A stretch of DNA of 64,000 bases from Malacoraja senta (GCA_038087875.1 CM075988.1:1674001-1738000); one strand, 5' to 3'. Counted from the stretch's first letter, positions 1-64,000 are shown. The notes: a model not told the origin generated them from the sequence alone. Program-made: numbers and translations.

Positions 1-854
1 TGTTCATCTAAGAATTGAAGCACTAAAAGAGATTCTGCATTTTCACTAACATTCTCTAGTTTTCCAGTTGCTTTTCTAAGGATCCCTGTGGTATTATGAT
101 AATTCTCAAAAAAGTTAAATGTAGAAGAGCAGGTCCAAGATGTAAAAAAAATATGCAGGGAAAAGTAAACAATCTGGTTCGGCAGTTAGCATTCAAGAGG
201 ATTGGGTCCAAGCCCATAATCTAGGACAGGATTTCCATGCAGTACCGAGGGAAATCTGGGCAACTGGGGTGGATGAAGGCAGACCTGGGAACTCTCTGTC
301 ACAAAGGACCATTTGTTCTGAGGTGGAAATATGTTTTCAGGAGGAATGTGCTCTGCTCTAGAGCAGTGTCTGGTCATTATAATGCTGATGTGTGGCCTTG
401 CTGCATATTTCCTTCGCTCCATAGATGCTGCCGCACCCTCTGAGTTTCTCCAGCAGTTTTGTCTACCTTGCTGCATATAAGTTTGCTGATACATTTGCTG
501 CTTTGTTATAGTCACTGCACATCTCGGTTGGGTCGCTTTGTGATTCTAAAAGGTGCTCTATCATGTATGGTCTAATTTAAAAAAAATTAACCAAATCCAC
601 ATATCACGGCTCAAAAACTGGCCGCAGCCAATGATTTGAATTGAAGAAAATGTCTCCCATTAAATCCTGATCTTCATTCCTATTTCCTGGATAGCCTTTT
701 CCTGACTGTCTGCTGTTCATGCTTGCACCAGCCATAACTCAGCTGTGCAGTTAGAATTCACTGCACCATTTGCTTTCCTCGCACCACGGCTCAAGCTGCC
801 TGGACCTTCAACTCCTGCAAAATCCACAATATGATACGTCATCTTGATGCTTTT

Positions 855-1110
855 GGTTTAGTTTACAGATACAATGCATAAACAGGCCCCTTCAGCCCAT
901 GGAGTTCGCACCGACCAGTGGTCCCCGCACATTAACACTATCCGACACACTCGAGGGACAATTTACATTTATACCAAGCCAATTAATCTACAAACCTGTT
1001 TGTCTTTGGAGTGTGGGAGGAAACTGGAGCACCCAGGGAAAACCCATGCAGGTATTGGCGAGAACGTGCAAACTTCTTACAGACAGCACCTTTAGTTAGG
1101 ATCAAACCCG
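855..1110 (-). mobile_element. tRNA-derived SINE (HE1/V-SINE-like), interrupted by a CR1 3' fragment; head resumes at about 1586-1607
   Basis: Reverse complement of the SINE family seen at 36107; B-box remnant ggatcaaaccc; LINE-like tail. Confidence 0.75.
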
Positions 1111-1118
1111 CTACTCTA

Positions 1119-1585
1119 TTAATTTATGGAATTCACTGCCCCAGGGAGCAGTGGAAGCAGAAACATTAAATATATTTAAGTCTAAAATAGATGTTTTTTT
1201 AGCTGCCAAGGGGATAAGGGGCTACGGGGAGAGGGCAGGGATATGGACCTAGGTATGGTTAGTATAGTAAGACCTGAGTGATCTCCTGGACAAGTGTCGA
1301 TCGCCTGGATTGAGGTCGGAGAGGAATTTCCCGGATTTTTTTCCCGAATTGGACCTGGGTTTTTATCCGTTTTTTTGCCTCCCCCAGGAGATCACGCGGT
1401 TCTTGGGGTGGAGAGGGGTGATAGCAATATAAAGGGGAGGGTAGTGTCTTGTGTTCTGTGTCTTGTGTCTACTGTTTGTGGGTAAGGGTGTCTGTTTAGT
1501 GTTCAGCCATGAGCGAATGGCGGTGCGGGCTCGATGGGCCTGGTGGTCTACTCTCGCACCTACTTTCTATGTTTCTATGTTTCTA
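1119..1585 (+). mobile_element. CR1-type LINE 3' fragment with long structured 3' UTR
   Basis: ORF2 C-terminal NLWNSLPQGAVEA and (TTTCTATG)n tail. Confidence 0.8.
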
Positions 1586-1756
1586 CCGCTGCGTCACTGT
1601 GCCACCCAATTAGTGTGATGGTTCAGCAAGAGGGAGTGAGCATACCACCAGCGCAGTGACCTATAGATGGGTCACTTCCAGCTGCCTGTGGTTGATCCTG
1701 ACCCTGTGCATGGAGTTTGCTCGCTCTCCACATGACCAGATGGTATTCCCCAGGTG

Positions 1757-2132
1757 TGTAGGAAGGAACTGTAGATGCTGGTTTAAACCGAAGAGAGAGA
1801 CAAAAAGTTAGATGTAACTCAGCGGGACAGGCAGCATCTCTCTGGAGAAAACGAATGGGTAACTCTTTGAGTCGAGACCCTTCTTCAGACTGAAAGTCAA
1901 GGGAAAAGGAAACAAGAGATATGGATGATGATGTAGAGAGATATAGAACAATGGATGAAAGATATGCAAAAAAGTAACGATGACCAAGGAAACAGGCCAT
2001 TGTTCGCTGTTTGTTGTGTGAAAAAGAGAAGCTGGTGTGATTTGGGTGGGGGAGGGATGGAGAGAGAGGGAATGCCGTTACTTGAAGTGAGAGAAATCAA
2101 TATTCATACCACTGGGTTGTAAGCTGCCCAAG
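1757..2132 (-). mobile_element. Penelope-like element 3' fragment with degenerate hammerhead-like motif
   Basis: Similar to the 3' end of the element at 49240-49535. Confidence 0.75.
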
Positions 2133-2561
2133 TTTGGGATTCCTCCCACATGACGATGATACCTGGGTTCAGTCACAACTCAAATTTGCTCGGGGTAGAA
2201 TAGCAGGGAAATTGTGTGGTTCGTGGGCATGTGAGAGAAGAGTTGTAGTGAGAATAACAGTGGACTGGGATTAATAGGAATGTGCTGAGCACTGGCATAG
2301 ACGATGTGTCATTTCCTGTATCATAATGAAAAATCTAATTCCACCTAAAACTCCCCAGTCTCTGGGAAAATAGTTACATTCTCTCAATCTGCACTATTAT
2401 TTTTAGCAGTGTTTCATTTCTGACTTTCCTGTATCCAGGTCAAAATCAACTTGCTGAAGATGCCAAAAGGCTGGTTTACAAAACAGAATAGAGTGACTTC
2501 ACTGCTGCTGTGTAACTGGGAGGTTTAATGACCCAACAATCTGTTAGACTCTCCCCTTACT

Positions 2562-2695
2562 AGTCTGAAGAAGGGTCTCGACCAGAAACGACACCCATTC
2601 CTTCTCTCCAGAGATGCTGCCTGTCTCACTGAGTTACTCCAGCATTTTGTGTCTATCTTCGGTTAAAAGCAGCATCTGCAGTTCCATCCTGCACA
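2562..2695 (+). mobile_element. Short Penelope-derived repeat with hammerhead-like motif
   Basis: CTGAAGAAGGGTCTCGACCAGAAACGAC followed by the family tail. Confidence 0.75.
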
Positions 2696-2871
2696 ACAGT
2701 CTGTGCTGTATCTCCTCAAACTACTGTTGGGATTGACACTTTATCTGGAATTCAAATTGATTTTTATTGTACCAATGATATATTTAGTTATGATTCTGTG
2801 GCATAATTTTTGCTGCCATTTTGACTGTGGCACAGGCTGCAAAATTGAATGTTAACCCCTGTGTCCTATAG

Positions 2872-3073
2872 CCTGACATCTTCTTTGACGTGGTAAGCCG
2901 CAGGACGTGGGAAGGGGTGCTGTCTCCGGCCCAGCGTGATCATCTGAGGAAGTTTCTCCCGCAGTTCCCTGAGAATAACCGGGAGCAGCAGGACAGCATC
3001 ATCGCCGGGCTCTTCAGTGGAGATGACTTCCGCTTTGGAAACCCTCTGCACATTGCTCAGAAGCTGTTCCGAG
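2872..3073 (+). CDS. NFRKB: NFRKB exon A, DEUBAD domain: PDIFFDVVSRRTWEGVLS...LFSGDDFRFGNPLHIAQKLFR
   Basis: Peptide matches recalled human NFRKB PEIFFDVVSLSTWQEVLS...FSGENFRFGNPLHIAQKLFR; acceptor tatag| at 2871, donor G|gtgag at 3074; phase 0-1. Confidence 0.96.
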
Positions 3074-3253
3074 GTGAGGAGATGGTGGCCGTGACATCTA
3101 ATGAACGCACGGTTGTGTTCAGCGGAAAGCTGCTTTAGGAAATAACACGAATGAAATGCAAGGAGTTGGGAAAATGAGAAATCTCTCGTTGGTGCAAAGT
3201 TATCCAACAAGTTTACTCTTTTCACGTTCAACACTATCTTAGTGTTTTGGAAA

Positions 3254-3560
3254 TTTAGTTTAGCGATACATCACAGAAACAGGCCCTTTGGCCCACCACT
3301 CCAACCATCCATCAGCCATTCACTCTAGTTGTATGTTTAACAATTTTTGCATTCACTCCTGACACACGAGAGGCAATTTACAGAGGCCAATTAACCTACA
3401 AACCCGCACATCTTTGGGACGTGAGAGCAAACCGGGGGAAACCCATGTGGTTGCATGGAAACGTGCAAACTCCACACAGACAGCACCTGAGATCAGGATC
3501 AAACCTGGGTCTCTGGCGCTGTGAGGTACCAGCTTTACCAGTTGCCCACTGTGCCGCCCT
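3254..3560 (-). mobile_element. tRNA-derived SINE (HE1/V-SINE-like)
   Basis: Full-length reverse-complement copy with B-box and LINE-like tail. Confidence 0.75.
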
Positions 3561-3633
3561 GAGCTGGAATGCGTTTCCTACATTGATAGTACATAGAGTG
3601 TGACCACTCAGAAGCTGCTTCCATTGGAGCTGT

Positions 3634-3726
3634 AGACACAAAATGCTAGAGTAACTCAGCAGGACAGGCAGCATCTCTCTTGAGAGAGAAGGAATGGGTG
3701 ACGTTTTGGGTCGAGACCCTTCTTCA
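3634..3726 (-). mobile_element. Short Penelope-derived insertion with 12-bp TSD
   Basis: CATTGGAGCTGT at 3622-3633 and 3725-3736. Confidence 0.8.
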
Positions 3727-3863
3727 TTGGAGCTGTGTCGGGTGAGACTGAATGTTTGATCTGAATTCAGTGTAAGGGACACTGATGGAAGAACTGTTGG
3801 GGTCGGGACAAACGTTTTGTGGTCAGAGTATCTGCTTCACCGATGCTTCCCTTTCATTGACAG

Positions 3864-3991
3864 ATGGTTACTTTAACCCGGAGGTGGTGAAGTACAGACA
3901 GCTCTGTACTAAGTCCCAGTATAAACGTTATCTCTACTCCCAGCAGCAATACTTTCACAACCTGCTCAAACAGATCCTGGTCTCCAGAAAG
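3864..3991 (+). CDS. NFRKB: NFRKB exon B: DGYFNPEVVKYRQLCTKSQYKRYLYSQQQYFHNLLKQILVSRK
   Basis: Near-identical to NFRKB DGHFNPEVVKYRQLCFKSQYKRY; cag| acceptor, |gtagga donor; phase 1-0. Confidence 0.96.
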
Positions 3992-5025
3992 GTAGGAATC
4001 ACCTTTGCCTGGGAAGGTCCGCTTGTTCACTCAAGCTCCTGACGCTGGAGTTTGTGGTGCCATACTTGGCACAGGATGAACTGTGATTCATGTCAAGTGT
4101 TTAGGAGACCTGACCAGAGTCTGCTTTGTAATAAAATGGGGTTTTAAGAACTCTGGAGCAGTGGTAAACTATGAAAACTGCATGATATTTGAAGGATGTA
4201 ACTAAAGAGCAGAGAGTGAGGAGCAGAAGGGTCCTGATGCTTAAATTCCTCATGTAGTACTTGTACATGGTTTGTTAGGCCCAGCAAATGTTGGTTTGTG
4301 TGCCAAGGCCACGTGTGCAGTGGATACGAAATGTTTACACGACCTGCTGAGAATCTGGCTCCTAAACCAGCCAGACTAACCACTAACCACTGCAGGGCTC
4401 GAAATTAGCGGTTGCCCGGGTGCCAATGACCACCCAAAGTGCCGCCGGGCAACTTAAACGTGAGTCATTTTGTCCGGCTTGGCATGCACATACTGGTTTA
4501 TACCGAAGATAGACACAAAAACTGGAGTAACTCAGCGGGTCAGGCAGCATCTCTGGAGAAAAGGAACGTGACATTTTGTGTCGGCGACGGCTGTAATGCG
4601 TGGGAAAGATGCTAAGTGTGGCATGACGGAGGGTCGGAGTGAATGACGGGACCCGCACAGCAGCAGCGGCGACGGCGGCGGCGGCTCCATCTCCTCCTCC
4701 TCCCGCACCCCGCCTGGCCTGATAACGGCCGCTGCCTGCCACTCTGCCAATGCCGCTTTCAAAACCAAACCCTCCCACACGCCGAGGCCGGGAGGAGGGA
4801 AGGAGGGAGGGAGGGAGGGAGGGAGGGAGAGAGCGGGAGGCCCCCTTCCGCCGTCTGAAGCATCTGCACCGCTCGGCCCCGCAGAGGAGGAGGGGAGGCA
4901 GTGGCGAGGAGATCCCAATTACCTCCCCCTTTGGCGGCGGCACTTGGCGTTGGACAGGGACGGCCAAGGCGCGATGATGCCGGTGTTGTCTGAGGAGCGC
5001 TGACCTTCCTTCCTCCCCACCTCCT

Positions 5026-5627
5026 CTGTCTCCTTCTCTCCCTCTCTCCGTCTGTCCCTCTCCCTCTCCCTCCGTCTGTCCCTCTCCCTCTGTCTGTCCC
5101 TCTCCCTCTGTGTCTCTCTGTCCCTCTCCCCCTCTGTCTCTCTGCCCCCCCCCCTCTGTCTCTCTCCCCCTCTGTCTCTCTCCCCCTCTGTCTCTCTCCC
5201 CCCCTCTGTCTCTCTCCCCCCCCTCTGTCTCTCTCCCCCCCTCTGTCTCTCTCCCCCCCTCTGTCTCTCTCCCCCCCCTTCTGTCACTCTCCCCCCCTCT
5301 GTCACTCTCTCCCCCTCTGTCACTCTCTCCCCCTCTGTCACTCTCTCCCCCTGACTCTCCCCCTCTGTCCCTCTCCCCCCTCTGTCCCTCTCCCCCCTCT
5401 GTCCCTCTCCCCCCTCTGTCCCTCTCCCCCCTCTGTCCCTCCCCCCTCTGTCCCTCTGTCCCTCCCCCCTCTGTCCCTCCCCCCTCTGTCCCTTCCCCCT
5501 CTGTCCCTTCCCCCTCTGTCCCTCCCCCCTCTGTCCCTCCCCCCTCTGTCCCTCCCCCCTCTGTCCCTCTCCCCCTCTGTCCCTCTCCGTCCGTCTCTCT
5601 CTGTCTCTCTATCTCTCACTCTCTCTG

Positions 5628-5694
<67 letters not shown>

Positions 5695-5750
5695 GTCTCT
5701 CTCTCTGTCTGTCTCTCTCTCTCTGTCTGTCTGTCTCTCTCCCCCCCCCT
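5026..5750. repeat. Polypyrimidine mini/microsatellite: (CTGTCTCTCTCCCCCCT)n-like, (CTGTCCCTCCCCCCT)n and (CT)n
   Basis: Direct tandem repeats visible. Confidence 0.95.
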
Positions 5751-5769
5751 TTTATCCTGGGACCCCTCC

Positions 5770-6450
5770 TCTCAATCCCACACTGATCCCCATTCCTGCC
5801 TCTATTCAGTCCTCACTGACATCCCCTGTGCTCCATTTACCCGCCCCCCCATCTATTCATCCTGCACTGATCTCCTTATCCACCTCACATTGATTCTCCT
5901 GCCACCCCCATCCATCCTGCACTGCTCCCACCCATCCATCCTGCATTGATCCCCCCCATTCATCCCGTACTGACCCCCCCCTCCATTTATCCTGCACCGA
6001 TCCCCCATCCATCCTGCAGTGATCCACCCATTCGCCCTGTAGTGATCCCCGCCATTCATCATGCACAGACCCTCCGATCCACACTGTACTGACCTCCCCC
6101 ATTCATCCTGTACTGATCCCCCCCATGCAAGAAGAATGGGGGAATCAGTCTGAAGAAGGGTTTCGGGCCGAAACGTTGCCTATTTCCTTCGCTCCATAGA
6201 TGCTGCCTCACCCGCTGAGTTTCTCCAGCATTTTTGTCTACCCCCATTCATCCTGTACTGATCCCCCCCCATCCACCCTGCACTGATTCTCCCCCATCCA
6301 CCCTGCACAGACCTCCCCCTGTCCATCCCGTACTGATCCTCCCATTCAACCCCACTGACATCCCCCGCGCTCTCCCCTCACAATTTTATCTACTCCAACC
6401 AACACGCACTAATTCCCCAGCGTCAATCCATCCATTCCGCACGGATTGCC
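5770..6450. repeat. Degenerate ~21-bp minisatellite (CATCCTGCACTGATCCCCCC-like), interrupted at about 6135-6242 by a Penelope-derived repeat
   Basis: Repeated catcctg(c/t)actgatccccc units. Confidence 0.85.
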
Positions 6451-7289
6451 TTATCAAACCTCCCCCCCCCCCCCCAATGTGTTTTAATCCCAATGTTATT
6501 GTTTTTAATCCATAAAGATGGATTAAAATTGTGAACACGTGAAACATTAAACCCGCAGTGTTGACACGTTATTACAGAATTCATTTTACCGGCAAATCAA
6601 TGCTTTTAATATGGAGTATCAGTACTGTAGTTATTTAATGAAAACATTCACAACAATATGTTGGATTTATCCAGATTTTACTTTTACAGTCAGTCATATA
6701 CATCACAAATTTGGTCAGGAGATATTTCAGCAAAAATTTTAACATTAATTCTGAAGTGGGAATGATGGAAACAGCGTTTATCAATAACTTTTTAAAATCT
6801 GGTGCATACAAACTGGGTATCTTCATTGCTGTTCATAACACATACATCTAATCTGAATGTCCGGTAATAGACATCACAGGACAATGGTAAGGTGGGCCAA
6901 AAATTGTAGCGCTATCGTGTAGTGTTATTGCGTAAATATAGGTACAAACAAATATAGAAACAAACAAGATGAGTGTTTTAGTATATATAAAAAATAAATA
7001 TAAATATAAATAAATATATCGATAGATAGATAATGTGCTTCCATTTACGTTTGTATATTCGACTGGTTTAACCTGTGTTAGTGAAGATGGGAGAGGTGTG
7101 GGCTTTGGAAGGAGTGAGGCGCGTTGCTGGATAATGAGACACGGGAGACACTGCGTGAAGCTGTGTGCAAGAGTTGGTAAACGGCTACATCACACGCTGG
7201 TCTTGAGGCAGTGCTGAGAACTGGGAGGTTGATGTGTCTGGTCGGGTTCTGAGATCTGCTTCTCAGCTGTCTGCTCACTGATGTTGCAG

Positions 7290-7467
7290 GAGTTGCTTGA
7301 AATGGCGAGAAAGAGTGGCCCTCAGCTGCCCCTGAAGAGGAATTACCATGCGCCCTCCAGCCAGGAAGAGAGAGAGGAGGAGAGGCGAGCGCAGAGCCGC
7401 TATGAGAAGATCGTGCGGGAAGTCAAGGAGGAGTGTGAAGATAACACCATCTCATCCGATGAGGAAG
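7290..7467 (+). CDS. NFRKB: NFRKB exon C: ELLEMARKSGPQLPLK...REVKEECEDNTISSDEE
   Basis: Matches DLLEMARRSGP...LREVKEECGDTALSSDEE; gcag| and G|gtgag; phase 0-1. Confidence 0.95.
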
Positions 7468-7573
7468 GTGAGCATTTCTGTAGCTGATCCAGTGAAATAT
7501 TATTCCCTTGTTATCCCTTATCATGTATCTATACACTGTAAATGGATCGATTGTAATCAGGTATTGTCCTTCT

Positions 7574-7669
7574 CTGAAGAAGGGTTTCGGCCCGAAACGT
7601 TACCTATTTCCTTCGCTCCATAGATGCTGCTGCACCCGCTGAGTTTCTCCAGCATTTTTGTGTACCTTC
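7574..7669 (+). mobile_element. 96-bp Penelope-derived insertion starting at the hammerhead core, 11-bp TSD
   Basis: ATTGTCCTTCT at 7563-7573 and 7670-7680; insert begins CTGAAGAAGGGTTTCGGCCCGAAACGTT. Confidence 0.85.
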
Positions 7670-7794
7670 ATTGTCCTTCTTCTGACTGGTTAGCATGCAA
7701 AGAAAATCTTTTCATTGTATCTCAGTACACGTGACAATAAACAAAACTACTGAGGACATCAGGCAAAGCACGGGATCAAGGACGTCTGAGTCTT

Positions 7795-8916
7795 AGTCGA
7801 GTTTAGTTTAGGGAATGCAGCGCGGAAACTGGTCCTTTGACCCACCGAGTCCATGCCGACCAGCGAACCTTGTACACTAACACTATCCTACACACATTTG
7901 GGGCAATTTACAATCTTACCAAGCCAAGGGTCGGCACAGTGGCGCAGCGGTAGAGTTGCTGCCTTACAGCACTATGGGTGCTCTCTGTACGGAGTTTGTA
8001 CGTTTCCCTGTGACCTGCGTGGGTTTTCCCCGGGATCTCCAATTTCCTCCCACACTCCAAAGACGTACAGTTTTGTAGGTTATTTGGATGGGGAAAATTG
8101 TAAATTGTCCCTATTGTGTGTAGGATAGCATTAGTTTATGAGGATCGCTGGTTGGTACAGACTCAATAGACAATAGGTGCAGGAGTAGGCCATTCGGCCC
8201 TTCCAGCCAGCACCGCCATTTACTGTGATCATGGCTGATCATCCACATTCAGTACCTGTTTCCACGCTGTATCTCTAAACTACACATCTGTATGTCTTTG
8301 GAGCGTGGGAGGAAACCGGAGAAAACCCACGCAGGTCACAGGGAAACCGACAAACTCTGTACAGACAGCAACCGGAGTCAGGATCAAACCTGGGTCTCTG
8401 GTGCTGTAAGGCAGCAACTCTACCTCAGCACCATTGTGCTGCCCGCCGTCAGCTGAACTATCCTCCCCTCTGTTCAATGACATCTGTATCCATAGTGATT
8501 TAGTATCCACAACTCCAGGCGGGGCCGGGCAACGTCTAACCTCGTACAGAAACGGGCCCCTTGGTCCACTGTGTCCATGCCAACGTACACCAATTCCATT
8601 TGCCCACCCCGGCTGTGTATCCTGTTCCTTGGCTAATTAGGTGCCTGTGCAACCATGTAGTGATTGTATCTGATTCCACCTCCATCTCTGGCAGCACGTT
8701 CCACATATCCACCATGTGTGGAAAACACCATTGCCCTCAAATCCCACAATGTACAGAAGCCAATTCACCTACAACCCCACATGTCTTTGGTGAGTGGGAG
8801 CAACCCGGATCACGGGGAGAACGTACAAATTGCGTACAGACAGCATCCGTAGTCAGGATTGAACCCGGGTCCCTGACGCTGTAGGGCAGCAAGTCTACCG
8901 CTGCGCCACCGTGCTG
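7795..8916. mobile_element. Cluster of nested SINE pieces on both strands and CR1 tails
   Basis: A-box TGGCGCAGCGG near 7940 (+); reverse copies at 7800-7925, 8282-8445 and 8750-8916; CR1 tail at 8165-8260. Confidence 0.7.
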
Positions 8917-9235
8917 ACCATGGTGCCAGACCCCCTGAGTTACTCCTGCACTTTGTGTCTTGTGTTGTCCCGTTAGTTGTATTTAGAACTAAAGCTGTGC
9001 ATTTGGAGAAACAAATGGGGAGGTTATGGGAAAAGTGAGATAAATCAACAGGATCTCTCCTCGACGCATGCTCAGTTCACCCAGCCCCTTCACCTCTGCT
9101 GCCTTGTGTAGTGATTTGATGCACTTCTCGAGGGAACACGCAGTTCCGAATCATGGATTCATCAATTTATAAATAGGTTTATAATCTGACAATGTTCTAT
9201 GGTCCTTCATGTTTTAACCTTCCTTTATGTTGCAG

Positions 9236-9337
9236 AGATGTGCTCGTGGTTCCCTCGTTCTCCGGTACATCCCCCGAGTCCCAATGTAGCACTGAGAGTG
9301 GTGCCCACTCTCTCCACACAAGATATGAAGACAGTCG
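9236..9337 (+). CDS. NFRKB: NFRKB exon D: EMCSWFPRSPVHPPSPNVALRVVPTLSTQDMKTV
   Basis: Matches SWLPSSPARSPSPAVPLRVVPTLSTTDMKT; tgcag| and G|gtaagt; phase 1-1. Confidence 0.95.
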
Positions 9338-10509
9338 GTAAGTTCCTCCTCTCCAGTCACCACCACCTGCTTCAGGCAACTCCTGTTAACGTCCAGTGAA
9401 TATGTTGCTATCTTCACGTGGAATTTCTTTTAAGTGAGGGTGAGCCAGGTCACACTTTCTGTTGAAAGTCAGTGCGAGGTGTCTGGCTTTGCCCGAGTTT
9501 CATTTTCAGGTGTTTCCATGTTTTAAAGGCACTCCTTGGGCTCTTTAAGTGATTCAGTAACTTCACACAGAGAGTAGCTGAATCCTGCCGGAGTCCTTGC
9601 AGATCTCATGCTCCTGACCCTGTTCACAGCAGCCCAGTCCCCAGAGGCCAGCCCCTCAAGCCTCCGTGCCAGCCCAGCAGATGGTACAGGGGAGTTCTGT
9701 ACCATCCTGCCCAAGACCAGCCATAGCCTGTGCCCACCCAGAGCCTTGGCACCCTCTGCCAGTCCCAGTCATACCCGACTATTGATCTGGACAAGGCCAG
9801 GCCACCTGCAGCCTTGTCTGACCCCCACCCTCCCTCCATGGCCAGGGTGGGCCAATGTACCTGTGAGAGGCGGTGTCAATATGGTGAAGTGTCGAGACCA
9901 TAGAGGTATTCTCTAATTATTGGGTGTGAATGAGATGGAATTGCCATGTGTGTGTTCATAGAACTGTACAGCACAAGAACAGGCCCTTCGGCCTTTAATG
10001 TCTGTGCGGAACATGATGCCAAGGTCATCTCTTACCTACCTGCACATAATCTGTACCCTTCCTTTACCTGCCTATTCAAAAGTCTCTTAAATATTTATCA
10101 TATCTGCCTCCACCAACCCTGACAGCCTGTTCCAGACTCTCTCCACTCTCTTTATATATTTAAACATACTTACCCCACACATCTCCTTTAAACTTTGCTC
10201 CTCTTACCTTAAAGCCGTGTCTTCTTGTATTTGATTAAGTCATACGGCACAGAAACGGGCCTATTGGCCCAGCAGCCATTGTACTTGCTAACACTCGAAC
10301 TAATCTACACCAGTCTTCTTTTGTCTCTAGCCTTCTATGCTTTGGCAATTCAGTTGTTTGTTCAGATGCTGTTGTAAGACTGAGAGGGTACCTGCCTCCA
10401 CCACCCTCTCCAGCCATGCGTTGCAGAAACTGCTCTAGGTGGTGCTGGTAATATAATCGATTGTGCAAGGCCAGGTATCATTAAACACCATTAATATCTT
10501 GTGTTCCAG

Positions 10510-10583
10510 GTAAGCTTGAATTGGGGGATGAAGATTTGAAACTGATGTTGAGGAAACACGTGGAAAAGCGAAGGCACCAGCCG
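10510..10583 (+). CDS. NFRKB: NFRKB exon E: GKLELGDEDLKLMLRKHVEKRRHQP
   Basis: Matches DKVELGDSDLKIMLKKHHEKRKHQP; ttccag| and CCG|gtaagc; phase 1-0. Confidence 0.95.
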
Positions 10584-11018
10584 GTAAGCTGAGTTGCTGT
10601 GTTCTGCCCAGCAAGGTGGGCCATTGCCTGCATCAATGATACTCTATGCTTCAGCACCGATGTGTTGCCCTTCTTGAAAATGATCACCAACGCTCTTTCA
10701 TCCACCTTTAGACAGCGCTTCCACATAGCAATAACATGCAAAATATTCCCATATTGCTTTTGCTTCCTTTGACAGCTCTGACCTTCCTCTCATCAGAGAT
10801 AATTTTGTCAAATTTGCACCATCAGAAGCATTCGTAAATGTGATCACATCCAAAGCATTTCCTCTTCATCTTCTCTGCATTAAGAAGAACAATTTCAGCA
10901 TCTCCATGTTGGTGAAATGCCTGAATTCTAATTTCTAGACCTCTTTCCAAGGCGTGATGCTCAGCACTGAACCCCAACCCAGCTGAACATGACGGACTTG
11001 TTTGTTTTAGTTTGTAAT

Positions 11019-14000
11019 GGGTGAGCAGAGAAACAGAGGGGTGTAAAATGCGGGCGGAAGCAATAGGTAGCAAGGTGAAAAGTAAAAGTGGCAGGCAGAC
11101 AAATCCAGGGCAAAAATCAAAAAGAGCCACTTTTCAACATAATTGTATAAGGGGTAAGAGCGTTGTAAAAACAAGCCTGAAGGCTTTGTGTCTCAATGCA
11201 AGGAGCATTCGTAATAAGGTGGATGAGCTGAACGTGCAGATAGCAATTAATGATTATGATATAGTTGGGATCACGGAGACATGGCTCCAGGGTGACCAAG
11301 GCTGGGAGCTGAACATCCAGGGATATTCAATATTCAGGAGGGATAGAGAGAAAGGAAAAGGAGGTGGGGTAGCGTTGCTGGTTAGAGAGGAGATTAACGC
11401 AGTGGAAAGGAAGGACATTAGCTTGGAGGATGTGGAATCGGTATGGTTAGAGCTGCGAAACACTAAGGGGCAGAAAACGCTGGTGGGTGTTGTGTACAGG
11501 CCACCTAGCAGTAGTAGTGAAGTTGGGGATGGCATCAAACAGGAAATTAGAAATGCGTGCAACAAAGGCAAAACAGTTATAATGGGTGACTTCAATCTAC
11601 ATATAGATTGGGTGAATCAAATTGGCAGGGGTGCTGAGGAAGAGGATTTCTTGGAATGTATGAGGGATAGTTATCTAAACCAACATGTAGAGGAACCAAC
11701 GAGAGAGCAGGCTATTCTAGACTGGGTATTGAGTAATGAGGCAGGGTTAGTTAGCAGACTTGTTGTGCGTGCCCCCTTGGGCAAGAGTGACCATAATATG
11801 GTTGAGTTCTTCATTAGGATGGAGAGTGACATTGTTAATTCAGAAACAACGGTTCTGAACTTAAAGAAAGGTAACTTTGAGGGTATGAGACGTGAATTGG
11901 CCAAGATTGACTGGCAATTAGTTCTAAAAGGGTTGACGGTGGATATGCAATGGAAGGCATTTAAAGACTGCATGGATGAACTACAAAAATTGTTCATCCC
12001 AGTTTGGCAAAAGAATAAATCAGGGAAGGTAGTGCATCCGTGGATAACAGGGGAAATCAGGGATAGTATCAAAGCAAAAGATGATGCGTACAAATTAGCC
12101 AGAAAAAGCAGCATACCAGAGGACTGGGAGAAATTCAGAGACCAGCAGAGGAGGACAAAGGGCTTAATTAGGAAAGGGAAAATAGATTATGAAAGGAAAC
12201 TGGCAGGGAACATAAAAACTGACTGCAAAAGTTTTTATAGATATGTGAAGAGAAAGAGATTAGTTAAAACTAATGTAGGTCCCTTGCAGTCAGAAACAGG
12301 TGAATTGATCATGGGGAACAAGGATATGGCGGACCAATTGAATAACTACTTTGGTTCCGTCTTCACTAAGGAAGACATAAATAATCTGCCGGAAATAGCA
12401 GGGGGCCGCGGGTCAAAGGAGATGGAGGAACTGAGTGAAATCCAGGTTAGTCGGGAAGTGGTGTTGGGTAAATTGAATGGATTAACGGCCGATAAATCAC
12501 CAGGGCCAGATAGGCTGCATCCCAGAGTACTTAAGGAAGTAGCTCCAGAAATAGTGGATGCATTAGTGCTAATTTTTCAAAACTCTTTAGATTCTGGAGT
12601 AGTTCCTGAGGATTGGAGGGTAGCAAACGTAACCCCACTTTTTAAGAAGGGAGGGAGAGAGAAAACGGGGAATTACAGACCAGTTAGTCTAACATCGGTA
12701 GTGGGGAAACTGCTAGAGTCAGTTATTAAAGATGGGATAGCAGCACATTTGGAAAGTGGTGAAATCATTGGACAAAGTCAGCATGGATTTACGAAAGGTA
12801 AATCGTGTCTGACGAATCTTATAGAATTTTTCGAGGATGTAACTAGTAGAGTGGATAGGGGAGAACCAGTGGATGTGTTGTATCTGGACTTTCAGAAGGC
12901 TTTCGACAAGGTACCACATAAGAGATTAGGATACAAACTTAAATCACACGGTATTGGGGGTTCAGTATTGATGTGGATAGAGAACTGGCTGGCAAACAGG
13001 AAGCAAAGAGTAGGAGTAAACGGGTCCTTTTCACAATGGCAGGCAGTGACTAGTGGGGTACTGCAAGGCTCAGTGCTGGGACCCCAGCTATTTACAATTT
13101 ATATTAATGATCTGGACGAGGGAATTGAAAGCAACATCTCCAAGTTTGCGGATGACACTAAGCTGGGGGGCAGTGTTAGCTGTGAGGAGGATGCTAGGAG
13201 ACTGCAAGGTGACTTGGATAGGCTGGGTGAGTGGGCAAATGTTTGGCAGATGCAGTATAATGTGGATAAATGTGAGGTTATCCACTTTGGTGGCAAAAAC
13301 GGGAAGGCAGACTATTATCTAAATGGTGGCCGATTAGGAAATGGGGAGATGCAGCGAGACCTGGGTGTCATGGTACACCAGTCATTGAAAGTAGGCATGC
13401 AGGTGCAGCAGGTAGTGAAGAAAGCGAATGGTATGTTGGCCTTCATAGCAAGAGGATTTGAGTATAGGAGCAGGGAGGTTCTACTGCAGTTGTACAGGGT
13501 CTTGGTGAGACCACACCTGGAGTATTGCGTACAGTTTTGGTCTCCAAATCTGAGGAAGGACATTATAGCCATAGAGGGAGTGCAGAGAAGGTTCACCAGA
13601 CTGATTCCTGGGATGTCAGGACTTTCATATGAAGAAAGACTGGATAGACTTGGCTTATACTCGCTAGAATTTAGGAGATTGAGAGGGGATCTTATAGAAA
13701 CGTACAAAATTCTTATGGGGTTGGACAGGCTAAATGCAGGAAGATTGTTCCCGATGTTGGGGAAGTCCAGGACAAGGGGTCACAGCTTAAGGATAAGGGG
13801 GAAATCCTTTAAGACCGAGATGAGGAAAAAACTTTTTCACACAGAGAGTGGTGAATCTCTGGAACTCTCTGCCACAGAGGGTAGTTGAGGCCAGTTCATT
13901 GGCTATATTTAAGAGGGAGTTAGATGTGGCTAAGGGGATCAGGGGGTATGGAGAGAAGGCCGGTACGGGATACTGAGTTGGATGATCAGCCATGATCATA

Positions 14001-14075
14001 TTGAATGGCGGTGCAGGCTCGAAGGGCCGAATGGCCTACTCCTGCACCTATTTTCTATGTTTCTATGTTTCTATG
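11019..14075 (+). mobile_element. Young 5'-truncated CR1 LINE with essentially complete ORF2 and 3' UTR
   Basis: 955-aa ORF, 3' UTR stem region, (TTTCTATG)3 tail; possible TGTAAT duplication at 11013-11018 and 14074-14079. Confidence 0.95.
11021..13888 (+). CDS. CR1 ORF2: APE endonuclease plus reverse transcriptase
   Basis: NARS, ITETW, GDFN and SDH endonuclease motifs; KSPGPD, NYRPVSLTS, QGSVLGP and FADD RT motifs; frameshift near the C-terminus. Confidence 0.93.
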   Translation: MSRETEGCKMRAEAIGSKVKSKSGRQTNPGQKSKRATFQHNCIRGKSVVKTSLKALCLNARSIRNKVDELNVQIAINDYDIVGITETWLQGDQGWELNIQGYSIFRRDREKGKGGGVALLVREEINAVERKDISLEDVESVWLELRNTKGQKTLVGVVYRPPSSSSEVGDGIKQEIRNACNKGKTVIMGDFNLHIDWVNQIGRGAEEEDFLECMRDSYLNQHVEEPTREQAILDWVLSNEAGLVSRLVVRAPLGKSDHNMVEFFIRMESDIVNSETTVLNLKKGNFEGMRRELAKIDWQLVLKGLTVDMQWKAFKDCMDELQKLFIPVWQKNKSGKVVHPWITGEIRDSIKAKDDAYKLARKSSIPEDWEKFRDQQRRTKGLIRKGKIDYERKLAGNIKTDCKSFYRYVKRKRLVKTNVGPLQSETGELIMGNKDMADQLNNYFGSVFTKEDINNLPEIAGGRGSKEMEELSEIQVSREVVLGKLNGLTADKSPGPDRLHPRVLKEVAPEIVDALVLIFQNSLDSGVVPEDWRVANVTPLFKKGGREKTGNYRPVSLTSVVGKLLESVIKDGIAAHLESGEIIGQSQHGFTKGKSCLTNLIEFFEDVTSRVDRGEPVDVLYLDFQKAFDKVPHKRLGYKLKSHGIGGSVLMWIENWLANRKQRVGVNGSFSQWQAVTSGVLQGSVLGPQLFTIYINDLDEGIESNISKFADDTKLGGSVSCEEDARRLQGDLDRLGEWANVWQMQYNVDKCEVIHFGGKNGKADYYLNGGRLGNGEMQRDLGVMVHQSLKVGMQVQQVVKKANGMLAFIARGFEYRSREVLLQLYRVLVRPHLEYCVQFWSPNLRKDIIAIEGVQRRFTRLIPGMSGLSYEERLDRLGLYSLEFRRLRGDLIETYKILMGLDRLNAGRLFPMLGKSRTRGHSLRIRGKSFKTEMRKKLFHTESGESLELSATEGS

Positions 14076-14439
14076 TAATATGAATAAAAGCAAAATTTAA
14101 TTTACATTTTTAACCTTTCATCTAAAGATTTGTCAAAACACCCTCTGGGTCTCATTTCCATTGTCCCAACTTTGCTCATATTTCAACATTTTACTCATTT
14201 TATTTTTGCTCGCATTCATTCTAACAATGTATTAATGTTTTTCTAAAGATCTAGTACGTCTGAAATTCCAAACATCCAAAGTTCAGTGTTTTTCTTGCAC
14301 AAAAACGCATGCTTTTAATGATTAATATCCAAATACCAATGCAAAATAAATAGTCCAATTCCAACCTCTGGAGAATTCCTCTGGTCTGAAAAACAGCTAT
14401 TTGCCATTGTTCTGTGTTTTCTATTAGCCAACTGCCCCT

Positions 14440-14880
14440 TTATCCCCATGTATTGGTGTTGATTCTGTATTTCATGTTTACCAGCCTACAGATACTTTGT
14501 TTTGCGTGATGTCCAGGCAAATCATATCGTACTTGAGTGCAGAAGATAAGATAAATAGAGTGCAGAATAGTGTTACAGCTGCAAATATTACGCAGATAAA
14601 TACAATATTCCAAGGGTTGCAATGAAGTAGATCGGAAGATTGTGAAATCTATGCTGAATAAATGAGGTTCATTCAAAAGTAAGATAAGAGTGGTAAAGAA
14701 GCTGTTCTTGAATATGGTGGCGCGTGGTTTCAATCCTGGTACCTTCTGCCTGATGGGAGAGGAGAAGAGAAAGAATGACTGGGGTGCGAGTGCTCCTTAA
14801 TTATATTAGCTGCTTTCCAGAGACAGCGTGGAGTCTAGATGGAGTCAATGGAGTGGTAGGCGGGTTGCATCTACAACTCT
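14440..14880 (-). mobile_element. Degraded Rex1/L2-like LINE 3' fragment
   Basis: Similar to 18500-18950; FKNSFFTTLILLLN C-terminal remnant. Confidence 0.55.
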
Positions 14881-15252
14881 ATACTCAATACCCCGAGCAA
14901 TGAAAACAAGCATGTTGCAAGCCTTCTTTACCTGTCTATCTGCGCGAGTTACTGCTTTCAGGCAGCAATGGGCCTAATGTCATTAACGATCTCAGGCAGG
15001 AAAATTAGCTCCAGGCATCTGCTTATATAGATCTGGATACATATTTTTAAACTTCCATGTGCCTGTTTCATGCTGTTGCTGAAGTTCAAACCCAGCAACT
15101 GTGATTCAATATAGTTGGTAATCTCAATCCGTTAGTTTAACCAGAAGAGCTACAATGGAAATGGGTGGAATTTATCGTAATGGGCTTTAAAACAGTTACT
15201 ATGCCGCGCAGTCATACTCTTCTTGTTTTTCCTCCCATTCTCCAATCCTCAG

Positions 15253-15337
15253 GACCATCCAGACTTGGCTACTGGTGACCTGACTCTCAACGACATCATC
15301 AGCCGCATGAATGCTGGTCGGAGAGGCTCGCTGGCAG
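15253..15337 (+). CDS. NFRKB: NFRKB exon F: DHPDLATGDLTLNDIISRMNAGRRGSLA
   Basis: Matches DHPDLLTGDLTLNDIMTRVNAGRKGSLA; ctcag| and G|gtgggt; phase 0-1. Confidence 0.96.
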
Positions 15338-15396
15338 GTGGGTGCAAACGGCTATCTGTCTTGTTTTGCCACTATGGCATTGTTGTCAAACACCAT

Positions 15397-15703
15397 GGCA
15401 GTGTGTCACAGTGGGTTGCACACAGTAGAGTTGCCATAAAGTTGCTGCCTTACAGCGCCAGAGACCCAGGTTCGATCCTGACTGTAGGAGATGTCTGTAC
15501 AGAGTTTTACGTTCTCCCTGTGATTGCGTAAGTTTTCTTCGGTTTCCTCCCACACTTCAAAGATGTGCCAGTTTGTAGGTTAATTGGCTTCTGCCAATTG
15601 TCCCTAGTGTGTGGGACAGTGCTAGTGTATGAGGTGGGCACAGACTCAGTGGGCCGAAGGGCCTGTTTCCATGCTGTATCTCTTACAAGTAAAGTCTAAA
15701 GAC
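15397..15703 (+). mobile_element. tRNA-derived SINE (HE1/V-SINE-like)
   Basis: B-box GGTTCGATCC, conserved core, CR1-like tail GGGCCGAAGGGCCTGTTTCC. Confidence 0.8.
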
Positions 15704-15965
15704 TATATTGTGTATATAAGCCGGCATATGAGACAAAAATTGGCGTGGTTGTAGTTAATGGAAAAGTTGTCAAAGTGTATAGTGAGATATAGATCAACTA
15801 GAAAATTGGGCAGGGGCTATCTGAAGTTAGAGAAGTCAATGTTCAAGAAGTGAATTATAAATAGAGATTGGATAAACTGGGTTTATTCTCACTGGAATGT
15901 TGGAGACTGATGGGTGTCTTTAAAGGGGTTGATAAAACTATGGGCATAGATAGGATAGATGGTAG

Positions 15966-16182
15966 TGTAGTGCATGGGTCTCAAAAGGAAGCACGAAGTC
16001 CAGTGTTTTGAGAGGCACCTTTAATTATGTTCCTCCCGGTTGTAGGGAAGACCAAACAAGAGAAAGATGGCACCCAAACCCCTGCCTTTAAACCCTCTGG
16101 CTAAGGGCCGCCTCCGGACTGAACCACTCCCGTGCCGAGGGGTTCGACAGGTATGATGGCACGACCCTTGGGAGCCGCCACA
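15966..16182 (-). mobile_element. 217-bp solo LTR (Gypsy-like) inside a degraded CR1
   Basis: TGT...ACA termini; GTAG duplicated at 15962-15965 and 16183-16186; TTTAAA and ATTAAA motifs on the minus strand. Confidence 0.7.
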
Positions 16183-16428
16183 GTAGAAGTCTTTTTCCCA
16201 GGACAGCGGAGTTTAGAGCCAGAGGGCACAGGTTTAATGTGAGAGGAGTATGTTTTTCATACAGAGGGTGGTAGTTATGTGGAACAAGTTGCTGGAGGCA
16301 AATACAATGTATAAAAGGCATTTGTACATCGAGTAGTAAAGGTTTAAAGGGACGCAGACCTAAAGCGGGCAAATATGATTAGTGTAGAAAGGCATCCTGG
16401 TCGGCATGGCTGACGTGGGCCAATAGTG

Positions 16429-17469
16429 TAGGTATGTTACAAAACTTACCTTCAGTCGCGCTGTAATTCTGCCACTGGCCGTGTGCGCGATTTTGGCGCC
16501 TTTAAGGGGGGGCGGGGTTAAAACGCGGGTTTCTCCTCCCTTGTCCTGGTTAATATTTTGTTGGAGTACAAGCGTTGGCTGAAGAATCGTTCCTAGTGGC
16601 CTTTTGTGTATTTTTTATTTTTATTAAATCGTCAATGTCAGCGCTAGAGTAATTTTAAAATCAGCTCCTGAAACGTCAACGCCGATAACGGGGACGGATT
16701 TCACGCACGGGACAGGTAAACGAAAGTGGTTTCTTTAAATGTATAAAAGTGCTTCTTAAGAAGCCTTTAATTCACATTTTTTCATGCGACACGGTGATTT
16801 TATTCCCCGAACTAACGGCAGTATTTTTCATGCCGATACGGGGTTAAATTCACCGCAAATCAACGTTCCAAAAGATCGTGTTCCAGAAATCCTCACTCAC
16901 AAGATGATTTAAATGCCCATTAATTTACAGGTATTAAACATTCAATTCCTTCCATTTGGCCTGTAAATTCATGAAAATGAGATTTAAAAATTATGTTATA
17001 TTGTGAATTATTGTGTGAATGTTATTTGGACACTTAGGCTATTTAAAAATGTTAATCTATTCTTAAGAAATTGATAGATGTTTAGACCTAGTAATTGAAT
17101 TTTGTAATTAGCTACAATTAGGTAACTAACTAATTATATGCTTTACTTTCATGTCTTCTAAGTAAGATTGTTTCATATTTGTTTCAGAATGCTTCAATCT
17201 ATAATAACTGAAAGTTTCTTTCAGTTATCTTAATTTTTAAGAAAGTTTTGGGCTTTTAACTGTCCTCGATCACAGCTTTTGTGTTAAGTCAATGGAAAAG
17301 CAATAGGGAACAAGATGCTAATTTCCGAGTATGAAAATGGCCATAACTTCTTTAATACTGAAGATATGAAAGTGAATTAGGTGTCAAATTAAACTTCTTT
17401 TTATGCTTTATCTGATGGGATAAATTGCAGACTTTATTTTTAAAATCTCTAAATTTTGTAACATTGCTA
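16429..17469. mobile_element. Non-autonomous TIR DNA transposon (MITE), 1041 bp
   Basis: TIRs TAGGTATGTTACAAAA and TAGCAATGTTACAAAA (reverse complement); AATAGTG at 16422-16428 and 17470-17476. Confidence 0.85.
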
Positions 17470-18499
17470 AATAGTGCGCACTTCTGTACTCTATGAGTCC
17501 ATGATAAAATGTCCCTCCACCGCACCTTTTTGCATACATTTAAAGTTGTGGACAAAACATTCCAGCCAATGTTTAGTGAAGGATTTGGGCTTTAAAGTGA
17601 ACAATAAAGGATGTAACAAGACACAGATTTTTGGGAGGTAACTCCAGAGTTTGGGGCCAAGGTGCCTGAGACAATACTGAAGATGAAGATGGTGAGGAGC
17701 AACGTGACAATGGTGAGTGGGGCTGCCTGTCACGTAACATTTGTGTGGATTTAGGAATAAAGGGGTTGCGATGTTCCGGAGTTAGGGACAAGGACATGAA
17801 GGAATTTAAACACAATAATGAACATTTGAACAGATATTGGGAAATGAGCTGAGGTACAAAGACTGACAATGTAACACCATTGGAAGTGGTGCTTCTGTTA
17901 TGGAATGGATCAGGGTTCAGCACTGCTTGGGAATAAATACTGGGATTCATCTGGTCTGGACGTTGGATGTACTCTGAGAGCGTGGGAAAGTCATGGAAAT
18001 AAAGGATACATTTTAAATAAGAAAAAGCAGGGTCCAATTACATTGAGATACAGAAGGAAACAGGCCTTTCGGCCCACTGAGTCCGCACTGACCAGCAATT
18101 ACCCTGAAGGCAGGAGAATGAGGGAAAGATAGATCAACCACGATTAAATGGTGGAGGAGACTTGATGGGTTAAATAGTCTAATTCTGCTCTTAGCACTAT
18201 TGAACCCTGTACACTAGCACTATCCTACACACTAGGGACAATTTACAATTTTACCGACCCAATTAACTTACAAACCATGCTCATTATCACTACGTCTTTG
18301 TAGTGTGGGAGGAAACCAGAGCACTCAGAGAAAATTCATGCGGTCACGGGTAGAACATACAACAGACAGCACCCGTAGTTAGGATCGAACATGGAGCTTT
18401 GGAGCTGTAAGGCACTGTGTCAATATTGAAGGGGGTAGTGTAGGAGAGGTGGGATTATCTACATTTATCCCATTTCAGGTCAACTGCATAATACGATGT

Positions 18500-19775
18500 G
18501 CAGTTCAGTACACTTGAATTTATCGTCACATGTACCGAGGTACAGTGAAAAGCTTTTGTTGTGTGCAATCCAGTCAGCGGAAAGACAATACATGATTACA
18601 GTTGAGCGATTTACAGTGTAAGTGAATAACATTTAGTGCAAGGTAAAGCCAGCAAAGTCTGATCAAGGATAGTCTGAGGATCACCAATGAGGTAGATCAG
18701 AAATGCTCTGGTTGTGATAGGATGATTCAGTTGCCTGATAACAGTTGGGGAAAAAAATGTCCCTGAATCTGGAGGTGTGCATTTTCACACTTCTATACAT
18801 TTTCCCTGATGGGAGAGTGGGGAAGAGAGAGTGGCCAGGGTGGGACTGGTGTGTGATTATGCTGCTGGCCTTGCAGAGGCAGTGTGAGGTGTAGATGGAG
18901 TCAATGGAAGGGAAGTTGGTTTGTGTGATGGTCTGGGCTGCATCCACAATTCGCTGTAATTTCTTGTGGTCTTGGATGGAGCTGTTCCCAAACCAAGCGG
19001 TGATGCATCCCGATAAAATGCTTTCTGTGGCTCATCTATAGATGTTGGTGAGGGTTGTTGGGGACATGCCGAACTTCCTAAGCTTTCTAAGGAAGTAGAG
19101 GCGTTGGTGTGCTTTCTTGGTCATTGCTTCAGTATGGGTGATCCAGGAGAAGTTGTTGGTGATATTGACTCCTAGTAATTTGAAGTTTTCAACCGTCTCT
19201 ACTTTGGCGCCGTCAATGCAAACTGGGGTATGTGTACCGCTTCACTTCCTGAAGTCAATCACTATCTCTGAAGAAGGGTCTCGACCCGAAACGTCACCCA
19301 TTCCTTCTCTCCAGAGATGCTGCCTGTATCGCTGAGTTACTCCAGCTTTTTGTGGCTATCTTTGGTTTAAACCAGCATCTGCATTTCCTTCTTACACACT
19401 ATCTCCTTTGTCTTGCTGACATTGTTGTCTCCACACCAGGACATGAGGTTCTCGATCTCCTTCCTGTACTCCCATCTCATCATTTTGATATTCGGCCCAC
19501 TATGGTAGTGTTTCCGAATTTTCAAATTGAATTAGATTTGTAGATGGCTGCACAGTCGTGGGTGTACAAGGAATAAAGAAGGGGGTGAGAACGCAGCCTT
19601 GCGGAGCACCAGTGTTGAGGATTATCGTAGAGGATGATGTGTCCCCTCTCCTCACTGATAGGGATCTGTTGGTCAGGAAGTCGAGGATCTAGTCGCAGCG
19701 AAGACCGCTGACAGCAAGTCCCGTGAGTGAAGTGATATGTTTGGATGGTATAATGGTGTTAAAGGCAGACAGTAA
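18500..19775 (-). mobile_element. Rex1/Babar-type LINE 3' fragment, degraded
   Basis: [15 protein letters not shown] and HPGHSLF..LPSGK.YRS remnants homologous to the element at 29.4-33.0 kb. Confidence 0.8.
19268..19396 (+). mobile_element. ~130-bp Penelope-derived insertion with an intact minimal hammerhead core, 9-bp TSD
   Basis: CACTATCTC at 19260-19268 and 19397-19405; CTGAAGA-A-GGGTC-TC-GACCC-GAAA-CG-TC at 19268-19295. Confidence 0.85.
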
Positions 19776-19835
19776 TGATCTCACACAGCAGGAGCTGCCA
19801 TAATCTGAAGCTAATGCTTTGATCTTCACCCACAG

Positions 19836-20016
19836 CTTTATTAGATCTTCCATTCCCAAAGAAAAGGACGAAAGATAAAGAAGAGAGGAAGAAAAAGAAA
19901 ATGAAAGTGATAAAACTGGAGCCCGACGATTTGGCCGAGTCATCGGGAACAGAGGGACCGATGGCACCACCTCCAGAGCAGCAGGTGACACCCAAGTCGG
20001 TCACTACTCCTGAACC
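19836..20016 (+). CDS. NFRKB: NFRKB exon G, Lys-rich NLS-like: ALLDLPFPKKRTKDKEERKKKKMKVIKLEPDDLAE...TTPEP
   Basis: Corresponds to ALYDLAVLKKKVKEKEEKKKKKIKTIKSEAEDLAE; cacag| and CC|gtgagt; phase 1-2. Confidence 0.92.
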
Positions 20017-21980
20017 GTGAGTGGCTCTTGTGGACTCATGAAACTCCCACGACTGGTGCAGCTCCAAGTATGGTCCATATTAATGAATGCTACCTGGTTG
20101 ACACAACTGACTGCATGTAATGTGATTGACATTGAGATTATTCACCTTCCTCTCTCTTTCAGTTGTACACCTTATCATTCTTTAATTTGACATTAATATC
20201 ACGGAGTAATACAGCTCGGGAACAGGCCTTTTGGCGTAACACGTCCACGCCAACCAAGATGATTGAAGAGGGCAGGACATCTTTTGGCCCATATCCCTCT
20301 GAACATTTTCTATGCATGCACTATCCATCTGTCTGTTATACATTATAATTGTACCTGCCACCACCACTTCCGCAGGCAGCTCATTCCACATACCCACCGT
20401 TATCTGTGTTATAAAAAAGTTGCTCCCCAGGTTCCCTTTATATCTTTAACCTCGTAGGGAAAAAGAACTGTTTCCATTCACCCTATGGCTCTCCTGATTT
20501 TATACACCTACATGGCACCCCTCAGTCTCCAAACCCCCAAGCATAAAGCATACAATTTTTCCTTATAACTCAAGCATTCCAGATCTGGAAACATTGTAGT
20601 GAATTTTTTTGCATTTCTTCCAGCTCAATAATATCCTTCCTAAAGCGAGGTAAAATAACTACACACTAAATTCCAAGTCTACTCACTATTCCAACTCTGG
20701 TGCACAATGTCCTGACAGATGAAGACAAGCATGTCAACCCGAATCAGCACTTTCAGGGAACTCTACACATGTTACACTGGGTCTTGTGTAGGAAGGAACT
20801 GCAGATGCTGGTTTAAACCAAAGATAGACACAAAAAGCTCCAAAAACAACCTTCCCTTCCAACACTCAGACTCCGATGACCAAACCAGTTTTGTATCTAC
20901 TGGCTAACTCATCTGGGATCCTATGCGATCTAACCTTCTCGACCAGTCTACCATGGAGGGCAATGCCATAGGCCTTGCTAGAGTGCATCTATTGCCCTGC
21001 CCTCTTCAATCACCTTGGTCACTCTTCCAAAAACGCAATCAAATTCGCAAGATGCTGTTTTCCACGCGGAAAGCCCTGCTGCCTATCTTTATTCACTCCT
21101 TACCTTTACAAATACTGGTAGATCTTGTCTCCCAGGATCCTCTCCAGTAACCTTCCCACCTCTGATATTAGGCTCACCAGCCTGCAGTTCTCTGGCTTGC
21201 CCTTGCAACATTAGCCACCCTTCAGTCTTCCAGCACTATCCCCGTGGCTAACGATGAAACCATTTTCTCTGCCAGGAGCCCAGCAACTCCTTACCTAGTT
21301 TTCCCAAATTTGAATAAACTTGATCATTCCCGGGGAATTGATCTAGATTTATGTGCTTTAAGCACGCGGACACTTCTTATGTAAACGTGTTTATGTTTCA
21401 AGACATCACAATTCTCTTCCCCAGCTTCCATGACTTTCGCCAGAGGGAAAAAACGTAATGTTATCACGTCCAAATCCTGCATCATCACACGGACAACCAC
21501 ATTGATCTGTTTGCTCCCTGGTTACTCTTGTTCTTAATATATATAGAATCTCCTGGGATTCTCATTGACTTGATCTGGCAAACCTGTCTCGTGTCCTCTT
21601 TGTGGATCCCCTGATTTCCCACTTAAAGATATTCCTGCATCACTTCTATTCCCCAAGGGATTTGCTTGCTGCCTTTACCTTTTCCTTCACCGGAACCTCG
21701 GACACCCTCATCATGCCAGCCCTTCTCTTTGCACTAACAGGAACATGCTGGTTCTGAACTCTCCCCGTCTCACTTTTAGAGCATAGAAGAGTATAGCACA
21801 GAAACAGGCTCTTTGGCCAACAATGTCTGCGGAACATGTTGCCAAGTTAAACTAATCTCCTGTGCCTGCATGTGATCCATAAGCCTATCTAAAAGCCTCC
21901 TAAACACCACTATGTATCTGCCTTCACCACCACCCCTGGCAGCACATTACAGGCACCCATCACTCTCTTTGCATAAACAA

Positions 21981-22150
21981 ACTAGCAATTTGAGGGGTTT
22001 TTAAAGCCCACTGCTGAGGGAGGCACGGGAGTGCTGGAATCTTACGTTCGGGAATGGCTTGAGTTGGAGGACCACGCCTCTCGTGAAGGCTACGTTTAGG
22101 GAACGAGTGCGTTGGGGGAGCAGACCCAACGGGTCTGCACTTGGTCTAGT
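21981..22150 (+). mobile_element. Helitron 3' terminal fragment
   Basis: Hairpin GCAGACCC-AAC-GGGTCTGC (22120-22138), then 7 nt, then CTAG|T (22146-22150). Confidence 0.7.
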
Positions 22151-22404
22151 CTTTAAACTGCCCCTCTCACCTTAAACCTACGCCCTCAAGTGTTTGACAT
22201 TTCCACCCTGGGATAAAGGTACTGTCTGTCTACCTATGAAAAGCCTCTCACATCCCAATTACCTGCAAACATTCAATCTTTGTCACTTCTTGTCTAATAC
22301 CAAAATCAGCTCTGCACCACTTTAGCTCTTTACTTGCCGACCCGTTTAATATTTTTCCATAACTATTTTAAATTGGTCCCACAGTGCTCCCCCACTGACA
22401 CTTC

Positions 22405-23976
22405 AGGATAAGTCTCCAGGTCCTGACAGGATATTCCCTAGGACATTGAGGGAAGTTAGTGTAGAAATAGCAGGGGCTATGACAGAAATATTTCAAATGT
22501 CATTAGAAACGGGAATAGTGCCGGAGGATTGGCCTACTGCGCATGTTGTTCCATTGTTTAAAAAGGGTTCTAAGAGTAAACCTAGCAATTATAGACCTGT
22601 TAGTTTGACGTCAGTGGTGGGCAAATTAATGGAAAGGATACTTAGGGATAATATATATAAGCATCTGGATAAACAGGGTCTGATTAAGAACAGTCAACAT
22701 GGATTTGTCCCTGGAAGGTCATGTTTGACTAATCTTCTTGAATTTTTCGAAGAGGTTACTAGGGAAATTGATGAGGGTAAAGCAGTGGATGTTGTCTATA
22801 TGGACTTCAGTAAGGCCTTTGACAAGGTTCCTCATGGAAGGTTGGTTAAGAAGATTAAATTGTTGGGTATTAATGGTGGAGTAGCAAGATGGATTCAACA
22901 GTGGCTGAATGGGAGATGCCAAAGAGTAATGGTGGATGGCTGTTTGTCAGGTTGGAGCCGGTGACTAGTGGGGTGCCTCAGGGGTCTGTGTTAGGTCCAC
23001 TGTTGTTTGTCATGTACATAAATGATCTGGATGATGGTGTGGAAAATTGGATTAGTAAGTATGCAGATGATACTAAGATAGGTGGTGTTGTGGATAATGA
23101 AGTAGATTTTCAAAGTCTACAGAGAGATTTAGGCCATTTGGAAGAGTGGGCTGAAAGATGGCAGATGGAGTTTAATGCTGATAAATGTGAGGTGCTACAT
23201 CTTGGCAGGACAAATCAAAATAGGACGTACATGGTAAATGGTAGCTAATTGAGGAATGCAGTTGAACAGGGATCTAGGAATAACTGTGCATAGTTCCCTG
23301 AAGGTGGAATCTCATGTAGATAGGGTGGTAAAGAAAGCTTTTGGGGTGCTGGCCTTTATAAATCAGAGCATTGAATATAGAAGTTGGGATGTAATGTTAA
23401 AATTGTACAAGGCATTGGTGAGGCCAATTCTGGAGTATGGAGTACAATTTTGGTCGCCTAATTATAGGAAGGATGTCAACAAAATAGAGAGAGTACAGAG
23501 GAGATTTACGAGAATGTTGCCTGGGTTTCAGCAACTAAATTACAGAGAAAGGCTGAACAAGTTAGGTCTTTATTCTTTGGAGCGCAGAAGGTTAAGGGGG
23601 GTCTTGATAGAGGTCTTTAAAATGATGAGAGGGATAGACAGAGTTGACGTTGATAAGCTTTTCCCATTGAGAGTAGGGAAGATTCAAACAAGAGGACATG
23701 ACTTGAGAATTAAGGGACAGAAGTTTAGGGGTAACATTAGGGGGAACCTCTTTACTCAGAGAGTGGTAGCTGTGTGGAATGAGCTTCCAGTGGAAGTGGT
23801 GGAGGCAGGTTCGATTATATCATTTAAAAATAGATTGGATGGGTATATGGACGAGAAAGGAATGGAGGGTTATGGTCTGAGTGCAGGTAGATGGGACTAG
23901 GGGAGAAAAAGTGTTCGGCATGGACTTGAAGGGCCGAGATGGCCTGTTTCCATGCTGTAATTGTTATATGGTTATA
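22405..23976 (+). mobile_element. 5'-truncated CR1 LINE (YADD subfamily), disrupted RT
   Basis: ORF pieces 22446-22964, 22889-23248 and 23256-23900 with PQGSVLGP and YADD; one frameshift and one stop. Confidence 0.93.
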
Positions 23977-24479
23977 ATCATACAGCAGATTAGGTATGGG
24001 AGGAATCTGATACAGGGATACAAAATATGTCAGTGGCACAGATGTAGTAGATAGTATTAAAGGTTTAGGTTTCTAAAACTAGAGGGAATTGGTTTAAGGA
24101 AAGGGGAAAGAAGTTTAGAGGGTATCTGAAGAATATTGTTTTCACCCAAGGGATTGTTGGAATCTGGAATACACTGCCTGATGAAGTGTTGGGGCCGGTA
24201 CTCTGACAACAGAGGTGTCTGGGTGGACATAGGAGGACATGGACCAAGTGCTGGGATTAGTGTTGATGGTCAACATGGACAAGGTGCCCAATAGACCGTT
24301 TCTCCACCGTGTGGCTAAGTCTCACTGCTGGAAGAGACCTTGCTGATGTTTTAATGACAATTCGTTATCTCACCAGCAGTTGTCTGAGTCTAACAGTGTT
24401 GTGCAGCAATTTGAAACTCCAATGATGTAAGACTCATTGTTGCATTTTCACTATTGTGTTTGAACTGTGCATTTTGCAG

Positions 24480-24585
24480 GACCCTTGACACAGCCAAGTT
24501 GACAACAGTTCCGGCAATCACAGCTTGTTTCTTCAGTCTGCTGCAGGAGATCTTACTGTCAGAGGGGGAGGCGAGTGTGGCCTGG
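24480..24585 (+). CDS. NFRKB: NFRKB exon H: TLDTAKLTTVPAITACFFSLLQEILLSEGEASVAW
   Basis: Matches SFFSLLLEILLLESQAS (start of winged-helix region); ttgcag| and TGG|gtaagt; phase 2-0. Confidence 0.92.
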
Positions 24586-24803
24586 GTAAGTGGCACAACA
24601 TTCATCTCAGTGTGACTCCAGGTCTGCTGCTGAGATGATGCTGATCTGTTGGCCTCCGTAGGCTATTTGTTGAAATGCTGGTAATTTTTTCGGTTTGTTC
24701 CACACTAGTGAAAGATAATAAAGATAACGGGCAATTAGACATTATAAGGATTCAACTGTCAAGAGTGTTTAATTGTCCTATGCACCAGCTATGGGCCAAT
24801 AAA

Positions 24804-25106
24804 GGGCTGCACAGTGGTGCAGTGATAGAGTTGCTGCCTCACAGCGCCAGAGACCCAGGTTCGATCCTGATTACGGGTGTTGTCTGTATGGAGTTTGCAT
24901 GTTCTCCCCGTGACCACATAGGTTTTCTCCGGGTGCTCCGGTTTCCACCCATACTCCAAAGACATACAAGTTTGTTGATTAATTGTCTTTGGCAAGAATT
25001 GTAAATTGCCCCTAGTGTGTAGGATAGTGTTAGTCTACAGGGATTACTGGTAGACACTGCCCGGTGAGGCGAAGGGCCTGTTTTTGCATTGTATCTTTAA
25101 ACTAAA
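24804..25106 (+). mobile_element. tRNA-derived SINE (HE1/V-SINE-like)
   Basis: A-box TGGTGCAGTG, B-box GGTTCGATCC, TAAAC tail. Confidence 0.8.
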
Positions 25107-25782
25107 CAAAAATACTTATTTGCTGCAACTTTACATCTCCATCAGCACAAAACACATCAAAATATACTATAATCAATTATACAGTGAATTAATGTTATAC
25201 AAGGTAATAAGATCATGTTATAGGAGCAGAATTAGGCCATTGGGCCGAACAAGTCTACTCCGCTATTCAATCATGGCTGATCTATCTCTCCATCCTAACA
25301 CCATTCTCCTGCTTTCTCCCCATAACCTCTGACACCTGTACAAATCAAGAAGCTACCTCTGCCACTAACTTGGCCTCCACAGGCTTCTATGGCAAAGAAT
25401 TCCACAGATTCACCACCCTCTGACGAAAGAAATGTATCCTCATCTCCTTCCTAAAAGAACGCCCTTTAATTCTAAGGCTGTGACCTAGAGTCCTTGACAC
25501 TCCCACTAGTGGAAACATCCTCTCCACGTCCACTCTATCCAAGCCTTTCACTATTCTGTACGATTCAATGAGGTCCCCCCTCATTCTCCTAAACTCCAGT
25601 GAGTGCAGGCCCAGTGCCGTCAAACGCTCATCATATCTTAACGTACTCATTCCTGGGATCTTACTTGTAAACCTCTTATGGACGCTCTCCAGAGCCAGCA
25701 CATCCTTCATCGAATATGGTGCCCAAAATTGTTCACTATATTCCAAATGCGGCCTGACCAGCACTTTGTAGCGCCTCAGCAT

Positions 25783-27599
25783 CAGACAATTGACAATAGG
25801 TGCAGGAGTAGGCTGTTCGGCCCTTCAAGTAAGCACCGCCATTCAATGTGATCATGGCTGATCATCCACAATCAGTACCCCGTTCCTGCCTTCTCCCCAT
25901 ATCCCCTGACTCCGCTGTCTTTAAGAGCCCTATCTAGCTCTCTCTTGAAAGTATCCGGAGAACCGGCCTGAGAATTCCACAGACTCACAACTCTGTGTGA
26001 AAAAGTGTTTCCTCATCTCTGTTCTAAATGGCTTACCCCTTATTCTTAAACTGTGGCCCCTGGTTCAGGACTTCCCCAACATCGGGAACATGTTTCCTGC
26101 CTCTAGCGTGTCCAAACCCTTAATAATCTTATATGTTTCAATAAGATTCCCTCTCATCCTTCTAAATTCCAGAGTATACAAACCCAGCCGCTCCATTCTC
26201 TCAACATATGACAGTCCCGCCATCCCGGAAATTAACCTTGTGAACCTACGCTGCACTCCCTCAATAGCAAGAATGTCCTTCCTCAAATTTGGAGACCAAA
26301 ACTGCACACAATACTCCAGGTGTGGTCTGACACACTACCCCAGGTATGGTCAGGTGTACAACTGCAGAAGGACCTCTTTGCTCGTATACTCAACTCCTCT
26401 TGTTATGAAGGTCAACATGCCATTCGCTTTCTTCACTGCCTTCTGTACCTGCACGCTTACTTTCACTGACTGATGAACAAGGACCCCCAGATCCCATTGT
26501 ACTTCCCCTTTTCCCAACTTGACACCATTTAGAAATTAATCTTCCTTCCTGTTTTTGCTACCAAAGTGGATAACCTCACATTTATCCACATTAAACGGCA
26601 TCTGCCATGCATCTGCCCACTCACCCAACCTGTCCAAGTCACCCTGCATTCTCATAGCATCCTCCTCACAGTTCACACTGCCACCCAGCTTTGTGTCATC
26701 TGCAAATTTGCTAATGTTACTTGTTATCCCTTCATCTAAATCATTGATGTATATTGTAAATAGCTGCGGCACCGAGCCTTGCGGTACCCCACTAATCACT
26801 GCCTGCAATTCTGAAAGGGACCCGTTAATCCCTACTCTTTGTTTCCTGTCTGCCAACCGATTTTCTATCCATGTCAGTACCCTACCCCCAATACCATGTG
26901 CTCTAATTTTGCCCACTAATCTCCTATGTGGGACCTTTTCAAATGCTTTCTGTAAGTCCAGGTACACTACATCCACTGGCTCTCCCTTGTCCATTTTCCC
27001 AGTTGCGTCCTCAAAAAATTCCCGAAGATTAGTCAAGCATCATTTCCCCTTCGTAAATCCATGCTGACTCGGACCGATCCTGTCACTGCTATCCAAATGT
27101 AATGTTATTTCATCTTTTATGATTGACTCCAGCATCTTCCCCACCACTGATGTCAGGCTAACTAGCCTATAATTCCCTGTTTTCTCTCTCCTGCCTTTCT
27201 TAAAAAGTGGGATAACATTAGCTACCCTCCAATCCACAAGAACTGATCCTAAATCAAGAGAACATTGGAAAATGATCATCAATGCATCCACGATTTCTAT
27301 ACCCACTTCCTTAAGTACCCTGGGATGCAGACCACCAGGCCTTGGAGATTTATCAGCCTTCAGTCCCATCAGTCTACCCAACACCATTTCCTGCCTAATG
27401 TGGATTTCCTTCAGTTCCTCCGTCACCCCAGATCCTCTGGCTAGTACATCAGGAAGATTGTGTGTGTCCTCCTTAGTGAAGACGGATCCAAAGTACTTGT
27501 TCATCTCATCTGCCATTTCCTTGTTCCCCATAATAAATTCACCCTTTTCAGTCTTCAAGGGTCTAACTTTGGTCTTAATTATTTTTTTCCTCTTCACAT
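25783..27599 (-). mobile_element. CR1 LINE (different subfamily) nested in the host CR1
   Basis: RT ORF pieces 27040-27597, 26536-27036 and 26065-26307; own tail at 25783; CAT shared at both junctions. Confidence 0.9.
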
Positions 27600-28366
27600 T
27601 ACATCCCTGTTTTTGTATACAAGCCCTCTCAAAATAAATGCTAGCATAGCGTTAGCTTTCTTTATTACCGATTTGACTTGCAGATTAACTTTTTGGGAAT
27701 CCTACACCCAGCACTCCCAAGTCCCTTTGCACCTCCGAATTCTGGATTCTCTCCCCATTTAGAAAATAATCTGCGCCTTTATTCCTACTATCAAAATGCA
27801 CGACTCCACACTTTGCTACAGTATATTCCATCTGCCACTTCTCTGCCCACTCTCCCAACCTATACAAGTCCTTCGGCAGAGTCCCTGCTTTTACTACATT
27901 AGCAGCCCCTCCAGCTATTTTCGTATCAACTGCAAACTTGGCCACAAAGCCTTCAATCCCCTCGTCCAAATCATTAATATACAATGTGAAGAGCAGCTGA
28001 CAGCCAACCAGAACAAGCCCCCATTTATGGCCACTCTTTGCCTTCTGCCATCCAGCCAACCTGCTATTCATGCTAGTATCTGCTCTTTGATACCATGGGC
28101 TTGCATTCTTAACAACCTTATCAAAGGCTTTCTAAAAATCGAGGTAAACAACATCTACTGGCTGTCCTTTGTCTGTCCTGCTTATTACTTCTTCAAAGAA
28201 TTCCAGTAAATTTGTCAGGCAAGACCTTCCTTTCACAAAGCCATCCTGACTTCAGCCTACTTTATCGTGAACTTCAAAGTGCTCTGTAACTTCATCCTAT
28301 ATAATGGACTCTAAAATCTTACCAACCACTGAAGTCAGACGTATAGTTCCCAGTCTTCTTCTGCTG

Positions 28367-29080
28367 CAATAGACAATAGATAATAGACAATAGGTTCAGG
28401 AGTAGGCCATTCAGCCCTTCGAGCCAGCACCGCCTTTCAATGTGATCATGGCTGATCATCCCCAATCAGTACCCCGTTCCTGCCTTCTCCCCATATCCCC
28501 CGACTCCGCTATTTTTAAGAGCCCTATCAAGCTCTCTCTTGAAAGCATCCAGAGTACCTGCCTCCACCGCCCTCTGAGGCAGAGAATTCCACAGATTCAC
28601 CACTCTCTGTGAGAAAAAGTGTTTCGTCGTCTCCGTTCTAAATGGCTTACACCTTAGTTTTAAACTGTGGCCCCTGGTTCTGGACTCTCCCAACATCGGG
28701 AACATGTTTCCTCCCTCTAGCGTGTCCAAGCCCTTAACAATCTTATATGTTTCAATGAGATCTCCTCTCATCCTTCTAAACTCCAGAGTGTACAAGCCCA
28801 GCTGCTCCATTCTCTCAGCATATGACATAGAAACATAGAAAATAGGTGCAGGAGTAGGCCATTCGGCCCTTAGAGCCAGCACCGCCATTCATTGTGATCA
28901 TGGCTGATCGTCCCCTATCAATAACCCGTGCCTGCCTTCTCCCCATATCCCTTAACTCCACTAGCCCCTAGAGCTCTATCTAACTCTCTCTTAAATCCAT
29001 CTGGTGACTTGGCCTCCACTGCCCTCTGTGGCAGGGAATTCCATAAATTCACAACTCTCTGGGTGAAAACGTTTTTTCTG
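28367..29080 (-). mobile_element. Two tandem short CR1 3' fragments (28367-28826 and 28826-29080)
   Basis: Each has a NLWNSLPQRAVEA C-terminus and its own tail ((CAATAGA)n or (CATAGAAA)n on the + strand). Confidence 0.88.
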
Positions 29081-29407
29081 GCAGGGTGATATTGGTAATT
29101 TTCCAACCATCTGGAACCATTCCTGATTCTTGTGATTTTTGAAATATCACTATCAATGCCTCCACAATCTCTAAAGCCACCTCTTTCTGGCTGCAGTCCA
29201 TCTGGTCCTGGTGACTTATCCACATTCAGCCCTTTCAGCTTCCTAAGCACCTTCTCCCAAGTAATAGCCACTCCACTAACTTCCATCCCCTGACTTTCTT
29301 AAATTTCAGGCACGTTGCTGGTGCCTTCCACCATGAAGACTGATGCAAAAAAGTTATTCAACTCCTCTGCCATTTCTTCATTCCCCATTATCACTTCTCC
29401 TGCATCA

Positions 29408-32400
29408 CCCTTGCTCATTGAGAAACCAAGTTGGCGCCTGCCTGCGGCAACTTTTGCGGAGCACCAGAACAGAAAAGGTTCACCTACAACTTCTATCAAC
29501 TTACCTGCATCAGGGAAACGGCAGTAATCGGTGCCATTTCAGACAAGCTGCTTGGGCAGTTGAAAGCGCTGGCAATTTCGCGATCTCCCGCAGCTGCGGG
29601 AGCCCCGGACTTTAAACTTTCCCACGCTGGCTGTGGAACTCCCGATCCGACTGGATCCCAGGTACCGTACCAGGAAACCCCGGGATGACCTCCAGAGCCG
29701 ACGGGCCAGATCTCCCAGGAACAATGAAGCTGGAGCTGCCGACTTTGAGGGAACCCCCGTTCGTTACGGAGCTGGAGCTGCCGCCTGTGAAGCGCAGGTC
29801 CGCAGAAACAGCAGGTACAGTAAACTCAGCACCTGGAAACAAAGGGGAAGCCTCCATTGTGTCCGGAAACGTGGCCGACGGGCAGGACTTCAGGTCAGAC
29901 TGAAGCGCAGGGGACTTCGGCCCCCTCTCCCTACTATCCTACTGGCCAACGTACTGTCTCTTGAAAATAAAGTGGAGGACTTAAGGGCAAGGCTGCTTTA
30001 TCAAAGGGAGCTGAGGGAATGCTCTGTGTTCTGTTTCACAATGACATGTCTCACCCCCAGCTCCCCAGACTCAGCGGTCCAGCCTGAAGGTTTCTCCATC
30101 CACCGTATGGACCGTACACTGGCATCTGGGAAAGGGAGAGGAGGGGGCGTCTGCCTCATGGTCAACTCTGCGTGGTGCTCAGACGTGGCAGTCCTGTCCA
30201 ACTCCTGCTCTCCACACCTCGAACATCTGCCGGTGAAGTGCCGTCCCTTCTACCTCCCAAGGGAATTCACCTCCATCATGACCGCGGTCTACATCCCACC
30301 CCAGGCAGACGTCCGTCTGGCACTGGAGGAGCTGCACGCCGTGGTCAACAAACACCAGACGTCTTACCCCGAGGCGTTCACCACCATAGCCGGGGACTTC
30401 AATAAGGCAAACCTAAAGAAATCACTCCCTAACTTCCACCAACATGTCTCCTGCTGCACCAGAGGACCAAACACCCTCGACCACTGCTACACCACCATCA
30501 AGAATGCCTATCGTTCTATCCCTCGCCCTCACTTCGGTAAATCCGACCATACCATGGTGTTGCTTCTTCCTGCCTACAGGCAGCAATTAAAGAGCGCACC
30601 CCCAGAGGTGAGGACAGTACAGAGCTGGTCGGGGGGGCAGAGGAACAACTCCAGGACTGTTTGGAGTCTGTAGACTGGGCAATGTTCAAGGACTCGGCAA
30701 CGGACCTGAACGAATACGCCACAGTCGTTACAGACTTCATTAAGAAGTGTGTGGAGTACTGCATCCCCACCAAAACCTTCCGAGCATTTCCCAATCAGAA
30801 ACCTTGGATGAACTTTGAGATCCGCACTCTTCTGAAGTCCAGACACCGGGCATTCATGTCTGATGATACAGTGGCCTACAAGAAGTCCAGATACGACCTT
30901 GGTAAGGCCATCAAAAAGGACAAAGGGGACTTCTGCTCCAAACTGGAGGAAAAGACAGATGTTCGGCGGCTGTGGCACGGCCTGAATGAATCACCTCTTA
31001 CAAGTCGAAATCAGGAGGCAGCTCAAATGTCGGCGAAACATCACTCCCTGATGAGCTCAATGCGTTTTACGCACGCTTTGATAGGGAGAACACTGATGTG
31101 CCTTCCCGAGCCCCGATTCGCTGTGATGGTATTTCAGTCTCAGTCACAGAGGCCGACGTCAGGAAATCCTTCAGAGGGGTGAACCCTCGAAAAGCGCCTG
31201 GACCTGATGGTATACCTGGTTGTGTTCTAAAAACCTGTGCGGACCAACTGGCTGGAGTTTTTGCGGACATTTTCAACCTCTCACTTCTGAGGTCTGAGGT
31301 TCCCACCTGCTTTAAAAGGGCATCAATTATACCAGTGCCCAAGAAGAGTAAGGTGACGTGCCTCAATGACTATCGACCAGTGGCACTAACGTCGGTGGTG
31401 ATGAAGTGCTTTGAGAGGTTGATCATGGCGCAGATCAACTCCTACCTCAACAAAAACCTGGACCCACTGCAGTTCGCTTACCGCCACAACAGATCAACGG
31501 TGGATGCGATCTCGCTGGCCCTCAACTCCGTCCGCTCTGGACCACTTGGACAACAAAAACTCATATGTCAGGCTGTTATTCATCGTTTACAGCTCGGCAT
31601 TTAATACAATCATCCCCTCCAAGCTGGTTACCAACCTCGCAGAACTGGGTCTCTGCGCATCCCTCTGCAATTGGATCCTCGACTTCCTCACTCTCAGACC
31701 ACAGTCTGTTTGTATTGGTGGAAATGTGTCAGACTCGATAACAATCAGCACGGGAGCACCTCAGGGCTGCATGCTCAGCCCCCTGCTGTACTCACTCTAT
31801 ACTCATGACTGCGTAGCCGGACATAGTGCGAACTCCATCATCAAGTTCGCTGACGATACCACTGTTGTGGGACGGATCACTGATGGGGATGAGTCAGAGT
31901 ATAGAAGAGAGATCGAGTGACTGTCCATATGGTGCCAGCACAATAACCTGGCCCTCAACACCAGCAAAACCAAGGAACTGATTGTGGACTTTGGAAGGAG
32001 TAGGATGGGGACCCACAGTCCCGTTTATATCAACGGGTTGATGGTTGAAAGGGTCAAGAGCTTCAAATTCCTGGGCGTGCACATCTCTGAAGATCTTTCC
32101 TGGTCCGAGAACACTGATCCCATAATTAAGAAAGCACATCAGCGCCTCTACTTCCTGAGAAGATTACGGAGAGTCGGTTTGTCAAGGAGGACTCTCTCTA
32201 ACTTCTACAGGTGCACAGTAGAGAGCATGCTGACCGGTTGCATCGTGGCTTGGTTCGGCAACTTGAGCGCCCTGGAGAGGAAAAGACTACAAAAAGTAGT
32301 AAACACTGCCCAGTCCATCATCGGCTCTGACCTCCCTTCCATCGAGGGGATCTATCACAGTCGCTGCCTCAAAAAGGCTGGCAGTATCATCAAGGACCCA

Positions 32401-33010
32401 CACCATCCTGGCCACACACTCATCTCCCTACTACCTTCAGGTAGAAGGTACAGGAGCCTGAAGACTGCAATGACCAGGTTCAGGAATAGCTACTTCCCCA
32501 CAGCCATCAGGCTATTAAACCTGGCTCGGACAAAACACTGAACTTTATTAGCCAATTAACTGTTATTTGCACTTTATCAGTATATTGATTCATGTGTGTA
32601 TATATTTATATAATGGTATATGGTCACACTGATCTGTTTTGTAGTCAATGCCTACCATACGCTTGGGCAGTCTACATCCTGGTGGCCTGAACGTTGAATT
32701 CTCCCAATTCTGCTAGCCCTGGCTGTCCCCTCCCTTTCATCAGCCATCTGGTTGTCTCCTCCCCTCCCCCAGCCCTCGGGCTCCTCCTCCGCCTTTTCCT
32801 TTTTTCCTTTCTTCTCCCCACCCCCTATCAGTCTGAAGAAGGGTTTCGGCCCGAAACGTTACCTATTTCCTTCGCTCCATAGATGCTGCTGCACCCGCTG
32901 AGTTTCTCCAGCATTTTTGTGTACCTACCATGTTCTGTTGTGCTGAAGCAAGGCAAGAATTTCATTATCCTATCAGGGACACATGACAATAAACTCACTT
33001 GAACTTGAAC
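29408..33010 (+). mobile_element. Near full-length Rex1/Babar-clade LINE with a frameshifted single ORF (APE plus RT)
   Basis: [75 protein letters not shown] plus (TTGAAC)n tail; probable start codon mutated to TTG at 29431. Confidence 0.92.
32657..32926 (+). mobile_element. Penelope-like 3' fragment with hammerhead motif (32833-32860), inserted in the Rex1 3' UTR
   Basis: CCTACCAT at both junctions; family tail. Confidence 0.8.
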
Positions 33011-33149
33011 TTCTCCAGCGGTCCAACGTCCACTCTTGCCTATTGCTTACTCTTTATATAACTGAAGAAACTCTTGCTATCCTCTTTTATATTATTGGCT
33101 AGCTTACCTTTGTATTTCGTCTTTTATCCCCGTATTGTCTTTTTGGTTA

Positions 33150-33885
33150 CCGTATTTCCCGGCAATGAAGACGCACCTGCGTCGAAGATGCACCCCCATT
33201 TTGAGTTGCTAAATTTTGAAAAAAGGCTGGCAGGACATAGAATTTCTCACGCTCAAAATAATAAATAAAAATAAAGAAAGTATCAATTCAATTTACCCAA
33301 GGCTTCCAGATCGCCTCCATTCTGAATGACTGAATGGGTGGGGAGTGGAGGGTGACGGCAGGTGGAGAGATGGTGGGGAAAACGGGAGCACACCAGGACA
33401 CGTTTAATAAGTTGTGATCTTATTGAATGACTATACTAGTTCCAAGGAACAATTGGGGGGGAAGAGTTCCATTCACAGCGTGTGGGGAGTCTGGCCCAGG
33501 TCAGCACGGGCAGGAGCGTTGAGAAGGTGGGGGTTGGGGAACATGCCAGCAACTCACTCACACACCGTTGCCGCGGCGCTCTGGGCGTGGAGCCACTGCA
33601 TTGTGGCCGGGGAGGGAAGTAGCTTGGGTGGCTGTGAGCGGCCGCCGTTCTTTAAATTCCGACTGCCGCCGGGAGCAGGACATGGCCTTGCTTGCTACGC
33701 TGGGTGACACTGCATGGCATTCACTGCCTGGTCATGTCTTTCAATGTAGACCGGACAGTGAGGGGACCTGTTCAAGAGCATAGATCATAGAGCGGGTCAG
33801 CGGGTGATGGATAACAGGACAGCGGGCGGTGGAGCTTACTCCTGTGTCAGCGCGAGTAACCTCAATTGGTCCCTTGATCGCGCTG
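33150..33885. mobile_element. Probable Tc1/mariner (pogo/Tc2-like) non-autonomous fragment; only one end seen
   Basis: TA|CCGTATTTCCCGGC terminus with repeated GAAGA(C/T)GCACC; right boundary uncertain. Confidence 0.45.
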
Positions 33886-34948
33886 ACACATAAATGGGAG
33901 TAGAATTTGGCTATTCGTCCCATCAAGTCTACTCTGCCATTCAATCATGGCTGATCTATCTCCCTCCCAACCCCAATCTCCTATCCCATTTGCCTATCCT
34001 ATTAATGATAAAAAAAAAATCCTCAAAGTCTCCCTTCAAGATTCCTGCAGAATCCATTTTTCACCATGGTTTCTACATTTCCTTCATTCAACCTTGGTTT
34101 TTACATTTCTAACTCCCCCCTCCCCACCACTTTGTCCGCAGCTGTCTTGCTTTGCTCTCTGTCGCACTCCTCATCTCTTCCAACATGGAAACTGGCCATT
34201 CGGCCCATCATCTCCACGCTAACTTGTTAGTATTTACTACTAATGATCTTTCAGTGCTTGATCAACAGCCCTCCATAACTAGATGATTCAAGTGCTCATC
34301 CAGACACATCTTCAATGCCGCCTCCAACTCTGCTTCCACCACCCTCCGGCAATGTGTTCCAGGGTATCCAATACTCTCTGTATGAATGATTCTCTTCAGA
34401 TCTCTTCTAAATATCTTGCCCCTTATCCAAAATATATGCTTTCTGGTGAAGAGCCCCGTTTTTTCCCTTTTTTAATCTCTCCTTTCCTTGCGGGATTTTT
34501 TTTGTTTCAGTCAAACCAATCCCCTCTGCTCATCTTTCCTCTTGCATTCCAACACAAGAACCAGGAGCAGTTACATACCATTAGGCTCCTCAGTCCAATG
34601 GTAACTTTCAACAGCTCATGGCTGCTAGTTGACCTCAACGTCACTTTCTGACCCTATCCCCTTGATTCTTGATGCCTATTTTGAATGTAGACAATGACTG
34701 CACCTCTGACCTCTAGAGTGTACAATTATAAAGATTCATCACCATTTTGAGTCAAAAATTTCAGTCATGTCAGTCTTAAATGGCTTCCCATTTCTTTGAG
34801 ACTGAGACCCAAGTTCAGTATTCGTCAGCCAGGGGATATTTCTCTCTACTCTTACCCGGTGGGCTCTGCAACTTTTGTATTTTTCAATGAAATCGCCTCT
34901 CATTCTTCGGAACTATAATGAATTGAGGTCTACCTTACTCAATCTCAG

Positions 34949-35735
34949 TAGACACAAGGGACTGTAGATGCTAATTTACAAAAAAAGACCCAAAGTGCTG
35001 GAGTAACTCAGCAGGTCAGGCAGACATGGATTGGCAACTTTTTGGGTCGGGACCCTTCTTCAGTAACCTTAGTAGGGGGAACGCTGGGAGAGGTGGGGTT
35101 GGGACAAAATCTGATAGTGATATAGGCAAGAGGGGTTTGATTGGCAAATGGTTGAATAAAGGGCAGAGATTAAAAAAACAAATGGCTGTAAGATAAGGAG
35201 AGAAGGGGCGTGAAAGGTGAAGCCAGAGGAAGGCATTTAGGTGGCAGAGATAGGTAGTGAGGGGGAGTGGGAGAAATGGGTGCGCATCCAGATGTATAAC
35301 TGGGAATAGAGGGGGGGGGTTAGGAGAATTCAAAGTTCATACTATTGGGTTCTGCTTGGGTTGCAAACAACCCAACAGAATGCACATTGAATTCTCCAAT
35401 TTTTGGTAACAGACACCCTCTCTTCCCTGGATCATTTCTCCTACTATCTCTCTTCCACCTATATACCTTCCTCAGACTTCATATTTCACGTATCATCTCC
35501 TTATCTCGCAACCTTTTGTCGTTTCATCTCCAGCCTTTGTTCAACAACTTTGTTCAAACCTCCCCTTGCTTGTATCCACCTATCACTTGCCAGACCTTGT
35601 CCTGCCCTCCCGCCTCCACCCTCTCCCAGCTTTATCCCCTATTGTACAGTCTGAAGAGGGGTCTCGACACCACTATCCATTCCCTCTGCTGATGCTGCCT
35701 AACACACTGATGAGTTCTTCCGGCACTTTGCGACG
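34949..35735. mobile_element. Older head-to-head pair of Penelope-like 3' fragments
   Basis: Minus arm 34949 to about 35350 and plus arm from about 35355 to 35735, each with a degenerate hammerhead motif. Confidence 0.65.
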
Positions 35736-36106
35736 TTTTTCCAATCTCTTCTCAAATGACAGACCAGTCACCCCAGGAATTGGCCAGGTGACATCATCAG
35801 CCCACTTCCTCAGTGCAGATTTCTCTTTTTTTTAATGTTAGAAGACCAGGTGTAATTTTGCCATTACGCAATTTAATCTATAACGCGTCTTTAATGCTGT
35901 ACTCAAAATGATTTTGCAATAATGCCCATTATGCCATTTACTTCTCTAGTTGCTGCTGAAGTTATAGGTGGTGAGAAATGTTCATGTTCGGTTGGATAGA
36001 CGTCACATGCAGGTTTAGGTGACAATAGCAAACCTAAACCCACAAGTGATGTGAATAAGGACACCCTGGTCCCATTGTATATGAGCATTTCTCGCCACCT
36101 ATTAGA

Positions 36107-36418
36107 GGCGACTACGGTAGCGCAGCAGTAGAGTTGCTGCCTTACAGCCAGTGCAGCGCAGGAAACCCGGGTTCGATCCCGACTACGGGTGCTGTCTGTT
36201 CGTTCTCCCCTTGACCTGCGTGGGTTTTTTCCGAGATCTTCAGTTTCCTCCCACACTCCAAAGACGTACAGGTTTGTAGGTTAATTGGCTTGGTAAATGT
36301 AAAAATTGTCCCCAGTGGATGTAGGATAGTGTTGATCCGCGATAACAGGGATCACTGGTTGGTGCGGACCCGGTGGACCGAAGAGACTGTTTCCGCGCTG
36401 TATCTCTAAACTAAACTA
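36107..36418 (+). mobile_element. tRNA-derived SINE (HE1/V-SINE-like), well preserved
   Basis: A-box TAGCGCAGCAG, B-box GGTTCGATCCC, (CTAAA)n tail. Confidence 0.85.
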
Positions 36419-37930
36419 CACTACTGTTTCTTCGTGGGAGTGAATAACCTCACATTCGTACAAGTTGCATTCCATCTCCCCTTTTGCTGTGCACTCGTTG
36501 ACTTTATCTCTATCCCCTGCAACCTCCTCAGCACTCACATTCTCCTTTCAGTTTTGTCATACACTCATTGGATCACAGAGACACAGCATGCAAACGGGTC
36601 CTTTGGCTCACCTGGTCTGCAAAGACCATTAAACATTTATTTATACTAATCCTACATCAATTTGGACATATAATCCCCACATTTACATTCTTGATATAGA
36701 TTGTGAATAGCTGGAGCCCAAGAACAGATTTTAGTTTAAGTTTATTATTGTTAGGTGTACCGAGGTACAGTGAAAAGCATTGTTTTGCATGCAGTCCAAT
36801 CAGATCAGGTAATGCTATACATAAATACAATGAATCCAAACTCAAGTACAATATGTAGAGCAAAGTGAAAGATGCAGAGTGTAGAATATCGTTCTCAGCT
36901 AGATTCATGGGTAGAAAAGAGATTTAGTTAAGTAGAGCAATTGAATTGAATGACAGCAGATCCTTTGGGACCTTCTGAATATTAAAATGTGCCACTTTCA
37001 TTCTATAAGAATATGAAATGCAAGCGCAGAAGTATGAGTGGGCTGTTTGACCCTTCGAGTCTGTTCTGCCTTCAGTAAGATCATGGTTGTTGTAATCTTG
37101 GGTCAAAGCCATTTCCCCAGAAATCCTTAATTCTTGTTATTCGTGTAGTTGTCAATCACTGCCTCAAATATATTAAATGACTTAATCCCCTTTACCTGAT
37201 AAAATAAATTCCTCTTCGTCTCCATCTGAAATGGCAATTCCATTTTCTAAAACTCTGCCCCCAATTCTCGATAGCCGCACTCGGAGAAACATTCTCTCAG
37301 GATCCACCCAGTCAATCCCTCTGTTTCAAAAAGATCACCTCATTCTTCTGAACTCTAGTCAATAAAGGACTGATTGGCTCAACTTTCTTCACGTGTCACC
37401 TCCTTCGTCCCAAGAATCAAACTAAAGAACCTTCTCAGTGTTGTTTCCAAAGCAAGCATATCCTTCTTTAAAACTGAAGTCAATATTCCAGGCACAGCAG
37501 CGCCCTGTAAAGTTACATTAAACAGTCTCTCCTTTTATGCTTCATCCCATTGCAGTTAGGGCCAGCATTCCATTGCCTTCCCAGTTACTTGCTGTATCCA
37601 TGCAAATTGAGTTTCATCCATAGATTCCTTTGCAGTGCAATATTTTGCAGCCTAATGTAATTTAAGTAATAAGTTGCTTTTGCATTCCATCTTCCAAAGC
37701 AGATATTCTCACACTTTCCCCACATCTACCAACTTCTTGCCCATCACTTAACTTGGACATGTCAAAGTGCAGCCACTTTGCGACCTCCCTGTTTGCTAAC
37801 TGTGCTGGTACTGTGCCACTGAGCTTTGCTGGGACCACATGTTTATTTCATTGTGGGGCTGAGAGAAGCAGGTAGAGTGATCTACCTCTGTTGGCACAGA
37901 ATTCTGATGCTGTTGTATGCTCTTTTTTAG

Positions 37931-38057
37931 ATTGAGGAGAAAGTGCTTGACTGGCAGATCTCTGCCCATAGTGCGTTAAACTGTTGGTTCCCAGATGCCT
38001 CAAACTGGTCAGAACTTGTTCAGTCCGCTCTGCGCTTCCTTTCAGGAGAAGGTGCAC
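37931..38057 (+). CDS. NFRKB: NFRKB exon I: IEEKVLDWQISAHSALNCWFPDASNWSELVQSALRFLSGEGA
   Basis: Matches LEERVLDWQSSPASSLNSWFSAAPNWAELVLPALQYLAGE; tttttag| and C|gtaagt; phase 0-1. Confidence 0.95.
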
Positions 38058-38129
38058 GTAAGTCTGATTTCTCCGTTTTTCCGGTGAAGGCATCACTGCC
38101 TCGGTATTTATGTGTCTGGATCAGTTGAA

Positions 38130-39885
38130 TTCAGATAGTGAAGATGGTTGTGAAAAATTGCAGCAGGATCTTGATCGATTGGCCAGGTGGGCTGAGGAAT
38201 GGTTGATGGAATTTAATACAGAGAAATGTGAGGTGTTGAATTTTGGGTAGTCTAACATGGGCAGGAACTACACAGTAAATGCTAGGCCTCTGGGTAGTGT
38301 TGTAGAGCAGAAGAATCTAGGAGTGCAGGTGCATGGTTCCTTGAAGATGGTGTCACAGGTAGATAAGGTGGTCAAAAAGGCTTTTGGTACATTGGCCTTC
38401 ATTGGTCAGAGTATTGAGTACAGAGGTTGGGAGGTCACATTGCAGTTGTATAAGACGTTGGTGAGGCCGCTTTTAAAGTATTGTGTTCAGTTCTGGGCAC
38501 CATGCTCTTGAAAATATGAGGAAGAAGATTGGACATTTTGCCTTCCATCACAGTGAGGAATGTGGGGAATCTGCTGTGGTGGATGTATATGTTAACTTTT
38601 ATGTAGTTGTGTGTCTTGGTGCTTTTTTTTTCGTATGTCACATATCACTGTACCGTAATTGGTACATGTGACAATAAAAGTCCTTTGAAACCTTTGAACC
38701 TGGAAAGGGTACAGAGAAGATTTACGAGGATGTTGCCAGGACTAGAGGGTCTGAGCTACAGGGAGAGGTTGATTAGGCTGGGACTCTATTCCTTGGAACG
38801 CAAGAGGATGAGGGGTGATCTTATTGAGGTGTATATAGTCATGAGAGGAATAGATCGGGTAGATGCACAGTCTCTTGTCCAGAGTACGGGAATCGAAGAC
38901 CAGAGCACATAGGTTTAAGGTGAAGGGGAAAAGATTTGAAAGGAATTTGAGGGGTAACTTTTTCACACAAACGGTGGTGGGTGTATGGAACAAGCTGCAA
39001 GTGGACGTTGTTGACGCTGGGACTATCCCAACATTTAAGAAACAGTCAGACAGGTACATGGATAGGACAGGTTTGGAGGGATATGGACCAAAAGTGGGCA
39101 GGTGGGACAGGTGTAGCTGGGACATGTTAGCTGGTGTGGGCAGGTTGGGCCAAGGGCCTGTTTCATGTTGTGGCACTCTATGAATGTCTGATCATTAGTG
39201 ACAGGATATGGTGAAGGACTCAGTAAGGATTATCCCACAGTGGCAAGGGAAGGGAAGATGGTCACTTATTTGCCATTTACAGCCTTTCCCTCGCTCTTGT
39301 GGCTTGCAAGCATGGACTACCTCATTTACAAATGGAATAACACACATTGCAACATCAGTACACATCCACATTTCCATATTAATGATGGAAGGAAAATCAT
39401 TTCGCAGATGAAGGAAAAGAAGATGTTTGTACCAAACTTATTGCACAGAGCAGATGTTGCCAGGATATGAGCTACAATGAGAGGTTGGATAGACTAGGAC
39501 TTTATTCCTTGGAGCGCTGGATGCTAATGAGGGATCTTATAGTGGTGTATAAAATCTTGAGGGGAATAGATGAGGTGAATGCACAATCTTTTACTCAAGG
39601 TCGGTGAATTAAAAACCAGAGGATACAGGATTAGGGTGAGAGGAGGGGAAGATTTAATGGGAACCTGAGGGGCAACGTTTCACACAGATGGGTGGTGGGT
39701 ATATGGAAGGAGTTGCCAGAGCAAGTAGTTGAGGCAAGTACTATCACAGCATTTAAAAGACACTTGCACAGTTACATGGATAGGATAGATTTAAAGGGAT
39801 AGGAGGGACCAAGCTCTGGGAAATGGGACTAGCTTGGATGGGGCATCTTGGTTGGTTGGACAAGTTGGGCTGAAGGACCTGTTTG
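38130..39885 (+). mobile_element. CR1 3' fragments (38130-39183, with an insert at about 38515-38700; 39455-39885)
   Basis: LVRPLLKYCVQFW, RRFTRMLPGL and VGVWNKL remnants. Confidence 0.85.
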
Positions 39886-41983
39886 ATTTATATTAACCAA
39901 CCTTGATGCTTTTTAACCTCAGTTCTTCCCGGGCTCTTTGAAGCTGCATTGCTGAGGCACAACTTAGCAACACAATTAGTGTGTCCAGTATATTTATCCT
40001 TGTTCTGCTTTAACCAAGCAGTTATGGACAGTCTATACGACAGGTTATTAAAGTCCACAAAGCTGGTGGGCTTTTGGAGCTTAAAAAACTGCAGGTGCTG
40101 GAAACCTGAAATTAAACTGTAAAATGCTGGAAACACTCAGCAGGTCAGGCAGCATCTGAGAGAGAAACACTGTTAATTTTTCAGTCAAAGGCCCCTTGTT
40201 GCCACAGCAAAAGACAGACAGCAGGTTAGTTTTCAGTAGCAGGTTGCATGGAATTGGGATGGATGAGTCATAGGGAATGTTTCTGATCAGGTGAGGCAGT
40301 TTGATGTTGTGGTGTGGAACATAGAATGGTTCAGCACAAGAACAGGCCCTTCGGCCCACGCCTGTGTGGACCGTGAACCAAGTTAATCTCTTATCTTCAC
40401 GTGATCCATATTCCTCCATTCTCTGCCAATGCATGTGCCTATCTGAAAGCCTGTTAACTGCCATTGCTATTTGCTTCTACCATCACCCTTGCAAAGTGTT
40501 CGGTACCCACCACTCTCTGTGTGAAAATAACCACAGCTCTCCACGCTCCGAACTCGGCCAGCTCCACGATGGTGAGTAGTCCGCAGGCTCCGCGACTGGA
40601 GCCCCAGGTCGTTCCGGTTGGAGGCCGCTCCACGGTACTAGGCCCCAACGACAACGGAGACCCGACAGAGAAAGGTCGGGTCCTCCATACAGGGAAGAGA
40701 TTTTTTAAAGTTTCCCCCTTCCCCCCCCGCCCCCCACATATACACAGTTAAAAACAATATTAAAAAACACAAACAACTACATTTAACTAGACAAAAATAA
40801 AATAAAAGACAGACGGACTGCAGTCGAGCCGCTGCCGTTAGGCGCCGCCACTTCCGGATTCAAGTTTATCCAACTTCTCCTTATAGCTAATGTGCTCTAA
40901 TCCAGCCATGGTAAACTTCTGCACCCTCTTCAAGGCCTCCACATCCTTCCTGTAATGGGGTGTCTAGAACTGAGCACAATACGCTAAATGTGGCCTATGT
41001 TTTAATGCTGCAATATGGCTTCCTGACCCAATGAAGACAAACATACCATATACCTTTTACCAACTCTATTTACATGTGTGCTGTTTTCTGTGAGCAATGG
41101 ACTTAGACTTCAAGAGTACTCTGTACATCAATGCTGTTAAGGATCTTTCCATTAATTGTACCCTTTCCCCATACATCGACCTTTAGAAACCTTTGGAAAC
41201 AGGCCCTTCAGCCCACGAGTCCTCACCGACCAGCGATCGCCCCATACACTAGCACTATCCTACACACTAGGGAAAATGTACAGAAACCAATTAACCTACA
41301 AACATGTACGTTTTGGGATACCGTTTATCACCTAGGCAACAGTTTATCACCACAACAAACTTAAGCTCACCCATCAGACCCACCTGATCTGCATGTTTTG
41401 GGCATTTTGCATCTTTATTTGAGGTGTGTGTAACTTTGAGGTCACTATAACTTAGGCCAGCTGTTCTTCCATTTCCTTGTCTCTCATCCATTGACATCTT
41501 TCCACCAAAATCTCCACATCACTTGACTTCTTAATCCCCCTTTTTGTCAACCTTAATCCTCCCCCTCCCTCATTACTAACAGGGTGTGATTCTGAACTCC
41601 AAGCTGCTCCTCACCTTCATCTCTCGTGTGTGGCCTTTTGCTGTCCTGTGCAATTGGAGCTGTTGCCTGGTACGGGGTGGGGTGGAGGGGGGGGGGGGGG
41701 TTGTAGTTGAGCAATGCTTGGCTCAGTATGTAGTTGGCAGATGGTGGTGTAAGGGATGCGTCTAGTGGCAGTGATGTGACGGATGCTGGTTGTGTGCAAA
41801 TGTAAAAGGTACAGATTATGGTGCTGGAGAACACTTACTCAATGGACAGTTTCCTTACCATGGACATACACTGGTTACAAAGCATTGGCTTGGTACTTTG
41901 ACTTCCAGGACACGTTTAGAGAGAGAACACTGCGACGTGCACTTCAGCGGACGATGCCTGACCTGTCTCTTTGTTTCACACAG

Positions 41984-42061
41984 TTGGTGTCGCAGCTCTT
42001 CCGTCCAACTTCACTCCGTACGTGAACTGCAGAGAGCGGGGCCAGCACTGGAAGTGGATCG
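41984..42061 (+). CDS. NFRKB: NFRKB exon J: LGVAALPSNFTPYVNCRERGQHWKWI (alternative in-frame start at 41996)
   Basis: Matches AVPSSFSPFVEFKEKTQQWKLLG; pyrimidine tract plus cacag|, donor G|gtgagt; phase 1-1. Confidence 0.88.
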
Positions 42062-43209
42062 GTGAGTCTGGTGTGTGCTATTGCTCAACGTGCCATCTAG
42101 TTTCTCTTGTGAATGAGAAGTTGCATGGCCTCCTGTATCACTGCTCCATTATCAAATTCTGTCCCAGTCTGATTGCCCAGACCGTTAGCAGCATTGTGTG
42201 AGGTGATAGAATATACGTCAGAGGCACGGACTGGGGCATTCACAGGAATGATACCAGGAAAGCGTGGAGTTACACAGTGTGGAAACAGGCCCTTCAGCTC
42301 AATTCATCCACACTGACCAAGTTGCTCATCTGGTCCCATTTACCTGCATTTAATCCATATCCCTCCAAACCTTTCCTATGCATGTACCTGGATAAATAAT
42401 ATCACATTATTATTGTATCCACATCTACACGTTTCTCTGGAAACCTGCTCCCTGTACCCGCCACTCTGTTAAAAAAAAAGTTGACTCTAAGGTTATTTCG
42501 AAATATTTCTCCTCTCACCTTATAATCTATGCCCCTCATGAATTTATAAACCTCTATAAGGTCACACTCAGCCTCCAGTCCCTCAGTCACACTCAGCCAG
42601 TCCAGTCCCTCATAACGCAAGCCCTTCATTCCCAGTAACATCTTTGTGAGCCTTTTTCACTGACAAGAATTTCTGCCTCTTGACATTCAGACAGTGTATT
42701 CCAGACACCCACCCACTAGGTGGAAGTTATTTTTTCATCCCTTCAGTTACTTTAAATCCATAGCCCCTGATTTTTTGCGAAGCTGTAAGGTCCTCGGGGG
42801 CCTCAGAAGGGTGGCAATGGAGAGGAGGGCTATATTTTGTTGTCAGAGTGAAGAGCAAGTGAAGTAAGACTTAAGGAACCCTGGATGACTAGAGAAATTG
42901 AGGCTCAGATCAGGAAAAGGAAGGGGGGATTGGTCAGGCATTGGCAACTGCAATGAAGCAAGTGTATCCCTGGGGGAGTAGAAGGGATTGAGGAACATTA
43001 GTATGAAATCAGAAGGGTAAATAGGAGGCATGATAGCTTGGGCAGATAATATTACAATCCAAAGAAATTCAGTGGAAAAAACTGTAAGGAGATAGAGTAG
43101 GGTCCCTCCCTCAGAAACCAAAGCTGTTATCTAGCATGGAGTCGCTGAAGATGCACATGGTCCTCATTGAATATTTCTTCTCTGTTTTTACCACTGAGAA
43201 AAACATGAA

Positions 43210-44200
43210 GTTGGGAGGTCACGTTACAGTTGTATAAGACGTTGGTGAGACTGCATTTAGAATATTGTGTTCAGTTCTGGGCACCATGTATAGGAAAGAT
43301 ATTGTCCAACTTGAAAGGGTTCAGAAAAGATTTACGAGGATGTTGCCAGGACTAGAGGGTGTGAGCTATAGGGAGAGGTGGAGTAGGCTGGATCTCTATT
43401 CCATGGAGCACAGGAGGATGAGGAGTGATCTTATAGAGGCATACAAAATCATGAGAGGAATAGATCTGGTAGATGCACAGAGTAAGGGAATCTGCCCAGA
43501 GTAGGGGAATCAAGGACCAGAGGACATAGGTTCAAGGTGAAGGGGAGAAGATTTAACAGGAATCTGAGGGGTAACATTTTCACACAGGTACATGGATAGG
43601 ACAGGCTTGGAGGGATATGGACCAAGCGTAGGCAAGTGGTATTAGTGTAGCTGGGACATTGTTGGCCAGTGTGGGCAAGGTGGGCCGAAGGGGCTGTTTC
43701 CACACTGCATCACTCTATGAAGGTGACAAAGTGCTGAATATTGTAGGTCATGTGAAAGTAGATATAATTTCCAGGCCTGATAAGATATATCCAAGGATAT
43801 CCATAGAGAAGAAATTGCAGGAGTCCTTGCTGAGATGTAAGAATCATCATTAGACAGAGGTAAGGTGCCAGAAAACTGGAAGGTGGCTAATGTGGTTTTA
43901 TGAAAGAAGGCCTGAAAAGAAAAGTCGAGGAACTACAGACCAGTAAGCCTAACATCTGTGGCAGGCAAGTTGCTGGTGAGGATTCTGAGAGTTACGATAT
44001 ACATGCATTTGGAAACACAGATGCTGTTTAGGGATGTTCAGTGTGGTTTTGTCTGTGGGAGATCGTCTCATGAATTTGAGTTTTTTTTGTAAAAATGACC
44101 AAGAGGTTGCTGAGGGCAGGATATAGACGTAGTCTATATACACTTCAGCAAGGCCTATATGAGACACTGCATGGTAGGCTATTTTCACTTAGATCGTATC
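43210..44200 (+). mobile_element. Degraded CR1 fragments
   Basis: QKRFTRMLPGLEG and NYRPVSLTS remnants. Confidence 0.8.
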
Positions 44201-44245
44201 GTATCCAGGAAGAGAAAGGGACTGGATGGAGAATTTACAGAGGCC

Positions 44246-44455
44246 AGGTAGACACAAAATGCTGCAGAAACTCAGCGGGTGAGGCAGCATCTATGGAAAG
44301 AAGGAATTGGCGACGTTTTGGGTCAAGACCCTTCTGGTCTCGACCCGAAACGTCACCAATTCCTTCTCTCCATAGATGCTGCCTCACCCACCGAGTTTCT
44401 CTAGCATTTTGTGTCTACCTTCGATTTTACCAGCATCTGCAGTTCTTTCTTAAAC
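44246..44455. mobile_element. Miniature fold-back Penelope-derived insertion with 12-bp TSD, inside a minus-strand SINE
   Basis: Inverted arms meet at about 44335; ATTTACAGAGGC at 44233-44244 and 44456-44467. Confidence 0.85.
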
Positions 44456-45831
44456 ATTTACAGAGGCAAATTACCCTACAAACCCGCAAGTCTTTGGGAT
44501 GTGGGAGGAAACCGGAGAATCCGGAGGAAACCCATGCAGTCACAGGGAGAACGTGCAAACTCCACATAGGCAGCCCCCGAGGTTAGGATCTATGGCACTC
44601 TGAGGCAGCGGCTCTGCCAGATGTACCACTGTGCTGCCCCTAAAGGTTATTCAAGCAGATGTTTCCAGTCTACACTTGCTATATTGCTGAATTACTTGTC
44701 CTTCTCATCAATTTGACCTTGCTGTAATTTAGAACACCGAGTCCCATTTTATCTTTGTCCTTTTCCCTAACTGTAAATCTTTCTGACTTACAATCACAAA
44801 ACTCCCCCCGCTCCTGTTAACCCACCCAGCTTCTGTCAGAACCCACTACTCATTGGCCTTTCCACTATCTCAAACAATTCTGTATCCTCTATACATTTTA
44901 CACTGACTGCCCCAATTAATATCAGTATAATTCCCAGGTAAGGGAAATCAAAAACCAGAGGACATAGATGAGAGGGGGTAAATGTAAGAAGAACCTGAGG
45001 GGCAGCTTATTCCACACGGATTGTGATGGGTATATAGAACGAGCTGCCAGAGAAGCTGGTTGAGGCAGGAAGTATAACAACATTTGAAAGATACTGGGGA
45101 TAGAATAGAGGGACATGGGCAAATGGAGCAACTTGGTCAGCGTGGATGAATTAGGCTGACGGGCATGTTTCTGTGTATGATTCTGTGAAAGAAAGACAGA
45201 TTTGAAATCAAATAATTTTGGTTTTTGTTTTGGAATATTGCCTACAAATTTCCTCTTTCTTTCGTGGACCATAATGTTTCGAAGACCAGGGACTGTGGTT
45301 TGGATCGGGGACTGAGGCTTGGTCTAGGGGCAGGGCTCAACCAGGGAGAAGTGCTCAGAACTGGGGAGCTCGGGCCACGGGAGAGGGGGGTTTGGACCAG
45401 GGGAGAGAGGGGCTCGAACCAGGGGAAGGGGGCTTCGACCAGAGAAAGAGGCTGGGGAGGGGGGGGGGGGGTGTTAGGACCAGGAAGAAGCTCAGCTCTG
45501 TCGCCTGAATGTTAGAGGATATTGGTGAGTAATTAAGGTCTGTGTAATAATAATAATAATAGATTTTATTTATATAGCGCTAGGCAGGGACTGCAGATGC
45601 TGGTTTACATCAAAGATACACACAAAATGCTTTAGTAACTCAGCGGAACAGACAGCATCTCTGGATAGAAGGAATGGGTGATGTTTCGAGTCTGAGTCTG
45701 AAGAAGGGTCTAGAAGTCGCCCATTGCTTCTTTTCCAGCGATGCTGCCTGTCCTGCTGAATAATTGAGGTCAATGATTGTGATTGATGACAGTTCAATTA
45801 TTTCAGCAGCTTCCTCTTCCCGATTCTGCAG

Positions 45832-45911
45832 GTTCTGGACGTGACTCGGAGAAGGAGATTACATTGTTGTGTCAGCTGTGGTTCGAAGTCAAGGATCAGA
45901 CCTTGCCCAAG
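45832..45911 (+). CDS. NFRKB: NFRKB exon K: GSGRDSEKEITLLCQLWFEVKDQTLPK
   Basis: Matches GQSQDNEKELAALFQLWLETKDQAFCK; ctgcag| and AAG|gtagag; phase 1-0. Confidence 0.92.
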
Positions 45912-46448
45912 GTAGAGTAGTGACATCCCACTTTTTATAGAAACAGGTAGAATGCAAGTGTGTGGTTTATCATTACCTGTTTGGTTAATGTGCACCGTGA
46001 CATTCTGGGCAACTCAACTTTTGTTCATCTGATTCATTTATATTCACGTTGCAGTGAATTTAGATCGGTTTCTTCATGAGGGCAATCACAATCCTGTTCT
46101 CTGCTAACCCACGTTATTTCTAATCTTTCTTTGGGGTGATTTGACATTTCAAAATATTAGCCTAGTGAGCGAAATCAGTTGTAAATAATAAAGATCGATT
46201 TGCTTTGGAGTTGAAGTCGAGTTGTTGAGTTTTTACGGTTAGGATGGAAGCAGATGCTGGGAGATCCTCTCGGCATCGGGTTCCCGGGTTTAATCCTGAC
46301 CTCCAGTGCTGTCTGTGTGGAGCTTGCCCTTTCTCCCTGTGACTGGGTGTGCTTCCACTGATTGCTCTGGTTTTCTTCACGTCCCAAAGATGTGTGGGTT
46401 TGTGGGTTAATTGGCCTCTGTAAATTGCTGCTGGTGTGTCGGGAGTGG

Positions 46449-47072
46449 ATAGAAACATAGAAACATAGAAAATAGGTGCAGGAGTAGGCCATTCGGCCCT
46501 TCGAGCCTGCATCGCCATTCAATATGATCATGGCTGATCATCCAACTCAGTATCCTGTACCTGCTTTCTCTCCATACCCCCTGATCCCTTTAGCCACAAG
46601 GGCCACATCTAACTCCCTCTTAAATATAGCCAATGAACTGGCCTCAACTACCTTCTGTGGCAGAGAATTCCAGAGATTCACCACTCTGTGTGAAAAATGT
46701 TTTTCTCATCTCGGTCCTAAAAGATTTCCCCCTTATCCTTAAACTGTGACCCCTTGTCCTGGACTTCCCCAACATCGGGAACAATCTTCCTGCATCTAGC
46801 CTGTCCAACCCGTTAAGAATTTTGTAAGTTTCTATAAGATCCCCCCTCAATCTTCTAAATTCCAGCGAGTACAAGCCGAGTCTATCCAGTCTTTCTTCAT
46901 ATGAAAGTCCTGTCATCCCAGGAATCAGTCTGGTGAACCTTCTCTGTACTCCCTCTATGGCAAGAATGTCTTTCCTCAGATTTGGAGACCAAAACTGTAC
47001 GCAATACTCCAAGTGTGGTCTCACCAAGACCCTGTACAACCGCAGTAGAACCTCCCTGGTCCTATACTCAAA
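46449..47072 (-). mobile_element. Young CR1 3' fragment (same subfamily as 11019-14075), inserted in a SINE
   Basis: ORF 46644-47105 nearly identical to the C-terminus of the 955-aa ORF; (CATAGAAA)n tail. Confidence 0.92.
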
Positions 47073-47544
47073 TCCAAATGAGAAAGTGGGATAACATTGA
47101 ACCAACGTGAATGGGTGATCGATGTGGACTCTGGGCCAATGGGCCTGTTTCCATTCTGTTTCTATAAATTAAATGCTTTAAAATAGATTTTATTAAAAAT
47201 GAATGCTTCATCATGGGGAATAGCTAGCAGCCATGAATATAAGATTGTCAATAAGAATTCCATTCAGCAATTTGGAGGGAGGATGGTGTGGAACTCACTG
47301 ATACAGGGAATGATTAAAGTGAATAGTACGGATCCATTGAAGGCAAGGCTGAACAACTTTGAGGGTGGCGAGAATAAATAGTTAGGCTGATGCATAAGGA
47401 ATGTCTAGAGAATCTTCAAGTGGAACAGAAATATCACTGTGGACTGGTTGTGATGAATGGCCTGATTCTGTGCTGTTTATCCTATGGATTGCAAAAAAAA
47501 AAAGTTGGGAACTTAACATTCCCAGCTTCAGGTATTCTGAAAGG

Positions 47545-49537
47545 TAGACACAAAATGCTGGAGTAACTCAGCGGGACAGGCAGCATCTCCGGAGAGAAGG
47601 AACGGGTGACGTTGCGGATCGGGACCCTTCTTCACACTGATGTCAGGGGACAGAGAGAATGTAGTCTGAGACAGTAAGGCTGGTGGGAGAACTGGGAAGG
47701 GGGAGAGGATGGAGAGAGAGGGAAAGCAAGGGCTATTTGATATTGGAGAAGTCAATGTTCATACCGCTGGGGTGTAAGCTGCCCAAGCAAAATATGAGGT
47801 GCTGTTCCTCCAATTTGTGCTGGGCCTCACTCTGACAATGGAGGAGGCCCAGGGCAGAAAGGTCAGATTGGGAATGGGTGGGGGAGTTAAAGTGTCGAGG
47901 AACGGGGAGATCAGGTAGGTTAAAGCGGACTGAGCGGAGGTGTTCAGTGAAACGATCACCGAGCCTGCGCTTGGTCTTGCCGATGTACAGAACTTGACAC
48001 CTGAAACAGCGGATACAGTAGATGAGGTTGGAGGAGGTGCAAGTGAACCTCTGCCTCACCCGAAAAGACTGTCGGGGTCCTTGGATAGAGTCGAGGGGGA
48101 AGGTAAAGGGACAGGTGTTGCATCTCCAGCGGTTGCAGGGGAAAGTACCTGGGGAGGGGGTGGTTTGGGCGGGAAGGGACGAGTTGACCAAGGAGTTGCG
48201 GAGGGAACGGTCTCTGCAGAAAGCAGAAAAGGGTGGAGATGGGAAGATGTGGCCAGTAGTGGGATCCTGTTGGAGGTGGCGAGAGTGTTGGAGGATTATT
48301 GGCTGTATGCGACGGCTGATGGGGTGGAAGGTGAGGACAAGGGGGACTTGGACCATCTCCGACATCTCCCTACCGTTTCTGGATCTCACCGTCTCCATCA
48401 GAGGAGACAGACTATCGACTTACATCTACTACAAACCTACTGACTCCCATAGCTATCTAGACTACACTTCTTCCCACCCTGCTGCCTGTAAAGACTCTAT
48501 CCCCTACTCCCAATTCCTCCGTCTACGCCGCATCTGCGCCCAGGATGAGGTTTTCCATACTGGATCATCGGAGATGTCCTCATTCTTTAGGAAACGGAAG
48601 TTCCCCTCTTCCATTATAGATGAGGCTCTCACTAGGGTCTCCTCAATATCCCAGAGCTCCGCTCTTGCTCCCCCTCCCCACATTTGCAACAAGGCCAGAG
48701 TCCCCCTTGTCCTCACCTTCCACCCCACCAGCCGTCGCATTCAGCATATAATCCTCCAACACTTTCGCCACCTCCAATGGGATCCCACAACTGGCCACAT
48801 CTTCCCATCTCCACCCCTTTCTGCTTTCCGCAGAGACCGTTCCCTCCGCAACTCCCTGGTCAACTTGTCCCTTCCCACCCAAACCACCCCCTCCCCAGGT
48901 ACTTTCCCTTGCAACTGCAGGAGATGCAACTCCTGTCCCTTTACCTCCCCCCTCGACTCCATCCAAGGACCCCAACAGTCTTTTCGGGTGAGGCAGAGGT
49001 TCACTTGCACCTCCTCCAACCTCATCTACTGTATCCGCTGTTCCAGGTGTCAACTTCTGCACATTGGCGAGACCAAGAGCAGGCTCGGCGATCATTTCGC
49101 TCAGTCCGCCTTAACCTACCTGATCTCTCGGTTGCTCAGCACTTTAACTCCCCCTCCCATTCCCAATCTGACCTTTTTGTCCTGGGCCTCCTCCACTGTC
49201 AGAGTGAGGCCCGGTGCAAATTGGAGGAATAGCACCTCATATTTTGCTTGGGCAGCTTACACCCCAGCAGTATGAACATTGACTTCTCTAACTTCAAATA
49301 GCACTTGCTCTCCCTCTCTCTCCATCCCCTCCCCAGTTCTCCCACCAGTCTTACTGTCTCCGACTACATTCTATCTCTGTCCTGCCCACTCCCCTGACAT
49401 CAGTCTGAAGAAGGGTCTCGACTCGAATCGTCGCCCATTCCTTCTCTTCAGAGATGCTGCCTGTCCAACTGAGTTACTCCAGCATTTTGTGTCTACCTTC
49501 GATTTAAACCAGCATCTGCAGATCTTTCCTACAGACT
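47545..49537. mobile_element. Penelope-like element (Neptune-type): RT C-terminus plus GIY-YIG endonuclease, with an inverted duplicate 3' arm
   Basis: LPFLDL, YYKPTDSHSYLDYTSSHP, SIPYSQFLRLRRIC; Cys-rich linker; NLIYCIRC...YIGKTKRRL; TSD-like AGGTATTCTG(A/G)AAGG at 47530-47544 and 49538-49552. Confidence 0.92.
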
Positions 49538-50210
49538 AGGTATTCTGGAAGGATTTGATTATGGGAAAGAGGGGCGTGGCGGCAATATCAGCCAAAGAAA
49601 CGATGAAGGTACTGCACCAGATGGTGTATTGGAGGTGCCAAAGCCCGGACAATTTGATTGGATTTAATAAATAACACAGAGCGTAATTTCGTGAGAACAG
49701 ACTGGAAGAACAACTTGGCCGGCAAGTTACAGCTGCAACTGGTGCACAGTTGAGAATTGAAAACTTCAATGATGTAGACATAGGCTGGGTTACATAGAAC
49801 AATGCAGCACAGGAACATCATTTATCAGTCTGAAGTACTGTACCAACCCTAAACATTGTCAGACCATTCCCTCCAGAGATGCTGCCTGACCTGCTGAGTT
49901 TTACCCAAATCCCACGCGCTTTATTAACTACTCCTCTGAAATGCTCTCAATCAATTCCAGGGGTTTATGCAAAATAAACCCTATCCCTCTGTTGCCACGT
50001 TCCCTTTGAATCTGCTCCATTTAATCTTTATTGTCACCCCATATTCTTCCTGGCTAGATGTCTCACTGCACACAGCTTGCTTTTAAATTTCATCTTCACT
50101 AACCTTACATTCTGCCAAATGTCAGTTTGTCACCATTGTCCTTGCTGTTTATCAGACTCGCAAACTTTGCACAATCTGCAGATTTGGCAATTTTATCCTG
50201 CGCACAGTGT

Positions 50211-50820
50211 CAATAGACAATAGGTGCAGGAGTAGGCCATTCGGCCCTTCGAACCAGCACCGCCATTCAATGTGATCATGGCTGATCGTCCCCAATCAGT
50301 ACCCCGTTCCTGCCTTCTCCCCATATGCCCTGACTCCGCTAGTTTTACGAGCCCTATCTAGCTCTCTCTTGAAAGCATCCAGAGAACCTGCCTCCACCGC
50401 CTTCTGAGGCAAAGAATTCCACACTCTCTGTGAGAAAAAGTGTTTCCTCGTCTCCGTTCTAAATGGCTTACTCCTTATTCTTGAACTGTGGCCCCTGGTT
50501 CTGGACTCCCCCAACATCGGGAACATGTTTCCTGCCTCTAGCGTGTCCAAACCCTTAACAATCTTATATGTTTCAATGAGATTCCCTCTCGTCCTTCTAA
50601 ACTACAGAGTGTACAAGCCAAGCGGCTCCATTCTCTCAGCATATGACAGTCCCGCCATCCCGGGAATTAACCTTGTAAACCTACGCTGCACTCCCTCAAT
50701 ACCAAATTAGGGGACCAAAACTGCACACAATACTCCAGGTGTGGTCTCACTAGGTACAACTGCAGAAGGACCTCTTTGCTCCTATATTCGACTCTTCTTG
50801 TTATAAAGGTCAACATGCCT
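50211..50820 (-). mobile_element. CR1 3' fragment
   Basis: ORF pieces 50296-50550 and 50667-50879; (CAATAGA) tail. Confidence 0.88.
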
Positions 50821-50847
50821 GAACCATGGACATCTTCAAACGACTCG

Positions 50848-51062
50848 GTGCTGGAGTAGCTCAGCGGGTCAGGTAGCATCTGTGGAGAACATGGACAGGT
50901 GATGTTTCACAGAGTGCTGGAGTAACTCAGTGGATCAGGCAGCATCTGTGGGGAACATGGACAGGTGATGTTTCACAGAGTGCTGGAGTAACTCAGTGGA
51001 TCAGGCAGCGTCCCTGGAGAACATGGACAGGTGACGTTTCGGGTTGGCACCCTTCCCCAGTC
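50848..51062 (-). repeat. Tandem triplication (~64-bp unit) of a Penelope-derived tail segment
   Basis: GTGCTGGAGTA(A/G)CTCAG...GAACATGGACAGGTGA repeated three times. Confidence 0.85.
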
Positions 51063-51476
51063 TGTTTCAACCTTTTCAAAGAGCTCTGTTGATCCCAGCA
51101 TTGCTTCCTGTGGAATGGCTTATCCATCATTGCACAGTCTGAAAAATACAGCTCCAGATACTACCCTCTGCCATCTGTTGGTCTGGTTATCAAATTCAAC
51201 CTGGATTACTGATCAAAATAAAATGCAGAGCCTCATTCAATTAATACGTTAGAATTTTTTTCTTGCTGTTTCTAACCTTAACTATATTATCCCGATCTGT
51301 GTCAGTTTGTTTTTCTCTTGATTAAATATATAGTGTTCTCTTCATTTTTTGTTTGTTGTCTTGAGGTTCTAGTCCTCATTGCACGCAAACCAGTGCTTTG
51401 ATTGCCGTCAAATGGGTTTTGTAAAGCAACAGTGACTGATTCATTGTTTCTCTCTCTCTTTCACATGCGCACGCAG

Positions 51477-51520
51477 GAATCTGATGAGCTTCAAGACATC
51501 GCACCTCCAACGCCAAGGGT
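51477..51520 (+). CDS. NFRKB: NFRKB exon L: ESDELQDIAPPTPRV
   Basis: Corresponds to ENEDSSDATTPVPRV; pyrimidine tract plus gcag|, donor GT|gtaagt; phase 0-2 bridges exons K and M. Confidence 0.88.
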
Positions 51521-51608
51521 GTAAGTACTCGTATATCGATCATGGGTTTAGGGGTCTGAAGGGATTCTGCAATGGGTCGACGTTTGCAATGTTATCGCAG
51601 TTGTGGAA

Positions 51609-52032
51609 CAATAGACAATAGGTGCAGGCGTAGGCTATTCAGCCCTTCGAGCCAGCACCGCCATTCAATGTGATCAATATCCCCTTATCCCCTGACTCCG
51701 CTATCTTTAAGAGCCCTATCTAGCTCTATCTTGAAAGTATCCAGAGAACTGGCCTCCACCGCCCTCTGAGGCAGAGAATTGCACAGATTCACAACTCCCC
51801 GTGTGAAAAAGTGTTTCCTCATCTCCGTTCTAAATGGCTTACTCCTTATTCTTAAATTTTGGCCCCTGGTTCCGGACTGCCCCCTGCCTCTAGCGTGTCC
51901 AAACCCTTAATAATCTTATCTGTTTCAATAAGATCTCCTCTCATCCTTCTAAATTCCAGAGTATACAAGCCCAGCCGCTCTATTCTCTCAGCATATGACA
52001 GTCCCGCCATCCCGGGAATTAACCTTGTGAAC
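51609..52032 (-). mobile_element. CR1 3' fragment with internal deletions
   Basis: Same subfamily as 50211-50820. Confidence 0.85.
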
Positions 52033-52379
52033 CAGAAGAATGTGCTGTCACATCAGAGCAATATTTGTCCTTTGTTTATCCTTGTACGATTTACAGTTTG
52101 AATTGCTGAGATACAGGAGATGAGTTTAATAGTCTTACTGTTCGCGTGATATGAAACCAGTTGGGCGAGATGATTTGATGTAATAACTGAAATATTGAGC
52201 CATGGTGAGCTGGTGGGCTGTGGACTGCAGTCAAACTCCATTAGTCCAGCACACTTAGACGTTGCTGTTGGGCTGACAGAATGTTCTCGCCTGTGGAATC
52301 TCATAGCAATTATTAGTAAAACACTCTTTTAATTCACTTGTTTTGAGAGGTTAAATGGTACAATTCTATGATGAATCGA

Positions 52380-52735
52380 GAGACCCCGGTAGGTTTCAGC
52401 ATGGTGGCGCAGCTGGTAGAACTGCTGCCTCAGTGGCAGAGACCCCGGTAGGTTTCAGCATGGTGGCGCAGCTGGTAGAACTGCTGCCTCAGTGGCAGAG
52501 ACCTCGGTTCCATTCTGACATCGGGTGCTGTCTGTGTGGAATTTGTGCGTTCCCCCTTTGACCATGTGGGTTTCCTCCGGGTGTCCCGGGTTTTCCTCCC
52601 ACATCCCAAAGACATGCCAGTCTGTAGGTTAATGGGCCTCTAAATTGCTCCTAGTATGTAGGGAATGGATGATAATGTGGAATACCATAGAACTAGTGTG
52701 AATGGGTGATCGGTAGTCGGTGTGTACTGAATGGG
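52380..52735 (+). mobile_element. SINE with a 59-bp tandem duplication of its head
   Basis: GAGACCCCGGTAGGTTTCAGCATGGTGGCGCAGCTGGTAGAACTGCTGCCTCAGTGGCA occurs twice. Confidence 0.8.
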
Positions 52736-53529
52736 CTATAAATGACACTAGATTGTGCACAAGGGAACAAGGTGGTTTTCATGGGAATTTGGGAAACAGC
52801 ACATGGTGAACCAGTGGCCATGATTAGTATTGTCCTGCAATTGCACTGTGGATGACCACAGTTTTACTGCAGTAGACCCACTTCCTCACACCCAAGGTAA
52901 TTGGATGAATATACAGGGCAGATTGTATCACCTGCATAATTGTTCAAAGCAGCCGGCCAGGCCTTCCTTCAGCTGGAGGTGGATTTTCAAAGCACCAGTG
53001 AGTCGAAAGTCGAGTGTTTTATTGTCTGATGTCCCAAACGGAACAATGAAATTCTTACTTGCAGCAGCACAACAGATATGTAAACATAGTACTCTGTAAA
53101 CAATACAATAAACAAAACGTTCAATATCCATACACATAAAACAAGCAAACAATAATAGTGTAAAAAGACAAAACCAATGCTCCCAAGTCTGTGCAGTTCA
53201 GAGCTTATTTGGAGGTGGTAGTGTTTAATAACCTGATGGCTGTAGGGAAGAAACTGTTCCTCAACCTGGATGTTCCAGTTTTCAGGCTCCAGCATCTTTT
53301 ACCCGATGAGTGTGTGGCCAGGGTGGTGTGGGAGGCAGCGACTCCTATAAATCCCTTCGATGGTGGGGTAGTCAGTACCCTGGAGGGACCGGGCAGTGTT
53401 CACAAGTTTTACCTGGGTATTGCCGTAATTGCGGGAGCAGATGGTGTAGAGGCTCGTTATGTCTTGGGGCTCTGATCTGGTGAGCAGGACAGTTTGGGTT
53501 AATGACTGGTGCTGTTTGTTTAACCATAG

Positions 53530-53590
53530 GCGGACAGACTACGTTGTGAGACCCAGCACTGGAGATGAAAAGCGGGTCTTTCAGGAACAG
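53530..53590 (+). CDS. NFRKB: NFRKB exon M: RTDYVVRPSTGDEKRVFQEQ
   Basis: Nearly identical to RTDYVVRPSTGEEKRVFQEQ; catag| and CAG|gtgagg; phase 2-0. Confidence 0.96.
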
Positions 53591-55353
53591 GTGAGGAAAC
53601 CTCTGTGCCCTGGCCTGAGTGATGCCTCATTATTCTACAATCCCATCTTTCCATAGTCTCAGAAACAAGACCGTCAAAATGAATGTATGTCCAGGCTCAT
53701 GCTTTGTATCCTCTCTGGTTGTGAATCCCTGGGTCCTATATGCTGTACTACCTACTGGGGTAACATGCTACTTTCAGGGATTTATGTGCATGTACACTGG
53801 CCCTCGGCCTTGCTGCAAACCCTTCAGAACTGCCTTCAGTCTGCCCATTCTGACAGCCTCGACTTTACATTTCCACCTATTCTCACTGTTTATTACACTG
53901 CCAAGCTTTGTGGAAATCTCTACATTTTACCCTGCAACTTTTGGAAATAATCCCAGCATTATGTGGCTAGGTTTACAATGTATTTAGACAGAGACAAAAA
54001 GGCAAAGCATAGACGGATACAGTCCTAATGTTGGAAAAGTAAACTTGCAACAAAGGTCAGGATGGATGAGATGGGCCAAAGGGCCAGTTTCTGTGCTGGA
54101 TGGCTCTGACCCTATACTCCCCAGAATCACCACGTTCTGTTATTGACCATTTATCACAGTACTCTGCTTTCTGTCTTTAAGCTAATTTATCATCAATGCT
54201 GCCATTGCCCTTTTAATTCCAATGACCTCCATGTAGCCTCAACCCATTTAGAAAAGGATTGTATGTAATATTTGCCATATTTCAGTTCTCTAGTGTCTCC
54301 CCTGCATCGTAACAAGATTCTAAGCATGACACATTCTCTTGTAACCACCCTCAGCTGCCTGCATGTATCCCACCAGGATCAACCTTTCTGCCACTTCCTC
54401 CCTCCCAGTGTGAGCTACAGCTCCACTGAGATTAACATGGAACAGTACAGCATAAGAACAGGCCCTTCAGCCCATAATGTCCATGCCGAACATGATGCCA
54501 TGTTAAACTAATCTCTTCTGTTTACCCGTGATCCATATCCCTCTGTTCCCTGCATATCCATGTGCTCCTCTTAAATGCCTTATTGTTTCTGCCTCTTCTG
54601 CTTGTTACTGCACAACTGCCAACAGCTGAGCTATCTCGTGCAGGTTACGCTCGCATGGGCACTGGCTGCAAAAGGGTTAGTTAGATGTTTATGTGGGCAA
54701 GTTTGGTGGGATGATGCATGTCCAAGTTGTCGAGCTGTGACTTGAAGAGTGACAAGGTTGGTGCACATCTGGTGGTGTCAGGAAGGATGTTCCACTCTGG
54801 GATAGTCCATGGATATAGTGACTGTAGATAGTTATTTTTGATTGCACTAATTCTAGTATAAATAAAGTGACCTGACGACTGTCTTGTAGATTTCTGGGCA
54901 TTGGGTATTGCCTCAACTACCACCCCACGCAGTATGTTCCAGGCACCCGCCAAACTCCATTGCATCTAATTTAAACTGCCCCTTTTACCTTGAAGATATA
55001 CCCAAGCTATGATTGAATTCTATTTGCTCATTTAGGAGTAATGTGAATTGTCTGCATTGTCAATAACGTCTGCGCCCATAAACAAAACGTGTAATTTCAA
55101 AAGTAGTTTGGACAGATATATGGATATATGGATAGATGGGTTGAGAGGGACATGGGCCAATGAGACTCACCCAGAATGCCAACTTGCTCAGCATGGATGA
55201 GTTGGGCAGCAGAGCCCATTTCAATACTACAGCTCCATGACTCCGATACGTCTGGTCATTGCAGCAGAGAACCAACATCCCTTTGTTTCCTCTGTCTTGT
55301 GAACGCAGCGTGGGGATCTGGAGCTTCATTCAGTCTGTGTCTTTTCTCCACAG

Positions 55354-55528
55354 GAGCGCCAGCGATACAGCCAGCCCCACAAGGCCTTCACCTTCCGCAT
55401 GCACGGTTTTGACTCTGTTGTAGGCCCGGTGAAAGGAGTGTTTGACAAGGATCCTTCGCTCAACAAGGCACGGGAGCACTCTCTGCTGCGGTCTGACCGG
55501 CCAGCCTACGTCACCATTCTGTCCTTGG
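55354..55528 (+). CDS. NFRKB: NFRKB exon N: ERQRYSQPHKAFTFRMHGFDSVVGPVKGVFDK...SDRPAYVTILSL
   Basis: Nearly identical to the conserved NFRKB segment; cacag| and G|gtgaga; phase 0-1. Confidence 0.97.
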
Positions 55529-56456
55529 GTGAGACTCTGACACTAGATTTCAAAACTGGAGACAAGGGAGGTCAGTTAGATTAATGTAAAATTGTGTGAA
55601 TAATCATCTTGCTATAGCTATTCAAAATGAATTTTGCCCAAGTAGAAATAAAAGTGAATGGAGGGAAACTTTAAAACAATTGACAGAGTGAAAGGACTAA
55701 GCTGAGGATAGTTAGCATGGGAATAAGCCATTTTGACAACAGTCTGACTGGGCTTGTTTTTTGATTCAGAGACCTCTATGTGGCAGGGAGTGGGTGAAGG
55801 GACAGGAGAATGTCCTTGGACCAAGCTGTATCTGGGGCTGTGGGTCACTGTTCGTGACATAGCTGGGGGTGAGGGGATTTCAACACATCTGAAAGAAAAT
55901 TGATTGCTGCATGGTGGCCTTGATCACAAGTTATAGGAGTAGAATAGTAAGATTAAACGAGAACTTACCTAAGTTTGAAGTTTGATCTTTATTTTATGAG
56001 GAGTTACGTAGGTGATTACGTGAAGAACCCCGCCAGTGCGCCTGCGCGTCAATCTTCAAAGCAGCGGTGTGAAATCACAAAAAACAACAACCGAAGTAAT
56101 ATAGTCTCATAATAAAACGAGTAATACAAGAACTTCCATCTGACCTTTATGATAGAGGGTAGGGTCGTGGTGGGCACGTAATCACCTACGTAACTCCTCA
56201 TAAAATAAAGATCAAACTTCAAACTTAGGTAAGTTCTCGTTTAATCTTACTATTTTACTTCGGAGTCACGTGAGTGACTACGTGAAGATTTTAAAGCTTT
56301 GTGATTTCATGCCGTAGATCAATCCCGGCTTCTCACTGCATAGATTGACTTGGAACGAGAATAATCAATCATGCATTCATAATAACATTTGTACCACAAA
56401 TGCAGTAATTCATTTTAATAATGAAATTAATCAGATCCCCTTTAAACCAGAGGAAT

Positions 56457-57437
56457 TTACAGAGAACTTAAAATAGTTTCTGCAAACAATCCCGCATTAA
56501 CAGTAGGCCGATGGTAAAAATGTTGAAACATCAACACATTAGACCACCCGGCGGCTGCGAGGATATGGTCGACGGGGACGTCTTTCGCCCTGGCCGCCGA
56601 CGTTGCTGCTGCTCTAGTCGAGTGAGACGTAAAAACATCAGTGTTAATACCAGCAGCTGTTAAGACGTCTTTTATCCATCTGGAAATAGTCTGTACCGAA
56701 ACTCTCTTGTGTGGTTTCTTGTGTGTGATCAACAACCCAGTTTCCGTATTTCTCAAATTCTTTGTGACCTCAATGTATTGTAACAAATATGTCTTAACAC
56801 AGAGACAAGGATCATTTGGATATGCTGCTAGCACAATTTTAAATCCTGTCACACCTGGCCTACTTTGCTTTAGTAGGTCATAGATATAGAATGTAACTTT
56901 GTCTTCAGTTACTTCCATCATGTCTATTTGTAATTTTCCAAGTGTTTGCACTCGTTGTGCTGTCACTAATGCCATAAGCATGACTACTTTCATACTGAGC
57001 TTGGGCAAAGGTAAATACACACTTGGTGACCATTCACGAAGTAGTTTCAGTACCACACTTACATCCCAGATTGTCATGTACCTAGGTTTCGGAGGTTTGG
57101 AATTAAAGATTCCTTTCATCAGTCTGGAAACAAGTGGGTGTGACCCAATTGGATTTCTCTCTGAATCCAGACCCAAATATGAGGACAATACACTTCTGGC
57201 TGAATTAATTGCACTACAACTCAAACCTTCATCATAATAAAGTTTTGACAGAAATTCTAAAACATTTGAAATATCTGCAGTACTACATTCCACATTCTTT
57301 TGTACACAGAACTCTTCCCATTTCTTAATATAAGAAAGGTACTGTTTTTGAGTGCTCTTCCTCCAGGCTGCCGTAAGCATGTCCACAGTACGCTCAGACA
57401 GTCCTCGCCCCAGAAAAGGCCTTCTTAAAACCTGCAA
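56457..57437 (-). CDS. DIRS tyrosine recombinase (open ORF, 326 aa)
   Basis: N-terminal AWRKSTQKQY...INSARS region; catalytic R (TAQR), HSTR, GWS and FQHFY. Confidence 0.93.
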   Translation of the reverse strand: MQVLRRPFLGRGLSERTVDMLTAAWRKSTQKQYLSYIKKWEEFCVQKNVECSTADISNVLEFLSKLYYDEGLSCSAINSARSVLSSYLGLDSERNPIGSHPLVSRLMKGIFNSKPPKPRYMTIWDVSVVLKLLREWSPSVYLPLPKLSMKVVMLMALVTAQRVQTLGKLQIDMMEVTEDKVTFYIYDLLKQSRPGVTGFKIVLAAYPNDPCLCVKTYLLQYIEVTKNLRNTETGLLITHKKPHKRVSVQTISRWIKDVLTAAGINTDVFTSHSTRAAATSAARAKDVPVDHILAAAGWSNVLMFQHFYHRPTVNAGLFAETILSSL

Positions 57438-57730
57438 ATCAACAAATCCAAACGATCATATAATGGATGTTGTTCCCCTGTTACAGGGTGCAGCAATAGA
57501 TTGCTTCTTTTTGGGACTTTCATCAACTTTTGTGATGTTAATTCTAATATCAACGGATACCATGGCTGTGTAGGCCAATCTGGTACTACTAATACCCCTG
57601 AAGCAGCATCTTGCCTGATTTTAAGCAAACATTGGCTTATGAGGCAGAAAGGTGGAAATATATATGAAAACATCCCACCCCAATGTAGCGAGAAAGCTTC
57701 AATCGCCACTGCTCCTGGATCTGGTTCCCA
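57425..57730 (-). pseudogene. DIRS Dam-like methyltransferase domain C-terminal part, separated from pol by an in-frame TGA
   Basis: IDLFASRLNHQLSRYV*WEPDPGAVAIEAF...YIFPPF...VVPDWPTQPWY in the same frame as the pol ORF. Confidence 0.85.
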
Positions 57731-59659
57731 TCACACATATCTCGATAGCTGATGATTCAGTCTAGATGCGAACAAGTCGATGTCTGGCATTCCAAATCTG
57801 ATTACTATTTCATTGAATACCTCTCGATTCAACATCCATTCTTTATTATCATGGAACTTTCGTGACCTGGTGTCTGCCATCGTATTCATTCTACCTGGTA
57901 GATGGATAGCTGAAATCCAAATGTTCTTTTCAATACACCAAGACCAAATTTGATTAGCCATTTTGTCACATGACACCGACTTGATTCCACCCATATGATT
58001 AATATAGGCAACTGCTGTTGTGTTATCAATTTGCACTTGAACATGCTTATTAGTTGTGTTAGAACAGTAAGCTTGGAGTCCACAGAAACATCCTAAAAGC
58101 TCCAAATAGTTAATTCCCCATGTCTGCTGTAACAATGACTCTTCCTGATTCCATCTGCCTCCGCAGCTAGATGCTAAGTCAATTGCACCCCATCCTAGTG
58201 CACTGGCATCAGTTTGTAATATCATGGAAGGTTGTTCAATCAGCACTTTGCTGGAACTGCTTGAGACATGTAGAATCCACCACTGCAGATCAGAAACAGC
58301 ATTTGTTGTCAGTTGCATGGTTCTATCAAAATGACCAGCATGCATTTTCAGTGCCTGTTCTTTAACTCTCTGCAGCTGTTGATAATGTAATGGTCCGTAT
58401 TGGACTGCTGGGAATGCTGCTACTAATTTTCCCAGTACTCGTGCCACCTGTCTGATTGAGGGTTTTTGCTCGTTTAACAGATTACTGCAATCTTTAATCA
58501 ACTCCACCCTTTTTTCCCTGGGCAAAGTAATTTTCATTTGGACTGAATCAATTGTGAACCCCAAATAATCAATTGAGGTACATGGTGTTAACCTTGATTT
58601 CTTTGGATGAATTAGAAACCCCAAACTTTCAAAAGTTGATTTCACAACTGCAACAGATGCTTCTGTTGACTGTTTTGTCTTTCCTATAATCAAGACATCA
58701 TCCAAGTATGCCATTAGTACATGCCCCTGGCTTCTCAGCAACCCCAGAATTGGTTTTAACAATTTTGTGAATATTCTGGGAGCGGACGTTAACCCATTAG
58801 GCAGGGCTTTGAACTGCCATAACTGGTTCATCCATTTAAATTTAAGATACTTCCTATCTTCTGAGTGAACAGACACTGAATAATATGCATCTTTTAAATC
58901 TATAGTTGCCATATAACATGCTTCTGAAATAAGTTGTTTGGCAGTCACAAATGTCTCCATTTTAAAATGTCTAAATTGAACAAAAGGATTCAGACTTATC
59001 AAGTCTAGAATAATCCTACATCCTCCATCCTTTTTTGATCGAGGGAATACATTTGACACAAATTGGTGAATTTGGTAGACTGATTCTTCAATAACACCTT
59101 TTATATATGGGGTTTCAAGTGCAGCTTGAACCTCCATCACTTCTTTTTGTGCAAAGTGGAGAGTTCTGCTAGGAACATGCTGGACAGACAAATCATGATT
59201 TGGATTGAATTCAATTCGAAATCCTTGTATACTATTCAGAATTACCACATCTGAAGTAATCTTCCAATTATTATAGAAGAGATGTAATCTGCCTCCAACT
59301 TTTGGACTTAATCCGGTTAGTATGTTCCCATGAGAACCAGGTCCACCTACCTCTTGAGTCATTTGAGTACCCTGAGATCCCTGGGTTCTCCCGGAAGCAC
59401 CCCCACTGGTTCTTGCTCCCGCTGCAGGCCGCCAACTACGTCCCCGCGTTGATGAGCGACTTGGTCCTGGTCCAGGATCCGTATGACATCTGAAAGGATA
59501 CTTCCTCTTTACAGACTTTACAACCATTGATGTTTTCATCAATCCTGTTTTCGCTTCATCTTCCAACTCTTTAATACGTCTCCCGAGATCCTCTCCAAAG
59601 AGTAAGTTGGGTAATTGTATATTACTTGGTTTGCAGAATGCTGCGAATTTCGGATTCAT
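57731..59659 (-). CDS. DIRS pol: reverse transcriptase plus RNase H, preceded in frame by a gag-like C-terminus
   Basis: GGRL, KKDGGCRIILDL, IDLKDAY, LPNGLTSAPRIFTK, YLDD; RNase H TDAS..GWG, INYLEL, DNTTAVAYINHMGG. Confidence 0.93.
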   Translation of the reverse strand: MNPKFAAFCKPSNIQLPNLLFGEDLGRRIKELEDEAKTGLMKTSMVVKSVKRKYPFRCHTDPGPGPSRSSTRGRSWRPAAGARTSGGASGRTQGSQGTQMTQEVGGPGSHGNILTGLSPKVGGRLHLFYNNWKITSDVVILNSIQGFRIEFNPNHDLSVQHVPSRTLHFAQKEVMEVQAALETPYIKGVIEESVYQIHQFVSNVFPRSKKDGGCRIILDLISLNPFVQFRHFKMETFVTAKQLISEACYMATIDLKDAYYSVSVHSEDRKYLKFKWMNQLWQFKALPNGLTSAPRIFTKLLKPILGLLRSQGHVLMAYLDDVLIIGKTKQSTEASVAVVKSTFESLGFLIHPKKSRLTPCTSIDYLGFTIDSVQMKITLPREKRVELIKDCSNLLNEQKPSIRQVARVLGKLVAAFPAVQYGPLHYQQLQRVKEQALKMHAGHFDRTMQLTTNAVSDLQWWILHVSSSSSKVLIEQPSMILQTDASALGWGAIDLASSCGGRWNQEESLLQQTWGINYLELLGCFCGLQAYCSNTTNKHVQVQIDNTTAVAYINHMGGIKSVSCDKMANQIWSWCIEKNIWISAIHLPGRMNTMADTRSRKFHDNKEWMLNREVFNEIVIRFGMPDIDLFASRLNHQLSRYV

Positions 59660-60477
59660 GGTAGACCGAAGTGGGTGCTACATAGCAACCCCAGTGCTTC
59701 CTGATGCAACTCCGTCATCTCTTGGCTTTTATCCGCTATTCTGGCAAAAGCAGTTATTCCAGAACCCAGCAGCTTTAATATTCTTTGCAATTTCAATTCT
59801 TGAGTTCTCATAGTCATACTCAACTGATTCCAGATGATTTGATTCACTGCTGGTGCTTTCAGCAACACACAGTTACTTGGGGTCTCATGCTTTCTTGCAG
59901 TCTCATCCATCTCCTGCTGTTCCAGCTGATGGGAAACCAAGTAATTTATTAAGGAGGCCAGTTCTTCTCCTAATGGCTCTCCTGACCCTGACGGGGCAGC
60001 GAATCATACTGCCAGTGGTGGAATATCTGCTAGCTGCCATTCTTCACCTTGTATAGCCTCATAGTCAGAGTCGGGGTCTGAACTCTCATGACCCATGGCA
60101 CGCTCCTCATCCCTGAGGGTGCATTCCATCAGCCCTGTACCAGGAGCTGTTGAGCTGCTTCCAGCAGCTTGTATTTCAGTACACTACTCCCTTAGTGTAC
60201 TTTGCTCCAACAGCCTATGTAAAAGGCTTTCCATTTGGGCAATATGCTCAAATGCAGTATCTAGCCCTGGAGCTACTTCCATTGCCTGGGACTCCTCCTC
60301 CGTGGGCCGTCTGGATTTAAACTTCGCATTTCGCCCGACAGGCGCTGACTGTGTTTTAATCAGCCCCAGGTCCACAGTCGCTACGCTCACCGCTGGAGGT
60401 GGTTGGTCTGTAACCGCAGACTCCCGACTGTCTGTCGGTTGAGTCGCTCGCCTCTTCCCCCTGCCCGTTTTTTCCAT
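59656..60477 (-). pseudogene. DIRS gag-like ORF1, disrupted
   Basis: Fragments 60184-60477 (ATG in GCCATGG context) and 59656-59940 upstream of pol. Confidence 0.6.
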
Positions 60478-60689
60478 GGCGTCTGTGGAAAAAATCCCCA
60501 CAGACCCACAGGAAACGGACCTGGAAATACTTAAAAAAGTTTCTACTTACCTTGTAGTTGAAAAACTACAAATCCAGGAGAGGAGCTCTGCTCCTCACGT
60601 CCATTTGCGTCAAGGCGTCTGACGTAATGACACGCAGGCGCACTGGCGGGGTTCTTCACGTAGTCACTCACGTGACTCCGAAGTAAAAT

Positions 60690-61880
60690 TAGGCCATTCG
60701 GCTCGTCGAGTCATTCAATCATGGCTGATCTCTGCCTCCTAGTCCCATTTTCCTGCCTTCTCCCCATAACCCTTGACACCCGTTCTAATCAAGAAGTTGT
60801 CTATCTCTGCTTTAAAAATATCTACTGACTTGGCCTCCACAGCCCTCTGTGGCAATGAGTTCCATCGATTAACTGCCCTCTGACTAAAGAAGTTCCTCCT
60901 TACCTCTTTTCTAAAAGATCGCCCTTTAATTCTGAGGCTATGACCCCCTGGTCCACCAGTGGAAACATCCTTTCCACATCCACTCAATGCCTTTCATTAT
61001 TCTGTAATTTTACTTGAGGTCCCCCCTCAACTTTCTAAACTCCAGCGAGTAGAGGCCCAGTGCTGTTGTGCTCATCATATGCTCACCCACTCATTCCTGA
61101 AATCATTCTTCTAAACCTGCTCTGAACCCTCTCCAGAGCCAGCACATCCTTCCTCAGATATGGGGCCCAAATTTGCTCACAATACTCCCAAGTGCGGCCC
61201 GACCAGCGCCTTGTAGAGCCTCACCATTACATCTCTGTTTTTGTATTCCAGTCTTGATATAAATGCTAACATGGAATTTGCCTTCCTTACTACTGATTTG
61301 ACTTGCAAATTAACTTTTTTGGGAGTCCTGCACCAGAACTCTCAAGTCAAAGTGCCTCCGATTTCTGGATTCTCTCTCCATTTAGAAAATAATCTACGAC
61401 TTTATTCTTATTACCAAAAAGCATGACTCCGCACTTCGCTGCACTGAATTTCATCTGCCACTTCTCTGCCCACTCTCCTAACCTGTCCAAGTCTTTCTGC
61501 AGAGTCCTAGCTTCCTCTACACTGTCTGCCCCTCCATCTATCTTAACTTCTTCTGCAAACTTGGCCACAAAGCACTCAATCCCCTTATCCAAATCATAAA
61601 TCAACAACGTGAAGATAAGCAGCCTTAGCACCGACACTCGTGGAACTCCACTAGTCACTGGCAGCCAACCTGAAAAAGTGCCTTTTATTGCATCTTTGCC
61701 TTCTGCCATCCAGCCAACCCGCTATCCATGTTAGTATCTTCCCTTTAATACCATGGACTCTCATCTCCCCTTTGACGTGTGGTACCTTATCGAAGGCCTT
61801 CTGAAAATCTAGGTAAACAACATCTATAGCCTTCCCTCTGTCTGTCCTGCTATTAACTTCATCAGAGAACTCCATCAGAA
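60690..61880 (-). mobile_element. CR1 fragment whose 3' UTR hosts the DIRS; tail remnant at about 55920-55945
   Basis: RT remnants; ATAGGAGTAGAAT|TAGGCCATTCGG is rejoined when the DIRS is removed. Confidence 0.88.
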
Positions 61881-62674
61881 AGTTAAAATTACCTACCATC
61901 CAGGATGGGATAGCAAATTAGGTATAAAATTGGCTTGGTGGTTGGAGGCAAAAGATGACAGTGGACTGGAGGTGTGTGATGGGCAGTGTGCGGCAGGGAT
62001 CTCTGCAGGGTCCCCGCTGCCTGTCATATTAATGACTAGGATGAGAATGTAATGGGGATGCAATTAAGCTAAGGATGGTGTAGATGGAAGAAGTTACAAA
62101 GAAATGTTGCCAGGACTGGAGAGTTTGAGTTAGGAGATACGAGTTTGAGCTGGGGCTGAGCAAAGGAAGTTGAGTGGTGACTTTTGGAGAGGCTCAAAAT
62201 TATGAGGAGCTTGGCTAAAATAGATGGTACAATTTCTTTCCTGGGGTAGGGTAGTCAAAAACAAGAGAGTGCAGGCTTAAGGTAAAAGGGAATCCGAGGG
62301 GCAAGCTTTTCACACAGCTTGGGGAGATGGAATGGACTGCCAGAGGAAGTGGTAATGTTGGATACATATATAACATTTCACAAAAACATTTGGACAGGTA
62401 CATGGATAGGAAAGGTTCAGAGCTATAGACCAAATGCAGGTAAATTGGATTAGTGTAGATGGGCTTCTTGGTCAGCCTCGATGCAGAGGGCATTTCTCCG
62501 TGCCGTGCCGCTCTGATTCTGTAAACCTACTCAGATCTTGTCAGTCAAGACAAGATGTGTCTAACCTACACACTCTGCAGCACATCTCTGTGCTTCTGCC
62601 ACTTCTGAGATGTTCTTCATTAGACTTGGCTAATGTTTGCTGTTGTGAGAGATGTGTACATTGCTGTCCCACAG

Positions 62675-62781
62675 TGCGAGATGCTGCCGCCCGTCTGCCA
62701 AACGGGGAAGGGACTCGCGCAGAGATTTGTGAGCTGCTGAAGGACTCCCAGTTCCTGGCTCCTGAGGTCACCAATGCCCAG
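62675..62781 (+). CDS. NFRKB: NFRKB exon O: VRDAAARLPNGEGTRAEICELLKDSQFLAPEVTNAQ
   Basis: Nearly identical to VRDAAARLPNGEGTRAEICELLKDSQFLAPDVTSTQ; cacag| and CAG|gtaagg; gene continues beyond the window. Confidence 0.97.
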
Positions 62782-63117
62782 GTAAGGAGAAGCTGAAAGG
62801 CAGACTGTGCATGCTGTTTGAGTTCAGAATTGAGAGTATCACAGCGGCCAGGAGGAGAATTGTGGTGATGTGGAGTTTAAACACGGTGAACGGAGGAGCT
62901 GTGAATCTGCAGGGGGAGCAGGGAGGATGTTATCTTGTTGCACGTCCTCGAACCGCTTTGGATATAACACTGAGGTTGAAGATCACCCACGATCTTGATG
63001 AATGCTCTGACAGGTTCAGGGGGCCTGATGACTTACTCTTGTTTCCATTTCCTATGTAAGGTCCTCCGAGTTTTATAAGCATTCAGATGTTTGCAATAAA
63101 AGCAGAAGGAGGGCTAT

Positions 63118-63830
63118 TGGAGAGGAGCCACAGTCTTAGAATAAAGGGGAGGCCATTTAAGACTGTGAGAAAAAACGTTTTCACCCAGAGAGTTGTGAAT
63201 TTGTGGAATTCCCTGCCACAGAGAGCAGTGGAGGCCAAATCACTGGGTGGATTTAAGAGAGTTAGATAGAGCTCTAGGGGCTAGTGGAATCAAGGGATAT
63301 GGGGAGAATAAAAGGGGAGATATGGGGAGAAGGCAGGCACGGGTTATTGATTGGGGACGATCAGCCATGATCACGATGAATGGTGGTGCTGGCTCGAAGG
63401 GCTGAATGGCCTCCTCCTGCACCTATTTTCTATGTTTCTATGAGTCTTCGGGATAGGATTTTCTCCCATTTAGTAGAGAATGGGTTAATTAGGGACAGAC
63501 AGCATGGCTTTGTACGTGGGAGGTCGTGTCTTACTAATTTGATCACATTTTTGGAGGAGTTGACGAAGGTGATCAATGAGGGGAGGGCAGTGCATGTTGT
63601 CTATGTGGATTTTAGTGAGGCTTTTGATGGTAAGCTGATCCTGAAGATTAAGATGCATGGAATTCTGTATGGATTCAGAATTGGCTTACTGATAGAAGAC
63701 AAGGGGTTGTGGTGGACGGACAATATTCAGACTGGAGGTTGTGACCAGTGGAGTTGTGCAGGGATCCGTGCTGGGACCTCTGCTTGTTATATATATGAAT
63801 GACGGATGTAAATGTAGACAGGTTGGTTAA
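63118..63830 (+). mobile_element. CR1 fragments (young 3' end 63118-63442; older RT piece 63445-63830)
   Basis: TQRVVNLWNSLPQRAVEA plus TTTCTATG tail; QHGFVRGRSCLTNL. Confidence 0.85.
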
Positions 63831-64000
63831 TTATTTAGTTTTTTTAATTTAGAGATACAGCACGGGACATCCATCAGGGCCTCCCGCAGATTAGACTCAT
63901 TTTCCTTGCATTGCTACATGGTGACTCACCACAGTAATTTTTTTGAGATGTACTGTTATTACTGATATATTGATGTTAATGACTGTGAAGTGCCTCTCTC

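Follow-up and report, generated by a model that had tools for sequence, protein, structure and literature searches.

Short repeats are dispersed over both strands of a 64,000-nucleotide stretch of the Malacoraja senta genome (GCA_038087875.1, CM075988.1:1674001-1738000; this whole stretch is called the window below), and they carry intact or decayed copies of a minimal hammerhead ribozyme motif, which raises the question of what these repeats are and what fixes their ends. The original prediction suggested a separate retrozyme- or SINE-like family of tiny units mobilized by a Neptune-type element, and the repeats on both strands are confirmed where it placed them. We number positions from the ribozyme core: +1 is C3 (the first C of CUGA), -1 is the preceding base, and the predicted cleavage falls after +28. 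The copy at 19268 is laid out as follows.

19268..19396, plus strand: short terminal unit of a Penelope-like element (PLE), subfamily A, with the core at +1 and the long tail end (+129), from the sequence and its target-site duplication (TSD)
19260..19268, plus strand: left TSD, 9 nt, the last base shared with C3
19397..19405, plus strand: right TSD, 9 nt
19268..19295, plus strand: minimal type I hammerhead motif, from the sequence, a descriptor scan and features given in the accessible text of PMC4209133
19268-19274, plus strand: CUGAAGA
19275, plus strand: extra A
19276-19287, plus strand: stem II, 4 bp with a tetraloop
19288-19291, plus strand: GAAA
19291-19294, plus strand: palindromic ACGU
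After 19295, plus strand: predicted cleavage
19360..19396, plus strand: optional 'tail' of ~37 nt between the preferred 3' ends (about +92 and +129), from the bimodal 3' ends and the accessible text of PMC11167929 and PMC8557442

To gauge abundance, we searched the 1.94-Gb genome for exact matches to two cores, and found 13,276 copies of the 31-nt core of 19268 and 19,101 of the 28-nt core of 7574 and 32833, with none for either reversed control. A profile HMM was built on +45..+92 only, downstream of the core, because selection on the core was to be avoided. In a sample comprising the window and 120 regularly spaced 10-kb stretches (1.264 Mb), it gave 521 matches (22 in the window, 499 in the other stretches) and 0 in reversed sequence. 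This density of about 400 anchor matches per Mb extrapolates to several hundred thousand in the genome, both arms of inverted pairs being counted, a rough figure because the sampled stretches over-represent the window's contig and small contigs. The short repeats measure 90-145 bp. We analyzed 508 copies; 367 scored at least 35 bits, of which 107 have an inverted partner (both arms of one pair counted) and 260 have none.

The motif is the minimal type I hammerhead of PLEs with a palindromic ACGU helix III, as originally proposed: its descriptor matches 63 times in the 1.264 Mb and 0 times in reversed sequence. Three of these matches lie in the window (7574, 19268 and 32833, the only window copies with the full descriptor); 6150, also first named among the best copies, has a G-G mismatch in stem II. 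An Rfam search of the window at E<=10 returned no hammerhead. The core (CUGANGA / GAAA / NUH), the G10.1-C11.1 pair of helix II and the palindromic helix III are intact in the majority sequences of subfamilies A, B and C. The extra A before stem II and the 2-bp stem I are as first described, where they were given as caveats; both are published features of PLE hammerheads in the accessible text of PMC4209133. The two stem II variants also exist, but they differ in the loop and one U-A/U-G change and are not two-sided covariation. More generally, the subfamilies differ at loop II, N7, H17 and one-sided wobble positions, with no two-sided covariation in the helices between them, at a divergence too small for a strong test. 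The original prediction named as its refutation a lack of core conservation or covariation above the flanking repeat together with a lack of cleavage, and the first half of this holds: within copies, conservation of the core does not exceed that of the flank downstream (decay of 0.070 vs 0.094, 0.026 vs 0.029 and 0.112 vs 0.116, p 0.23-0.80). Inserted copies decay neutrally, with 63 full descriptors per 521 anchor matches. In five folds stem II is predicted to form with a probability of about 0.01 or less, the core strand being paired instead with +29..+46 downstream in both subfamilies, and for dimers the active-type fold is predicted at -13 kcal/mol vs -21 to -25 for the best folds (a gap of 8-11 kcal/mol). 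The default fold predicted for the ribozyme is thus an inactive hairpin. This agrees with the low or protein-assisted activity reported for PLE-type motifs (PMC4209133, PMC11167929, accessible text), and the insertion ends hold no trace of cleavage.

The remaining copies in the window are the following.

407..465, plus strand: unit cut off downstream of the ribozyme (+33/+35), 13-nt TSD
1754..2132, minus strand: 5'-truncated PLE end with 244 nt upstream of the core at 1888
2562..2695, plus strand: short unit starting at -3, damaged core, imperfect 11-nt flanking repeat
3633..3726, minus strand: short unit starting at +2/+4, TSD of 12-14 nt
6144..6242, plus strand: short subfamily B unit with broken stem II, within a minisatellite-bearing repeat
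7574..7669, plus strand: short subfamily B unit, motif intact, 11-nt TSD (7563-7573 / 7670-7680)
32660..32923, plus strand: 5'-truncated PLE with ORF end, 3' UTR, intact motif at 32833 and short tail; 8-nt flanking repeat
34955..35063, minus strand: older, decayed short unit
35647..35730, plus strand: decayed copy of a diverged subfamily, lacking the GAAA half of the core
44246..44456, both strands: two short units inverted head to head, their joint in stem II, flanked by a 14-nt TSD (1 mismatch)
45586..45759, both strands: head-to-head inverted pair including 45698, no TSD found
47541..49537, both strands: head-to-head PLE insertion, one 2-kb event, from its ORF and TSD
50849..51067, minus strand: decayed unit with a ~66-bp local tandem expansion lacking the CUGA half of the core

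Several of the copies first named are not tiny units: 32833 belongs to a 265-bp insertion that includes the last PLE ORF codons. Nor does the description hold for 1888, which is a longer truncated PLE, for 45698, which is half of an inverted pair, or for 49405 and 47635, which are the two ends of one insertion. In the latter, the minus arm has its core at 47635, the plus arm carries the C-terminal part of the ORF to 49275 (with a Cys linker and a GIY-YIG-like region) and its core at 49405, and a 15-nt TSD with 1 mismatch lies at 47530 and 49538. The 6144..6242 unit was probably copied passively, because its junction is identical in three other loci.

Other repeats share the window. The minisatellite-bearing repeat at 5850-6350 holds a PLE stub at an identical junction in at least 4 places. 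A GC-rich repeat at 4485-4700 (minus strand) encloses a piece of PLE tail lacking the CUGA half, and 5 sampled copies show an identical junction; the sequence behind it resembles what we take to be a DNA transposon end, so that the fragment is probably a captured passenger, although the whole may be a chimeric non-autonomous family. A long GA/CT-rich simple repeat block spans 4900-5800. At 11018-13888 (plus strand) there is a nearly intact LINE ORF2 of 956 aa with AP endonuclease and reverse transcriptase (RT), presumably CR1-like, and further LINE fragments lie at 22350-23900, 26536-27651 and 29564-32541. DIRS-like parts at 56457-59677 (minus strand) comprise an RT frame of 648 aa (RVT_1, E 2.5e-23), followed by a tyrosine recombinase frame of 332 aa (Phage_integrase, E 1.8e-10).

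To find the element behind the units, we searched with the protein of the 47541..49537 plus arm, which gave 67,776 first-look candidates in the genome, of which 150 were scored. We then took 20 loci with long open frames; in 19 of them the motif follows the ORF stop at a distance of about 120 nt. With 1,222 aa, the longest frame matches RVT_1 (E 6.5e-6) and, at its C-terminus, GIY-YIG (E 0.0015), both under the Pfam cut-offs; the two PLE ORF parts of the window gave no Pfam match on their own. The longest frame also has a CX4CXXC linker; this linker is recorded in locus L070 and in the window ORF, and a CX2-5CXXC linker between RT and endonuclease is reported for Neptune, shared with Nematis (PMC8557442, accessible text). 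The element is likely of the Neptune clade, judging by the Cys linker and by a published survey in which vertebrates hold Neptune and Poseidon only, which supports the predicted Neptune-type element as the mover of the units. Two loci (L066 and L073) are tandem junctions, in which 3' UTR, motif and tail are followed by the next ORF, whose first in-frame ATG, read by eye, lies about 165 nt behind the core. We also noticed in L066 (810-935) a 41-codon upstream frame that opens at the conserved ATG following the ribozyme and extends over the inferred start of the ORF (by eye), and in L070 (3505-7170) a PLE ORF with a Pro/Ser/Thr-rich N-terminal region holding a 27-aa repeat whose number varies between copies.

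The short unit is, letter for letter, the junction of pseudo-LTR (pLTR) and tail of the autonomous element, and 35 of 53 long copies extend as far as the ORF's C-terminal end on the same strand. In a tree that holds 66 short and 37 long copies, the short/long label switches 28 times vs 29.7 when labels are shuffled (137 of 500 shuffles as low), on 90-92 columns of low resolution with weak support and a bootstrap that has not settled. The only columns skewed between short and long copies reflect the A/B subfamily differences; stubs (the short units) stand to long copies as 49:15 in A and 16:21 in B. Among the inverted pairs, which include 44246-44456 and 47541-49537 in the window, the joints peak at -6..-1 and +9..+11, the sites of two short palindromes.

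TSDs of at least 9 nt flank 43 of 255 testable non-inverted copies vs 0-3 in each of six shuffles, while the majority of the 255 have none by the same test. Their lengths are mostly 9-16 nt, most commonly 13-15, in stubs and ORF-bearing copies alike, so that the units do have TSDs of their own above chance, but longer ones than the 9-12 bp first given. The 3' ends form two peaks, near +92 and +129. The long tail is found in 43 of 96 stubs vs 11 of 46 long copies (p 0.017), an excess expected if stubs derive from junctions followed by an ORF. In an Anolis element the genomic tail ends are reported to be two internal RT start sites (PMC11167929, accessible text), and by analogy we take the two tail ends here as inferred RT start sites.

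Because of the ORF linkage, the tandem junctions, the intermixing on the tree and the common tail ends and TSD sizes, we conclude with high confidence that the units are the terminal piece (minimal hammerhead plus 3' tail) of a PLE with RT and GIY-YIG endonuclease. Single hammerhead motifs have been ascribed to truncated PLEs by Cervera and de la Pena (PMC4209133, accessible text). An independent non-autonomous SINE- or retrozyme-like family, with its own masters and RNA and moved in trans by the Neptune protein, seems improbable. It would fit the narrow size classes, the TSDs, the stub-rich subfamily A as against B, and the more frequent long tail of stubs, which could in principle be re-primed at +92; moreover, small tandem arrays of whole motifs exist elsewhere in the genome, and retrozymes are reported to derive from pLTRs (bioRxiv 10.64898/2026.07.22.740005, accessible text). 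But the tree shows no separate short lineage, stub-specific clade or diagnostic column beyond the A/B split, at the low resolution of 90 columns, and every stub type examined has ORF-linked counterparts. Individual copies differ in their 5' ends across some 13 nt, the core is not conserved within copies, and the window holds no tRNA gene, no Rfam match and no SINE-type Pol III head (tRNA, 5S or 7SL). Stubs also lack the upstream and post-tail sequence that the Anolis protein needs (PMC11167929, accessible text). The separate family is thus not supported: its unit is the PLE junction, short and ORF-linked copies intermix, and the copies lie dispersed, singly or in inverted pairs, and do not form 150-450-bp tandem arrays.

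Metazoan non-LTR retrozymes (PMC7229834; bioRxiv 10.64898/2026.07.22.740005; accessible text) are alike in being non-coding, in their type I hammerhead, in their kinship to PLE pLTRs and in having dispersed monomers. What defines them is circular RNA and a tandem arrangement in which every unit bears a hammerhead (mostly canonical, 150-450 bp), whereas the window units are single or inverted and minimal. No retrozyme-like tandem of full-hammerhead units occurs in the window, where the 50849-51067 tandem lacks CUGA. Elsewhere, tandem arrays of 43-58-bp units with a whole minimal hammerhead lie at G000:C4:84.65-85.69 Mb, C2:193.3-195.4 Mb, C4:52.53 Mb and C3:4.93 Mb; these are closer to the definition of non-LTR retrozymes than the window units and could form intramolecular dimers. 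PLE-derived minisatellites of 34-bp and 66-bp unit pieces without the CUGA half occur at G000:C2:86.6-87.9 Mb and C1:219-227 Mb, and in the window at 50849-51067, with up to 2,869 matches.

If the units are PLE ends, what sets their 5' boundary? Among the 260 non-inverted copies, 102 have their 5' end in -6..+7, with a peak at -3..-1; about 70 end at +8..+45 (68 of them inside +8..+44), 23 at -20..-7, 9 at -60..-21, 53 further upstream and 3 beyond +45. The per-base stop rate is 0.052 at -6..+7, about six times that of the interior (0.008 at +8..+44), and it falls to 0.023 in a shoulder reaching -20 and to 0.004 at -60..-21. Simulated uniform truncation places 37 of 212 called ends (29 true) in -6..+7 and gives no such peak. 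The -6..+7 bin can be inflated by older subfamilies whose upstream sequence is absent from the reference set, and because this could mimic a 5' peak, two further checks were made. In TSD-defined copies (38, being the 43 minus 5 tandem or element-internal repeats), the 5' end falls in -6..+7 for 25 and in no case at the cleavage site, a count that is not fully independent because the TSD search was centred on the aligned end. Among 30 exact cores of subfamily B with known upstream sequence, read by eye, 16 stop at -6..+1, 1 near -12 and 13 run on, with no stops from -14 to -90.

This distribution bears directly on the reading that ribozyme cleavage products were reverse-transcribed into stubs. 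In its favor, the subfamily majorities keep an intact motif, and related motifs are reported to cleave as dimers or with protein (PMC4209133, PMC11167929, accessible text). However, the 3' product would start at +29, and ends do not accumulate where cleavage would occur: +28..+30 holds only 5 of 260, which is the background rate, and 0 of the 38 TSD-defined ones. The upstream pieces of duplicated cores (see below), among the matches listed, likewise end scattered and not at +28. The end distribution largely refutes this reading, which we regard as highly improbable.

Although their 3' UTRs are unrelated, the subfamilies all come to share YAGT just ahead of the core, and a pyrimidine tract plus YAG precedes it in all long subfamilies. 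The initiator consensus is YYANWYY, and the YAGT would fit either an initiator with A at -3 or a splice acceptor. We favor, as the probable though by no means settled reading of these sequences, that stubs are internally primed cDNA that ran off the capped 5' end of an mRNA starting ~3 bases before the ribozyme core. Ordinary premature 5' truncation competes with it: the RT would stall at the end of the core hairpin or at the upstream pyrimidine/C tract, add an untemplated base and be joined by microhomology, with no start site involved. We consider this unlikely but worth weighing, as the predicted pairing of the core strand with +29..+46 is common to both subfamilies, the 5' ends are scattered across 13 nt and have the shoulder to -20 (0.023), palindromes at -5..+4 and +9..+20 match the inverted-joint peaks, and PLE copies are reported to be mostly 5'-truncated (PMC8557442, accessible text). 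A stall would nonetheless be expected on entry into the hairpin, not after exit from it, and the peak keeps its position across subfamilies despite unrelated upstream sequence.

Duplicated cores add a second line of evidence. Head-to-tail repeats of the core number 1,202 within 42 nt, and 389 at longer period. For junctions at A(-3), among the first 100 of 191 matches, the preceding base is G in 33 of 38 non-C cases, A in 3 and T in 2, some rows being duplicates or possibly descendants of a common master (3 evident pairs). The expected share of G is 0.28 (p 6e-14, hand count). This G is templated by neither piece, and the G-before-A(-3) junctions fall into at least 11 types after identical ones are collapsed, in both subfamilies. 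Before A(-6), G or AG is found in 5 rows of the duplicated-core listing and A in 2. An extra G is reported to mark junctions of capped full-length L1 and is ascribed to the cap (PMC11702581, accessible text). By eye, several composites lie within one outer TSD, their upstream piece again stopping near -3..+2, as if the RT had run off, jumped and run off a second time. Premature truncation would have to explain why the added base is nearly always G, at -3 and -6 alike (among the matches listed), and why composites halt at an identical position twice or three times within one insertion. The RT may, on the other hand, add C at any stop and not copy a cap. Simple insertions give a weaker signal: in genome copies of subfamily B with a non-C at -4, G is found in 38 of the first 100 of 1,980 vs 28 expected (p 0.019), and at 30 inspected simple-insertion loci the bases added ahead of A(-3) are mixed. 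Simple insertions do not support a third start at G(-2) (non-A at -3 was G in 7 and T in 5 among the first 100 rows), and a count of G at internal truncation points returned 2,869 matches dominated by the 34-bp minisatellite. Whether the G is copied from a cap or added at any stop, the evidence indicates a physical stop at -3/-6.

The duplicated cores also served as a test for cleavage in vivo. In the first 100 of the 1,202, about 31 are 12-nt microhomology repeats (hand count), and the others have scattered upstream ends from +24 to +38, most often +35, with no peak at +28; ends are also scattered without a +28 peak in the 100 listed of the 389 longer-period ones. We had considered the +35 junctions as nested insertions, a reading dropped because outer TSDs span the composites. 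Template jumps land most often at +35, after AUU, which is a predicted bulge in the hairpin that covers the core.

The same junctions speak to splicing. D. virilis Penelope has its start site further upstream, by 46 nt plus an intron of 75 nt that ends at helix I (PMC2377424, PMC4209133, accessible text), so that the CAG-T before the core could also be a 3' splice site, with stubs copying a spliced RNA that has a very short first exon ending in GAG. The pyrimidine tract and YAG of all long subfamilies would suit this, and G-AG-T is the commonest duplicated-core junction among the matches listed. Yet G or AG is also added before A(-6), where the CAG is retained, TSDs abut the unit with no leader in common, and, as weaker evidence, no GT..AG skip ends at the core among the joints listed (15 of 27) in four contig sets. 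Loose ends in these sets fall at borders that genomic copies also have, a pattern uninformative about a start site. We hold splicing to be scarcely probable as the source of the stubs.

Run-off from a capped mRNA could work as follows. In a partial tandem, RNA polymerase II would start at a CA initiator (A at -3, with a minor start at A -6), giving an mRNA that begins cap-AGU-CUGAAGA and has its ORF start about 165 nt later. The protein would bind near the 5' end of this RNA, nick the target and prime cDNA at a tail site at about +92 or +129, as suggested by the Anolis element. After 95-135 nt the cDNA would reach the RNA 5' end, often adding a C opposite the cap. Joined to the target, it would become a stub with a 9-16-nt TSD; joined to a second cDNA, a head-to-head pair with joints at the two short palindromes; and by jumping back and recopying the 5' end, a duplicated core. 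For long copies, the template would be read-through RNA, with priming at a junction further downstream. Uncut RNA would be the template, and a ribozyme cut, if any, would release a 31-nt capped leader from the mRNA. Such run-off would account for the two size classes, for the 2-bp helix I (only AGU precedes the core) and for the need for partial tandems (PMC2377424, accessible text). The 68 of 260 ends inside +8..+44, a quarter of copies, fall outside it and need ordinary truncation. Against it, too, stand a start site read from DNA fossils, the weak G signal in simple insertions and ends that spread over 13 nt instead of falling on one base.

Much of this matches known PLEs. Published PLE hammerheads share the CUGANGA, the extra base between 9 and 10.1, G10.1-C11.1, the absence of loop III, the palindromic ACGU and the location in pLTRs; they are mostly single motifs, occur in fish Neptune, Poseidon and Xena, and in D. 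virilis have the same 2-bp helix I, which here may be explained by the inferred RNA start at -3. Helix II, however, is 4 bp here vs 7-8 bp in Schistosoma, and the copy number is 32,377 exact cores (two types) vs 4,000-9,000 motifs in coelacanth and Xenopus. Insertions of endonuclease-bearing PLEs, as far as the accessible text of PMC8557442, PMC3846280 and PMC2377424 describes them, resemble ours in the ~37-nt tail (30-40 nt as published), partial tandems, inverted copies joined at palindromes, TSDs and solo pLTRs, but their TSDs are 8-10 bp whereas the mode here is 13-15. Their solo pLTRs are ascribed to variable truncation or recombination, unlike the fixed 5' boundary with untemplated G seen here. 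The Poseidon PAc of Anolis carolinensis (Frangieh et al. 2024, PMC11167929) likewise has two internal RT starts that match its genomic tail ends; in vitro, both strands are nicked and extended, insertion is independent of cleavage and the ribozyme is inactive without protein. PAc differs in its clade and in an ORF that starts inside the ribozyme, whereas our element has the Cys linker and an ORF whose start follows the core by about 165 nt. The accessible text of that report describes neither a start site nor a run-off product. PLE pLTR hammerheads, tails, inverted copies and pLTR-derived retrozymes are already known, on the accessible text of PMC3846280, PMC7229834, PMC6765202 and bioRxiv 10.64898/2026.07.22.740005. 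A fixed 5' boundary with untemplated G, or strong-stop-like solo pLTRs, was not found in the open literature (subscription papers, figures, supplements and Repbase/Dfam lay outside the search), and the family may already be catalogued in Repbase/Dfam.

Minus-strand strong-stop DNA of retroviruses and LTR elements is cDNA that is primed near the RNA 5' end and runs off at the cap. Run-off at the cap would be common to that DNA and to our stubs, and the extra G to L1 cap-G junctions (PMC11702581, accessible text) and our stubs; here, though, priming would occur on a nicked chromosome, and the product would be integrated as a dead-end stub with no transfer to another RNA end. The likeness is an analogy of working, not of membership.

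The earlier headline of a new hammerhead SINE thus falls, and the value lies in the statistics of insertion ends. For annotation, a very abundant short repeat is part of a PLE and not a SINE. The role of the PLE hammerhead and the reason for partial tandems are open questions in the accessible text of PMC8557442 and PMC2377424. We propose, with the chances about evenly balanced, that this element starts its mRNA three bases before the hammerhead, that the ribozyme is a cap-adjacent decapping switch and not a multimer cutter, and that most transposition events yield strong-stop-like stubs of 95-135 bp. The model predicts that the RNA has its capped 5' end at A(-3). In this large natural sample, stops fall at the 5' border of the ribozyme with a cap-like G, and not where cleavage would occur, which supports the view that uncut RNA is primed internally in vivo. 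If the proposal is true, hundreds of thousands of stubs would record a start site and a cap in DNA, uncut RNA would be the in vivo template, and the need of PLEs for partial tandems would be explained.
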